A stretch of DNA of 64,000 nt from Macrostomum lignano (lineage: Eukaryota), in assembly GCA_002269645.1 (NCBI GenBank), contig NIVC01002766.1, forward strand, positions 78,331 through 142,330, given 5' to 3'. The notes under the pieces were generated by a model that saw nothing but the letters and a program-made list of their open reading frames with translations, ran no database searches and was not told the DNA's origin. Positions 1 to 64,000 of this stretch are shown one piece after another. The position numbers and the translations under genes were made by a program. Numbering within the stretch: the first letter of the stretch is position 1; each line of letters opens with the position of its first letter.

Positions 1-450
1 GATATGGCAAATTTGTTAACAAGCGTTTCGTTATATCGTTTAGCTACATTATGTAAGCGAACTGGTTCAGAGCTTTAAGAGCCTGACCTAGGAATACTTC
101 TACTATCTCACATATTATCTACTACCTACGAATCAAGATTGTAACTATTTTATATTAATTTGGACTTGCTGCACAGATTAGGACTTTCAGTGCAATTTGG
201 TCTGTTTGTGCAATTACGAGTATAGTTACTCGGGCTCCTTGTGCGATAGTGGCTCCTGATAGTGCGTGCGGCTTGGGAGTGCATGCCTTCTATTCCTGCA
301 GCAGGGAATGCATGATTTTGTTGCATAGCTGAATAATAGAATAGACAAATATAGATAAATTAATCATTAGTTTTTACTTCATTAGTCAAAGGCAAAGCAT
401 TCGAACTAAAAGCCTCTACCAAATGACATGAAGAGGATGACATTTAAATT

Positions 451-3400
451 TCAATTGAGCACTACAGCAGGGTCTGCGACCGCCTTCGAATTGCCTTCGG
501 CAGCAGCCGCGGCGGCCAAGCCGGCCCTGCGACTCATCTCCTCAATCGAGTAGGTGCTCGTCAGCTCGTTGTAGAGCTCATCCAGCCCAACTTCCTGGTC
601 AGTGGCTTCGCCTTGGCTCTCGCTGGAGTCACCTCTGCCCAATGAGTTTGCTTTCGATTTCGCTGCCGCCTTGGCTACCGCAACTGCGGTGGTGGCGACG
701 GCTGCACCGGCGGACGTCTTGCCGGCTTTCAGTGCGGTTCGACCCGGTGCAGCTGCGGCAGACGTTGTCGAGTTCGCAGCCATTGTCAGCGGAGTTAAGG
801 AGCGCCGCCTGGGTGGCTCCGGCTTTTGCTGCTGCTTGGGCGTCAGTCTGCCGGCTGGAGTCTGCCGACTAGCTGTCGGATTCGGCGTCCGGGCCTGTCG
901 GTTTGGCGACGTCCGACTGCTGCTGCCGCGGGCGTCGGTCTTGGACAGAGGCTTCAGTCGGTGTTGCTGCTGCTGCTGCTGCTGGCAACTGCTGGACCGG
1001 CGTCGTTTCACCAGCTTCTCGGCTGCCGGACTAAACAGAGCAACCTCGGGCGTTGTGCAGCCCTGCGCTCTGGCCCACTGCTCCGCCGTTCGACCGGTCC
1101 GTTCGTCAGTTTTAGACACAGATGCGTGGCCCTCGATGGCCAGCAGCGAAGCGCTTTCGGTGAAGCCGTTCTTAGCGGCAATCAGCATGGCTGTGAAGCC
1201 TTCCTTGTTCACGCGGTCAATGTCGAGACCGAGGCGTCGGAAACATTTGATTAGTATGCCGATGCCAGTGTCGTTGCCAACTCTGGCGCAGTGCATCAGG
1301 GGCGTGTTACCTGCGAATTAATGCATAAGAGAGGGATTGTTTTCATGTGGGAGCGGTGGTAAACCATCCAGGTAATTCAAGTGTGAGCTGTGGTAGAGCA
1401 TCCAGGTGATTCAAGTGTGAGCTGTGGTAAACCATCCAGGTGATTTAAGTGTGAGCTGGTGATTCAATTGTGAGCTATGGTAAACCATCCAGGTAATTCA
1501 AGTGTGAGCTCTGGTAGAGCATCCAGGTGATTCAAGTTTGAGCTGTGGTAGAGCATCCAGGTGATTCAAGTTTGAGCTGTGGTAGAGCATCCAGGTGATT
1601 CAAGTTTGAGCTGTGGTAGAGCATCCAGGTGATTCAAGTGTGAGCTGTGGTAGAGCATCCAGGTGATTCAAGTGTGAGCTGTGGTAGAGCATCCAGGTGA
1701 TTCAAGTGTGAGCTGTGGTAGAGCATCCAGGTGATTCAAGTGTGAGCTGTGGTAGAGCATCCAGGTGATTCAAGTGTGAGCTGTGGTAGAGCATCCAGGT
1801 GATTCAAGTGTGAGCGGTGGTAAACCATCCAGGTGATTCAATTGTGAGCTATGGTAAACCATCCAGGTGATTCAATTGTGAGCTATGGTAAACCATCCAG
1901 GTGATTCAAGTGTGAGCTGTGGTAGAGCATCCAGGTGATTCAATTGTGAGCTATGGTAAACCATCCAGGTGATTCAATTGTGAGCTATGGTAAACCATCC
2001 AGGTGATTCAATTGTGAGCTATGGTAAACCATCCAGGTGATTCAATTGTGAGCTATGGTAAACCATCCAGGTGATTCAATTGTGAGCTGTGGTAAACCAT
2101 CCAGGTGATTCAATTGTGAGCTGTGGTAAACCATCCAGGTAATTCAAGTGTGAGCTGTGGTAGAGCATCCAGGTGATTCAAGTGTGAGCTGTGGTAAACC
2201 ATCCAGGTGATTCAATTGTGAGCTATGGTAAACCATCCAGGTGATTCAATTGTGAGCTGTGGTAAACCATCCAGGTGATTCAATTGTGAGCTATGGTAAA
2301 CCATCCAGGTGATTCAATTGTGAGCTATGGTAAACCATCCAGGTGATTCAATTGTGAGCTATGGTAAACCATCCAGGTGATTCAATTGTGAGCTGTGGTA
2401 AACCATCCAGGTGATTCAATTGTGAGCTGTGGTAAACCATCCAGGTAATTCAAGTGTGAGCTCTGGTAGAGCATCCAGGTGATTCAAGTTTGAGCTGTGG
2501 TAGAGCATCCAGGTGATTCAAGTTTGAGCTGTGGTAGAGCATCCAGGTGATTCAAGTTTGAGCTGTGGTAGAGCATTCAGGTGATTCAAGTTTGAGCTGT
2601 GGTAGAGCATCCAGGTGATTCAAGTGTGAGCTGTGGTAGAGCATCCAGGTGATTCAAGTGTGAGCTGTGGTAGAGCATCCAGGTGATTCAAGTGTGAGCT
2701 GTGGTAGAGCATCCAGGTGATTCAAGTGTGAGCTGTGGTAGAGCATCCAGGTGATTCAAGTGTGAGCGGTGGTAAACCATCCAGGTGATTCAATTGTGAG
2801 CTATGGTAAACCATCCAGGTGATTCAATTGTGAGCTATGGTAAACCATCCAGGTAATTCAATTGTGAGCTATGGTAAACCATCCAGGTAATTCAATTGTG
2901 AGCTATGGTAAACCATCCAGGTGATTCAATTGTGAGCTATGGTAAACCATCCAGGTGATTTAAGTGTGAGATCTGGTAAATCATCCAGGTGATTTAAGTG
3001 TGAGCTGGTGATTCAAGTGTGAGCTGTGGTAAACGATCCATGTGATTCAAGTGTGAGCTGTGGTAGAGCAACTAACTCTAGACTCTAATTAGAAGTTGAA
3101 TACGTCTCTAGTCCAATGGAAACTTTTTCAAATGACAACAAAATTCTAGCTAAGGTGTCTTTAAAAGCACCCTATAAAAAAGCAATTCCATCGCAGTTAA
3201 TGACTCGGCTTCCGCTGCTAATTCCTAAGCTAGAGATGTCACATGACATTGCGTGCCAGGTGAATCCAATTTTTTAAGAGGAGCGCACCCGATTGCCTAT
3301 AGTTATTTGGGACAAGATCACGCATTTACTGACAAATCTCGTTGTAGAATACTGTCCGGCACTTTTTCAAATCAGCCGGATCGGTAGCCTCTCAATCAGC

Positions 3401-6400
3401 TGGATCGGTAGCCTCTCAATCAGCTGGATCGGTAGCCTCTCAATCAGCTGGATCGGTAGCCTCTCAATCAGCTGGATCGGTAGCCTCTCAATCAGCTGGA
3501 TCGGTAGCCTCTCAATCAGCTGGATCGGTAGCCTCTCAATCAGCTGGATCGGTAGCCTCTCCAATCAGCTGGATCGGTAGCCTCTCAATCAGCTGGATCG
3601 GTAGCCTCTCCAATCAGCTGGATCGGTAGCCTCTCCAATCAGCTAGATCGGTAGCCTCTCCAATCAGCTGGATCCGTAGCCTCTCCAATCAGCTGGATCG
3701 GTAGCCTCTCCAATCAGCTGGATCGGTAGCCTCTCCAATCAGCTAGATCGGTAGCCTCTCTAATCAGCTAGATTGGTAGCCTCTCCAATCAGCTGGATCG
3801 GTAGCCTCTCCAACCAGCTGGATCGGTAGCCTCTCCAACCAGCTGGATCGGTAGCCTCTCCAACCAGCTGGATCGGTAGCCTCTCCAATCAGCTGGATCG
3901 GTAGCCTCTCCAATCAGCTAGATCGGTAGCCTCTCCAATCAGCTAGATCGGTAGCCTCTCCAATCAGCTGGATCGGTAGCCTCTCCAATCAGCTAGATCG
4001 GTAGCCTCTCCAATCAGCTGGATCGGTAGCCTCTCCAATCAGCTGGATCGGTAGCCTCTCCAATCAGCTGGATCAGTAGCCTCTCCAATCAGCTGGATCG
4101 GTAGCCTTTCCAATCAGCTAGATCGGTAGCCTCTCCAATCAGCTAGATCGGTAGCCTCTCCAATCAGCTAGATCGGTAGCCTCTCCAATCAGCTAGATCG
4201 GTAGCCTCTCCAATCAGCTGGATCGGTAGCCTCTCCAATCAGCTGGATCGGTAGCCTCTCCAACCAGCTGGATCGGTAGCCTCTCCAACCAGCTGGATCG
4301 GTAGCCTCTCCAATCAGCTGGATCGGTAGCCTCTCCAATCAGCTGGATCGGTAGCCTCTCCAATCAGCTGGATCGGTAGCCTCTCCAATCAGCTGGATCG
4401 GTAGTCTCTCCAATCAGCTGGATCGGTAGCCTCTCCAATCAGCTAGATCGGTAGCCTCTCCAATCAGCTGGATCGATAGCCTCTCCAATCAGCTGGATCG
4501 GTAGCCTCTCCAATCAGCTGGATTGGTAGCCTCTCCAATCAGCTGGATCGATAGCCTCTCCAATCAGCTGGATTGGTAGCCTCTCCAATCAGCTGGATCG
4601 GTAGCCTCTCCAATCAGCTGGATCGATAGCCTCTCCAATCAGCTGGATCGGTAGCCTCTCCAATCAGCTGGATCGGTAGCCTCTCCAATCAGCTGGATCG
4701 ATAGCCTCTCCAATCAGCTGGATCGGTAGCCTCTCCAATCAGCTAGATCGGTAGCCTCTCCAATCAGCTGGATCGATAGCCTCTCCAATCAGCTGGATCG
4801 GTAGCCTCTCCAATCAGCTGGATTGGTAGCCTCTCCAATCAGCTGGATCGGTAGCCTCTCCAACCAGCTGGATCGGTAGCCTCTCCAACCAGCTGGATCG
4901 GTAGCCTCTCCAACCAGCTGGATCGGTAGCCTCTCCAATCAGCTAGATCGGTAGCCTCTCCAATCAGCTGGATCGGTAGCCTCTCCAATCAGCTGGATCG
5001 GTAGCCTCTCCAATCAGCTGGATCGGTAGCCTCTCCAATCAGCTGGATCGGTAGCCTCTCCAATCAGCTGGATCGGTAGCCTCTCCAATCAGCTGGATCG
5101 GTAGCCTCTCCAATCAGCTGGATTGGTAGCCTCTCCAATCAGCTGGATCGGTAGCCTCTCCAATCAGCTAGATCGGTAGCCTCTCCAATCAGCTAGATCG
5201 GTAGCCTCTCCAATCAGCTGGATCGATAGCCTCTCCAATCAGCTGGATCGGTAGCCTCTCCAATCAGCTGGATTGGTAGCCTCTCCAATCAGCTGGATCG
5301 ATAGCCTCTCCAATCAGCTGGATCGGTAGCCTCTCTAATCAGCTAGATCGGTAGCCTCTCCAATCAGCTGGATCGATAGCCTCTCCAATCAGCTGGATCG
5401 GTAGCCTTTCCAATCAGCTGGATCGGTAGCCTCTCCAATCAGCTGGATCGGTAGCCTCTCCAATCAGCTGGATCGGTAGCCTCTCCAATCAGCTGGATCG
5501 GTAGCCTCTCCAATCAGCTGGATCGGTAGCCTCTCCAATCAGCTGGATCGGTAGCCTCTCCAATCAGCTGGATCGGTAGCCTCTCCAATCAGCTGGATCG
5601 GTAGCCTCTCCAATCAGCTGGATCGGTAGCCTCTCCAATCAGCTGGATCGGTAGCCTCTCCAATTAGCTGGATCGGTAGCCTCTCCAATCAGCTGGATCG
5701 GTAGCCTCTCCAACCAGCTGGATCGGTAGCCTCTCAATCAGCTGGATCGGTAGCCTCTCCAATCAGCTGGATCGGTAGCCTCTCCAATCAGCTGGATCGG
5801 TAGCCTCTCCAATCAGCTGGATCGATAGCCTCTCCAATCAGCTGAATCGGTAGCCTCTCCAATCAGCTGGATCGGTAGCCTCTCCAATCAGCTGGATCGG
5901 TAGCCTCTCCAATCAGCTGGATCGGTAGCCTCTCCAATCAGCTGGATCGGTAGCCTCTCCAATCAGCTGGATCGGTAGCCTCTCCAATCAGCTAGATCGA
6001 TAGCCTCTCCAACCAGCTGGATCGGTAGCCTCTCTAATCAGCTGGATCGGTAGCCTCTCGAATCAGCTAGATCGGTAGCCTCTCCAATCAGCTGGATCGG
6101 TAGCCTCTCCAATCAGCTGGATCGGTAGCCTCTCGAATCAGCTGGATCGGTAGCCTCTCCAATCAGCTGGATCGATAGCCTCTCCAATCAGCTGGATCGG
6201 TAGCCTCTCCAATCAGCTGGATCGGTAGCCTCTCCAATCAGCTGGATCGATAGCCTCTCCAATCAGCTGGATCGGTAGCCTCTCCAATCAGCTGGATCGG
6301 TAGCCTCTCCAATCAGCTGGATCGATAGCCTCTCCAATCAGCTGGATCGGTAGACTCTCCAATCAGCTGGATCGGTAGCCTCTCCAATCAGCTGGATCGG

Positions 6401-9400
6401 TAGCCTCTCCAATCAGCTGGATCGGTAGCCTCTCCAATCAGCTAGATCGGTAGCCTCTCCAATCAGCTAGATCGATAGCCTCTCCAATCAGCTAGATCGG
6501 TAGCCTCTCCAATCAGCTGGATCGGTAGCCTCTCCAATCAGCTGGATCGGTAGCCTCTCCAATCAGCTAGATCGATAGCCAAATAACCAGACCAATACCA
6601 CCTCACCGTCCTTATCCGGCAGCTCCGGGTCCACATTGTGACGCACCAGCAGTCGCACAACATCATTATGCCGCATCTCGCAGGCGTAGCTCAGTGCCGT
6701 CCTCCCGGAGTCGTCCTGATAGTTTGGCTGAGCGCCGTACGCCAGCAGCATCTGCATAATTCTCTGGCGACACTTTTCCTCCTGTAGAAGTTTTTTTGAA
6801 GTTTCAGATGTTTAAGTGGCATTCAAGTGCTTCATTCCTTTTTAATTGTTTTATCAAACCCAGTTTATCCGGAAAACCCTGTTTACATGTACACAAATAT
6901 AGGGGCGCCAGCACCAGGGGCGCCAGCACCAGGGGCGCCAGCACCAGGGGCGCCAGCACCAGGGGCGCCAGCACCAGGGGCGCCAGCACCAGGGGCGCCA
7001 GCACCAGGGGCGCCAGCACCAGGGGCGCCAGCACCAGGGGCGCCAGCACCAGGGGCGCCAGCACCAGGGGCGCCAGCACCAGGGGCGCCAGCACCAGGGG
7101 CGCCAGCACCAGGGGCGCCAGCACCTGGGGCGCCAGCACCAGGGGCGCCAGCACCAGGGGCGCCAGCACCAGGGGCGCCAGCACCAGGGGCGCCAGCACC
7201 AGGGGCGCCAGCACCAGGGGCGCCAGCACCAGGGGCGCCAGCACCAGGGCGCCAGCACCAGGGGCGCCAGCACCAGGGGCGCCAGCACCAGGGGCGCCAG
7301 CACCAGGGGCGCCAGCACCAGGGGCGCCAGCACCAGGGGCGCCAGAACCAAGGGCGCCAGCACCAGGGGCGCCAGCACCAAGGGCGCCAGCACCTGGGGG
7401 GCCAAAGCCACTGCAAAGGGCGCACTAAAGCTAGTCAGCGCCAGGTGAAGGGAACAGTGAGTTTTTCGAATCAATTTTTGTAATAGTTCAAGTGTCCTTG
7501 ATAAGTCAAACAGTAATAAATTGACACCTTTGAGCAGTATACTCAAGCCGGGTGAAAATTCAAAGTTTAACTTTGACTTGCCTATCACAATAGCAATTGA
7601 AATTGTCAATGTCGAGATTTACATGTAGAAATCGTTGATAAAATCAATTAAGGCAGAGGCGAAACTGCAGGTAGATGCTGACTGACACATTCATCAACCC
7701 TTTCTGCACTACGAGAGCGTATTAGGAGTTCACAGAGAGCTTCTTAGCTGATCACCTGTGACAGGTGTGGTGAGGGAGAGGAACTAAAGTACACGTTGAC
7801 AGGAGATTTTTACAAAAAATCGAGAGAAAAATCTGAGATGAAGAAACCGCGTCAGCTGAGCAGGATGACACGGGGCTCACGGATGCTACAGGCTTAATGA
7901 GCGACAGGCAGGTGAACTCCTGGTCAGCTTATACAGTTGCACTCTTGCCTGCAAGCAACAGTATAGGCTGATCCGTTCGACTCAAATTGCTTGTTTTTCG
8001 TGGCCTATCATTTTTCTGCTGGCAATTTTTTGTTCAATTTCTTGAGCAAGTGAGGATAAGATATGAAAAAGGAGGGGAAGATAGGAGAAAGAAGAGAGGA
8101 TGGGGGAGAAGGAAGTGGAGGGGAGATGAGGGGGATCGAGAGGGAGATGAGGGGGATCGAGAGGGAGATGAGGGGGATCGAGAGGGAGATGAGGGGGATC
8201 GAGAGGGAGATGAGGGGGATCGAGAGGGAGATGAGGGGGATCGAGAGGGAGATGAGGGGGGTCGAGAGGGAGATGAGGGGGATCGAGAGGGAGATGAGGG
8301 GGATCGAGAGGGAGATGAGGGGGATCGAGAGGGAGATGAGGGGGATCGAGAGGGAGATGAGGGGGATCGAGAGGGAGATGAGGGGGATCGAGAGGGAGAT
8401 GAGGGGGATCGAGAGGGAGATGAGGGGGATCGAGAGGGAGATGAGGGGGATCGAGAGGGAGATGAGGGGGATCGAGAGGGAGATGAGGGGGATCGAGAGG
8501 GAGATGAGGGGGATCGAGAGGGAGATGAGGGGGATCGAGAGGGAGATGAGGGGGATCGAGAGGGAGATGAGGGGGATCGAGAGGGAGATGAGGGGGATCG
8601 AGAGGGAGATGAGGGGGATCGAGAGGGAGATGAGGGGGATCGAGAGGGAGATGAGGGGGATCGAGAGGGAGATGAGGGGGATCGAGAGGGAGATGAGGGG
8701 GATCGAGAGGGAGATGAGGGGGATCGAGAGGGAGATGAGGGAGATCGAGAGGGAGATGAGGGGGATCGAGAGGGAGATGAGGGGGATCGAGAGGGAGATG
8801 AGGGGGATCGAGAGGGAGATGAGGGGGATCGAGAGGGAGATGAGGGGGATCGAGAGGGAGATGAGGGGGATCGAGAGGGAGATGAGGGGGATCGAGAGGG
8901 AGATGAGGGGGATCGAGAGGGAGATGAGGGGGATCGAGAGGGAGATGAGGGGGGTCGAGAGGGAGATGAGGGGGATCGAGAGGGAGATGAGGGGGATCGA
9001 GAGGGAGATGAGGGGGATCGAGAGGGAGATGAGGGGATCGAGAGGGAGATGAGGGGGATCGAGAGGGAGATGAGGGGGATCGAGAGGGAGATGAGGGGAT
9101 CGAGAGGGAGATGAGGGGGATCGAGAGGGAGATGAGGGGATCGAGAGGAAGATGAGGGGGATCGAGAGGGAGATGAGGGGGATCGAGAGGGAGATGAGGG
9201 GGATCGAGAGGGAGATGAGGGGGATCGAGAGGGAGATGAGGGGGATCGAGAGGGAGATGAGGGGGATCGAGAGGGAGATGAGGGGGATCGAGAGGGAGAT
9301 GAGGGGGATCGAGAGGGAAATGAGGGGACAGGGAAAGGATGGGGAGAGGAGGGAGAGGAGAGGGAGAAGGGAGAGGAGGGGAGAAGGGAGAGGAGAGTTC

Positions 9401-10598
9401 AGATGGGAAAGGGAGAAGAGAAGAGGATCGGAGAAGTGGGGAGAAGAGGAACTGGGAGAAATGTCAGGTACATGGAAAAGATTGAGATGGGCAAACTACA
9501 AGCGTGCATATGGGATGAAGCAAGCGTCAGACTGTGCATGGATTATGCACACAAAGCATCTGCAGCAGGCTGCATAGACTGAGTAAACCCTCCGCATTCC
9601 GGATAAAGAAATGCAAATAAAAAGAGCTGTATGATGAGACAGGGTCAGGAACTGCGGCAAAGGCATGGCGGGTTAGTGGGAGAAACCAGCTGAGAACATC
9701 GGGACATGCAAGACAAGGCTAAACGCAATCAGAGAACATGGAAGCCACTTGTAGCGCATTGCAATCAGATTATGCTTGTGGCTATAGATGCAGGACAGCC
9801 TGCAACAGTGCAGTATACTCGTATAATCCACCAAGGGGCGCCAGCACCAAGGGGCGCCAGCACCAAGGGGCGCCAGCACCAAGGGGCGCCAGCACCAAGG
9901 GGCGCCAGCACCAAGGGGCGCCAGCACCAAGGGGCGCCAGCACCAAGGGGCGCCAGCACCAAGGGGCGCCAGCACCAAGGGGCGCCAGCACCAAGGGGCG
10001 CCAGCACCAAGGGGCGCCAGCACCAAGGGGCGCCAGCACCAAGGGGCGCCAGCACCAAGGGGCGCCAGCACCAAGGGGCGCCAGCACCAAGGGGCGCCAG
10101 CACCAAGGGGCGCCAGCACCAAGGGGCGCCAGCACCAAGGGGCGCCAGCACAAAGGGGCGCCAGCACCAAGGGGCGCCAGCACAAAGGGGCGCCAGCACA
10201 AAGGGGCGCCAGCACCAAGGGGCGCGAGCACCAAGCGGCGCCAGCATAATCCCAATGGAAACACTTACAGCCCTTAATTGCAGCATAGGTTATGGAGCCA
10301 CCACAATCCGGAATGCAATGCTTGCGCTCACCGTAATATACACAGCTCTAATTAGCGGCGTTTTGCCTTTGAAATCGCGAAAATTTGTTGCCAACCCGAC
10401 GTCGCCTTCGCAAGCTTCCAATATAAATTTGGCCAGGTGGCTTTTGTTGCGATTAACCGCATCAAGGAGCGCATTGGCCGCTGTCTCCATGCCGGGCTGG
10501 TCGCGGGCGGTCTTTGCAGCCGAGCTCTGCATCTGTTGCTGGGGCAGAGCTGAAACTTTACCAGCCTTCATCTGGCTCTGAGGATAGGAGCGGTTCAT
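451..10598 (-). CDS. ANKRD63: Ankyrin repeat domain protein, ANKRD63-like; 3 exons: 10332-10598, 6607-6781, 451-1310
   Basis: Three ORF pieces join in frame at GT/AG sites (ACG|GTGAGC...TACAG|GAG; GAC G|GTGAGG...GCAG|GT AAC). The product contains ankyrin motifs [27 protein letters not shown] and GFTAMLIAA. The segment [15 protein letters not shown] resembles ANKRD63 FRRLGLRLDRTNRAG (recalled). The tail is low complexity. Confidence 0.8.
1351..3068. repeat. 34-bp minisatellite (GTGAGCTGTGGTAGAGCATCCAGGTGATTCAAGT), ~50 copies, ANKRD63 intron 2
   Basis: 34-nt periodicity read directly; two alternating variant classes (TAGAGC/TAAACC, AAGT/AATT). Confidence 0.97.
3369..6580. repeat. 25-bp minisatellite (AATCAGCTGGATCGGTAGCCTCTCC), ~128 copies; the first ~9 units are 24 bp
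   Basis: Direct periodicity; fills most of ANKRD63 intron 2. Confidence 0.98.
6901..7400. repeat. 15-bp GC-rich minisatellite (AGGGGCGCCAGCACC), ~33 copies
   Basis: Direct periodicity; lies ~120 nt from the acceptor end of ANKRD63 intron 1. Confidence 0.97.
8119..9320. repeat. 21-bp purine-rich minisatellite (GAGGGGGATCGAGAGGGAGAT), ~57 copies
   Basis: Direct periodicity; centre of ANKRD63 intron 1. Confidence 0.97.
9829..10247. repeat. 16-bp minisatellite (AAGGGGCGCCAGCACC), ~26 copies
   Basis: One-base variant of the 6901-7400 unit; lies ~85 nt from the donor end of intron 1. Confidence 0.97.
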
Positions 10599-10844
10599 CC
10601 TTGAGAATCCAGGTATTTACCTCTCTATTGTAAACGCTCTGGGGAGAGGCGATCGCGGAACTTTAAACCGTATTTTCTGTTCAATAAGCATATTTCGCTG
10701 TTTCTGCTCTCAGGTGCAGAGCCAATCGGGCATCAGATGGGAAGCAGTCGGAACTTCTCTGGGAACTTTCTAGCCAAGAAGTCCAGAAACCAGAACCTGG
10801 ACTAGCGCATCAACTGATTTTATACAAATGGGTTATGAAAAAGA

Positions 10845-11060
10845 GTCGGCCTGTTCAGTCCAAGGACTGGGGGGGGGGGTCGCCACATATGCTCAATAAC
10901 CCCCAGCTAATGCTGACCTCCATTGTACAGCTGGGTAACTGAAGCAATGCAGAGTTAGGCGTCTTGCTCAAGGACACAAATTGTTCCGATCGTGAGTCGT
11001 GAATCGAACCCACGACCTTCAAGTCACGAGTCCGACGCTCTGACCACTAAGGGTTCAACC
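10845..11060 (-). mobile_element. tRNA-derived SINE with CORE-like domain, copy 1
   Basis: The minus strand reads A-box-like TAGTGGTCAGAGC, B box GGTTCGATTC, then TGTGTCCTTGAGCAAGACGCCTAACTCTGCATTGCTTCAGTTACCCAGCTGTACAATGG (CORE-like). A related copy lies at 12490-12680. Confidence 0.75.
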
Positions 11061-11479
11061 CCGTGTAAATCCATGGTCTGGCTGTCGGGTCTCCTTGACT
11101 ACATGTAGACTGACTGCATGCATGGCCCAACCCCGGAGAGAAAGATTTCTTTGATGTGTTCACTTCAGCCTCGATCTAATTGGCAATTAACTTACAGTCG
11201 AAAAATTGCGTGCGCGTTTTTAATGATCGAACTGGAGCAAAATTACACTTCCTAAAAAGTTAATTCTAAATCTTAGGATTATTAGTGCTGAACTTTTTAA
11301 ATGCTGCTACGAGAGGGAGGTTTGCTTTCAATGGTTCAACATTTTTTTATTACGTAACGGTGCATGCAAACGTGGTTTAGATGCTAGACAGATAACACAG
11401 TAAAATAGACAAGCCCACTTGGTCGCAGTACAGAAGAAACTCAAAGAGTAGCTTCTCAAGGGCGATGGTAGGTTCTCAG

Positions 11480-12278
11480 GGTGCCACGGTAGATTCTTAA
11501 GGAGCCACACAGTAGATTCTTAAGGTGCCACGGTAGATTCTTTAAGGAGCTACGGTAGATTCTTAAGGAGCCACAGTAGATTCTTAAGGAGCCACAGTAG
11601 ATTCTTAAGGAGCCACAGTAGATTCTTAAGGAGCCACAGTAGATTCTTAAGGAGCCACGGTAGATTCTTAAGGAGCTACGGTAGATTCTTAAGGAGCCAC
11701 AGTAGATTCTTAAAGAGCTACGGTAGATTCCCAAGGAGCCACAGTAGATTCTTAAGGAGCTATGGTAGATTTCCAAGGAGCCACAGTAGATTCTTAAGGA
11801 GCCACAGTAGATTCTTAAGGAGCTACGGTAGATTTCCAAGGAACCACAGTAGATTCTTAAAGAGCTACGGTAGATTCCCAAGGAGCCACAGTAGATTCTT
11901 AAGGAGCTACGGTAGATTTCCAAGGAGCCACAGTAGATTCTTAAGGAGCTACGGTAGATTTCCAAGGAGCCACAGTAGATGCTTAAGGAGCTACGGTAGA
12001 TTTCCAAGGAGCCACAGTAGATTCTTAAGGAGCTACGGTAGATTCCCAAGGAGCCACAGTAGATTCTTAAGGAGCTACGGTAGATTTCCAAGGAGCCACA
12101 GTAGATTCTTAAGGAGCTACGGTAGATTTCCAAGGAGCCACAGTAGATTCTTAAGGAGCTACGGTAGATTTCCAAGGAGCCACAGTAGATTCTTAAGGAG
12201 CTACGGTAGATTTCCAAGGAGCCACAGTAGATTCTTAAGGAGCTACGGTAGATTTCCAAGGAGCCACGGTAGATTCCA
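11480..12278. repeat. 21/22-bp minisatellite (GTAGATTCTTAAGGAGCCACA / GTAGATTTCCAAGGAGCCACA), partly a ~43-bp dimer
   Basis: Direct periodicity with alternating variants; intergenic, between the two SINE copies. Confidence 0.95.
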
Positions 12279-12489
12279 GAGCGTAGTTCCTTTTAGTTTT
12301 TAGATGTATGTTGAATATGCAGTTTTATTTTTCAGTGCAAAATGCAGTGCAGTGCATATGCAGTGCAAAATTTAATAGCCATGATTTCAATAAGAATTAT
12401 TTTTCGTCTCGATCGCCTTGCACACGCAATAATAATTGAATAATTTAGTACAGCTGCCTTATTGAGCGCGGCGCATCTGAAGGCTGCGT

Positions 12490-12680
12490 ACGGCTGTTCA
12501 GTCCAAGGACTGGGGGTCGCTACACACCCTCAATTAATTACCCCAGCTAATGCTGGCACCCATTTTACAGCTGGGTGAACTGAAGCAATGCATGGAGTTG
12601 ATTGTCCGAGTGAGACGGGAATCGAACCCCCGACCTTTCAGTGGTGAGTCAGACGCTCCGATCACTAAAAGCTACAAACC
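12490..12680 (-). mobile_element. tRNA-derived SINE, copy 2 (internally shortened)
   Basis: Shares GTTCAGTCCAAGGACTGGGGG, CCCCAGCTAATGCTG, ACAGCTGGGT.AACTGAAGCAATGCA and GAATCGAACCC with copy 1. Confidence 0.72.
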
Positions 12681-13789
12681 CGTAAAGACGCGGTTTGCAC
12701 TCGTCAGGACTAGAATTTATTGAAAAGTTTTAGGTTAGAAATAAAGTTAATAAACTTTCTTACACAATTGCACGAATTAATAAATATAAATAAAGCTAGG
12801 GAGCCCATGAGTAACGCTAAAAACCTGGAAAACTTTATTTCGAATAAACATTCTTTTAAAGAGCGATTCCGTAACATGGTTATTGCTCAATATTACTTAT
12901 AATAGTATAATTTTTATTATGTAACGATCAATGACAAAGTCAATAACGCTCGTACTTGGAACTTAGTGTCTGGATCATAATTAGTACATCTCTTGTATCG
13001 CATCTACTACTGCTAATAGCAATGTCAAGTTTTTTTCACTTGTTAAATTAACAAAACTTTGACAACGACCCACACAAAGCAATCAATAAAGTTTGATAGG
13101 AAATGTCTCGTGAAACATTACGGAATGATAAAAATATACATCTTAATACTGCAATATATTTTAATAGATAGTAATAAACAATATCCAGAAGAATTAAAAC
13201 AAGCCAGATGAAAATCATATTGCTAGATGCATAAAATGAACAATTAAACAAGGCAAGGCACATATTGGTTTCAGTTCACAGCGAGGGATCACAATAAAAT
13301 TTATGACTAATAATCTGGCTAGTTAAGGTGCTTTGACCTTCAATTGTCTAGTGCAAAAGAAAAGTACGACAGTACCTAAAAATAGTAAAATCTTTGGTTT
13401 TATCCCCAGACCAAAGGAATCGACCGAATTGGAAATTAAATAAAGCTATTGGGCTCATTATTTATGCAATAATTATGCAATAGTGAGCAAAGAGGATATC
13501 ATAACTCGTAAATGTTTCATTATTAGTTTTTTTTATTAACAGCTAAGCTGTTTTAAATAACAGAGCTATTGCACACAATCGGCATAAAATACTGGATTGC
13601 AGACCGTGCAATGACGTCATCGCAACCACTATTTGACCTTCAATTGTCAGTAATGCCTAATGCCTAATAATGCCTAATAATGGGCAGTAATGCCTCTCGC
13701 CGCTTAAAGTGCGCCAGGGTGCACACAGCCCCTGTCTATCTATATAACTAAACAAACACCGATCCTACTCGTATTTGACCTTCAACTGT

Positions 13790-16127
13790 TCACCTGTCGG
13801 TTTTATCCGCCCCAGTAGCACCAGAAGAATCCGCCGACACAAGCGCCATAGCGGCAGTATAAACGCTAGTAAAAGAATAGCCTTCAGCTCCGAGCATGTG
13901 GCTATCGTCTAGAAAGTACTCAATGTACTTTAAATGGCAGAGCAGAGCCGGCTGGCCGGAGGTGGCCACAACGAATGCCAGCACGGGCACCAGATCGTCG
14001 GCGCCGATTTCGCCGGCCCCGACGGCCGATCGCATCGCCGCTAAGGCGCTGTTCAGAGTGTCCTGCAACAGTTGGCACTTTGCCAAAGGCGTACCAGGCG
14101 AGGCGCACAGTCGGCGCAGTAGGTCGCGCGATTCCGACAACGGCGCTAAATCGGTTGTTAAACTGTCGAATCTTTGACCGACGCCGCACAGTTTAGCAAC
14201 GGATTCTAACTGAGAGGAGACCTGACAGTCTGCCTGTTTGTCCCCTGCTACTTCGATCATGACAGCGGCCAGTCTGCTGAGATGAGGCCGCAGTACGATG
14301 GCCAGTCGGGCCAGGGCGCACGACTCCACCCGGGGGAGAGCAGGCGGCCAGACAGCAGCGCGGAGCACGCGGCCACCTCGTGACTGGCTAATCCGCCATC
14401 GCTGCCGCCGCCGCCGCAGAGAAGACAGGCGGCCGGAGCCAGCCGACGCAACAGACGACAGGCGACGCGGCCGACTCTGGCTGAGGAATCGTCGCGATCG
14501 GCGTCAAGCAGCAGACTGTCCGTCAGGCTCAATAGTTCAACGTCGGGAGCCTCGACAGAGTCGGCAGGGGTTGGCGGCGCTACGGACAGCCGATTGGCCA
14601 GCCGGTCGGAGAATGCGGCAATAAAAGCAGCCAGTGGGTGGTCGGGAATGGACAGCACGTACTGCAGGCGGGCAGGCGGCTGGCCGGCGGATTTCTGGTA
14701 CAGCTGATCCCGGTACAGCACCAGGTAGTCGAACTCGCTGCACCGGCAGTACAGGGTGCGCAGCTCGGCGGCATCGATGGCCTTTTCCTTGAAGGGGGTG
14801 GGGGCACTGAATCTTATCGCCTCTGACACCGAATCTGATCGCCTCTGACACCGAATCTGATCGCCTCTGACACTGAATCTTATCGCCTCTGACACCGAAT
14901 CTTATCGCCTCTGACACTGAATCTTATCGCCTCTGACACTGAATCTTATCGCCTCTGACACTGAATCTTATCGCCTCTGACACCGAATCTTATCGCCTCT
15001 GACAACGAATCTTATCGCCTCTGACACCGAATCTCAGCACACTTGACACCGAATCTTATCGTCTCTGACACCGAATCTCAGCACACCTGACACCAAATCT
15101 TATGACACCTGACACCGAATCTCAGCACACCTGACACCGAATCTGATCACACCTGACACCGAAGCTCATCACACCTGACACCGAATCTGATCACACCTGG
15201 CACCGAATCTCATCACACCTGACACCGAATCTCATCACACCTGACACCGAAGCTCATCACACCTGACACCGAATCTGATCACACCTGACACCGAATCTGA
15301 TCACACCTGACACCGAATCTCATCACACCTGACACCGAATCTGATCACACATGACACCGAATCTCATCACACCTGACACCGAATCTTATCCTAGCAATAA
15401 TTATCAAACACTGACTGACACAAAGGAAAATATCACAGAATCCTTAAAGCCAAACCTCATCAGACTCCACAGGTCCGTCATCATATTCGAATACCTCCGT
15501 ATGCAGCTGAAACAGGCGGCTACAGTCGGTCCGTTTAGCCAGCAGATCATCCTGCAGAGCCTGTTCAAAAGCCGCCTGTTTCGGCTTAGCCAACTGCAAA
15601 TTCTCTTCTATTCGGCGTTGCAAAGCCAGGTGTAAATTAACCCGGCGTGGGTCACCTTTGGGCAGGGCGCTGGTCCTAGCCAGATGGGCGCTGTAGAGCC
15701 GCCTGTTCAGCTCCATCGCTTCTTGCATGGGGGATTTACGCGGGCCAAGATAGGCTGGAGCTGGAGGAATTGGAGAAGAGGCAGTACCCGCAAACTGCGC
15801 CGGAGTCTGGGCCGCTGCTTGATGAGGCGGCGGCTTACCCGGTTGCTGGGGTGTCCGATTATTCATACCAGGAGGGGCGGCATTTAATAACGCGTCGCTT
15901 CGTTCTAAACACAATTTCATCAATCGCATCAACTTCCGCTGCTCATCCAACTGTTGAGCTGATAATTGAGCAACTGGGACAGCCTGAGAGGCGGCAGCAG
16001 CAGCTGAAGCAACAGCCGCAGCCAGGACCTGCTGCATGCAGGCTAAATAAGGGAAATAGCATCGTTCGCTTTGGCCTTGTTCGTCCTGACGGAGAACGTC
16101 TAGGACTGCCGTCACGGCCGTCTGTGA
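13790..16127 (-). CDS. VPS9D1: VPS9 domain-containing protein 1-like (Rab5-family GEF); exons ~15456(or 15495)-16127 and 13790-14787; one apparent 1-nt frameshift near 14330-14370
   Basis: C-terminal VPS9 motif GADDLVPVLAFVV...GAEGYSFTS. The segments RRIEENLQLAK and VLSIPDHPLA match recalled VPS9D1 (RQMMENLVIAK, LLSLPDHPIA). Acceptor CCCCCTTCAAG|GAA is phase 0. There is no genomic ATG at the N-terminus. Confidence 0.8.
14807..15385. repeat. 22-bp minisatellite in two subtypes (CTGACACCGAATCTTATCGCCT / CTGACACCGAATCTCATCACAC), ~26 copies, VPS9D1 intron
   Basis: Direct periodicity, with a gradient from one subtype to the other. Confidence 0.95.
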
Positions 16128-16246
16128 CTGCAGCGGAATTTTTTAATCAAATCAAAATTTGCGGTATAATAAGTTATTCTTTTACGCCAATAATAGTTCC
16201 AATCCAAAGAGCACTGCATCTTGAGAACCTTTCCGGGAGTCAATCA

Positions 16247-17650
16247 TCTAGATAAACTTTCCTAGAAACCGTTATGTAGATAAACTTTCCTAGAATCTGT
16301 CATCTAGAAAACTTTTCCTAGAATCAGTCATCTAGAGACCTTTTCCTAGAATCTGTCATCTAGAGAACTTTTCCTAGAATCAGTCATCTAGAGAACTTTT
16401 CCTAGAATCTGTCATCTAGAGAACTTTTCCTAGAATCAGTCATCTGGAGAACTTTTCCTAGAGTCAGTCATCTAGAGAACTTTTCCTAGAATCAGTCATC
16501 TGGAGAACTTTTCCTAGAATCAGTCATCTAGAGAACTTTTCCTAGAATCAGTCATCTGGAGAACTTTTCCTAGAATCAGTCATCTAGAGAACTTTTCCTA
16601 GAATCTGTCATCTAGAAAACTTTTCCTAGAATCAGTCATCTAGAGACCTTTTCCTAGAATCTGTCATCTAGAGAACTTTTCCTAGAATCAGTCATCTAGA
16701 GAACTTTTCCTAGAATCAGTCATCTAGAGAACTTTTCCTAGAATCAGTCATCTGGAGAACTTTTCCTAGAATCAGTCATCTAGAAAACTTTTCCTAGAAT
16801 CAGTCATCTAGAGACCTTTTCCTAGAATCTGTCATCTAGAGAACTTTTCCTAGAATCAGTCATCTAGAGAACTTTTCCTAGAATCTGTCATCTAGAGAAC
16901 TTTTCCTAGAATCAGTCATCTGGAGAACTTTTCCTAGAGTCAGTCATCTAGAGAACTTTTCCTAGAATCAGTCATCTGGAGAACTTTTCCTAGAATCAGT
17001 CATCTAGAGAACTTTTCCTAGAATCAGTCATCTGGAGAACTTTTCCTAGAATCAGTCATCTAGAGAACTTTTCCTAGAATCTGTCATCTAGAAAACTTTT
17101 CCTAGAATCAGTCATCTAGAGACCTTTTCCTAGAATCTGTCATCTAGAGAACTTTTCCTAGAATCAGTCATCTAGAGAACTTTTCCTAGAATCAGTCATC
17201 TAGAGAACTTTTCCTAGAATCAGTCATCTAGAGAATCTTTCCTAGAATCAGTCATCTAGAGACCTTTTCCTAGAATCTGTCATCTAGAGAATCTTTCCTA
17301 GAATCAGTCATCTAGAGACCTTTTCCTAGAATCTGTCATCTAGAGAATCTTTCCTAGAATCAGTCATCTAGAGACCTTTTCCTAGAATCTGTCATCTAGA
17401 GAATCTTTCCTAGAATCAGTCATCTAGAGACCTTTTCCTATAATCAATCATCTAGAGAATTCTTTCCTAGAATCAATAATCTAGAGAACCTTTCCTAGAA
17501 TCCATCATCTAGAACTTTTCCTAGAATCCACCATCTAGAGAATTCTTTCCTAGAATCAGTAATCTAAAGAACTTTTCCTAGAATCAATCATCTAGAAAAT
17601 CATTCCAAGAATCTGTCATCTATACAACCATTCCTAGAATCAATAAAGAA
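16247..17650. repeat. 28-bp minisatellite (TCTAGAGAACTTTTCCTAGAATCAGTCA), ~50 copies, between the RPL13 3' end and the VPS9D1 5' end
   Basis: Direct periodicity, degenerate at both ends; includes an internal block duplication of roughly 480 nt. Confidence 0.97.
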
Positions 17651-17877
17651 CATTTCTCAGAATTCCTAGAAAAAAACATTTTAGAAACTTTCGTATTTCC
17701 GCATAACAGAAAAAAAAACTAGAAAGACTTGACATTTTTAATCCATCAATCAAATTGGGCACGCGCAAGTGTATTTAACGGTGTCAATTTTATTCAAGTT
17801 GTTAGTTAAGCTTTTAACGCACAAAGGGAGAAACAGCCACCATTAGATCAGCTATATAGCTCAGCTTAGTTAACTCA

Positions 17878-18501
17878 TCACTTCTTCTCCTTCTCAGCCT
17901 GCTCGGCTTTCTTCTTGCGCAGTCCGTCGAGCCGCTTGTTCGCCCGAGCCTGTCGGATAGCGTGGAAGGCGTGGAACTTCTTGTCGTCCTCCGATTGGAC
18001 GCGAGCCTTCACGCGGCGCAGTCGGCGGCCCGGAGCCACCACAGGCGGCAGCGGACGCTGTACAACAGACCGAAGTTCCTCCTCCGAAGCTTCGCCAGCC
18101 TTCGGCGCCTTGGGATTCTTCGGGAATAGGATCAGCTTGCCGCGGTAGGCCTTCAATCGCTGGGCATTGCGCTGCAGACTCTCGGCTGAGCGATTCTTGC
18201 GCCGATGATCAACGGCGATGCCGATGGTTTGGGCGAGTCGGCGATTGATGCCGGCGGCCTTGAGCTCGTCCAGGCTGAAGCCGCGGCCGGGGCGGACACG
18301 CATGTTGTACCTGATGGTCTGGCAGCGGACCACCGGGCGAAGAGGCCCGTTCACTGGCCGGGGCGCTATAAGGCGCGCCTTCTCGACGCGAGCTTTACGA
18401 CGGCGCTCCTTGCGAGCGGGCTGGTTGAACCAGGTGCGAACAAAGCGCTGCCAGTCCTTGTGGAAGTGGGCATTCGGTATGATGTTCTTGCGCTTCACCA
18501 T
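17878..18501 (-). CDS. RPL13: 60S ribosomal protein L13 (eL13)
   Basis: [31 protein letters not shown]...[14 protein letters not shown]...[19 protein letters not shown] is unmistakably eL13. There is an acceptor just upstream of the ATG and an AATAAA on the minus strand near 17790. Confidence 0.98.
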
Positions 18502-20321
18502 GGCGACCGGAACTGCTGGAAAATCTGCAATTGCAAAAGTCAAACTTTGTTATTACTATGAGTAGGTTGACTGGATTATTTGTTTTTTTATTGAAGAAGT
18601 TAGATCTAAACTATTAGTTAGAGGACTCAAATGGGGACCTTTGACCAACATTTCTGAGCTAAAGGATATTGATGCTATTCAAACAAATTTCTACAAATAC
18701 CTTTTCAACCTCCCAAAGCATCTTAGCAATAGTATCATTTAAGCTGAGCTCAGCATCTTGCCAATTTCCTACACCAGATCCATAAAGCTTTTTAAATTTA
18801 TTTGGTTAAAACTAAGACACAAAAACACTATCAACACCCCCATTGAACTCTGAAGCAAACACAAGCTCACAAAATCTATGGAAAACTAATAATGTAACTG
18901 AAATACTACATGGCATCAATTTGGAATGCATGACCACAATGAACCCAGACAAAAAATCTCTGTTTTACATTACCTTCCCACTCCTAAATCTTATTTACAT
19001 GCCAGAAAATTCCAACATATAACATATGTGTAAAATGGTTAGCATAAAGGGGTGATAGTCATTTTGTCAACTGGCGTTTTGTCAACTTAGTTGACAAAGT
19101 GACCAAAGTGTTGGGGCAACTTTATTGGTAGTTAACAAAATGACCAATGCCTAGGTCTCCCCTATTTGCTTATTGACAAAGTGACCAAAATTTTACTATA
19201 TGAATGATATAGCTGATATAACTGCATAATCTTGTAGCTGACAATAATTATTGTATCTATTACATTGTTTTAATAATTACCTTATTTTACATAAACAATG
19301 ATCAAAAATTGCAATGGATTTGCTATTAATATTACTGCAATACTACATCATATATGTGTCATCCATATGATGATGACAACTTGAACAAATCTCGAAGACT
19401 TAAACATTTAAATATGACAACTTTGACCAAAGGCAAGGGTGTATTAATTTTGGATTTTTCTACCTTCGGGCAAAAATCCCTTGCATATGCACCCGTAATT
19501 TTTATATTAACTGTGTCAATTAATGCTGATTCACCCCTGATTGCTGCATCAGCGATCAGGGTCGGCATTGCGTTCGTGCAAATTAATCCGGAGAAATTGC
19601 GCAGACGAATCACAACGAAATTTTCTTTCTCCTGCTTACTCCAACAGCCGGGTTCTCAAGTCTAATAAATCTAATAAAACTATAAAATAAAACTAACAAG
19701 TCTAAAGTGTGCAAAACTAATAAATAAATTTAAACTAAACTGTCGAACACAAAAGGAAAAAGGCAAGAAAAAGAAAAAGGAAAAGGGGGTTGAAAATTAG
19801 GCGGCACATCAAGACAGTATAAATATTAAAAAAAGGAGGTTACAATCAACGGGTGGGGGTGCCGCTGGACACACTACTGGACCAAAAATCCCATGCGTGG
19901 AGACTACCGATGGAATGGCTCACAGGTTACATGCAAGCAACAAAATTAAAACAAAAGTTTTGACCAAGATTTGACCAAGACCTACTTTTCCAACCAAAGG
20001 AAGAATAGAACAATTTCTGGAACCTCCAGTCAATGGAAATGTGACAAAAATTGAACAATGAGCGGACAAAAATTAAACGTTTGTAGCAGTTTTCCTTTTA
20101 AATGAGTTATTAAAGTAATGGTTATTAGCCTGATTGCAGCGCATGGGCATTTTGGCGGACGGCGTCCGGCGCGGATCTAATACGGCGCGGCGCGGCGTGT
20201 ACGGCGCGCGGCGATTAGTACGGCGCGGCGCGGTACTAATTAGATGCCGAGGCATTTAGGCTTGATAAGACAGTCATAGTTACTCCTGCCGTTTACCCAA
20301 AACTGCGTTAATTTTGCTTTA

Positions 20322-20342
20322 GGGTTTCTTTCACAGGTAAGT
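20322..20342 (+). promoter_or_regulatory. Candidate 5'TOP-like non-coding first exon and donor of RPL36 (TTTCTTTCACAG|GTAAGT, donor at 20337)
   Basis: Pyrimidine tract followed by a perfect GTAAGT donor; it would pair with acceptor CCCGCAG|AC-ATG at 25628-25629. Pairing is inferred. Confidence 0.45.
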
Positions 20343-21489
20343 CATTTCACAGCGTGGCGCAGGTTGTGTAGGCGTCTGGCGTACTTAAGCCATGCGCTGC
20401 AATAGGGGTTATTAGTTCAAATATCAATTAAGTGGCACCCGACTGCCACACATGACTACTGAGAATACACTGTAAATTGTTTTAATTTGTTGGCAAACAA
20501 GAACACGCTGCCGCCATGAGCTAAGATCCTTGCGCAGCCAATGCAACACAATATGATGATTTAGTGAATGCAGCATTGTCCAATACTGAGATGATGACGA
20601 TTTAGATAATTTAGTTGTTTTTCTCATAAGCCGCAGATGACGATCTCAAATATGACGACTTCGGCCGGAACCGCATATTCAACTTTAATTCTAACCCATA
20701 TATATCTGTGCGTTGATGATTCTTAGGCATTTGTATGTTATGTGACCATATATGTATCTATATAGGTTATTCATTCTAGCAAAATGCATCAGGAACAAGA
20801 ACATCAGGAGTCATGAAAATTAGTGAACTGTGTCTACAAGTTCCCACTCCTCTACCCTGCTATGTGTAGTCAACCAAAGCTGATCCCCTATAATAAGTCT
20901 TGATATCTAGTAATGCTCTTGGAGAATATCATGCACAATTCAAATGCATCATACCATATTATATAATGCATTTCACTTTGTCATACTTAATACTAGGCTT
21001 CTATAAGCTGGTTTAAAGGGAAGCAATACCTATAAAAAATGGAAAAATGATATATGTTCTATCTCTGTGACATACCAGGGTATGTTATTCTAATTCAAAT
21101 CCAAAAAGAAATATTGTATTATACTCATCAGTCATTAGTACTTAGAAGTTAGTGAGTTGCAAGATTTAGATTTGACTAAGCTTGAAAAGAAGACTTTTGA
21201 CCAAAATCCAAAAATCCAAAATCTTAAAATAATCAAGATAGCATAATTTATTATTGAAGTTTCATACTTTTCATTTTTATCATTTTCATTTAGAAATAAA
21301 AAAAACAAATTTTGATCAAATTGTTTGTGTGGTATAACTTGAAAAATTATTGAAAACATTTTACATTTCTTGTAATTTTCTAATAAATAAACAAAGCACC
21401 TTTGCTTATGTTTGAATTTATCATCAAATGTAAACCAAAAGTAAGTATAGGCCCTAACATTTTGACTTTTATCAATAAATAAACTTAAA

Positions 21490-24400
21490 ATAAAAAACTG
21501 TCACCAAAATGATCCAAATATATCGCCAAAATGACTATCACCGAAGTGACTTGTCACCAAAGTGACTGTTGCCAAAGTGATCTGTCGCCGAAATGATCAG
21601 TGACCTCCCCTAGGAGCCTACTTTAAAAATCCTAGATCTGTTACGGGTCATTTCAAGGTTTTTTTTTCTGAAAAATTTAGTTTTTTGTGGCCGCGGGGGG
21701 TTAGGCCTAGTTAATTGGCAGTTGATGAAGTGACCATAGGCGAAAATAAAAACTTTTAAAAAATGAGCTCTAGCCTCCAAGTACAACTTACAAGTCTAAT
21801 ATTATACTTGTAAAACACATTTATAAATCAACCTACAAAGGCTGCCTACTATACCTACTACTATTAAAAAGGGACATAATCATTGTCCAAACTGGCATCA
21901 TTATAATTTGCCGTGTTTTCTAGGCCAAATTTTTAGACAAGACATTGAAAAGACACTGACTGTCTCACTGTCTGACTTGAACTAGCCTAGAACTACTCAA
22001 CTAGTAAAGGCCCTGTTGCCCTCGCAATGAGTCCTCATCAGATTCAGCAACATACTGAATAACACGGATAGGCCTACTAGAATTAAACTAGAAAACTTGC
22101 AAACGAAAGAGGTCCTTAAAACGTTCTAAGGACTAGGCCTAACCAATTTAAATTTCAAACTTATACTAAGACAGGCAATGATTAGTCTGCTTTAGTTTAA
22201 ACTAGACGTGTAGAAACATATGAAATCTTGCTCGGCCTACAAATGATTTAAAATTGTTACAATGTATAACAAACCAAAATTCTCTATAATTAAGCAACGT
22301 CAGTTGTTAAAAAGAATTATGTATTTATACTTATTTAAAATTATTCTTTCATTAAAGTTTACTAATATTGTAATTACAGTTTTTAATATAACGAAAAGTC
22401 TGTTGAAATATTTCAAGAAAAAAATACTAATGCTAGGCCTATATAGCTAGCAACTTTGCAAGCCTCTCACGTAAGGCGGGCGGTAGGGACTAACAATAGC
22501 TGGCTATGCCACTATGCTAGCCTGCTTAAAGATGAACATCGAATACTAAACTTTGTCTTATACTAAGTTACTAAGTTATTACATTTTTTGCCGTTGTATA
22601 AGGTCTAAGTCTAAGCCCTAAAAGGGAAACTAAGGTCTACTATCTGATGATCTAAATATTTAATAATTAGCCTTAAGAGTTAAGTCAGAAATTTAAGGTC
22701 TTTATATTTTATTAGGCCTCATTGGCCCCCTAGGCCAAACTTTAAAGTTTACTAATAAAAGATAAAAAATAATTGTTTCATCTTAGACTTAGCCCCCCCC
22801 CCTAGTTAGAATTAGATTAGAATACATTATAGGCCTATATAAAATTAAAATAGGCCTATAAAAATAGACCTAGGGGGGGCTAAAATTAGAAAAAAGTAAA
22901 GAATATTTCATATTTGCATTTCATAGGCCCTTATGATACTTTTTAGCCTATGCATTATGTAAAGATATGTTGCATTGCTATTTTCCATGCCATGCCTTAC
23001 CTTTATATCATAGATATATTAGGCCTAGGCCTAGCCTATGAAATTAAGCAAGTTCTAGCTAGCTAGGGCCTATTGGCTTAGCCAATAATAAAATTTATTG
23101 TTTTTAATAGTTGACTAGCTAGCCTAATTTGCGCTGTCAACTAAGCCCTAGGGCCTAGCATCTAGAATTTTATTGTTTCCCCTTGGCCGTACACCTATAT
23201 GGTTATACAAATTAAATCAAGTAGGGCCTAATTATCTTGCTAGTTCGATGCAATAAGTTTTTTATTAGTTGGCTATAAATCTTTTGATATAATCAAATTT
23301 AAATTAGCTATAAAGTTCAAGTTTCTCATTATATACAATTAAATTAGGCTTAGTAATTTTAATAGTTAGTTGGATACAAATAAATTAAAAAGGCCTATTT
23401 AAAAAAGCTTTCAAATATTTAATCTCTCTTAGCAATGAGCTAGAACTTAATAAAAATATATTTATCATCTTGGGCACATTTGATATGTTTTGGGGAAGAA
23501 ATTATAAAAATCAACTAAAAGCCTTTTGGGAGATTATCATTTGTACAATATAAGCAAGCAAACATATATAAACTTTTTATTTTTAGTATATTTCTTGCTC
23601 TTAGGCAATTTACTGCTCTAAGGAAATCTTCTTTAGACTATTAAGTAATTTTCACTTTCAGTAGGGTTTAATTCTCCCAATGTTGGGGTTTCTTATAAAA
23701 GAGATAAAAGAAATAAACTGGATAACAAACTTGATTAGTAAGCCTATCTTTCCAAATTGGAAGTTGATTATAAAAGTTTACAAGCAGGTAGAAATACCAA
23801 GTTGTTGCTCTTTTAGTTTTTAGGCTTTTATTTATATTGGCTGTAAAGTCAGTTTCAAACCATTATATACCATTGAAACAAATTTATTTATAAAATATTT
23901 TTGGAAACACTAATTCAATGAAAATTAAGGATAAGCTTTAAATGCAGTAAGCCTTTTCTTACTGCAGTAAGCAGTAAGTAATTCTTAAAAAAGAATAAGT
24001 TTTTAAAAAGAATATATAAGAAAAGAATAGGCCCTATACTAAGTCTATATAATGAATGTTATATTACTAGGCCTATAAAAAGAGCACTATGTCACTAGCA
24101 TATTCAAAAGAAAATAGTTATTAATTTTTAGTATATGGATTAATTGATCAATATTACTAAATTAAACAAAAGAACTAGATATACAAATTATTTTCTTGTA
24201 AGTATATTTCAAGTATTTTAAGTATATACTTCAAGAAATAACTTTAGGACTTAAAGACTATTTGAGCTTTTAATTTCATTGACTAGTAAAAAGTAAATCA
24301 ATAAAAATAACTAGGTAAGTAGATGTTATTAGTGGTATTACAAACCTTTTTAAAAGGAACTTTAAGTCATAGGTTGAAAAGATTTTCAATGCTTTATATT

Positions 24401-25450
24401 ATGAATAAGATGAATATAATTAGGATAATAAGGTTAAGGTATAGATATAAAAGGTTTTATTTGAACACATGAATATACCATAAATAAATAATATATTATA
24501 AATGAGTTTTAAGTAAACTATTGCTTTAATTCTTTATTTTCTCATTATATTTTATTAAGTGATAGAAGAACCATTGCTATTGGAATTAATATCAATTTAA
24601 AGTTTAAGGAAGTTATAGGAAATTAGTAGCTATAGATATTGATTGATATAAATAAACTATGGGAAAAATTAGCTACCACTATAGATACAAATATAGGCAA
24701 TTGTGGGTTATAGTAGAACTCTAAGAATTAATACATTGTAGTTATATTATCAATAATATAATCAGGATTAACATAAAAATATATATATATCTTTCTAATA
24801 ATCATAATATACTTACCTAAATGATAAAATAGTAGTCAAAGTTCTCAAACATATAAGTGTACCATATTATTGTCCTGTATATTATAGGCCCTATTATTTA
24901 ACCTTTCAGTAATAATATATTTATAGTATGGCTTAGTTATAAACCAAATATATTTTTATAAAATGAATTATTTATATTAGATGACCTTGTTTGTTCATTA
25001 TATGCTCAAAGTACCTTGATAGCATTGGCATAGTTATGATGTATGATAATTAAAATTTAAACCTCCAAGTAATTGATATGTTTGCATTGGTTGGCATTAG
25101 GAATCCCTAAGTATGTCTATGTTATTTAGTATTCCTCATTTGTATTATAACATGGAATATCTAAAAGAGCAGATTGAGCAAATTGCCTAATAAAATGATT
25201 ATTTATGCAATAGTGCTTCATCTCACATGCCAGAAACACAATTTAACATAATTTCAAGTGTTTATCTTATTGAGAGAAATCCCTACCTAAAAATTTTTAT
25301 CTAAAGGTTTTGAAATTTGAGATTTTTATTTTTCTATTTTGATTGGATTTTTAAAATAAAAATAAGCCTTTTTGTCAACTGAAATGTTAAATGCAGTAAA
25401 ATGTTAAGTTATTCATGAGTGCCATGCATGCACCTATAAAGTAAAACTCA
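21490..25450. mobile_element. Very AT-rich block, probably decayed DNA transposon(s), possibly hAT-related, inside the presumed RPL36 first intron
   Basis: Clustered GTCACC/GCCAAAATGAC subterminal-like repeats at 21500-21605; CCCCCCCCCTAG / CTAGGGGGGGCT inverted motifs at 22793-22882; recurrent TAGGCCTA; no intact ORF. Confidence 0.35.
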
Positions 25451-25631
25451 ATTGAAGCATTCTGGTAGGGATTTGTTAGTCAGACAAGTGCTTAGATTTT
25501 TGTCTGATGTGTTTTAGACATAAGATGAAGCACTTTGTAGTTTGCATCACCATTGTATTTGAAATTTTTTGGTCAATCCGCACTTCTAGATGCACCATAG
25601 TTGCTATTTTAATCTCTGAACTCCCGCAGAC

Positions 25632-25949
25632 ATGGCCCCAGCCTATGAGATCTGTGTCGGCCTGAAAAAGGGCCACCGCATCACGGCCAACACACCTCGC
25701 CCCAAGCCAGCCAATCGTCGGGGCAAAAGTACTAAAAATAACAAATTTGTCCGCTCCGTTATTCGCGAAATTGTCGGCTACGCGCCGTACGAGAGGCGAA
25801 TTGTTGAACTGTTGAAAATCTCCAAGGACAAGCGGGCGCTGAAGTTTGCTAAGCGTCGGCTTGGATCGCATCTGCGCGCCAAACGCAAGCGCGAAGAGAT
25901 GGTGCGAGTTGTGCAGGCGCAGCATCGCAAGAAGGAGCAGAAGGAGTAA
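25632..25949 (+). CDS. RPL36: 60S ribosomal protein L36 (eL36)
   Basis: [15 protein letters not shown]...[53 protein letters not shown] is diagnostic of eL36. Confidence 0.98.
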
Positions 25950-26115
25950 CTTGACCCGATGACCCTTGCCATCTGTGGCTCTTTAATGTCGAGTTATGTT
26001 GTGTCCTAATTCAATTATACAGAACACTCGACAAATGCTTGGATTGAAAAAATCATTTTGTGTAAACAATTAAGCGACTGTCTTTTGTTGTTCATATTGC
26101 CTTTGTTATTTATAA

Positions 26116-27389
26116 TCTAGAACATCAGTGTTTGTACAGGTGCCAGAATCTAGAACATCAGTGTTTGTACAGGTGCCAGAATCTAGAACACCAGTGTTTG
26201 TACAGGTGCCAGAATCTAGAACATCAGTGTTTGTACAGGTGCCAGAATCTAGAACATCAGTGTTTGTACAGGTGCCAGAATCTAGAACACCAGTGTTTGT
26301 ACAGGTGCCAGAATCTAGAACATCAGTGTTTGTACAGGTGCCAGAATCTAGAACATCAGTGTTTGTACAGGTGCCAGAATCTAGAACATCAGTGTTTGTA
26401 CAGGTGCCAGAATCTAGAACACCAGTGTTTGTACAGGTGCCAGAATCTAGAACATCAGTGTTTGTACAGGTGCCAGAATCTAGAACATCAGTGTTTGTAC
26501 AGGTGCCAGAATCTAGAACATCAGTTTGAGTACAGGTGCCAGAATCTAGAACATCAGTTTGAGTACAGGTGCCAGAATCTAGAACACCAGTGTTTGTACA
26601 GGTGCCAGAATCTAGAACATCAGTTTGAGTACAGGTGCCAGAATCTAGAACATCAGTTTGAGTACAGGTGCCAGAATCTAGAACACCAGTGTTTGTACAG
26701 GTGCCAGAATCTAGAACATCAGTGTGAGTACAGGTGCCAGAATCTAGAACACCAGTGTTTGTACAGGTGCCAGAATCTAGAACATCAGTGTACAGGTGCC
26801 AGAATCTAGAACATCAGTGTTTGTACGGGTGCTAGAATCTAGAACACCAGTGTTTGTACAGGTGCCAGAATCTAGAACATCAGTTTGAGTACAGGTGCCA
26901 GAATCTAGAACACCAGTGTTTGTACAGGTGCCAGAATCTAGAACATCAGTGTTTGTACAGGTGCCAGAATCTAGAACACCAGTGTGAGTACAGGTGCCAG
27001 AATCTAGAACATCAGTGTTTGTACAGGTGCTAGAATCTAGAACACCAGTGTTTGTACAGGTGCTAGAATCTAGAAAACCAGTGTTTGTACAGGTGCCAGA
27101 ATCTAGAACACCAGTGTGAGTACAGGTGCCAGAATCTAGAACATCAGTGTTTGTACAGGTGCCAGAATCTAGAACACCAGTGTGAGTACAGGTGCCAGAA
27201 TCTAGAACATCAGTGTTTGTACAGGTGCCAGAATCTAGAACATCAGTTTGAGTACAGGTGCCAGAATCTAGAACATCAGTTTGAGTACAGGTGCCAGAAT
27301 CTAGAACACCAGTGTTTGTACAGGTGCCAGAATCTAGAACATCAGTTTGAGTACAGGTGCCAGAATCTAGAACACCAGTGTCAGTACAA
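26116..27389. repeat. 33-bp minisatellite (TCTAGAACATCAGTGTTTGTACAGGTGCCAGAA), ~38 copies, between RPL36 and NPL
   Basis: Direct periodicity; variants TGTTTG, TTTGAG and TGTGAG. Confidence 0.97.
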
Positions 27390-27821
27390 GCGTCGAGTCT
27401 AATGCAATGTAAACATGTACGTAATGCATACGGTCTGCTGGTAAATCAAGTTCTCCAGATTGTTTATGTAACGCCAAAATCCAATAGAGTGAGGTACTTT
27501 CAATGCGTGTACCTGCAAAGTTATTCAAAAAAAAACTCTGAGCTCCTCAACAACCGCTGATATGCATTTAGGCACGTGCTCAAAAACTGTACCCAATCAA
27601 TCTGCCGCAGTGTAACTAGAGAAGTCGGTAATATTGTTGAATAATTCAGACATTTTCGTTCGAGGCACGCATGCATTTACTTGAAACTTGAAACAAACGT
27701 GTCTTATTCCCACCCGGAGGCTAGCGTATAAAATAACACTCAAAACACCCCAACAGGTGTTTCAGCCCTACTACTCGAGTGGTTCTCGTTACTCGTTACT
27801 CGTTACCAGTCAAGTTTTACA

Positions 27822-29641
27822 ATGCAGCAATTCCGTTTACCCAGACTGACCGTCCCAACGTTCACCCCTATGACGCCAGACGGGGAGTTGGACCTGGACA
27901 AGATCCCAGCCTACGCCCGCCTGCTCAGCCAGTCCGGGGTACGGAGCGTCTTCGTCTGCGGCAGCACCGGCGAGTTCCCCAGTCTCAGTCTGGACGAGCG
28001 CAGGCGTGTTCTCGAAGCCTGGTGTCAGGCCCGCGCTGACGGCCTAATCGACACGGTGACCGCTCACGTGGGCACCTGCTGTCTCAAGGACACCATCCTA
28101 CTGGCCAGACACGCCGTGCAAAAGTGCAACGCGGACGCTGTAGCATCCGTGGCTCCCTGGTACTTCCCTATTGACCAGATCGACGCTACAGTGGAACTGC
28201 TGGCCAAGGTGGCTGCTGAGTGCGACGGCAAGCCCTTCTATTATTACCACATCCCGATGTTCACCAACAGCAAGCTAGACGTGGCCCAGCTGATGCGCCG
28301 GGCCGCTGCACTTGTGCCGAACCTGGTCGGGCTGAAGTTCACGGACTCTTCGCTTAGTCAACTGGCCGCCTGCTCGGAGGTTGTTGCACCCGACGGGCGA
28401 CAGATGCAGGTGCAGGCGCGAGTTAAAGTTGCCTTTATGGTTGATTTATTATGATCTACTCAGACCTTCCCACACTACCCAACCTACTCAATCCATCCAA
28501 TCTACTTAACCTACTCAACCTACCAACATATCCAATCTACTTAACCTACCTAACCTACTAATCAACTTAACCTACTAAACCTACCAATCCATCCAGTCTA
28601 CTCAACCTACCAATCTACTCAACCTACCAATCCATCCAATCTACTCAACCTACCAATCTACTCAACCTACCAATCCATCCAATCTACTCAACCTACCAAT
28701 CCATCCAATCTACTCAACCTACCAATCCATCCAATCTACTCAACCTACCAATCCATCCAAATTACTCAACCTACCAATCCATCCAATCTACTCAACCTAC
28801 CAATCCATCCAATCTACTCAACCTACCAATCTACTCAACCTACCAATCCATCCAATCTACTCAACCTACCAATCCATCCAATCTACTCAACCTACCAATC
28901 CATCCAATCTACTCAACCTACCAATCCATCCAATCTACTCAACCTACCAATCCATCCAATCTACTCAACCTACCAATCCATCCAATCTACTCAACCTACC
29001 AATCCATCCAATCTACTCAACCTACCAATCCATCCAATCTACTCAACCTACCAATCCATCCAATCTACTCAACATACCAATCCATCCAATCTACTCAACC
29101 TACCAATCCATCCAATCTACTCAACCTACCAATCCATTCAATCTACTCAACCTACCAATCCATCCAATCTACTCAACCTACCAATCCATCCAATCTACTC
29201 AACCTACCAATCCATTCAATCTACTCAACCTACCAATCCATCCAATTTACTTAATCCACACCACAACAGGCCATAATCGGTCTGGACGACCTGACTTTGC
29301 CAGCCAGATCGGTGGGTGTCCTGGACGGCATCGGCGCCAGCTACAATCTGATTCCGGACGTTGTCAATTCTCTAGCCAACAGCTTTGACTCGGGCAATCT
29401 GAGCACAGCTCGCAGCGAGTCCAGCCGCATCCGGTCCCTATTCGAGGCGATCTCATCGGCAGTGGAAGGCTACGGTATGGTGTCGCTGTTAAAAACCACC
29501 ATGTCCTTGATGCGAATGGACCTAGGACCGCCGCGTCTGCCGTTGAAGCCGCTGAATTCGCCTGCTAGAATCATTCTAGAACAGCGGCTAAAGTTCGACG
29601 GATTCTTAGCCAGGGATGAAGCGCAAGAGAAGCTGGCTTGA
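27822..29641 (+). CDS. NPL: N-acetylneuraminate lyase / DHDPS-family aldolase; exons 27822-28409 and 29270-29641
   Basis: GSTGE substrate motif, YYYHIP catalytic Tyr, Schiff-base Lys in GLKFTD, and C-terminal MDLGPPRLPL as in animal NPL. Phase-0 intron CAG|GTGCAG...ACAACAG|GCC. Confidence 0.88.
28470..29255. repeat. 26-bp minisatellite (CTACTCAACCTACCAATCCATCCAAT), ~30 copies, NPL intron
   Basis: Direct periodicity; ends ~15 nt before the acceptor. Confidence 0.96.
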
Positions 29642-29859
29642 AGACCAACTGAATTTAGAATGACATTTTGAAGACAATCGACTGCCGAGTGTGATATTCA
29701 ATCAAGTTTAATCCAAAGACCACTTCAAATCAAAATAAAACTTATTATTTGAAATTGCAATATTTTTAGCTTCTGGACTTAAAGGTCATTTGAAGCTAAT
29801 AAATACACTTCTTTAATGGGTTTTCACCACTGTGTAACTTCCAGTGCCAAGTCGCTAGG

Positions 29860-30478
29860 GATTTTTGCTACTGGGGAATTCCTGCTACTGGGGAATTCCT
29901 GCTACTGGGGTATTCTTGCTACTGGGGTATTCCTGCTACTGGGGTATTATAGCTACTGGGGTATTCCTGCTACTGGGGTATTCCTGCTACTGGGGTATTC
30001 CTGCTACTGGGGTATTCCTGCTACTGGGGTATTCCTGCTACTGGGGTATTCCTGCTACTGGGGTATTCCTGCTACTGGGGTATTCCTGCTACTGGGGTAT
30101 TCCTGCTACTGGGGTATTCCTGCTATTGGGGTATTCTTGCTACCGGAGTATTCTTGCTACTGGGGTATTCCTGCTAGTGGGGTATTTCGATTATTGGGGA
30201 ATTCCTGCTACTGGGGTATTCCTGCTAGTGGGGTATTCTAGCTACTGGGGTATTCTAGCTACTGGGGTATTCCTGCTACTGGGGTATTCCTGCTACTGGG
30301 GTATTCCTGCTAGTGGGGTATTTCGATTATTGGGGAATTCCTGCTACTGGGGTATTCTAGCTACTGGGGTATTCTAGCTACTGGGGTATTCCTGCTACTG
30401 GGGTATTCCTGCTACTGGGGAATTCCTGCTACTAGGGTATTCCTGCTACTGGGGTATTCCTGCTAGTGGGGTATTCCT
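29860..30478. repeat. 17-bp minisatellite (GGGGTATTCCTGCTACT), ~36 copies, between the convergent 3' ends of NPL and NUMA1
   Basis: Direct periodicity. Confidence 0.96.
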
Positions 30479-31221
30479 ATACGGTATCTGAGAATTCCTG
30501 CTGTCGTCAAAGTTTTAAGGGCCGCTGTTAGAGTAGATTAGTGTAAAAAATTCCATGAAAACCCGTCAGTAATGACGACAATTTCAGTTTTAACAAAATG
30601 CATTACAACTAAAGCAGCAGAGACAGAGTTTTAATGTATTTGTGTGCGTGCAAGCAAACTGACGTTTTGCTATTAGTAGCAACAGCAACAATAAGGAAAT
30701 ATGATTTATGTAAAACAGCTTTTATTTGGTATTTGAGTGGACTATAAAATGTAAAATTAAAAAGTAACGGTTTATTTAAAGATTATTTAGGGTATGAATA
30801 TTTTTAGCACTAAATAATTAATTCATAAATGCGCGTATTTAAAACGGACTTGCTGTAGAAAAGACGGATGCTTAACAAAATGCCCACAACAGTAGGTTTA
30901 TTTTATAATAAATAAAGCCAAGAAAGAAGCAACAGTGACAACGAAAATGCATGCTAAATTATATTAAACTACTATGAGTAATAAAAAGCAGTAGAAATAA
31001 ACAAGGAAAACAGTTTTAACTGGGGAAAAGTACATACAGCACCAGTATGTTTTGTAAGCCAAAATGCAAACTATTCAACTCGGAAAAATGTTTAGAACAA
31101 AAAGAAACAACAAAAGCTTTTTTATTCAAATCAATCAGAACTAAAATAGCCAACTACTACTGGTAGTAGGCGACGCGGTATAAAACAGTTCAGTTGCTAT
31201 GGCAACGCACAGATTAATAAG

Positions 31222-31615
31222 TCAGTCGCCCATCACCAGTTTGCGTACAGTCTTAGCGCTGCTGCTGCCGCTGCCACCGCCTGCGGGTCGGCGAGGTCCC
31301 GGCCTGCCCGGGTTCATCTCGATGCTATAGACCAGGGTTTTCTTGGCTGGCACAACCGGTTCGGCCGAGCTAGACGAAGCTGATACAGAGCTGTTATTGT
31401 GCTGCTGCTGCCCAATGGCATGGCTGGAGCGATTCTCGCGTTCTGAGCCGCCGCTAGGCCAGCGCTGATGCTGCTGCGGCTGCTGCTGCTGTTGCTGCAG
31501 CGTCGACATGGAAGCCGACGTATTTTTCGGCCTAGTAGAAGCGGCGGCCGATGTCGTCGACGCCAGTCTTGGCGCGGCAGATTTCGGCGATTTGAACAGG
31601 CGCTGACGCTGAGGT

Positions 31616-31651
<36 letters not shown>

Positions 31652-34600
31652 ATTCCGCCAGCAGACAGGCGGTTACGATCGCTCAGCACAGCGGCGGATG
31701 TCGACGACCATGTCGACGCTAATGTCGATGTCAGGGCTGACGTGGCGATGGTTGAAGTGGACCGACTTGCCACGGCGGACGAAGCTGGGATTCAGTTTGA
31801 GGGGCAGCAAAATCAGTCTGCGAACATTGCACTGACACAAATTGACTGTCGAACGTACCTAAAGCTAAAATACGACATGTGTCGCCGTTTTCTGATACGA
31901 CTTTTCTCCGCGTTGCTTCCCTGCTCTCTCTTCTCTCTCCCCCCTCTATCTTCATTTCTTCCCCCTCTCTCTCCCCCTTATCCTCTTTTCTTCCCCCCTA
32001 TCCCTCCCCTCTATCCTCTTTCCTTCCCCCCCTCTCTCTCCTCTCTATCTTCTTTCCTCCACTCTCTCTCTCCCCTCTTATCTTCTTTCCTCCACTCTCT
32101 CTCTCCCCTCTTATCTTCTTTCCTCCACTCTCTCTCTCTCCCCTCTATCCTCTTTCCTCCACTCTCTCTCTCCCCTCTTATCTTCTTTCCTCCACTCTCT
32201 CTCTCCCCTCTTATCTTCTTTCCTCCACTCTCTCTCTCCCCTCTATCCTCTTTCCTCCACTCTCTCTCTCCCCTCTTATCTTCTTTCCTCCACTCTCTCT
32301 CTCCCCTCTATCTTCTTTTCTTCCCCCATCTCTCTCTCCCCTCTTATCTTCTTTCCTCCACTCTCTCTCTCCCCTCTATCCTCTTTTCTTCCCCCATCTC
32401 TCTCTCCCCTCTTATCTTCTTTCCTCCACTCTCTCTCTCCCCTCTATCCTCTTTCCATCCCCCATCTCTCTCTCCCCTCTATCTTCTTCCCTTCCCCTCC
32501 CCTTCTCCCCCTTCTATCCCCCTCTTTCCCCTTTTCCCTCTCTTCCTTTCCCCTTCTCTTCCCTCCCCCCTTTTTTACTTCCCCTTCTCTTCGCTTCCCC
32601 TCTCTTATCTTCTCCTCTCTTCCACCCCCTCTCTTCCCTTCCCCTCTCTTCCCTTCCCCTCTCTTCCCCCCTTCTCTTCCATCCCCCTCTCTCCCCTCCC
32701 CTTCTCTTCCATCCCTCCTCTTCCCTCCCCCTCTTCCCTCCCCTTCTCTTCAATCCCCCTCTCTTCCCTCCGCCTCTCTTCCCTCCCCCTCTCTTCCCTC
32801 CCCTTCTCTTCCCTCCCCCTCTCTTCCCTCCGCCTCTCTTCCCTCCCCCTCTCTTCCCTCTCCTCCCTTTCCTCTCCCCTCTCTTCCACCCAGGGATCAC
32901 TTTTTTATCACTGAGGCTACAATGCCACTCACCAGTGGACTCAACAATAGACCTGGGCGTAACGCTAGCAGTCTGAGTCTCAACCGGATACGAGCTGCGC
33001 AGCTGAGCCGGCTGCCGCTGATTCCTCTGCTGCAGTTCCGCGATACGCTTCCACTCAAGCAGATGCGCATCCTCGTCTTCGCAGGACAGCTGGCCGCCTT
33101 TTCCGCCGCCGCCACCACCTGCGCCACCAGCAGCGGCCGAGCAGCCGTTATTACTAGCGTTATTACTAGTGCTCAGAGCGAACGGTCTGCGATCAAACAC
33201 TGGTGAAGCGGCCATGTTCACGTCGGAGTTTGCCCGCACCAGCTGGTGCACCCGGTTCGACTGCAGCGGCGGCGTTGTCGGCAACTGGCGCTGCTCGTCG
33301 GCAGGCTCCGGCGATTCAACAACTCCACCGTTGCGACGCTGCTGTGCCGTGCGGATGTTGGCGGCCTCCTCCAGTTCCTGGCATCTCACCAGCAGGCGCT
33401 CCTTCATCTCAGCTTCTTCGTTGCGCTCTTCGATGGCTTTTTTCAATGCCGCCTTTCTACGCTGACAGGCCTCAACTAGGCTGGCCTGCTCAAGCTCCAC
33501 CTGGTGGAGACTGGACCGCAGCTTGTGCGCCTTTGGGGTGGGATGGGGCGCAAAGCAACCATGGCATAGAGAATCGTGATATGTATCAATAATCCATGCG
33601 AAAATTCACTTAATCTTCTCTCACACAGGTACATAATTCCTGACACAAACCTTGAATCCCTGACACATACCAAGAATTCCTGACACATACCAAGAATTCC
33701 TGACACAAACCAAGAATCCCTGACACATACCAAGAATCCCTGACACATACCAAGAATTCCTGACAGAAACCAATAATCTCTGACACATTCCAAGAATCCC
33801 TGACACATGTCTAAAATCCCTGACACAAAACTAGAAACCCCGACAAACCTCCGCCTTGGATGCCTTCAACTCCTCCTCCGCAGCCTCCAGCTCTTTAGTC
33901 AGCCTATCCGTCACGGCTTTAACCTCGCGTTGAACTTCTTCGCGGGCAGCTGCCGAGGCGCGCAGCTCGGCGCCGCTGCGCTGCCGATTGCTTCGATACT
34001 GCAGCTCCTGCAGCTGGTCCTGCAGCTCGGCCAGCTCCAGCTCCGACTTCGTTCGCAACTCGCGCAGCTTGTTGGCCGCTTCGGACTCCGCCTGCAGCCG
34101 ATCGCTAGTGGTCGCGAGTTCGCGTCGGAGCCTGGCCGATTCGCGCTGCAACTCGTCCTGCTGGCTGGCCGCCAAGGCCAACCGATTGGACAGGCGATCG
34201 ATCTCGGCATCTCGGCTGAGCAGCTCGTCTTCGCAATCGGCCAGGCGGCGCTGAAGGCTCTCGACTTTGCGCTGGGCTCGGTCGCGTTCCATGGCGATCG
34301 ATTCCGACGCCTGCTCGGCCGCTTGGCGGGCCTGTGCGAGGTTATTATGATTTATGATCAGGTATTGTTTGCGTTTGGAGTTTCCAGCATTGCATTTTTA
34401 GCTCAGGTTTTGCTCCATAGACTTTTTTGGCGCCATCCTGACGCCTTTTACAGGGCCATTCTGACATTTCTCAGCTTCATTCTGACACATTTCTCAGCTT
34501 CATTCTGACACATTTCTCAGCTTCATTCTGACACATTTCTCAGCTTTATTCTGACACATTTCTCAGCTTCATTCTGACACGTTTCTGAGCTTCATCCTGA

Positions 34601-37600
34601 CACAATTCTCAGCTTCATCTTGACACATTTTTAAGCGCCATCCTGACACATTTCTCAGCTTCATTCTGACACATTTCTGAGCTTCATTCTGACACATTTC
34701 TGAGCTTCATTCTGACACATTTCTCAGCTTCATTCTGACTCATTTCTCAGCTTCATTCTGACACATTTCTCAGCTTCATTCTGACACATTTCTCAGCTTC
34801 ATTCTGACACATTTCTCAGCTTCATTCTGACACATTTCTCAGCTTTATTCCGACACATTTCTCAGCTTCATTCTGACACGTTTCTGAGCTTCATCCTGAC
34901 ACAATTCTCAGCTTCATCTGGACACATTTTTAAGCGCCATCCTGACACATTTCTCAGCTTCATTCTGACACATTTCTCAGCTTCATTCTGACACATTTCT
35001 CAGCTTCATTCTGACACATTTTTCAGCTTCATTCTGACACATTTCTCAGCTTCATTCTGACACATTTCTCAGCTTCATTCTGACACATTTCTCAGCTTCA
35101 TTCTGACACATTTCTCAGCTTTATTCCGACACATTTCTCAGCTTCATTCTGACACGTTTCTGAGCTTCATCCTGACACAATTCTCAGCTTCATCTGGACA
35201 CATTTTTAAGCGCCATCCTGACACATTTCTCAGCTTCATTCTGACACATTTCTCAGCTTCATTCTGACACATTTCTCAGCTTCATTCTGACACATTTTTC
35301 AGCTTCATTCTGACACATTTCTCAGCTTCATTCTGACACATTTTGCAGCTTCATTCTGACAAATTTCGCAGCTTCATTCTGATAAATTTCGCAGCTTCAT
35401 TCTGACACATTTCTGAGCTTCATTCTGACACATTTCTCAGCTTCATTCTGACACATTTCTGAGCTTCATTCTGACACATTTCTGAGCTTCATTCTGACAC
35501 ATTTTTCAGCTTCATTCTGACAAATTTCGCAGCTTCATTCTGACACATTTCTGAGCTTCATTCTGACACATTTCTCAGCTTCATTCTGACACATTTTCAG
35601 CTTCATTCTGACACATTTCTCAGCTTCATTCTGACACATTTCTCAGCTTCATTCTGACACATTTCTGAGCTTCATTCTGACACATTTCTCAGCTTCATTC
35701 TGACACATTTCTCAGCTTCATTCTGACACATTTCTCAGCTTCATCCTGACACATTTCTCAGCTTCATTCTGACACATTTCTCAGCTTCATTCTGACACAT
35801 TTTTCAGCTTCATTCTGACACATTTCTCAGCTTCATTCTGACACATTTCTCAGCTTCATTCTGACACATTTCTCAGCTTCATTCTGACACATTTCTCAGC
35901 TTCATCCTGACACCTTTTTAGCTTTATTCTGACAAATCTTTTATCGCCTTAACCCTGTGACACACTAACACGAGCGTAAAAGCAATCCTCCAATTATAAA
36001 TCAGCTCACTTTGACGATCTCAGCGTCAACCCTCGCCTTCTCCTCCGTCGCGGTGTCCAGCAGGGCCTCCCGCTCAGCCAGGCGTTTGTCCTTCTCAGAC
36101 AGGCTGTCGCGCATCAGGCGCAGCTCCTCCTGGAGATCTTTGCATCGGCGCTCGAGATTTTCGGCCAGCCGGCGAGAGTCCAACAGTTCGGCGCTGGGTT
36201 CGGGTTCGGCGGCGGCGGCTGCCGTAGCGGCTGCGGCAGCGGCGTCGGCTTCCAGTTGACAGATTCGCTCTTTGGCATTGTCGAGTTCGCATTGGATGTT
36301 GGTGAGCTCGCCTTCGAGTCGGAGTTGATTGTCCGCGGCGATCACCTGCTGGGCTTCCAGCTGCTCGTGCAGGTCCGCAACTTTGCGTTGATTGGCCTGG
36401 AGATGTTGGGGATTTTGTTGAATTGAGTTGTGGGAGTATGAGTGCTTTGAATATTCTGAGCTGCACAATGGGGATATTCCAAACTACACAATGGGATATT
36501 CCAAGCTACACAATGGGATATTCTAAGCTACACAATGGGATATTCCAAGCTACACAATGGGATATTCTAAGCTACACAATGGGATATTCCAAACTACACA
36601 ATGGGATATTCCAAGCTACACAATGGGATATTCCAAGCTACACAATGGGATATTCCAAGCTACACAATGGGATATTCCAAGCTACACAATGGGATATTCT
36701 AAGCTACACAATGGGATATTCTAAGCTACACCATGGGATATTCCAAGCTACACAATGGGATATTCTAAGCTACACAATGGGATATTCTAAGCTACACAAT
36801 GGGATATTCCAAGCTACACAATGGGGATATTCTAAGCTACACAATGGGATATTCCAAGCTACACAATGAAGATATTCCAAACTACACAATGGGATATTCC
36901 AAGCTACACAATGGGATATTCCAAGCTACACAATGGGATATTCGAAGCTACACAATGGGATATTCCAAGCTACACAATGGGATATTCCAAGCTACACAAT
37001 GAAGATATTCCAAGCTACACAATGAAGATATTCCAAGCTACACAATGGGATATTCCAAGCTACACAATGGGATATTCCAAGCTACACAATGGGATATTCC
37101 AAGCTACACAATGAAGATATTCCAAGCTACACAATGAAGATATTCCAAGCTACACAATGGGATATTCCAAGCTACACAATGGGATATTCCAAGCTACACA
37201 ATGGGATATTCCAAGCTACACAATGGGATATTCCAAGCTACACAATGGGATATTCCAAGCTACACAATGGGATATTCCAAGCTACACAATGGGATATTCC
37301 GAGCTACACAATGGGATATTCCAAGCTACACAATGGGATATTCCAAGCTACACAATGGGATATTCCAAGCTACACAATGAAGATATTCCAAGCTACACAA
37401 TGAAGATATTCCAAGCTACACAATGGGATATTCCAAGCTACACAATGGGATATTCCAAGCTACACAATGGGATATTCCAAGCTACACAATGGGATATTCC
37501 AAGCTACACAATGGGATATTCCAAGCTACACAATGGGATATTCCAAGCTACACAATGGGATATTCTAAGCTACACAATGGGATATTCCAAACTACACAAT

Positions 37601-40600
37601 GGGATATTCCAAGCTACACAATGGGATATTCCAAGCTACACAATGGGATATTCCAAGCTACACAATGGGATATTCCAAGCTACACAATGGGATATTCTAA
37701 GCTACACAATGGGATATTCTAAGCTACACAATGGGATATTCCAAGCTACACAATGAAGATATTCCAAGCTACACAATGGGATATTCCAAGCTACACAATG
37801 GGATATTCCAAGCTACACAATGGGATATTCCAAGCTACACAATGGGATATTCCAAGCTACACAATGGGATATTCCAAGCTACACAATGGGATATTCCAAG
37901 CTACACAATGGGATATTCCAAGCTACACAATGGGATATTCCAAGCTACACAATGGGATATTCCAAGCTACACAATGGGATATTCTAAGCTACACAATGGG
38001 ATATTCCAAACTACACAATGGGATATTCCAAGCTACACAATGGGATATTCCAAGCTACACAATGGGATATTCCAAGCTACACAATGGGATATTCCAAGCT
38101 ACACAATGGGATATTCCAAGCTACACAATGGGATATTCTAAGCTACACAATGGGATATTCTAAGCTACACAATGGGATATTCTAAGCTACACAATGGGAT
38201 ATTCTAAGCTACACAATGGGATATTCCAAGCTACACAATGGGGATATTCTAAGCTACACAATGGGATATTCCAAGCTACACAATGAAGATATTCCAAACT
38301 ACACAATGGGATATTCCAAGCTACACAATGGGATATTCCAAGCTACACAATGGTTATATTCCAAGCTACACAATGGGATATTCCAAGCTACACAATGGGA
38401 TATTCCAAGCTACACAATGGGATATTCCAAGCTACACAATGGGATATTCCAAGCTACACAATGGGATATTCCAAGCTACACAATGAAGATATTCCAAGCT
38501 ACACAATGGGATATTCCAAGCTACACAATGGGATATTCCAAGCTACACAATGGGATATTCCGAAGCTACACAATGGGATATTCCAAGCTACACAATGAAG
38601 ATATTCCAAGCTACACAATGAAGATATTCCAAGCTACACAATGGGATATTCCAAGCTACACAATGGGATATTCTAAGCTACACAATGGGATATTCCAAAC
38701 TACACAATGGGATATTCCAAGCTACACAATGGGATATTCCAAGCTACACAATGGGATATTCCAAGCTACACAATGGGATATTCCAAGCTACACAATGGGA
38801 TATTCTAAGCTACACAATGGGATATTCTAAGCTACACAATGGGATATTCCAAGCTACACAATGGGATATTCTAAGCTACACAATGGGATATTCTAAGCTA
38901 CACAATGGGATATTCCAAGCTACACAATGGGGATATTCTAAGCTACACAATGGGATATTCCAAGCTACACAATGGATATTCCAAGCTACACAATGGGATA
39001 TTCCAAGCTACACAATGGGATATTCCAAGCTACACAATGGTTATATTCCAAGCTACACAATGGGATATTCCAAACTACACAATGGGATATTCCAAGCTAC
39101 ACAATGGGATATTCCAAGCTACACAATGGGATATTCCAAGCTACACAATGGGATATTCCAAGCTACACAATGAAGATATTCCAAGCTACACAATGGGATA
39201 TTCCAAGCTACACAATGGGATATTCCAAGCTACACAATGGGATATTCCAAGCTACACAATGGGATATTCCAAGCTACACAATGAGATATTCCAAACTACA
39301 CAATGGGATATTCCAAACTACACAATGGGATATTCCAAACTACAAGCTCACCTTAGCCGCAGCATCGTACGCAGCCTTCAAGTCGGCCAGCTCAGCCAGG
39401 GCCTGATCTCTGGCAGCGCGTAATCCTTCAGCGAATTGGCGCTTCTCATTTAGCGCCGATTCGAATTCGGCGCGCGCTTCAGCTTGGCGCCGGTCGGCGT
39501 CCTCCATAGCGGCGGCGCAGCGCTCCCTGGTGTCGTGAGCCTCCTGACTGCCTGCTTGCCGGGCCAATTGAAGCTCTTCAACAGTGTGCGCCAGCTCGGC
39601 GGCCAGCTGATCCCGATCCTGCTCAAGGCAACGCTTCACTTCGTCTAGTTCGCGTTCTCGAGTTTCGAAGTTTTTGCGCGAATTAGCCAGCTCTGCTTTG
39701 ACCGACGCTAGGGCCGTTTTGTGCTCCTCGGCCTGCATAAGCAGCTCGGTTTGTAACTCTTTCACTCGTTCGTTGGCGCTGTCCAACTGCGATTCCACGA
39801 ACTTGTAGGCCTCTTGCATTTGTTCAATGAGCTGCAAGCGTGTGTTGTGTGTTGTGTATGGCTTAGTGACGTATGAGCCACACTTGCCCGGGTGACATGT
39901 TGGCGGCAGATAAAGTGGGATTTGCATCGAAGGAAGGAAGGGGAAACATTGTGAAGGGAGATTGTGAAGGGAGAGAGAAGGTGATAAAGAGAGGGAGATA
40001 AAAGCGAGGGTAAAGATGGTGATGCGAGGGGAAAGATGATGGAAGGGAGGGGAAAGATAATGGAAGGAGGAAGATGATAGTAGGGGAAGAAGACCAACGG
40101 AGAGGAAAGATGGTAAAGGGAGGGGAAAGATGGTAAAGGGAGGGGAAAGATGGTAAAGGGAGGGGACAGATGGTAAAGTTAGGGGAAATATGGTAAAGGG
40201 AGGTGTAGTGAGCCGCTAGTTTATGGTTAGGCGTCGCCCTTGTCAGCTGTTCCCTCGCCTTCGCCCTGGGTTGCTGTCTGCCGCTGGTCAGCTTCCCGCC
40301 CCTCCCTTTCGTCTGTCTGCTGCTGCCCTTGGCCTGTTCTGGCCTTTTGCGTCTTTGTTCTCAGCCCTTAGCTTCTCTGCTGTGGGCTGTCTCTGTTTCG
40401 TTCCCGTCCCGTTTTCCTCTGTCATGTGAGCAAGTCACATGACAGACTCTGCGTTCTTCAAGTCCTAAAGTGCAGTAAACATGTTTACTGCACTCGTTGG
40501 CCCTGTTTACCGGGTGAGTCACGTGCTTTCGGACCCCTCCCTTCTCTAAGGAGAGGAGTGACTCATGTTGCTAAAAATAGCAACTGAGTCACAGCCGCGT

Positions 40601-43600
40601 GTACTCTGGCCGGGGACCTCAAGTGACGTCAGTTCTAAAAATAGAACAAGTCACGAGGTCTTCCGCACGCTTCTACCCTGCCCAAGACTCTCGAGTGACG
40701 TCAGTTCTAAAAATAGAACGAGTCACGAGGTCTTCTGCGTGGGTGTTTCCCGGCTATAAATAGGAGCCCTCTCCCCCTTGTTTCCGTCAAGGAGTCTTTT
40801 CTGTGTCTAGTTCTGTGCTAGTCTTGTTCTTCCGTGTGATTACGTCCCGAGTGTCTGAGTCTCTGCATACATTGAGTCTGTTCGTATTGGTCTGACTGAG
40901 ACCCGACTAAAGCGCCACAAGCCTACGAGAGACTAACTCAGCCCTCCCTCTGCCATCCAAGCCCGGCAGGTACGGCTGACGAGACGCCTAGTACGTTGAA
41001 CTGCAAATCTGCACTAGGTGCTGTGTTCGTTGACTTCGTTATTTCGTTCCGACGGGAAGCTCACCTCACTGAAGGCCGAGACCTGAAGGAACTGGTGGCA
41101 GCACTACCTACGCTACTAAAGTTAAGAAGGCTTCTAATCGAGAGGACGGAGCCCAAGTCACTGCGCTGTACAGCAGGACAACCACAGGTACAACAGAGGG
41201 GAAAGATGGTAAAGGGAGAGTAGAGATGGTAAAGGGAGGGGAAAGATGGTAAAGGGAGTGGAAAGATGGTCAAGGGAGTGGAAAGATGGTAAAGGGAGTG
41301 GAAAGATGGTAAAGGGAGGGGAAAGACGGTAAAGGGAGGGGAAAGACGGTAAAGGGAGGGGAAAGATGGTAAATGGAGGGGAAATATGGTAAAGGGAGGG
41401 GAAAGACGGTATAGGGAGGTGAAAGATGGTAAAGGGAGGTGAAAGATGGTAAAGGGAGGTGAAAGATGGTAAAGGGAGGTGAAAGATGGTAAAGGGAGGG
41501 GACAGATGGTAAAGGGAGGGGAAAGATGGTAAAGGGAGTGGAAAGATGGTAAAGGGAGGGAAAAGATGGTAAAGGGAGGGGACAGATGGTAAAGGGAGTG
41601 GAAAGATAATAAAGGGAGGGGAAAGATGGTAAAGGGAGGTGAAAGATGGTAAAGGGAGTGGAAAGATGGTAAAGGGAGGTGAAAGATGGTAAAGGGAGGG
41701 GACAGATGGTAAAGGGAGGGGAAAGATGGTAAAGGGAGTGGAAAGATGGTAAAGGGAGTGGAAAGATGGTAAAGGGAGGGGAAAGACGGTAAAGGGAGGA
41801 GAAAGACGGTAAAGGGAGGGGAAAGATGGTAAAGGGAGGGGCAAGACGGTAAAGGGAGGGGAAAGATGGTAAAGGGAGGGGAAAGATGGTAAAGGGAGGG
41901 GAAAGATGGTAAAGGGAGTGGAAAGATGGTAAAGGGAGGGGAAAGACGGTAAAGGGAGGGGAAAGATGGTAAAGGGAGGGGAAAGATGGTAAAGGGAGGG
42001 GAAAGATGGTAAAGGGAGGTGAGGGGAACCAATGTAAAAGTGAGCAATAGGATCAACAATCAATTCCAGCAGATCCGCAGGCGTCACTCACAGTTTTAGT
42101 TCTCTCAAACTGCTTCTCCAGCCGTTCCACACTGGTAGTCCTATTTTTCATTTCGGTCAGCGCGGCATCCTTAGCGGCCGTCTCGGCCTCCAGTTTGCTG
42201 GCCAACTCCCGCAGCCTGTCAGCTTCAGCCTGCAGATCGGCAACCCGATCGTTGGCAGCGGAAGCCTCCAACTGAGCAGCGTCCAGTTGGAGCTCCTTGC
42301 TGGCCAGCTCCTTGCGCAAGTTGTTCATTGTAGACTCGATAGAGGCGACAGATTTCTTAGCGGCCGCTTCGCGATCGGCGGCTGCATTCTCGGCGGCCTG
42401 CTTGATTTTCTCTGCCTCTTCCAATGCCTCCTTGGAGGTGGCGTCGGCTTCAAGGCGAATCTGCAGCATCTCCATCCGCGCGATGCCCAAATCAGCGTCC
42501 AGCTTGTTTCGTTCCTCGCGAACTTTGGCGGCATCAGCTCTGGCTGCTTCCAACTCCTGTTCCAAGTAGTAGATCTTCTTCTCCGTGACGCCGAACAGGG
42601 TCTCGGCCGAGTCTGGCTCGGCCGCCGCAGCCATGGCCGAATCGTCCAATCTGGAGCTCATCTCGGCCAGCTGTTGGCGCATCTCGGCGCAACGGCGCTC
42701 GGCCGCCTCGGCCGAATCTTGGGCCTCCTTTTTGGCCTGCAACAGCCGGTTGATTTCGCTGTGGGGGGGGGGGTAGGCGGCGATGATTCTCATGCATACC
42801 GTGAGATTTTGTGATGATTCTCATGTATACAGTGAGATTTTGTGATGATTCTCATGTATACAGTGAGATTTTGTGATGATTCTCATGTATACAGTGAGAT
42901 TTTGTGATGATTCTCATGCATACAGTGATATTTTGTGATGATTCTCATGCATACCGTGAGATTTTGTGATGATTCTCATGCATACCGTGAAATTTTGTGA
43001 TGATTCTCATGTATACAATGAGATTTTGTGATGATTCTTAATGTTCTCATGTATACACTGAGATTATGTAATGATTCTCATGCATACAGTGAGATTTTGC
43101 GATGATTCTCATGTATACAGTGAGATTTTGTGATGATTCTTATGTATACAGTGAGATTTTGTGATGATTCTCATATAAACAGTGAGATTTTGTGATGATT
43201 CTCATGTATACAGTGAGATTTTGTGATGATTCTTATGTATACAGTGAGATTTTGTGATGATTCTCATATACACAGTGAGATTTTGTGATGATCCTCATGT
43301 ATACAGTGAGATTTTGTGATGATTCTTATGTATACAGTGAGATTTTGTGATGATTCTCATATACACAGTGAGATTTTGTGATGATTCTTATGTATACAGT
43401 GAGATTTTGTGATGATCCTCGTGTATACAGTGAGATTTTGTGATGATTCTCATATACACAGTGAGATTTTGTGATGATTCTCATGCATACCGTGAGATTT
43501 TGTGATGATTCTCATGTATAGTCGGTGTGATTTTGATATGCCAATTAACTATAGCCGAATACTCACGAATTAGCGCGCATCAACTCGTCAGTGAGGTGTC

Positions 43601-45828
43601 CAACGTGCTCTTCGGCTTCCCGTCGAGTACAGCTGCCCTGCCTGTTGGCCTGCAGTCGTTCCAGCGTCGCTTTCATCGCCTCCCGTTCGTGCATCAGCCT
43701 GTCGAACTCCTGCTCCAGGTAGCTGTACCGATCGGCATACCGGCTCATCTCTTGAAGCGACTCGGTCACGTGACCCAGCTGCTCGGCCTGCTCAGCTAAT
43801 CGACGATTTTCCTCTCGCAGCTCGGCCAGTTCGTTTGATTGGTGGCCGAGCTCGGACCGGCTGCGGCGGAGACGGTCTTCCAGATCGGAGCAGTCGCGCT
43901 CCCGTCTGGCCAGCTGGTTCTGCGATGCGCATGAGAATGAATAAAAATACCAACGCAAAGGTAATTCTGCCGATTCTTTTTGACTCCTGAACACATTACA
44001 TGCGCGCCAATGCTGTACTCATAGAAACGCTCAGAGCTGGTGAAGGGAGGGGAAAGATGATAAAGAGGGGTAAAGATTATGAAGGGAGAAAGATGATTAA
44101 GGGAAAGATGTTTAAGGGAGAAGAAAGATGATTAAGGGAGAAAGATGATTAAGGGAGAAAGATGATTAAGGGAGAAGAAAGATAATTAAAGGAGAAGAAA
44201 GATGCTTAAGGGAGGAGAAAAGATGATTAAGGGAGGGAAAGATGATTAAGGGAGGAGAAAGATGATCAAGGGAGGAGAAAGATGATCAAGGGAGGAGAAA
44301 GATGATTAAGGGAGGGAAAGATAATTAAGGGAGAAAGATGATCAAGGGAGGAGAAAGATGCTTAAGGGAGGGAAAGATTATTAAGGTAGAGAAAGATTGT
44401 GAAGGCAGGGGAAAGATACTGAAGGGAGGATAACGATGATGAAGGGAGGGGAAGATTGTGAAGAGAGGTGAAAGATGATGAAGTAAGCACAGCGGTGTAC
44501 AGCTCACACAGGGTGTACAGCTCACACAGGGTGTACAGCTCACACAGGGTGTACAGCTCACACAGGGTGTACAGCTCACACAGGGTGTACAGCTCACACA
44601 GGGTGTACAGCTCACACAAGGTGTACAGCTCAGGCAGGGTGTACAGGTCACACAGGGTGTAGAGCTCACACAGGGTGTAGAGCGACCCTTTGACTTTTTA
44701 ATCAGGGTGCCCACATGGGTTGTAGAAACATTAATAACAGCAAACCTGAGCATCAAGCAGCTGCTGCTCGAGCATGTCCTTCATAGTCATCTCCGACTGC
44801 AGCCGATGATTCAATTGTTGAATCGCCTCCGACTCGGCAGTCGATGCCGTCCATGTCGCCGCCGCGGAAGTTGACATAGACACCGAGCCAGCTACCGAGT
44901 TCCTCTGTCGGCAGCGTCGGCGAACCAGAGGCGAAGCGGCCAGGTGCAGCTTCAGCGGTGAGCAGGTAGCGGCAGTGGCAGCGTCCAGAGACCCGCCAGT
45001 TGGACCAGCGGCAGCAGCGGCGGCCGCAGCGGCGGAAGCAGCCGACGGGAACAGCACCCGAGCCAGTTGAGGACTAGCCGAAGACTTCTCCGCTGCTGCA
45101 CCAGGATGATCTTCATCGTCAGCGGTAGAATCCGTGTGCAAAGCTCGAAGCTGATCCAGGCTTAGGCAGCCGTCCTCGGTGTCTAACAGCTGTCGGGTTA
45201 GCGACATCACAGTGCGCTGACTGGCTGCGCCAAGGCGGTCGGCCGCGGCGGCCACGCGAGCCTGCGAGCTGCCTGTCTGCAGCCAGGCGCCCAGCAACAG
45301 CAGGCAGAGGCGCAGGGCCTGCGTGCATATTTAATCCGTTAGTTCTGAACTGACTCCCACTGACTCACAAGGAATCCCACTTACTCACTAGTAATCCCAC
45401 TGACTCATTCACTGGGAATCCCACTGATTCACTCATTAGGAATCCCACTGACCAAAATAAGCTAAACAGATCCCATAAAATCTTACCTGTAATTCGAATC
45501 CAGAATCCTGAGCCATCAGGCACTCCCAATTAACCAGTTCAACAATTCGAACCCGATAGAACGCGTCCAGGAACTCTTCGATAGCCGCAAATCGAGCCAT
45601 TGGCGTATCGATTGCAGCCGTTTGGGGCGCCGGAGCCGCGCAACAGCCGAGACTGACGCAGAGGTCGCGCAATAAGCGACCATCGGCCAAGTCTGACTCT
45701 GTTGGCGGTCTGTTGCCCTTGCCAGTGGAGGGAGAAACAGTGCCGGATAATAGCTGGCCAATCCAGGCCAACAGGCAGGACCGCCTAGCGGGGTCTACTG
45801 GGGCGGTGGTGTCCTCGTCCTGAAGCAT
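31222..45828 (-). CDS. NUMA1: Nuclear mitotic apparatus protein (NuMA/Mud-like), ~1480 aa; exons 45487-45819(45828), 44746-45318, 43567-43919, 42092-42758, 39352-39831, 36010-36396, 33849-34331, 32933-33530, 31222-31784
   Basis: All nine exons join in frame at GT/AG. N-terminal CH/Hook-like segment (LLAWIGQL...DLADGRLL), long coiled coil, and C-terminal CEDEDAHLLEWKRIAELQQRNQRQPAQLRSSYPVE, matching the recalled NuMA motif CQDEPEQLDDWNRIAELQQRNRVCPPHLKTCYPLE. Confidence 0.85.
31925..32890. repeat. Polypyrimidine low-complexity / short-unit repeat tract, last NUMA1 intron
   Basis: Almost purely C/T on the + strand. Confidence 0.92.
33638..33840. repeat. 20-bp minisatellite (CCTGACACATACCAAGAATT), ~10 copies, NUMA1 intron 7
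   Basis: Direct periodicity. Confidence 0.93.
34460..35935. repeat. 23-bp minisatellite (CTGACACATTTCTCAGCTTCATT), ~64 copies, NUMA1 intron 6
   Basis: Direct periodicity with repeated variant blocks. Confidence 0.97.
36462..39342. repeat. 22-bp minisatellite (TACACAATGGGATATTCCAAGC), ~130 copies, NUMA1 intron 5
   Basis: Direct periodicity. Confidence 0.98.
39930..42025. repeat. 20-bp purine-rich minisatellite (GGGAGGGGAAAGATGGTAAA), NUMA1 intron 4, interrupted by a solo LTR
   Basis: Periodicity at 39930-40203 and 41196-42025. Confidence 0.93.
40204..41195 (+). mobile_element. Solo LTR (~990 bp), probably Ty3/gypsy
   Basis: Begins TGTAGT and ends ACAACA, with a 4-bp GAGG target-site duplication on both sides. 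Contains a TATAAA box (~40755) and a duplicated TGACGTCA-containing segment. Confidence 0.8.
42783..43520. repeat. 31-bp minisatellite (CAGTGAGATTTTGTGATGATTCTCATGTATA), ~24 copies, NUMA1 intron 3
   Basis: Direct periodicity. Confidence 0.96.
44040..44685. repeat. Purine-rich degenerate repeat (44040-44470) plus 18-bp minisatellite GGGTGTACAGCTCACACA (~10 copies, 44495-44685), NUMA1 intron 2
   Basis: Direct reading. Confidence 0.9.
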
Positions 45829-48800
45829 TTTACAGTGTGATTAAGCTGAAGCAGGATGGGATCCCCAGTCCTGAAGCATTTTACAGTGTAATTAAGCCCA
45901 GGTAAGATGGGATCCCCAGTCCTGAAGCATTTTACAGTGTCATTAAGCTGAGGCAATATCGGATCCCCAGTCCTGAAGCATTTTACAGTGTGATTAAGCT
46001 GAAGCAGGATGGGATCCCCAGTCCTGAAGCATTTTACAGTGTGATTAAGCTGAGGTAGGATGGGATCCCAGTCCTGAAGCATTTTACACTGTGATTAAGC
46101 TGAAGCAGGATGATATCCCCAGTCCTGAAGCATTTTACAGTGTGATTAAGCTGAGGTAGGATGGGATCCCCAGTCCTGAAGCATTTTACAGTGTGATTAA
46201 GCTGAAGCAGGATGGGATCCTCAGTCCTGAAGCATTTTACAGTGTGATTAAGCTGAGGCAATATGGGATCCCCAGTTCTGAAGCATTTTACAGTGTGATT
46301 AAGCTGAAGCAGGATGGGATCCCCAGTCCTGAAGCATTTTACAGTGTGATTAAGCTGAGGTAGGATGGGATCCCCAGTCCTGAAGCATTTTACAGTGTGA
46401 TTAAGCTGAGGCAATATTGGATCCCCAGTCCTGAAGCATTTTACAGTGTGATTAAGCTGAGGCAATATGGGATCCCCAGTTCTGAAGCATTTTACAGTGT
46501 GATTAAGCTGAAGCAGGATGGGATCCCCAGTCCTGAAGCATTTTACAGTGTGATTAAGCTGAGGTAGGATGGGATCCCCAGTCCTGAAGCATTTTACAGT
46601 GTGATTAAGCTGAGGTAGGATGGGATCCCCAGTCCTGAAGCATTTTACAGTGTGATTAAGCTGAGGCAATATTGGATCCCCAGTCCTGAAGCATTTTACA
46701 GTGTGATTAAGATGAGGTAGAATGGGATCCCCAGTCCTGAAGCATTTTACAGTGTGATTTAGCTGAGGCAATATCGGATCCCCAGTCCTGAAGCATTTTA
46801 CAGTGTGATTAAGCTGAAGCAGGATGGGATCCCCAGTCCTGAAGCATTTTACAGTGTCATTAAGCTGAGGCAATATTGGATCCCCAGTTCTGAAGCATTT
46901 TACAGTGTGATTAAGCTGAGGTAGGATGGGATCCCCAGTCCTGAAGCATTTTACAGTGTGATTAAGCTGAGGTAGGATGGGATCCCCAGTCCTGAGGCAT
47001 TTTACAGTGTCATTAAGCTGAGGTAGGATGGGATCCCCAGTCCTGAAGCATTTTACAGTGTAATTAAGCCCAGGTAAGATGGGATCCCCAGTCCTGAAGC
47101 ATTTTACAGTGTCATTAAGCTGAGGCAATATCGGATCCCCAGTCCTGAAGCATTTTACAGTGTGATTAAGCTGAGGTAGGATGGGATCCCCAGTCCTGAA
47201 GCATTTTACAGTGTGATTAAGCTGAGGTAGGATGGGATCCCCAGTCCTGAAGCATTTTACAGTGTGATTAAGCTGAGGCAATATTGGATCCCCAGTCCTG
47301 AAGCATTTTACAGTGTGATTAAGCTGAGGCAATATGGGATCCCCAGTTCTGAAGCATTTTACAGTGTGATTAAGCTGAAGCAGGATGGGATCCCCAGTCT
47401 TGAAGCATTTTACAGTGTGATTAAGCTGAGGTAGGATGGGATCCCTAGTCCTGAAGCATTTTACAGTGTGATTAAGCTGAGGCAATATTGGATCCCCAGT
47501 CCTGAAGCATTTTACAGTGTGATTAAGCTGAGGTAGGATGGGATCCCCAGTCCTGAAGCATTTTACAGTGTGATTAAGCTGAGGTAGGATGGGATCCCCA
47601 GTCCTGAAGCATTTTACAGTGTAATTAAGCCCAGGTAAGATGGGATCCCCAGTCCTGAAGCATTTTACAGTGTGATTAAGCTGAGGTAGGATGGGATCCC
47701 CAGTCCTGAAGCATTTTACAGTGTGATTAAGCTGAGGTAGGATGGGATCCCCAGTCCTGAGGCATTTTACAGTGTCATTAAGCTGAGGTAGGATGGGATC
47801 CCCAGTCCTGAAGCATTTTACAGTGTAATTAAGCCCAGGTAAGATGGGATCCCCAGTCCTGAAGCATTTTACAGTGTCATTAAGCTGAGGCAATATCGGA
47901 TCCCCAGTCCTGAAGCATTTTACAGTGTGATTAAGCTGAGGTAGGATGGGATCCCCAGTCCTGAAGCATTTTACAGTGTGATTAAGCTGAGGTAGGATGG
48001 GATCCCCAGTCCTGAAGCATTTTACAGTGTGATTAAGCTGAGGCAATATTGGATCCCCAGTCCTGAAGCATTTTACAGTGTGATTAAGCTGAGGCAATAT
48101 GGGATCCCCAGTTCTGAAGCATTTTACAGTGTGATTAAGCTGAAGCAGGATGGGATCCCCAGTTCTGAAGCATTTTACAGTGTGATTAAGCTGAGGTAGG
48201 ATGGGATCCCCAGTCCTGAAGCATTTTACAGTGTGATTAAGCTGAGGCAATATTGGATCCCCAGTCCTGAAGCATTTTACAGTGTGATTAAGCTGAGGTA
48301 GGATGGGATCCCCAGTCCTGAAGCATTTTACAGTGTGATTAAGCCGAGGTAGGATGGGATCCCTAGTCCTGAAGCATTTTACAGTGTGATTAAGCTGAGG
48401 CAATATTGGATCCCCAGTTCTGAAGCATTTTACAGTGTGATTAAGCTGAGGTAGGATGGGATCCCCAGTCCTGAAGCATTTTACAGTGTGATTAAGCTGA
48501 GGTAGGATGGGATCCCCAGTCCTGAAGCATTTTACAGTGTGATTAAGCTGAGGTAGGATGGGATCCCCAGTCCTGAAGCATTTTACAGTGTAATTAAGCC
48601 CAGGTAAGATGGGATCCCCAGTCCTGAAGCATTTTACAGTGTGATTAAGCTGAGGTAGGATGGGATCCCCAGTCCTGAAGCATTTTACAGTGTCATTAAG
48701 CTGAGGCAATATTGGATCCCCAGTTCTGAAGCATTTTACAGTGTGATTAAGCTGAGGTAGGATGGGATCCCCAGTCCTGAAGCATTTTACAGTGTAATTA

Positions 48801-48932
48801 AGCCCAGGTAAGATGGGATCCCCAGTCCTGAAGCATTTTACAGTGTGATTAAGCTGAGGTAGGATGGGATCCCCAGTCCTGAAGCATTTTACAGTGTGAT
48901 TAAGCCGAGGTAGGATGGGATCCCTAGTCCTG
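45816..48932. repeat. 51-bp tandem array (GTCCTGAAGCATTTTACAGTGTGATTAAGCTGAGGTAGGATGGGATCCCCA), ~61 copies, abutting the NUMA1 start
   Basis: Near-constant part plus a core with about four recurring variants; the last unit overlaps the first codons of NUMA1. Confidence 0.98.
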
Positions 48933-51799
48933 CCCGGACTTCAAATTCAAGATGCTAAATTCCCTGGATCTAGAGTTCTATTCTAACTATGCCAACAGCT
49001 ATGATCCACAAATTTATGACCCACAAAATTGTTGTTGGAAAGTATAAAATATCAGCTTTAATGTGTCAAAAAATCAGCCTTTTATGCCTTTCAAAAAAGG
49101 TAATCTTTTTCTATTTGAGCTAGGGTTGTAGCTTTAGAATATATAGTATTATAGTATATACTATATATATATACTATATGAACTATAGTACTATATTGAA
49201 CCTCCATTTTTAGGGAGCACATGTCTATCAACATATGAACCACAAGTTATTTTTTTACACATCTTGCTTGTTGTGGAGACAAGAGGCTAATTCAAAATGC
49301 TAGCATTAGAATGAACAATTAAGTCAGTGACACCAACACTATCTTGGAGACATTTAATAAGGAGTATTTTGGTATTACATTATATAAACCTGACTACCTA
49401 GCATAATTTATGAGTTTCTGCTGATGTAATAAATATGATAGGCTATATATATAGCCTATATATATATAGGCTATATATATATAAAGTTATATATATATAA
49501 CTTTAAGTTCTTTTGAAATTAGTATTGTTATCATTGTATTAGTTTATTCAAATACTTTAGAGCATGCAAGATGCAAGTAAAGTGTAGTCTGATGAAAGTA
49601 GTAGTTAATTACTTATTCTAACAATTTTACTAATTTTTAGTACACTTGATATACACTAAAAATGTCTTTCAAAATTAATTTTAGATAAAAGTTCTTTATT
49701 AGGTGATGAGCCTGTTGCATCAAAAAGACCATGTAAAAAACTAAAAGGTAAGTAAATTGCAATGCCATTGGTGTGCATTAAATGATTATTCAAATGGGCT
49801 GTCAATATATTTGCCATAACATGCTCTTAAGGGTGTTTGAAGTTTAGCTCTGTTTCAAATTGACTTATTTCAATAAGTTGACAATCTTGTTTGGCCAGTC
49901 ATTAGCACCAAATTGTATCTATGGACTATGTCCTCTATAGGTATACTAGATGATAATAAATCAAAATAGAATTTTATATTGAGATGGCTATTACTATTAT
50001 ATTGGATCTAATAACCACCAACCAAGTAGTTTTTTGTTTCATTTTCTTTCAGAAATACAATTGCTTTAATAGACTCTTTACTCTCTTCCCTTGGCATTGC
50101 TACTAATGTGGCTATACCAATACTAATGATTTTAAGTGAAACTACTACTGCTGACTCAATAGGTATAAGTCTATTTTAATGAATATATATATTATTATTA
50201 TGATGCCATTACTTAACAGTTAAGAAAAAGGCATCCACTTGCATTTTAGAGTCAATGGAGTTGGCAAACATGGAGCATTGACTAATTGCATAGATGTGCC
50301 AATTAGTCGATGGAAAAGACAATGCTATCATACATCAACCATTAAAAGTCATTGTTTAAAGAGCACTTTTGCAATAAGGCTATATTTAGTATACTTTTTA
50401 ATGAAGGCTCAATTCTACAGTTATACATGTTCTGCTCATTTTACTTGCTCATTATTACTATAAAAATAACCATTTTACTATTTATACAGTCACCATAACA
50501 ATTAGGCCTAATAACTGCATAAGGCTAAAAAATATAATATATAATATATAATTTCAATTTTTTATTTCCTTTTTGTTTTTTAAAACTATTTTTATAGATT
50601 GAAAAATAATAATCTAGAACATAGTCATACATATTGCAAACTTTAAATACTAAACTAAAGTCCAGAAAAGAACATTGGATAGGGGCCTACACACACTTGA
50701 ACTAAGTCTAAGTCTAATGGTTCTTAACCTGTGAGTCGCAACCCTTAGTGGAGTTGCTACATTGCCTGACCATTTTCTAGGGGTCACAGCAAGAAATATG
50801 TGAGTAAGTAATACTTAATTATGCATTATATTGATTATAAAAGGGGTTGCAAACATTAAAAATTGATCTGCAAGTGAATAAATTGGTAGGCCCTAGTCTA
50901 GCTAGCTGTCTAGGATTAAGTAAGAATAGCTAGAGAAGGGAATGCTCTAATAGCAAATGTAAATATATTATAATGCCAAATTATGTTCCAATCCTAACCT
51001 CAAGATACAGGCCTATAATGTTTTTTTCTCTAATATTGGAGACTGGACTAGAAGCTTGTGTGAAACAATACTTTGCTAAATTGATTTGTCCCGCTATGAC
51101 TGTGATCAACTTTACAATTTTGTTGAGCTAAGGCCCTACCTGGCCTAATCTTACAATAGTTAGGCCACTATGCCTAGGCTAAACTAGACATAGACACTTA
51201 ATATTATTTGAATGAAAAGCTATTTATATACTATTAAACCATTACACACTTCTATTCTATTCACTCTAGAACCTAATAAATAGCTGATACAAGAAAAAAC
51301 CTTAAGCATTGATAACATTGCGGATTAAATAGTAGTAGTAGTAGTAGTAAGTTTGGCTCAGGCAAAGAGCCTGTTTTGCCTATATGATTTGATGTATTTA
51401 ATATTTGTTGAAAATGTTGATTTTCTTTAATAAAAAAGTCCAAACAAGAATTTGAATTGCCGCTTTTTTAAAGCGCATTGAATTATTAGCCTTTTCACGA
51501 AGTCTACTCCAGAATCGGAGTAAATTCCGATTCCAGAACCAGATTCGCTAGGAAAATGAAAAGCATCGAGTAAATTTTATTTTTTGTCAAAAATTACTTA
51601 ACATTTTTAATATTTTATTTTTTCTAAGTTACTTATTTTTTGCCTTTGAAGTTATATTAGAAGTTAAATTGACTTTAAATATTTTTCATTTTTTCCATAG
51701 AAATATGTAAATATGTCAGCCAGCTGTCCTTCTTCCGCCCTGCGCAGGGCCCTGCTTGGACTCAACCGCAGGGACATCAGCTAGGGCGGTGACCATGGC

Positions 51800-51960
51800 C
51801 CTCTCGGGTCGTGGCTGTTTTATTGCCAGGCATCGCCACCTCCGGGAAAAATCCGCAGTGAGAGGAATTATTGCCCATTCCACCTCTACGGTGTCGAGAA
51901 TGTGGAGCACTTCATCTGTGAATTTTGTACAGTAAATTTGTCCCCGACTTAAGCATTGAT
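51800..51960 (+). mobile_element. Decayed LINE 3' fragment (C-terminal Cys/His finger region)
   Basis: One frame reads CPFHLYGVENVEHFICEF; nucleotide similarity to 54520-54690. Confidence 0.45.
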
Positions 51961-52879
51961 CTTTGGACAAATTTACTATACAAAATAGTTACTACTCGTC
52001 AATTTTTGCGTCACACAAATATTTATTATCGTTATAGTCTCGTTAGATCCTTTTTCGTTTTATTAAAATAAACCTAGCTGAATATATGCACCACCGGAGT
52101 GCGAAACGCGCGACGACACTCGAATGTTGACTATTGGATTCCTATTCGTAGCTCGTAGCAATTCAGCGACGCAGCTTGTTGCCTTCGCTTCTCCCGCTTC
52201 AACTCTTCATTAGCCGCAGAAACGTCAGCTGCTGCATGGCCGCTTTGTCGTCCTGTCGATAAAGCGGTCGGTGTACGCGCAGGCTATCCTAAGTTTGCGG
52301 CCAGGCTCAGACTGGGTTTTTTAAGTTTGGAAATCCAGTTGCCAGCTGGCCCTTGGGGCTCAAAATCCTGTTGCCAATGGCTATTTTCTGTTGCCCATTG
52401 GAAACTAGCCAAATTCTCGAGGATGGATATTTTCAAGGCTACGTTTGAAAAGCAGAAATTTGTTCTCTCAACTCTAAGATTGCTATATCTATGCTGCAAA
52501 CAATCCAATGTACTATAAAATGAAAATCTTGATTGCTTGCTTGTATGTTTGTGCGCAATCTAACAATTCCATCATATCGATTCATATGACAATTTTTTAC
52601 ACTTTCAAAATTATTTTTGAAATTGGCAACTGGGCACACGGGGGAAAAGAAGTTGCCAGATTGGCCTCTGATGCCGAAAATCCAGTTGCCAATGAGATTT
52701 TCAAGGGGCCAAAAAAACCCGTATGGCCCAAAAAAACAGGGATCAGTTCTATATTATGCTTCTTGTGTGCTCTCCGCCACTGTTCGACTCGCTCTCCGCT
52801 CCTTTAACTGCAGCCGAGAGCGGCCGCCTCACCAGATTCTCCATTGAGTCGAGGATGCATGGGTAGTAGGCCCAGACTC

Positions 52880-54000
52880 CATTGAGGAGTCTTTACCGGT
52901 AGCGGAGAACTTCGCTACAGCCCGAATCGTCATTCAATTCGCGACTGGAGATAACGAGAGCAGACATCGACTCAGCCGAGCTGCTGTTATCGGAGCAGCT
53001 CCACCAGGTGCATGGTTGCCGGTCGGTTGGCACGGTTCCAAAAAGCACCGACTTGCGCGCCGTCAAATGTGGTGGCATCAATTCTCAGATTCTCTATAAC
53101 TACTGACTGCATGAGCGGTTTTCAAGTCCGCGCGACCTCCGTCGACTCGAGCAACGCCTTTTAAAGTACTAACGCCATAGAGTCAGTAAAAACAGTCTCA
53201 GCCGACAGGTTAATTGGGTCCCGATTGTCAAACGACCATTTCAGTGCTGTCCGATCGCATGGTCTACTGCTGAACAGCTGGGTAAAGCTTGAGCCGAAGC
53301 TGACAACATTACATTTACTCCAGAAGGTAGGGATTTAAGGAACAATAGGAGCGCCTCCATTGCTGAACAAAATGTTCGGACCGCTCATCGATCCGCTCCT
53401 TCTGCGCCAAGTCCCTTCGCCTGGAACAGGGGTGGCCTCGTCTAGGAATGCCGTGAGCTCAAACTCGGCCTCGCTGCTCAACTGCTCTACCAATAGAATT
53501 CAGATCGCAAGTTGCACTTCACATCGCGCAGATCTGGAAGGCCGTTCACTTTCTCCCGTAGTTTCAGTCCCGACAGCCATGGTTGAGCTGCGGTCTGCGA
53601 AGGGCCCGAACCTTGCGACCTTGTCAAGCCGACTATCCTCAGGCTTGTACGGCTCGTATTGCGGCACGCGAACCCTTGGGATTGTGAGACTAACTTTATC
53701 TATGCTCGGCATCTCCAGCTCGACAACGCTGCTCATTTCGATTTTCACCTTGGCTCCGGCAACCACTGCTGAGGTAGCATTCCTTGAGCTCGGCCGCGAG
53801 CCGTCCACCTCGCAGTAGCCCGCATCGACAGCCGCACTGTAGGTAGGTGGCTTTGGCCTCGGTCTTTTGCGGCACTCGCACTTGACGGTGCGATTGTTCA
53901 ACTCAGCAACCAGTCGGTACACTTAGGACGGATTAGTCATCAGGAAACTTAAACTTATAACGTCGCTCAGGGTATCTGAGCTTCGATTCTGGTACAGCGT
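52880..54000 (-). mobile_element. Possible decayed non-LTR retrotransposon ORF1/endonuclease remnant
   Basis: Coding-like GC content and a 140-aa open stretch (53500-53922) followed by broken frames; no diagnostic motif recognised with certainty. Confidence 0.25.
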
Positions 54001-54519
54001 TCCAACCGATGATGCTGACCTGCCCCGAGGACTCGACCAGGGGGCCAAGGCCGCTGATTTGCAATTGCGTAGCCGTCGTAACAAAGCCAGCAGTCCATCT
54101 TGAGCCCTTGACAAGCAAACAATTTTTAGGTGAGCGAGAGGCTGGAATAGAGAAAGGGGGCTGCAATGAGCTTTATATAACGCCTGCAGCGCTTGTGAGA
54201 GGTTGGGGGTGTGCTTCAAGCGTAAGTAGAATATTTTTCTTCCCTTGTCGCAATCTGTCGCTCTACTACATGTATGGTCGTATGCAACGAAACCATGAAT
54301 GTCATTCAATCCCTGTAAAATTGTGCACTTGCACTAATAGTGCGTGTACAGGAGGCCTTTTGCAAGTTGCAACACGCATCATTTTTACTTGGGTATGAAA
54401 CTGGCAGCGTACGCAAGCTTCTATTTTTAGGTCTTGAAACTGAACGCACAATCGTACACCAACAGGCACTGTACTGATACTAACTTTTCTTAAGTAGAAT
54501 TGCTTTTTAATGCTGAATA

Positions 54520-54690
54520 TACTACTATTAGACAACCATTGCCCTTCCAGGGTAAAATCCTCAGTGACGAATCCCCATTCTGCCTCTCCGGCGTTGAGAA
54601 TGCGGAGCACTTCATCTGTGACAGCCCCGACTTTGCTCAGGACAGACTCACCTACTTCGGCTTAAACCAGGATATTTACGGATTTAGTGT
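54520..54690 (+). mobile_element. Decayed LINE 3' fragment
   Basis: ESPFCLSGVENAEHFICDSPDFAQDRLTYFG resembles the SPxCxxxxxEtxeHfxcxCPxfxxxR terminal finger of LINE ORF2. Confidence 0.5.
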
Positions 54691-55267
54691 AATTAGATGT
54701 TAACTGACTAGTGATCCTGTTCTAACCTTAGCGACAGAAACGTTTTGCGTTAAAGATATTTGTTTAAAACATCCGCATCCGCCTAAACGATGAATTAAAA
54801 TATTTATTAAGATCTTAGTCTTTAGAACTGAAACATTCATAGTAGCCCTTCAAGACAGATTTCTTCGATAGCCTTCATAATGCATATACTGTATATAATG
54901 ATCTATAACAAGTTCTATAACAAGATATTCTAGAACAGTTCTTGTACTGTTCTATAACAAGAAGTTATAGAATTGATTGATTAAATTTGTTTTTTGCTTT
55001 GCAGCTGTCTAGCAAACATTAAAAACAGACAAAAATTAACGAAAAATCAATCAGTAAACGCGAAATAGCAAACAATTCAAAGATTTTGGAGCAAGGGGTG
55101 TTTGGAGAATCATGTCGAGTCAGTGTAATATTTTAAACACGATTGAGAAGGTTAAAATGGATACAGTACATTAATCAATCACTCAATCAATCAATCAGTC
55201 AAGCAATATATCAATCAACAATCAATCAATTATCAACCAACCCATCAATCAATCAACGAAACAATTA

Positions 55268-55525
55268 TCAATCAATAAGACGCGGCCTCAGATCACGTGA
55301 TCCGCCCAGGTGCCGTCTTAAATATTCGTACAGCGCGCTCTGCAACGGCCGGTCGTTCAACGATTTCTCATCTTCTTCTTGGAGCGTCGAGTCGGCGTCG
55401 TGGATCTCGGAATCCTCGGCGTAGTCGGGTAGGTAGCGACCGTTCGCTGGAGCAGCCTGGTGATGCACTAAGAGTAAGATCAACAGAAATAGCTTGGTTA
55501 GCGAGCTGTATGGCTCTGAGTTCAT
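55268..55525 (-). CDS. Small secreted protein / putative neuropeptide precursor (possibly first exon only)
   Basis: Hydrophobic signal-like stretch (KLFLLILLLVHHQAAPANG), acidic spacer and dibasic RR; GC-rich island in AT-rich DNA; AG acceptor 7 nt upstream of the ATG. Confidence 0.55.
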   Translation of the reverse strand: MNSEPYSSLTKLFLLILLLVHHQAAPANGRYLPDYAEDSEIHDADSTLQEEDEKSLNDRPLQSALYEYLRRHLGGSRDLRPRLID

Positions 55526-56523
55526 GCTTGCACTGACAATGACTGTTAGCTAAGTAATTTGCTTAGGTAACTTTATCCAGCTTGAAGGGCCAGCAAAGCC
55601 CGTAGCATTGTCTTGTTTATAGAGTTTTAAAACTCCCGGATGCTGTTTTTGTTCTCAAAATTATAATATCCGTCATTTTTCCGTCAAGATCAAACCAAAA
55701 TTTGTTTTTTGACTGTGAGCTGAAAATTTACATTAATTGTGGGGCTGGCACATTTACTCTATTGTCTGTATTGCGTCTGCCTGCCTGTTGTGGAGAAAGA
55801 GTTTTTTCGGAGAAGAAAATATAATGGACAAAACATACCCTCAACTTATAGAGGTGAATAATTACCTTTCCAAGATGCATTTCGAGTGGCAAGTTGACAA
55901 GATTAGAGATGCGATAAGGTAAACTTGGCTATGCTCAAAGAGTTTTTTTGCATTTCTTTAGTATCTTAGACAGACAGCAAACACATTTGCTATATGCATC
56001 TTAAGGATTTCGACAATATTTCGGCAAGCTGGCAGATATTTTTGTTTCAGAATTTGCTAATTCACTCTTTCATAGATATACACAAAGCGCTCGTATCCAC
56101 ACTTAGTTGAATCACCGACTGAAGGAACAGAGGTATAGCTTAGTTCACCTAAGCTCACTAGAAGAGCAGAAACTGCTGCAGATAAACATCTCGATGAAAC
56201 ATCTGTTATAGAAGTGTTCATTCACTGCTATGACGGATGTGGGAATGAATAACTGTACAAGTGAGCAAATATATGGCATTTTATAAGCCAATTGATGCTA
56301 GCAGTTTGACAAGCACTAAGGGACGACTTTTTGGCACTCTATGGTTCAACCCTGGGGCTTCGGAGCTACCAATTTAATAAACGGAGCATATAAAGTGCAA
56401 AATGCTATGTATACAAATTCGCTGCATGACTCACGGAAATCAATTGCTCAAATCCGTCAAAGTCTGATTTAAGCTGAGTAAAAAACAACAGTTTGCGAGA
56501 ATCCACGACAGGAGGGACGTCAG

Positions 56524-57285
56524 ATGCCGATCAATTATGACAACGTTTTTACGGACGTCGACTTGGCCGATTCGGCCGAGTTTCTGTCGCGTCTAATTGA
56601 AGTTGAGCAGTGCACAGAATTCGAAGACGAGCTTCAGGACGAGGCGGAGGACGATGAAGAAGAGAACCCTGCAGCTGAGAAGGGCGGCCGCACAGCATCA
56701 GGCCTATCCGGATTCAGACAGTGGCTCACGCGCACCAAGCAGCTCGGTCGGCGAGCGTCCCGCCTCCTGCAGGCGGTCGATTCGATGCACGCGCCAAGGG
56801 ACCAACGCAACCATATGGCCGACATGATTCGGCTCAACCTGCTGCTCGAGTGCAACAGCGCCATCGGATTCAACGCCGATGGAACTTTGCGCAACACGGA
56901 GGCGGCAGCCAGCGTTACACCCTTTGAAGACGACTTGGACGATGAAGACTCTGATGAAGATTCTGAGCATGTACGCGACGATGCCGAAGTACTCATGACC
57001 AAGGAACGCGTGCTGTCCAGCACATCGTCTGGCAGTCACAGTTTGATCATCGTCACCATTCTGATTTTGATTGGCTCCGTCGTGTCCGCGGTGGTGGCCC
57101 CTGACTGGTTGAAATGGCAGTCCGAATGGCTGCTCCTGGTGACGTCCACCGCCGCCAGTCTGATGATCAGCGTGGCCGTTTTTGCCAGAGCCGGCCGGAG
57201 GCGGAGGTCCATTGCCGCCTACCGCGAAATGGGCAAAGAGTTGCAGAGTAACCGGATCATGCTCAGTACCATTAAGCATGGATGA
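56524..57285 (+). CDS. Hypothetical 253-aa intronless protein with acidic tracts and two C-terminal transmembrane helices
   Basis: GC-rich ORF with CAG|ATG start context; two hydrophobic segments (LIIVTILILIGSVVSAVVA; WLLLVTSTAASLMISVAVFA) followed by RRRRR. Confidence 0.7.
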   Translation: MPINYDNVFTDVDLADSAEFLSRLIEVEQCTEFEDELQDEAEDDEEENPAAEKGGRTASGLSGFRQWLTRTKQLGRRASRLLQAVDSMHAPRDQRNHMADMIRLNLLLECNSAIGFNADGTLRNTEAAASVTPFEDDLDDEDSDEDSEHVRDDAEVLMTKERVLSSTSSGSHSLIIVTILILIGSVVSAVVAPDWLKWQSEWLLLVTSTAASLMISVAVFARAGRRRRSIAAYREMGKELQSNRIMLSTIKHG

Positions 57286-57961
57286 GCGCCCGGGGGAAGT
57301 ATGACCTGCGCGACCTCGACGAGATGACGTCTTTATATAAAGTGTTACCATCAACCTCAGGTGACATCGATCGTGTCTAACAGACGAGCGTCGCCTTCAA
57401 TCAGGTGACTCCTCAACCTTGTTTATAAAAAGTACTGAAAAATGATTTGGAAGATTGATGAAGCTCTTTTAATCACTAGCTAAGCTAGCTCACTGGCAAT
57501 ATTAGTAGTTGATGGTATATTTTAATTAATACAGTACATGTCCATTTGTTGCAGAATTGTTACTCGAATACACGTCAACTGCCACTGGCTTGCAAAAGTA
57601 TATTTGTGCATATATCTATTTACATGCGAAATCAAAATTGATTATTAATTTTTAAGTCTTGCTATGCAAGAAAACTTTACAACATTGCTGTACCGTGTAG
57701 AGCAATGAGTCATCATCTAGAGCAGTAGAATAATACTCATTTCAGTCAAGAAACAATGAAAGCGAGTTTTAAACTGCTTTAAAGTGGTTTGAAATCTGTT
57801 TCTAAGAATAGACAAACAACGTTGGGGAATCTCAATAGACTTGGGCTGACGAACAGAGGGCTTTCTGTGGATGCTGTGATTTTAAATATTTTTGTAACAC
57901 TATTTAATGTCGATTTTAGCATAAAATTATGATAGAAAATTCTTGTCGCTAGCTGACACTG

Positions 57962-58910
57962 CTAATTCAAGACGCCCATCTCGATCAGTCTGGACAGGTA
58001 GCTGGCATTATTGGCGACAATGAATGCCCGTACGCTGGGGTGCTCCAGATTGAAGGCGAAATGAGCTCGTTTGTGCAGTTTACCCCGACCGTCGGGCTGC
58101 ATCACGCCGTAGTATTTGTTAGCCGGCCTGGTGAAGTAGTCGCGAATGCACCGACTCAGCTTCTCGTAACTCATGTGCCGATTGCGCTTGTAGCAGCCCC
58201 ACAGTTCGGCGACCTCGTTAGTGTCGGTGAACTTGAACACGCCTGGTTGAGACCACTGATCCTCCACCCAGGCCAAGCCGGAGTGCCCTCGCAGCAGCAG
58301 TAGCAGGATGAACTGCCAGAGCAGCATCGGCCGCTCCTTCTTCTGCCATCGAGGTACGGACGACCTCGATTTCGACTCGCTGCTGTCCGTCTGCTGCGGA
58401 GCGATTGACTGTTGCGGAGCGATGGAGGTGTCTGGAAATAATTTGAGAGCGTACGAGTATATGATAGTCATGCAGGGCTCCATGCAGTGTCGAGACGCGC
58501 TCGTTTGCAACCTGAATCGGAACCTTACCGTAACAGTAGTACGAATCGCTTCGTGACATCAATGAGTCATCAAAAATCGACGACTGCTGCCTGCCGTAGC
58601 CGGGTGTAATGCTAACAACATTTTGTCCCAGCGCCTGTCCAGGAAGCCCCGATTCAGTCACTGACATGAAATCTGGTTGCTCTAAAATCGGCATGCATTG
58701 TTTGCGTTTGTAGACATCAACATTGACTAATTAATTATTTGCTTATGAGATTGCAATGATTAAGTACTTACCAAAGATTGCTTCCAAATCTTGGAAAGGT
58801 ACACTAACGCCTGTTAGTTGGTGCCTCTCATTAAAGAGGTTTTGATGCTGCAGCTGCTGCGGTTGCTGCTGCTCGATGGGGTTTGAAATCATCATTGCTA
58901 GGCACTCCAT
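57962..58910 (-). CDS. Divergent ETS-domain transcription factor; exons ~58772-58910, 58529-58681, 57962-58431
   Basis: LLWQFILLLL...LAW...GVFKF.D.NEVAELWG.YK.N.HMSYEKLSR follows the ETS consensus. Three exons join in frame via phase-1 GTAAG donors and AG acceptors. Confidence 0.8.
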
Positions 58911-59350
58911 TGCACGGATATCGAATGTATTTTTCAAGGATTTATGAATAAATGTCGTCGTTCTCAAGTAGTTCAATGTCGGCTACCCGCCAAAACGAAC
59001 CACAATTTATGCAACTCGCACGAACAATAGGCCCATTGTCTCTCCTAAAGGGCCTGCATATACCAGTAGACTATTGAGTTCACGTACGCGCTGCCATTGG
59101 CTCAACTGCGCTGGCCTGACTTGCTCAGTGCTTTTGGATTGTCGGACTCAAAAACCGGGGTTGACAGCCGAGCCATGAGCTGAGCCGAGCATATCCCAGA
59201 TTTGATTGGCCGGATCTGCATTGAGCTGCGGTGCGCCAGCAAATCCTGGAGTTGCATACGGATGCCATCCGCAAAATAATAGCGCCATTGTCATTACCAC
59301 GCCACCCAAACCAGAGATTACTTTTGCTTGAGTCTAGCTAAATATAATTA

Positions 59351-59617
<267 letters not shown>

Positions 59618-60450
59618 GATGCGTGGGTCGACGTCAACCGGAGAAGCGGCTCAGCGTGCTTGGCTACGCCGACGACCTCGCCCTGCTGTCCTCGACCGTC
59701 GAGGGCGCCCAACGGCAGCTAGACAGGCTAGTTGCCGTTGCGGTGAGTGTCGGCCTGGTGGTCAACACGCAGAAGACAGTTGTGCTCTGCGTGCCGGACG
59801 ACATCGAGGCTGCAATATTCTGCCGAGGCGCTGACGGGCAGGCGACCGAGCTCCCGCGATGTCAGCAGTTTGTCTACCTCGGCGGTCTGGTTCCAGACGC
59901 TCGCGAGGACCTGCGACGCCGCCGCGGGCTTGCCTGGGCTGCCTTTCGTTCTGTAAGGGCAGTCCTCCAGTCCGAGGCCCTACCGGACCGCCAGAGGGCG
60001 GCGCTGTTCCAGGCGGTAATCGAGACCGTCCTGCTGTACAACACCGAGACCTGGACGCTGACGGACTCACTCAAACAGCAAGTCGATGCGGCGCACGCTG
60101 GCCTGCTGCGCGCCGCCTTCAACATCGGCGTTGAGCGAGTCAACAACGCGGCACTCTATCGCCGCGCTGGCCTGCCACGTCCAAGCGATCTACTGCGCCG
60201 TCGGCGACTCCAGCTCGCAGGCCATCTTATCCGCGCCGAGTCGTACTGCCCACAGCCGGTGCAGGAGGTGCTGCTGCTCACGCTGCAGGCACCCTACCGG
60301 CGAGGTCAAGCGCGAACTCGGCGTTACGTCGACTGTCTGCTGGCTGACGCCGGCGCCCCGGACACTGCCGGTGGCGCGGCCTTTGTTCGCGCCCAAGCCA
60401 TGAAGCGCGCCCTGTGACGCTGTGATGCATCTATACATATCTATCTGTCT
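59618..60450 (+). mobile_element. 5'-truncated non-LTR retrotransposon (RTE-like RT C-terminal half); ORF 59623-60417
   Basis: YADDLAL catalytic motif, GLVVNTQKT, FVYLG, VLLYNTETWTLT and RRRLQLAGH, typical of RTE-clade ORF2. Confidence 0.9.
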
Positions 60451-61074
60451 GTACTTTAGTTTTTTGTTTACGAAATATGAGTGCTTAGGCCAAGGTAAAC
60501 AGCGCGCAGCTAAAGTAGTTGTGTAATTTTGCAACACTTGAGACTGGAAAGCAACCCGAAGTCCCGTGACAGTTCGTTTCACAATGCAACTTCTAACCAA
60601 GCGTTTTTCTAGACAGGGGCTGTCTAATCTATAGCTACGCATGCTATAGCTTTTGTCAAATCTGCCTCATTGTTTTAAGCTCTTTTGTAACACGACTGAG
60701 TGCTCCGCGAGTCTGACTCGAGAAGGCTGCTCCTGAGACACTGAGAAACAAGCTCAGCCGCGCCTCTTTCTTAACGAATCGAATTGCAGTCATATGTTTA
60801 TTACTGTTTTTCTACTTTAATGCTCGCACAAACCTTTCTGCACATCCGCGTGTTGAGGCTAGTTTTTTTTTAATAATTATAGTGCTCAAGTTTCAGGTTG
60901 ACGTTTTATGCAGAAAGCAAAATATTTAAGAGCTAAGCTGGATTATGTTGAAATTTCGCGCATCCTGTCAGTATTTAATAACAATTAACTGTATGCATAA
61001 TACGTATCTGTGGTGCATCACAGTCTTTAACATTGTTGCAACCAACCAAAAAGGTACTTTATGTTCACAAATCG

Positions 61075-61118
61075 TCGGTGGCGCCCCCCCCCCAATGGAA
61101 AATCCTGTTTACGCCACT
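61075..61118. mobile_element. hAT-like MITE terminus (...CCCCCCCAATGGAAAATCCTGTTTACGCCACTG)
   Basis: The reverse complement CAGTGGCGTA... is a common hAT-type TIR pattern; no partner end was identified. Confidence 0.35.
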
Positions 61119-61252
61119 GAGGAGGGGACGCAGGCCTAAAAATGGACCCCACAAAAAAGGCTCCTAAAAAATAAATGAAAGTGATGACCAAGCTCAACGA
61201 AGGACTGAAGCTCAGCTTTTACCCCCGCTTGGAAGTGACATATCCCGAGCGC

Positions 61253-62480
61253 ACACCAAGAGACAGGGGCGCCCACCAAGAGACAGGGGTATGCACCCAC
61301 CAAGAGACAGGGGTATGCACCCACCAAGAGACAGGGGCGCCCACCAAGAGACAGGGGCGCCCACCAAGAGACAGGGACACCCACCAAGAGACAGGGACAC
61401 CCACCAAGAGACAGGGGCACCCACCAAGAGGTAGGGAGCGCCGGAAATAGACAGGGGCACCCATCAAGAGGCAGGGGCACCCACCAATAGACAGGGGCAC
61501 CCACCAAGAGACAGGGGCACCCACCAATAGACAGGGGCACCCACCAAGAGACAGAGACGCGCACAGACAGGGGCGCCTACCAAGAGACAGGGGGCGCTTA
61601 CCAAGAGACAGGGGCGTCCATCAAGGACAGGGCGTCCACCAAGAGACAGGGACACCCACCAAGAGACAGGGGCACCCACAAGAGACAGGGGCGCCCACCA
61701 AGAGACAGGGGCGCCCACCAAGAGACAGGGGTATGCACCACCAAGAGACAGGGGTATGCACCCACAAGAGACAGGGCGCCCACAAGAGACAGGGGCGCCC
61801 ACCAAGAGACAGGGACCCACCAAGAGACAGGGACACCACAAGAGACAGGGGCGCCCACCAAGAGGTAGGGAGCGCCGGAAATAGACAGGGGCACCCATCA
61901 AGAGGCAGGGGCACCCACCAATAGACAGGGGCACCCACCAAGAGACAGAGACGCGCACAGACAGGGGCGCCTACCAAGAGACAGGGGGCGCTTACCAAGA
62001 GACAGGGACACCCACCAAGAGACAGGGGCGCCCACAAGAGACAGGGGCATGCACCCGCCATGAGACAGGGGTATGCACCCACCAAGAGACAAGGGCATGC
62101 ACCCACCAAGAGACAGAGGCATGCACCCACCAAGAGACAGGGGCACCCACCAAGAGACAGGGGCACCCACCAAGAGACAGGGGCACCCACCAAGAGACAG
62201 GGGCACCCACAAGAGACAGGGGCACCCACCAAGAGACAGGGGCACCCACCAAGAGACAGGGGCACCACCAAGAGACAGGGGCACCCACCAAGAGACAGGG
62301 GCACCCACCAAGAGACAGGGACACCCACCAAGAGACAGGGGCACCCACCAAGAGACAGGGGCACCCACCAAGAGACAGGGGCACCCACCAATAGACAGGG
62401 TACCCACCAAGAGGCAGGGAGCGCCGGAACTAGAGACAGGCACCCATCAAGAGGCAGGGGCACCCACCAAGAGACATGGG
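61253..62480. repeat. ~21-bp minisatellite (CACCAAGAGACAGGGGCACC/GCGCC) with higher-order block repeats
   Basis: Direct periodicity; the GGAGCGCCGGAA marker recurs near 61436, 61870 and 62420. Confidence 0.95.
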
Positions 62481-62483
62481 CAC

Positions 62484-64000
62484 TGTTGTATATTAACAGA
62501 GAAGACACAGAGTATGCCCCCAGTCCAATGTTTTGTTGTCTAGGGCACAACCTATTATTTTATAATAAAGTAGTTACAACATGAATCAAGAGGAGTTTAT
62601 ATCAAACGGAGCAATACGATAGTTCGAACCGCTTAAGCGAACCATTGCCTTCTTACTTAAATGTGGCAGCTCCAGGTCGGAGCAGAAGACATAACAGTGG
62701 CGACGAGTACAAAAATCGGCAAGTTTGACGTGGCTAAACCGGATCAATGGCTACGAAGAGCGGCTAGAACAATTTCTCGTCGTGAATGAAGTGACCGAGG
62801 AGGCACAAAAGCGAACGAGCTTGATCACAGTGATAGGCAATGACTGTTATCAATTGCTACGCAACCTGCTATCGCCTAAGAAGCCAAAGGATGTGGCATA
62901 CGACGAAAATTGTGAAGACGCTGAGGGAACACTTCAACCCGAAGCCGAAGATTGTCGTCGAGCGGTACAACTTCCACAGCAGAGTCCAACACGAAGGAAA
63001 CAGTGAGTGACTTTGTTGCAAGTCTGCGAAGGTTGGCAGCCACGTGTGGTTTTGACAAGTTCCTGGGGAGGCACTGAGAGTCGTTGGCCTCAGGAACAGG
63101 CTCATCCAGCAGCGATTGCTACGAGAAGAGACACTGACCCTGTCGGGTGCACTAACGCTAGCGACTGCGATGGAAGCAGCAGAGCGAGGAGTCGTGACTA
63201 TCACCTCCGCCACAGGAGTCGGTCATAGTGTCAATTTCTCGAAGGAAACTAACAAGCAATAAACTGCAGCGCATCATGAGAAAGAGCCGCGCCCAAGATG
63301 GATGTTTCCGCTGTAACGCGAAGGATCATTGGGCAAGGAGCTGTCCAAATAGGAATAAAACGTGCAGCAAATGCGGCCGAGTAGGACATCTTAGAGATGC
63401 ATGCCGTGTACAAAGGACAAGGCAAAAGAGTCTGGAAGTGGCAGGTCGAAGCGATTCAACTCTTCAAAACGTGGGAAGTCCGGTAAGGTGCATTACGCGC
63501 GGAATTTCGACAGTGAGTCAGAAAGTGAGGATTCGGACTGCAGTGGTCGAAACAAGCATTCCGAGATCAGGACTGTTTGCTACAGGAATGGCTGGCTTTA
63601 GTGGATCAGCACCGTATATGTGCGAGTTAAATATAAATGGGCATTTTGTAAATTTCCAACTGGATACTGGCGCAGACAAGACCCTTATTAACGAAAATAC
63701 TGGCAAGAAAATTGGCTTAAAGTGGTCTAAATCTAATGTTAGACTGTCAAGTTACACAGATCATCTCATACCAGTTCTGGGCGAAACTGTCGTTACCGTA
63801 TCTATCTAACTATTAGGAAGACAGTGCCAACTGACTGCACTTGCTGTGAAGGGAGACAGAGTGAATAATGAGACTGGCTCTCTTCGTTAAAAAGTGACTG
63901 GAGCAAGTTTGCCCATGTGAAAACAACAACTTTGGTTCCACTATCGATGGTTAATGAAGAAGTATGATCAAGTGTTTGCTGAAAACCTTGGCACTATCAA
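62484..64000 (+). mobile_element. Decayed Ty3/gypsy LTR retrotransposon, 5' part: LTR ~62484-62696, PBS-like TGGCGACGAG at 62698, frameshifted gag and protease
   Basis: TGTTG...ATAACA LTR with AATAAA; gag-like YEERLEQFLVVN...CYQLLRNLLSP; twin zinc knuckles CFRCNAKDHWARSC and CSKCGRVGHLRDAC; protease FQLDTGA. Runs off the end of the window. Confidence 0.88.

What the first reader, a model, noticed from the sequence alone, without database searches (positions are those of the whole stretch)
16100..16160. VPS9D1-like gene has no genomic start ATG; a trans-spliced leader AUG would supply it in frame
Seen: the conserved N-terminal region (AVTAVLDVLRQDEQGQSERCYFPYL) has no Met; the first ATG lies inside the conserved helix. 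A CAG acceptor at 16128-16129 (and a second CAG 6 nt downstream) is followed by TCA CAG ACG GCC GTG, in frame with the ORF. The nearest upstream ATG (~16220) gives no phase-0 donor. Known: flatworm spliced leaders end in AUG, and this AUG can act as initiator (shown in Schistosoma). Inference: this gene obtains its start codon from the SL RNA.
Basis: partly seen in the sequence, partly recalled or inferred. Interest (0 to 1): 0.75.

Follow-up and report, generated by a model that had tools for sequence, protein, structure and literature searches.

The report
Spliced-leader AUG starts flatworm VPS9D1 gene
In the flatworm Macrostomum lignano, a conserved membrane-trafficking gene (VPS9D1-like) has no start codon of its own and most likely takes the AUG at the end of the trans-spliced leader RNA; this mechanism is already known in flatworms, so the finding corrects an annotation and does not describe a new phenomenon.

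Summary
The window is Macrostomum lignano assembly Mlig_3_7, contig NIVC01002766.1. On the minus strand, a two-exon VPS9D1 orthologue opens just after an in-frame TAA (16145-16143). There is no in-frame ATG before 16037-16035, and that ATG lies inside helix 2 of a conserved N-terminal three-helix domain.

Orthologues in molluscs, a nemertean and a coelacanth begin with Met only 2-3 residues upstream of the equivalent position. The published M. lignano spliced leader ends in ...TTGCATG. Joined to any of three in-frame CAG sites (junction after 16131, 16128 or 16122), its AUG is the first AUG of the mRNA and is in frame.

GenBank models of the two intact paralogues are 5'-partial and start exactly at CAG 16130. 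A same-strand RPL13 gene lies about 320 unique bases upstream, beyond a satellite, which fits the published operon criteria.

The assembly was polished with RNA-seq. It carries leader-derived bases at two RPL13 junctions, and probably here too (CTG at 16133-16131, where the older ML2 assembly encodes Gln).

I could not reach any leader-bearing read. Verdict: a new member of a known kind, of modest interest.

The parts
16143..16145 (-). In-frame stop codon (TAA) that closes the reading frame upstream. No ATG lies between it and the conserved N-terminus.
16131..16133 (-). Assembled as CTG. Probably a genomic CAG acceptor whose middle base (16132) was overwritten by the U of the leader AUG during RNA-seq polishing. 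Most likely trans-splice junction: 16131|16130.
   Evidence: ML2-assembly proteins P0001 and P0007 start QQSQTAV, so they have Gln here. The GenBank CDS of the paralogues starts at the next base. Pilon polishing used RNA-seq. Analogous leader footprints occur at RPL13 junctions.
16128..16130 (-). In-frame CAG. In the assembled sequence, CTGCAG fits the published motif [T/C]TNCAG.
16122..16124 (-). Third in-frame CAG, a possible minor alternative acceptor (junction 16122|16121).
15456..16130 (-). Exon 1 of the VPS9D1-like gene. It encodes the N-terminal three-helix domain and the central region. The donor GT is at 15455-15454.
   Evidence: tblastn of P0005 against the window
16035..16037 (-). 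First in-frame genomic ATG. It lies inside helix 2 of the conserved N-terminal domain. One ML2 gene model (P0006, MQQVL...) uses it as its start.
14788..15455 (-). Intron 1, mostly a 22-bp tandem array (14805-15390).
13790..14787 (-). Exon 2, with the VPS9 domain at about 13841-14095 and the stop codon at 13792-13790. This copy lacks one C in a C-run near 14337 compared with both paralogues, which shifts the frame.
16217..17642 (.). 28-bp satellite (about 51 copies) that fills most of the interval between RPL13 and the acceptor. The paralogues have 35 and 20 copies.
16134..16216 (-). Unique AT-rich sequence directly upstream of the acceptor (...ttttgatttgattaaaaaattccg). This is the 3' end of the presumed outron.
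17878..18501 (-). Upstream same-strand, intronless RPL13 (eL13) gene. AATAAA lies at 17794-17789. It is the presumed first gene of a two-gene transcription unit.

Best explanation
The VPS9D1-like gene has no initiation codon in the genome. Its pre-mRNA is probably made as the downstream part of an RPL13 -> VPS9D1 transcription unit, with an outron consisting of about 320 unique bases plus a variable 28-bp satellite. The pre-mRNA is trans-spliced to the 35-nt M. lignano spliced leader (...UUGCAUG) at a cluster of in-frame CAG acceptors. The most likely junction is 16131|16130, with 16128|16127 as the alternative. The 3'-terminal AUG of the leader then becomes the first AUG of the mRNA, 32 nt from the cap and in frame. 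It initiates a protein that begins M-Q-S-Q-T-A-V-T-A-V-L-D-V... (or M-S-Q-T-A-V...) and has a complete N-terminal three-helix domain.

Shown: the frame geometry, the absence of a genomic ATG, the homology of the N-terminal region, the 5'-partial evidence-based gene models that end at the acceptor, and the operon-like context.

Inferred: that leader-bearing transcripts exist at this junction, which junction is used, and that ribosomes initiate at the leader AUG.
For: 1. Organism and leader. The window is identical to Mlig_3_7 contig NIVC01002766.1. The leader is CGGTCTCTTACTGCGAAGACTCAATTTATTGCATG, and 30% of genes are trans-spliced (PMC8629364).

2. No genomic start. There is an in-frame TAA at 16145-16143, and the first in-frame ATG is at 16037-16035.

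3. The ATG-less stretch is coding. HMMER aligns query residues 7-290 with residues 10-281 of Pomacea VPS9D1, and similarly with squid, coelacanth and other proteins. hhalign of the first 87 residues against the orthologue N-termini gives probability 90.5% and E = 1.4e-6, with Mlig A4 matching Pomacea V8. The invariant Tyr residues of the E-A-Y-x-x-Y-L motif lie upstream of the internal Met.

4. Leader plus exon gives an uninterrupted ORF from the leader AUG for all three junctions, and that AUG is the first in the mRNA.

5. GenBank models PAA62346.1 and PAA72661.1 are 'partial'. They were built with RNA-seq and leader-read boundaries (TBONE). They start at the CAG equivalent to 16130, with no upstream exon. 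ML2 models start QQSQTAV, or at the same CAG (P0002).

6. Leader footprints. The assembly was polished with RNA-seq. It shows leader-derived bases exactly upstream of junctions: L001 has TTGCATG|CAGTTCC where the paralogues have TTTCCAG|CAGTTCC, and L005 has CATG|CAGCCGG where they have CCAG|CAGCCGG. Here Mlig_3_7 has CTG where ML2 encodes Gln, which is the minimal such footprint (position -2).

7. Context. RPL13 lies on the same strand. The repeat-adjusted distance is 321, 321 and 320 nt in the three paralogues, below the published 1-kb operon threshold.

8. Precedent. The flatworm leader AUG acts as initiator in S. mansoni (Cheng et al. 2006, as cited in PMC9851317 and PMC12582326). Macrostomum annotators treat the leader's ATG as a likely start codon (PMC10468722).
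Against: - I could not inspect any leader-bearing read, cDNA or N-terminal peptide. The protein collection holds no M. lignano transcript-derived sequences for this gene or for RPL13.
- As assembled, the favoured junction is preceded by TG, not AG. The argument that the T is a polishing artefact rests on a Gln in ML2-derived proteins and on analogy with RPL13.
- The published motif [T/C]TNCAG fits only the 16128 junction, and only in the assembled sequence.
- The leader AUG has a weak context (U at -3) and a short 32-nt leader.
- The copy in this window carries a one-base deletion in exon 2, so this particular locus may not make the full protein.
Confidence: 0.75

Rival explanations
1. Translation starts at the internal genomic AUG (16037-16035). 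The product would be a protein about 32 residues shorter, and the open frame upstream would be an untranslated leader that happens to be in frame with the spliced-leader AUG.
For: One ML2 gene model (P0006) starts at MQQVL. About one third of leader AUGs are in frame by chance (28% in S. mansoni, quoted in PMC9851317). The leader AUG context is weak, so leaky scanning could reach this AUG.
Against: The skipped 30 residues are homologous to helix 1 and the first part of helix 2 of VPS9D1 orthologues and include both invariant tyrosines. The frame is closed by a stop immediately upstream of the acceptor and open downstream of it. Orthologues start 2-3 residues before the equivalent of the acceptor. 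The internal AUG also has a poor context (U at -3, C at +4).
Confidence: 0.08
2. An undetected upstream exon supplies a genomic ATG by cis-splicing to the same acceptor. Candidates are the ATG at 16247 with the weak donor gca|GTGCTC, and the RPL13 start codon itself, which is followed by a consensus donor (ATG|GTGAAG, phase 0).
For: One search lists these phase-0 ATG...GT combinations. In parasitic flatworms, acceptors are often shared between cis- and trans-splicing (PMC12582326). One ML2 model (P0010) fuses RPL13 and VPS9D1.
Against: The RNA-seq-guided GenBank models of both intact paralogues have no upstream exon and are flagged partial. No ATG...GT[AG]AG phase-0 donor exists in the intergenic region. 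ATG 16247 lies in a degenerate satellite unit. The same ATGGTGAAG occurs in the RPL13 paralogues that have no VPS9D1 downstream, so it is explained by the Met-Val-Lys coding sequence. P0010 is a frame-shifted ab initio chimera.
Confidence: 0.05
3. A non-AUG codon initiates translation on an mRNA that is not trans-spliced. Candidates are the in-frame CUG at 16133-16131 (if the assembled T is real), ACG at 16121 and GUG at 16115.
For: These near-cognate codons are in frame. Non-AUG initiation is documented in organisms that use spliced leaders (PMC9851317).
Against: All have poor context. An mRNA that is not trans-spliced would carry out-of-frame upstream AUGs (16219, 16247) and many satellite-borne ATGs. 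The annotated transcripts end at the acceptor. ML2 encodes Gln, not Leu, at the CTG position.
Confidence: 0.04
4. The copy in this window is a pseudogene, so the question of its start codon does not arise for this locus. Only the paralogues on NIVC01001948.1 and NIVC01001069.1 are functional.
For: The window lacks one C (C5 instead of C6) near 14337 compared with both paralogues, which shifts the frame in exon 2. GenBank annotates only a 156-aa C-terminal fragment here (P0003).
Against: The difference is a homopolymer-length change in a PacBio-based assembly and could be an assembly error. The rest of the gene is 98-99% identical to the paralogues with no other disruption. The 5' end is identical in all three copies, so the start-codon conclusion applies to the gene family either way.
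Confidence: 0.25

Closest known systems
[quoted passage not shown]
   Same: A flatworm leader that ends in AUG. The acceptor is placed so that the AUG is in frame. There is no usable genomic AUG upstream of conserved coding sequence.
   Different: The species is a free-living macrostomorph, not a parasitic trematode, and the leader sequence differs. Initiation was shown experimentally in Schistosoma and is only inferred here.
slORFs: reading frames created by spliced-leader addition (slORFfinder, PMC9851317)
   Same: The ORF exists only after the leader is joined to the exon.
   Different: slORFfinder calls them from leader-containing RNA-seq reads and ribosome footprints, and neither was available here. 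Many of the reported slORFs overlap annotated ORFs in other frames, whereas this one is the main conserved ORF.
Macrostomum lignano spliced-leader trans-splicing and operons (Ustyantsev & Berezikov 2021, PMC8629364; Wudarski et al. 2017, PMC5730564)
   Same: The gene is conserved and has a human homologue, which is the class enriched among trans-spliced genes. It lies downstream of another same-strand gene at a repeat-adjusted distance below 1 kb. Its annotated 5' end falls on a CAG.
   Different: Those papers do not discuss use of the leader AUG as a start codon. The trans-spliced status of this particular gene (Mlig015965) could not be looked up.
VPS9D1 (VPS9 domain-containing protein 1) family
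   Same: An N-terminal helical domain, a central conserved LSLTLQRKMxENL-like region and a C-terminal VPS9 domain. The best full-length matches are named VPS9D1 (squid, coelacanth, Lineus).
   Different: It is shorter (about 556 aa, against about 650-890) and has an Ala/Pro-rich linker. Identity is only 25-29%.

Membership tests
Spliced-leader trans-spliced gene of M. lignano | RNA-seq or cDNA reads carrying the 35-nt leader fused to the first exon | not testable with these tools
   No M. lignano transcript-derived sequences are in the searchable collections. No supplementary table lists Mlig015965.
Spliced-leader trans-spliced gene of M. lignano | Evidence-based transcript 5' boundary that coincides with a 3' splice acceptor | tested here: met
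   The GenBank 5'-partial CDS of both intact paralogues starts at the CAG equivalent to window 16130. The boundary-setting method uses leader-read peaks. The preceding AG is assembled as TG, which is probably a polishing artefact.
Spliced-leader trans-spliced gene of M. lignano | Acceptor motif [T/C]TNCAG at the junction (present at 44% of annotated sites) | tested here: inconclusive
   CTGCAG at 16133-16128 fits for junction 16128|16127. The favoured junction 16131|16130 would read CCGCAG, which does not fit at position 2.
M. lignano operon (Ustyantsev & Berezikov criteria) | Adjacent same-strand genes, the downstream one trans-spliced, with a repeat-adjusted intergenic distance below 1 kb | tested here: met
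   From the RPL13 stop codon to the acceptor is 1747 nt, of which 1426 nt is satellite, leaving 321 nt. The paralogues give 321 and 320 nt. The trans-spliced status of the downstream gene is inferred.
Spliced-leader-AUG-dependent ORF (Cheng et al. 2006 type) | The leader ends in AUG | tested here: met
   The published leader is ...TTGCATG. The ATG is conserved in the genus and across flatworms.
Spliced-leader-AUG-dependent ORF (Cheng et al. 2006 type) | The leader AUG is in frame with the conserved ORF, with no intervening stop | tested here: met
   this holds for all three candidate junctions.
Spliced-leader-AUG-dependent ORF (Cheng et al. 2006 type) | No genomic in-frame AUG upstream of conserved coding sequence, and the frame is closed upstream of the acceptor | tested here: met
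Spliced-leader-AUG-dependent ORF (Cheng et al. 2006 type) | Translation demonstrably initiates at the leader AUG | not testable with these tools
   This needs N-terminal proteomics, initiation ribosome profiling or reporter assays.
VPS9D1 | C-terminal VPS9 domain | tested here: met
   Pfam PF02204, E = 1.1e-14, residues 455-539 of P0005.
VPS9D1 | N-terminal helical domain and central region homologous to named VPS9D1 proteins | tested here: met
   HMMER stretches 7-290 against 10-281 and similar. The source names are VPS9 domain-containing protein 1. hhalign probability 90.5%.

The most novel reading that the evidence does not exclude
The leader-derived bases found just upstream of trans-splice junctions are TTGCATG in L001, CATG in L005 and the T at window 16132. 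In this reading they are real genomic changes, not RNA-seq polishing artefacts. They would have been written into individual paralogues by RNA- or cDNA-templated conversion from trans-spliced mRNAs. That would be a route by which leader sequence, including its AUG, becomes fixed in the genome.
Probability: 0.05. Interest if true: 0.7.

Novelty: new member of a known kind. Interest (0 to 1): 0.3.

Why it matters
It corrects the annotation of a conserved gene. The GenBank proteins PAA62346.1 and PAA72661.1 are labelled 'partial', but they are complete once the leader Met is added. One ML2 model that starts at the internal Met is truncated by about 32 residues.

It gives a concrete, testable case that the conserved 3' AUG of flatworm spliced leaders is needed as an initiator in Macrostomorpha, an early-branching free-living lineage. 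So far this use has been shown only in Schistosoma.

As a side result, it warns that the RNA-seq-polished Mlig_3_7 assembly can carry leader-derived bases that destroy acceptor AGs at trans-splice sites. This can mislead splice-motif analyses and gene prediction.

Tried and rejected
- Rfam scan of the whole window: no hit.
- Search for a spliced-leader RNA gene in the window: none.
- Bacterial-type promoter and terminator scan: not informative for a eukaryote.
- Direct RNA evidence through the protein and contig collections: no transcript-derived M. lignano proteins for this gene or for the highly expressed RPL13.
- Supplementary tables and full-text search for Mlig015965 or VPS9D1: nothing.
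- Hypothesis that GenBank boundaries are uniformly shifted by -3 because the ATG was kept on trimmed reads: rejected. RPL13 in L005 and in L001-L003 fits offset 0 only.
- Window-wide enrichment of the leader tail TTGCATG: none, with 5 matches found against 13 expected. The footprints are therefore local and rare, not a general feature of this window.
- Footprints at the methyltransferase and mitochondrial-carrier 5' ends of L004-L006: none seen.
- Single-sequence AlphaFold model of the N-terminus: only moderate confidence (pLDDT 63). I used it only for helix positions and did not use it for fold search.
Full report
**Source and gene**

The window is Macrostomum lignano. The exon-1 translation is 100% identical to UniRef A0A1I8IGN2. 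Locus L003, from GenBank assembly GCA_002269645.1 (Mlig_3_7), contig NIVC01002766.1, matches window 3790-24260 without a mismatch.

The gene lies on the minus strand and has two exons:
- Exon 1 is 16130/16127-15456.
- Intron 1 is 15455-14788 and is mostly a 22-bp tandem array.
- Exon 2 is 14787-13790.

Pfam finds a C-terminal VPS9 domain (E = 1.1e-14). An exhaustive HMMER search returns, as the best full-length relatives, proteins that their sources name VPS9 domain-containing protein 1 (Sepia, Latimeria, Lineus), together with unnamed mollusc proteins.

**The observation**

On the minus strand the frame reads TAA(16145-16143) AAA ATT CCG CTG CAG TCA CAG ACG GCC GTG....

- There is no in-frame ATG until 16037-16035.
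- The nearest upstream ATG (16219-16217) is out of frame.
- I enumerated every ATG...GT combination between the upstream gene and the acceptor. None is a phase-0 donor matching the species' consensus GT[AG]AG. Only weak ones exist, such as ATG 16247 with gca|GTGCTC, inside a degenerate satellite unit.

**Is the ATG-less stretch coding?**

Yes.

- HMMER aligns query residues 7-290 with residues 10-281 of the Pomacea protein, and similarly with others.
- An hhalign comparison of the first 87 residues with a profile of seven orthologue N-termini gives probability 90.5% and E = 1.4e-6. M. lignano A4 matches Pomacea V8.
- In the multiple alignment, the two invariant tyrosines (E-A-Y-x-x-Y-L) lie upstream of the internal Met. 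That Met falls on the conserved C-[IVM]-L column.
- A single-sequence AlphaFold model (pLDDT 63, used only for helix positions) predicts helices at residues 4-16, 24-47 and 57-82. This places the internal Met (residue 31) inside helix 2.
- Orthologues begin with Met only 2-3 residues before the position equivalent to the acceptor.

Nothing substantial is therefore missing upstream. Starting at the genomic ATG would delete helix 1 and part of helix 2.

**The leader**

M. lignano has one 35-nt spliced leader, CGGTCTCTTACTGCGAAGACTCAATTTATTGCATG. About 30% of genes are trans-spliced, and [T/C]TNCAG is the top acceptor motif (PMC8629364).

I joined the leader to the exon at each of three junctions, after 16131, 16128 or 16122. 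In every case the leader AUG is the first AUG of the mRNA, and it opens an uninterrupted frame to the end of exon 1. The products begin MQSQTAV..., MSQTAV... or MTAV....

**Annotation evidence**

Mlig_3_7 gene models were built from RNA-seq. Their 5' ends were set by peaks of leader-containing reads (the TBONE pipeline), and ORFs were called with TransDecoder (PMC5730564).

- The two intact paralogues (PAA62346.1 and PAA72661.1, loci L001 and L002) are labelled 'partial'. They have no upstream exon and start QSQTAV, at the CAG equivalent to window 16130.
- Models from the older ML2 assembly start QQSQTAV (P0001, P0007), or within the same CAG (P0002).
- One ML2 model that has to start with Met begins at the internal MQQVL (P0006).

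**Which junction?**

A transcript that starts at 16130 needs an AG at 16132-16131, but all three Mlig_3_7 copies read CTG there. Two facts suggest that the T is an artefact.

First, Mlig_3_7 re-used the PacBio data of ML2 and was polished with Pilon using RNA-seq as well as DNA reads. ML2-derived proteins have Gln (CAG or CAA) at this codon in two paralogues.

Second, leader-derived bases are visible in the assembly at other junctions:
- Upstream of RPL13, L001 reads TTGCATG|CAGTTCC where the window and L002 read TTTCCAG|CAGTTCC.
- In a second RPL13 family, L005 reads CATG|CAGCCGG where L004 and L006 read CCAG|CAGCCGG.

All of these changes run towards the leader's 3' end and sit exactly at the junction. 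CAG->CTG at position -2 is the smallest footprint of this kind. These figures are my judgement, not a computed result. The frame is the same for every junction.

If the footprint reading is right, it is also indirect evidence that leader-bearing reads cover this site.

**Context**

An intronless RPL13 gene (18501-17878, with AATAAA at 17794-17789) lies upstream on the same strand.

The interval to the acceptor is 1747 nt, of which 1426 nt is a 28-bp satellite. In L001 the figures are 1298 and 977 nt, and in L002 they are 878 and 558 nt. The unique part is therefore about 320 nt in all three copies. This meets the published operon criterion of a repeat-adjusted distance below 1 kb.

A chimeric ML2 model that fuses RPL13 and VPS9D1 (P0010) is weak additional support for a shared transcript.

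**Rivals**

- Initiation at the internal AUG would delete conserved structure.
- A cis-spliced upstream exon is not supported by the evidence-based models or by the donor enumeration.
- The RPL13 start codon is followed by a consensus donor (ATG|GTGAAG, phase 0). The same sequence occurs in RPL13 copies that have no VPS9D1 downstream, so it is explained by the Met-Val-Lys coding sequence.
- Near-cognate initiation would need an mRNA that is not trans-spliced and that carries many upstream AUGs.

Separately, the window's own copy lacks one C in a C-run near 14337, which shifts the frame in exon 2. GenBank annotates only a 156-aa tail here. I could not decide whether this is a real pseudogenising change or a homopolymer error.

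**Comparison with what is known, and verdict**

Use of the flatworm leader's terminal AUG as initiator was shown in S. mansoni. The AUG was in frame in 28% of trans-spliced transcripts, and more than 40 cDNAs required it (Cheng et al. 2006, as quoted in PMC9851317 and PMC12582326). Annotators of other Macrostomum genomes already treat the leader's ATG as a likely start codon (PMC10468722).

This case is therefore a new member of a known kind. Its value is a corrected gene model and a clean test case in a free-living, early-branching flatworm. I could not reach direct RNA or protein evidence with the available collections. My confidence in the mechanism is 0.75 and interest is 0.3.

Noticed in passing
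L001 8058-8064 (homologous to window 18522-18516); L005 9992-9995 (compared with L004 9995-9998 and L006): Single paralogues carry the 3' end of the spliced leader (TTGCATG or CATG) in place of the acceptor (TTTCCAG or CCAG), exactly upstream of the RPL13 first exon. The Mlig_3_7 assembly was polished with RNA-seq (PMC5730564), so these are most likely leader bases written into the assembly. They mark trans-splice junctions but destroy the acceptor AG in the reference.
   Followed up: partly
window 16132 (minus-strand T): All three Mlig_3_7 copies read CTG (Leu) here, where ML2-assembly proteins of two paralogues have Gln. This is probably the same kind of leader footprint (the U of AUG at position -2).
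   Followed up: partly
window ~14337 (C-run 14338-14334, minus strand): One C fewer than in both paralogues (C5 against C6). This shifts the frame in exon 2 of the VPS9D1-like gene, and GenBank annotates only a 156-aa C-terminal fragment in this contig. It is either a real pseudogene or a homopolymer assembly error.
   Followed up: partly
window 18501-18493: The RPL13 start codon is followed directly by a consensus 5' splice site (ATG|GTGAAG, phase 0), which mimics the leader's ATG|GTAAG. It is also present in RPL13 paralogues with no downstream VPS9D1, so it is probably just the Met-Val-Lys coding sequence.
   Followed up: partly
window 18518-18513; L004 9996-10001: Tandem CAGCAG acceptors lie upstream of both RPL13 families. 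The GenBank 5'-partial CDS starts differ by one codon between paralogues (210 against 211 aa), which suggests alternative trans-splice acceptors three bases apart.
   Followed up: partly
window 16217-17642; L001 8938-9914; L002 9357-9914: The 28-bp satellite between RPL13 and VPS9D1 has about 51, 35 and 20 copies in the three paralogous loci. The flanking unique sequence is nearly identical in all three.
   Followed up: yes
whole window (for example 3370-6580, 36451-39344, 45817-48932): About 24.7 kb (39%) of the window consists of minisatellite arrays with periods of 15-51 bp. They explain the strong local GC-skew blocks. The 891-aa ORF at 46034-48709 lies inside the 51-bp array (17 codons per unit) and is probably an artefact of the repeat.
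   Followed up: no
window 15862-15867, 15794, 15770, 15482: Paralogue-specific differences in exon 1: an in-frame 6-nt insertion (Met-Asn) unique to this copy, and F/L, I/L and D/N substitutions. These could serve as tags to assign reads to individual copies.
   Followed up: no
proteins P0010, P0006, P0002 (ML2 gene models): The older ML2 annotation has three flawed models of this gene: a frame-shifted RPL13-VPS9D1 fusion (P0010), a model truncated to the internal Met (P0006), and a model with a 2-nt frame disturbance at the 5' end (P0002).
   Followed up: partly
protein cluster of P0001: Two short ENA proteins (P0008, 56 aa; P0009, 40 aa) with unrelated AT-rich-looking sequences are listed as members of the 90%-identity cluster. 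This looks like a clustering artefact in the database.
   Followed up: no

What the first reader, a model, noticed from the sequence alone, without database searches (positions are those of the whole stretch)
45810..48945. About 61 tandem copies of the NuMA acceptor/start junction: an array of decoy splice acceptors and 12-codon uORFs
Seen: on the sense (-) strand each 51-nt unit reads ...GCTTAATCACACTGTAAAATGCTTCAG|GAC. This gives a branch-point-like CTTAAT, a CAG acceptor and an aaaATG. In internal units the ATG opens MLQDWGSHPTSA* or a variant; the four main variants all stop at the same TAA. Only the last unit continues into NuMA (GAC GAG GAC ACC..., DEDTTAPVD), and an SL AUG added at that CAG would also be in frame. 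Inference: the array is an amplified 3' splice site/start region, probably in an outron or 5' intron. It could titrate trans-splicing or translation of a spindle gene according to copy number, and it raises the question of how the last of ~61 near-identical acceptors is chosen.
Basis: partly seen in the sequence, partly recalled or inferred. Interest (0 to 1): 0.8.

Follow-up and report, generated by a model that had tools for sequence, protein, structure and literature searches.

The report
Minisatellite copying NuMA's trans-splice acceptor
In the flatworm Macrostomum lignano a 51-bp minisatellite has copied the splice-acceptor/start junction of a NuMA-like spindle gene 61 times, but it is most likely one more of this genome's many unstable repeats, lying in upstream RNA that spliced-leader trans-splicing probably discards.

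Summary
Window 45817..48932 (minus strand) holds 61.1 head-to-tail copies of a 51-nt unit. Each copy carries CTTCAG|GAC and an ATG. The last copy runs into exon 1 of a 9-exon, 1481-aa NuMA-like gene.

The window is Macrostomum lignano, assembly Mlig_3_7, contig NIVC01002766.1. This species adds a spliced leader (SL) that ends in AUG.

The deposited protein for this locus is 5'-partial and starts at the first base after the last CAG. An SL-defined mRNA end would look like that, and SL-AUG + GAC GAG reads MDEDTT in frame. So "amplified acceptor in an outron" is supported, though only indirectly.

The regulatory reading (titration, uORF control) is not supported:
- Two sister loci carry the same array with only 18 and 15 units.
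- All eight introns of the gene hold arrays that vary just as much.
- Tandem arrays make up 40% of the window.
- The unit is flanked by an AGGAC microhomology, which points to origin by slippage.

Best reading: a neutral, hypervariable minisatellite in a discarded outron. Its internal acceptors are decoys of untested use. Counting SL-junction reads in public RNA-seq would settle it. Interest is modest.

The parts
45817..48932 (-). 51-nt minisatellite, 61.1 units. Sense-strand consensus: GACTGGGGATCCCATCCTACCTCAGCTTAATCACACTGTAAAATGCTTCAG. A higher-order block of units occurs twice.
   Evidence: TRF; 61 hits of the 30-mer core versus 0 in shuffles; unit parsing and variant string, in which the block 'FGEBBHCIBB' occurs twice.
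45820..45825 (-). Terminal acceptor CTTCAG. The junction lies between 45820 and 45819. This is the inferred SL trans-splice site actually used.
   Evidence: It matches the [T/C]TNCAG motif of M. lignano SL acceptors (PMC8629364). The deposited 5'-partial CDS of this locus starts at 45819.
45826..45828 (-). Genomic in-frame ATG of the last unit (MLQD...), 9 nt upstream of the acceptor. UniProt models use it as the start. It is removed if the mRNA is trans-spliced.
   Evidence: P0006 and P0007 start MLQDEDTT. The NCBI models lack it.
48927..48931 (-). 5' copy of the AGGAC microhomology at the upstream edge of the array (gggcAGGACtaggg).
   Evidence: Read from the sequence. The same boundary is present in L001 and L003.
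45811..45821 (-). 3' edge of the array: AGGAC (45817-45821), then G, then a second AGGAC (45811-45815) in unique exon sequence. These are the short direct repeats at which the unit was probably first duplicated.
   Evidence: Read from the sequence.
45487..45819 (-). Exon 1 of the NuMA-like gene as annotated (DEDTTAPVD...GFELQ), ending at the donor CAG|gtaaga. It encodes the first part of the hook-like N-terminal domain.
   Evidence: Gene model; P0003; homology to a Tubulanus protein carrying Pfam HOOK_N_NuMA.
31222..45819 (-). Whole CDS span of the NuMA-like gene. Nine exons: 45828/45819-45487, 45318-44746, 43919-43567, 42758-42092, 39831-39352, 36396-36010, 34331-33849, 33530-32933, 31784-31222. 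All introns are GT-AG and every intron holds a minisatellite.
   Evidence: My model, with its first three residues (MLQ) removed, matches the deposited P0003 sequence read side by side; both are 1478 aa and no difference was seen. The CDS coordinates reported for L002 agree with the model.
48933..49453 (-). AT-rich unique flank just upstream of the array. It is the presumed promoter or start of the outron; this is inferred, not shown.
   Evidence: It aligns at 88-93% identity with the same position in L001 and L003. It has many TA-rich, TATA-like stretches and no donor motif.

Best explanation
The array is a hypervariable minisatellite (VNTR) in the outron of a NuMA-like gene of Macrostomum lignano. 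An outron is the 5' part of a pre-mRNA that spliced-leader trans-splicing removes.

The first duplication arose by slippage or unequal exchange between two AGGAC pentamers 51 nt apart. One of them spans the acceptor (ttcAG|GAC). Each unit therefore carries the acceptor, its upstream context and an ATG. The array then expanded and turned over like the other arrays of this genome.

The productive mRNA is made by joining the SL (which ends ...UUGCAUG) to the last CAG. The SL's own AUG then starts the protein in frame (M-DEDTTAPVD...). The whole array, with its 60 upstream AUGs, is discarded.

The internal acceptors are sequence-identical decoys on their intron side. Any use of them would give non-productive leaders (MDWGSHPTSA*, then MLQDWGSHPTSA* and so on), unless such RNAs are trans-spliced again further downstream. 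Their cost appears to be tolerated, and copy number is not under visible constraint.

Shown: the array, its boundaries, its variation between loci, the gene model, the frame relations and the motif matches. Inferred: trans-splicing at the last CAG (from the annotation, not from reads), transcription of the array, and neutrality.
For: - Species and locus: 99% to M. lignano BOX15_Mlig021455g1; L002 is identical to the window.
- SL sequence, the acceptor motif [T/C]TNCAG, and repeats known to inflate distances between trans-spliced genes in operons: PMC8629364.
- The Mlig_3_7 gene 5' ends were cut at peaks of SL-containing reads by the TBONE pipeline: PMC5730564.
- The deposited CDS are 5'-partial and start at the junction in this locus, and 3 nt downstream of it in the two sister loci.
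- SL + exon reads MDEDTT in frame.
- The flatworm SL AUG is known to act as initiator: Cheng et al. 2006, as cited in PMC9851317.
- There is no GT[AG]AG motif in the array or in the 2.2 kb upstream.
- The only non-Macrostomum N-terminal homologue (Tubulanus) starts 8 residues before the aligned LIAWINSL, so no upstream coding exon is expected.
- The same array sits at the same boundaries in L001 (18 units) and L003 (15 units).
- L001 and L003 flanks are 99.67% identical, yet their arrays differ in unit types.
- All 8 introns hold arrays covering 45-98% of the intron, with very different copy numbers between loci.
- Arrays make up 39.7% of the window.
- AGGAC is present at both edges.
Against: - No RNA reads could be examined here. 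The SL site is inferred from where the deposited CDS begins.
- The two sister loci start 3 nt later (EDTT), and I cannot explain this.
- The 3' 27 nt of the unit (CTTAATCACACTGTAAAATGCTTCAG) varies much less than the middle of the unit in all three arrays. This could reflect constraint rather than chance.
- This is the only one of the gene's nine acceptors embedded in an array. The intron arrays stop 23-169 nt short of their acceptors and carry 0-1 [CT]TNCAG motifs each, against 67 here. The situation is therefore not the genomic default.
- Neutrality is argued from variability in three copies of one assembly, not from population data.
Confidence: 0.67

Rival explanations
1. Regulatory decoy array. 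The internal acceptors and uORFs soak up SL trans-splicing or ribosomes, so array length sets NuMA output.
For: All 61 acceptors share identical upstream context, and 60 of 61 keep CAG. The 3' half of the unit is nearly invariant in all three arrays. This is the only acceptor of the gene that lies inside an array.
Against: Copy number differs 3 to 4-fold between copies of the locus (61, 18, 15). That is within the range of the gene's intron arrays. Two loci with 99.67% identical flanks carry quite different arrays. There are no expression data. uORFs are absent from an mRNA trans-spliced at the last site.
Confidence: 0.12
2. The array holds or is the promoter. Transcripts start inside or just upstream of the last units, are not trans-spliced, and use the genomic ATG (MLQDEDTT).
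For: The ATG is in frame, has A at -3 (aaaATGc) and follows an in-frame TAA. UniProt models start there.
Against: All three NCBI transcript-based CDS are 5'-partial and lack this ATG, although it lies only 9 nt upstream. That is hard to explain if the transcripts included it. According to PMC8629364, 85% of neoblast-specific genes are SL trans-spliced.
Confidence: 0.08
3. The array lies in a conventional first intron. An unannotated non-coding exon further upstream is cis-spliced to the last CAG.
For: GT[AG]AG motifs exist 2.2, 3.9 and 5.7 kb upstream of the array. Every other array of this gene is intronic.
Against: No upstream exon is annotated in any of the three loci. There is no donor motif within 2.2 kb or inside the array. 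The CDS is called partial at the junction.
Confidence: 0.07
4. Assembly artefact: the array or its length is a product of long-read mis-assembly.
For: M. lignano is notoriously hard to assemble (PMC5730564). The near-perfect homogeneity of the L001 array (98%) could be consensus smoothing.
Against: Three separate contigs carry the array at the same boundaries, with different unit variants and lengths. The window array has 19 distinct unit sequences and an internal duplicated block. ML2-assembly-based UniProt models also contain the last unit's ATG.
Confidence: 0.03

Closest known systems
Repeat-inflated outrons and intergenic spacers of trans-spliced genes in Macrostomum lignano (Ustyantsev & Berezikov 2021, PMC8629364)
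   Same: Same species and same assembly. [quoted passage not shown] The acceptor motif is [T/C]TNCAG.
   Different: That work subtracts repeats as noise. It does not describe a repeat whose unit contains the acceptor itself, which gives one gene 15-61 tandem candidate SL sites.
5'-flanking or promoter VNTR minisatellites, e.g. MNS16A at human TERT (PMC3750000, PMC5438627, listed); by my recollection also the insulin VNTR
   Same: A tandem array of 10-100-bp units at the 5' end of a gene, with copy-number polymorphism, internal variant units and unequal-exchange dynamics.
   Different: Those arrays act, where they act at all, through transcription-factor sites. Here the unit carries a splice acceptor and an AUG, and it is probably removed from the RNA.
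Removal of upstream AUGs ('sanitisation' of the 5' UTR) by SL trans-splicing (Hastings 2005; Danks & Thompson 2015, as summarised in PMC8629364)
   Same: 60 upstream in-frame AUGs lie in the segment that trans-splicing at the last CAG would remove. This is the situation the hypothesis says trans-splicing makes tolerable.
   Different: The hypothesis concerns scattered uAUGs. Here the uAUGs come with copies of the acceptor, so the 'sanitiser' itself has 60 wrong targets.
Flatworm SL 3'-terminal AUG used as initiator methionine (Cheng et al. 2006 J Biol Chem 281:733, cited in PMC9851317)
   Same: The SL ends in AUG and is in frame with the first exon codon (MDEDTT). The deposited CDS has no start codon of its own.
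   Different: Use of the SL AUG was shown for Schistosoma mansoni transcripts. It has not been shown for this gene or this species.
Alternative SL acceptor sites in trypanosomes (Nilsson et al. 2010, cited in PMC9851317)
   Same: Several candidate AG acceptors upstream of one ORF, which can give different leaders and uORF content.
   Different: Those sites are dissimilar and few. Here they are near-identical copies at a strict 51-nt spacing.

Membership tests
Minisatellite / VNTR | Head-to-tail tandem repeats with a unit of about 10-100 bp | tested here: met
   Period 51, 61.1 copies, 92% matches, no indels.
Minisatellite / VNTR | Copy number varies between alleles or copies of the locus | tested here: met
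   61.1, 18.1 and 15.1 copies in L002 (= window), L001 and L003, at the same boundaries.
Minisatellite / VNTR | Interspersed variant units and higher-order blocks, as left by unequal exchange or conversion | tested here: met
   19 distinct unit sequences. The block 'FGEBBHCIBB' is present twice. The unit types differ between the three arrays.
SL trans-splice acceptor / outron | The organism performs SL trans-splicing | tested here: met
   The window is M. lignano. [quoted passage not shown]
SL trans-splice acceptor / outron | Acceptor motif at the mRNA 5' end | tested here: met
   CTTCAG|GAC fits [T/C]TNCAG.
SL trans-splice acceptor / outron | No cis 5' splice site upstream of the acceptor (the Conrad et al. 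1993 rule, as cited in PMC8629364) | tested here: met
   There are 0 GT[AG]AG motifs in the array, and the nearest upstream one is 2.2 kb away. This is a motif test only.
SL trans-splice acceptor / outron | SL-containing reads or cDNAs joined at the site | not testable with these tools
   Only indirect evidence is available. The transcript-based 5'-partial CDS starts at the junction in this locus and 3 nt downstream in the sister loci. The annotation pipeline cuts at SL-read peaks.
NuMA / Mud / LIN-5 family | N-terminal hook (CH-like) domain | tested here: inconclusive
   A direct Pfam scan gave no hit. Transitively, the N-terminus matches Tubulanus XP_074650242.1 (E 2e-6, 31-36% identity), and that protein hits PF21670 HOOK_N_NuMA at E 1e-13. 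UniProt names the M. lignano copies 'HOOK_N domain-containing'. The AlphaFold model was too poor to test the fold (pLDDT 42).
NuMA / Mud / LIN-5 family | Conserved C-terminal NuMA motif (human ...LDDWNRIAELQQRNR) | tested here: met
   CEDEDAHLLEWKRIAELQQRNQ aligns to human NuMA chain 6hc2_B at E 0.0022, and weakly (E 0.18) to 3ro2_B.
NuMA / Mud / LIN-5 family | Long central coiled coil between globular ends | tested here: inconclusive
   About 1000 residues are heptad-like and rich in E, L, Q, R and A. Only weak coiled-coil-type Pfam hits were found. No coiled-coil predictor was run.
uORF-mediated translational control | The uORFs lie in the 5' leader of the mature, translated mRNA | tested here: inconclusive
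   The uORFs exist in the DNA. The annotated mRNA begins downstream of all of them. Reads are needed to decide.

The most novel reading that the evidence does not exclude
The array is a natural competition experiment that the cell resolves actively. On one version, internal acceptors are used and the products are trans-spliced again until only the 3'-most site remains. On another, a purine-rich element in exon 1 (GACGAGGAC) licenses only the last acceptor. Either way, array length would tune how much productive NuMA mRNA each homeologue yields, in a species with known karyotype instability.
Probability: 0.1. Interest if true: 0.6.

Novelty: new member of a known kind. Interest (0 to 1): 0.3.

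Why it matters
If the plain reading holds, this is a clear single-locus illustration of two known ideas:
- M. lignano genes are stuffed with fast-evolving minisatellites.
- SL trans-splicing lets junk, including dozens of upstream AUGs, accumulate 5' of an acceptor at little cost.

The locus also has practical value. It is a ready-made substrate for asking how a trans-splicing machinery picks one of many identical acceptors. The species has transgenesis and public SL-read data, so the question is cheap to answer.

For annotation, it shows why this gene's CDS is 'partial'. The start codon probably comes from the SL, and the UniProt start at MLQD is probably not the one used.

Tried and rejected
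- Protein search with the N-terminal 187 aa found nothing, not even the known paralogues. This is a limitation of the word index.
- Protein search with the array's only open sense frame (NHTVKCFRTGDPILPQL repeats) found nothing. There is thus no sign of a dispersed family or of an annotated ORF across the array. This is a weak negative.
- RNA folding of the last four units plus exon 1 gave z = -1.64. There is no significant structure that would hide the internal acceptors. The GGGAUCCC palindromes do pair in the model, but not beyond chance.
- The AlphaFold2 model of the N-terminal domain, built from a 2-sequence alignment, had pLDDT 42. I therefore did not run a fold search.
- Sequence and profile searches of the N-terminus against PDB gave only CH-domain hits at E above 1.
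- The gene identifiers Mlig032826, Mlig021455 and Mlig022445 appear in no searchable paper.
- An exact look-up of the neighbouring RPL13 product, meant to obtain more annotation of the window, found nothing on record.
- Rfam and tRNA scans of the window found nothing. No SL-like sequence is present in the window.
- TRF masking as the cause of the annotated start was considered and rejected for this locus. TRF ends the array 3 nt after the annotated CDS start.
- An open 968-codon frame runs through the array. I dismissed it as coding because a 17-codon unit without a stop in one frame is expected by chance, and no homologue exists.


Full report
**What is there.**
Tandem Repeats Finder reports a single array at window 45817..48932: period 51, 61.1 copies, 92% matches, no indels. 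On the minus (sense) strand the consensus unit is GACTGGGGATCCCATCCTACCTCAGCTTAATCACACTGTAAAATGCTTCAG. A 30-mer core occurs 61 times in the window, all inside the array, against none in shuffles.

Parsing the units gives 61 ATG anchors, with 59 spacings of 51 nt and one of 50 nt. 60 of 61 units keep CAG. 55 of the 60 internal units open a 12-codon ORF ending at the same TAA, and there are a few exceptions. The last unit runs without a break into ATG CTT CAG GAC GAG GAC ACC..., and a TAA lies four codons before that ATG.

**Whose gene it is.**
Downstream on the minus strand I could build a clean nine-exon GT-AG model of 1481 codons, spanning 45828..31222. A search of the large protein collection identified it as Macrostomum lignano, 99% identical to BOX15_Mlig021455g1.

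The cluster holds three NCBI proteins and two UniProt models. The contig of one of them, P0003 (NIVC01002766.1, assembly Mlig_3_7), is base-for-base the reverse complement of the window.

The protein is NuMA-like on three grounds:
- Its C-terminal CEDEDAHLLEWKRIAELQQRNQ aligns to human NuMA in PDB 6hc2 at E 0.0022.
- Its N-terminus matches, at E 2e-6, a Tubulanus polymorphus protein that itself hits Pfam HOOK_N_NuMA at E 1e-13.
- The middle is about 1000 residues of coiled-coil-like sequence.

A direct Pfam hit to the hook domain was not obtained, and the AlphaFold model was unusable. I therefore call it NuMA-like rather than proven NuMA. The Tubulanus homologue begins only eight residues before the aligned LIAWINSL, so no upstream coding exon is expected here.

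**Is the last CAG a spliced-leader acceptor?**
- M. lignano adds one 35-nt SL, CGGTCTCTTACTGCGAAGACTCAATTTATTGCATG, to about 30% of its genes and to 85% of neoblast-specific genes. The enriched motif at SL acceptors is [T/C]TNCAG (PMC8629364). CTTCAG fits that motif.
- The Mlig_3_7 annotation cut mRNA 5' ends at peaks of SL-containing reads with the TBONE pipeline, and ORFs were then called by TransDecoder (PMC5730564).
- The deposited protein of this locus is '5'-partial' and begins DEDTTAP. Its CDS starts at window 45819, the first base after the CAG.
- The ATG only 9 nt upstream is not part of the model. This is what one expects if the transcript model begins at the trans-splice junction.
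- Joining the SL there reads AUG GAC GAG GAC = MDEDTT in frame. The flatworm SL AUG is a documented initiator (Cheng et al. 2006, cited in PMC9851317).
- Neither the array nor the 2.2 kb upstream contains the GT[AG]AG donor motif. This fits the rule that an acceptor without a cis donor is trans-spliced.

This evidence is indirect, because I could not look at reads. The two sister loci are annotated as starting 3 nt later (EDTT), and I cannot explain that.

**How the array arose and how it behaves.**
The array is bounded by the pentamer AGGAC. It reads gggcAGGACtaggg at the upstream edge and cttcAGGACgAGGACacc at the exon. A 51-nt segment between two AGGAC copies, one of which spans the acceptor, is what replication slippage or unequal exchange would duplicate. 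That explains why the unit happens to include the acceptor, the ATG and three exon bases.

The same array, with the same two boundaries, is present in two other copies of the locus in the assembly. L001 has 18.1 units, almost all of one variant. L003 has 15.1 units of other variants. L001 and L003 are 99.67% identical over 9 kb of upstream flank, yet share almost no unit types. The window array contains a ten-unit block that occurs twice. These are the usual signs of rapid minisatellite turnover, although some assembly noise cannot be excluded.

**Context.**
- Tandem arrays cover 39.7% of the 64-kb window and 55% of the NuMA gene span.
- Every one of the eight introns holds arrays occupying 45-98% of its length.
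- Their copy numbers differ between loci by 1.5 to 13-fold. For example, the intron 1 array has 4 versus 52 versus 13 copies, and the intron 5 array 131 versus 22.

The 61/18/15 variation at the 5' array is thus unremarkable, and there is no sign that its length is held constant.

**What is unusual.**
This is the only one of the gene's nine acceptors that lies inside a repeat. The intron arrays stop 23-169 nt short of their acceptors and carry 0-1 [CT]TNCAG motifs each, against 67 in the 5' array. The 27 nt upstream of the junction vary much less among the 94 units of the three arrays than does the middle of the unit. Both facts are compatible with chance and history, but they leave room for some constraint.

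On their intron side the 60 internal acceptors are indistinguishable from the used one. They differ only in what follows: GACTGGGGATCC versus the purine-rich GACGAGGACACC. If used, they would give leaders reading MDWGSHPTSA* followed by MLQDWGSHPTSA* repeats. RNA folding gave no significant structure that would mask them.

How the last one is preferred remains open. Candidates are an exonic enhancer, exon definition through the donor 342 nt downstream, or repeated trans-splicing that ends at the 3'-most site. This is the one interesting question the locus poses.

**Verdict.**
The interpretation 'amplified acceptor/start junction in an outron, SL AUG in frame' is supported indirectly. The proposed function (titration of trans-splicing, uORF control) is not supported, and the variability data argue against it.

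The most likely account is a neutral, hypervariable minisatellite in a discarded outron, tolerated because trans-splicing removes it. I put about 0.65-0.7 on this. Rivals and their weights:
- decoy regulation, about 0.12
- promoter in the array with use of the genomic ATG, about 0.08
- conventional intron with an unannotated upstream exon, about 0.07
- assembly artefact, about 0.03

It is a new instance of a known kind of sequence in a genome known for it, with a twist worth one simple read-counting experiment.

Noticed in passing
window 1..64000; NuMA gene span 31222..45828: The window is saturated with minisatellites. 26 merged arrays cover 39.7% of the window and 55% of the NuMA gene span. 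All eight NuMA introns are 45-98% array.
   Followed up: yes
L001 10393..12701 vs window 45359..45452; L001 16096..19327 vs window 41196..42019; L001 19976..20453 vs window 36451..39344: Orthologous intron arrays differ 1.5 to 13-fold in copy number between the three copies of the locus. Examples: intron 1 has 52 vs 4 vs 13 units, intron 4 has 161 vs 41, intron 5 has 22 vs 131.
   Followed up: partly
L001 1..9077 vs L003 144..9229; arrays at L001 9078..10000 and L003 9229..10000: The two sister loci are 99.67% identical over 9 kb of flank, yet their 51-nt arrays share almost no unit variants (18 near-identical units versus 15 mixed units). This means either extremely fast array turnover or consensus noise in the assembly.
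   Followed up: partly
L001 10001, L003 10001 vs L002 10001 (window 45819): The deposited CDS of the two sister loci start at GAG (EDTT), 3 nt downstream of the start in this locus (DEDTT), although the junction sequence is identical. Unexplained; it may be peak-calling jitter in the annotation pipeline.
   Followed up: partly
window-wide, consensus units of 23 arrays: The pentamer GAATC/GATTC is present in 8 of 23 distinct array units. The family-wise P is about 0.02 by unit shuffling. This hints at a shared core or common origin of some arrays. The 51-nt unit itself lacks the pentamer but has the related GGGGATCCCA, and the intron 1 unit has TGGGATTCCCA.
   Followed up: partly
window 33635..33845 and 36451..39344 (minus-strand introns 7 and 5): These intron arrays begin only 3 and 7 nt after the exon's donor GT. 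The intron 7 unit (CTTGGTATGTGTCAGGGATT) carries both a donor-like GGTATGT and a CAG in every copy. Repeated splice-site look-alikes are thus not confined to the 5' array.
   Followed up: partly
window ~46071..46120 (minus strand): One unit is 50 nt long because of a 1-nt deletion. Its ATG opens a roughly 95-codon ORF that runs through the remaining units and overlaps the NuMA start out of frame, ending at 45798.
   Followed up: no
window 63198..63806 (+), also 62695..63003 (+): An ORF with CCHC zinc-knuckle motifs (CFRCNAKDHWARSC, CSKCGRVGHLRDAC) at the edge of the window. It looks like the gag of a retroelement.
   Followed up: no
window 17878..18543 (-), 25632..25949 (+), 27762..29641 (+), 55268..55525 (-): Neighbouring genes are ribosomal protein L13-like, ribosomal protein L36e, a DHDPS-family (PF00701) gene with a 26-nt array in an intron, and an 85-aa secreted-looking ORF. 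The 85-aa ORF lies 6.3 kb upstream of the array on the same strand, probably too far for an operon unless much of the spacer is repeat.
   Followed up: partly
protein P0002 (UniRef A0A1I8FCF6): A UniProt entry named 'RING-type domain-containing protein' is a frameshift-riddled model of another copy of this NuMA-like gene from the older ML2 assembly.
   Followed up: no
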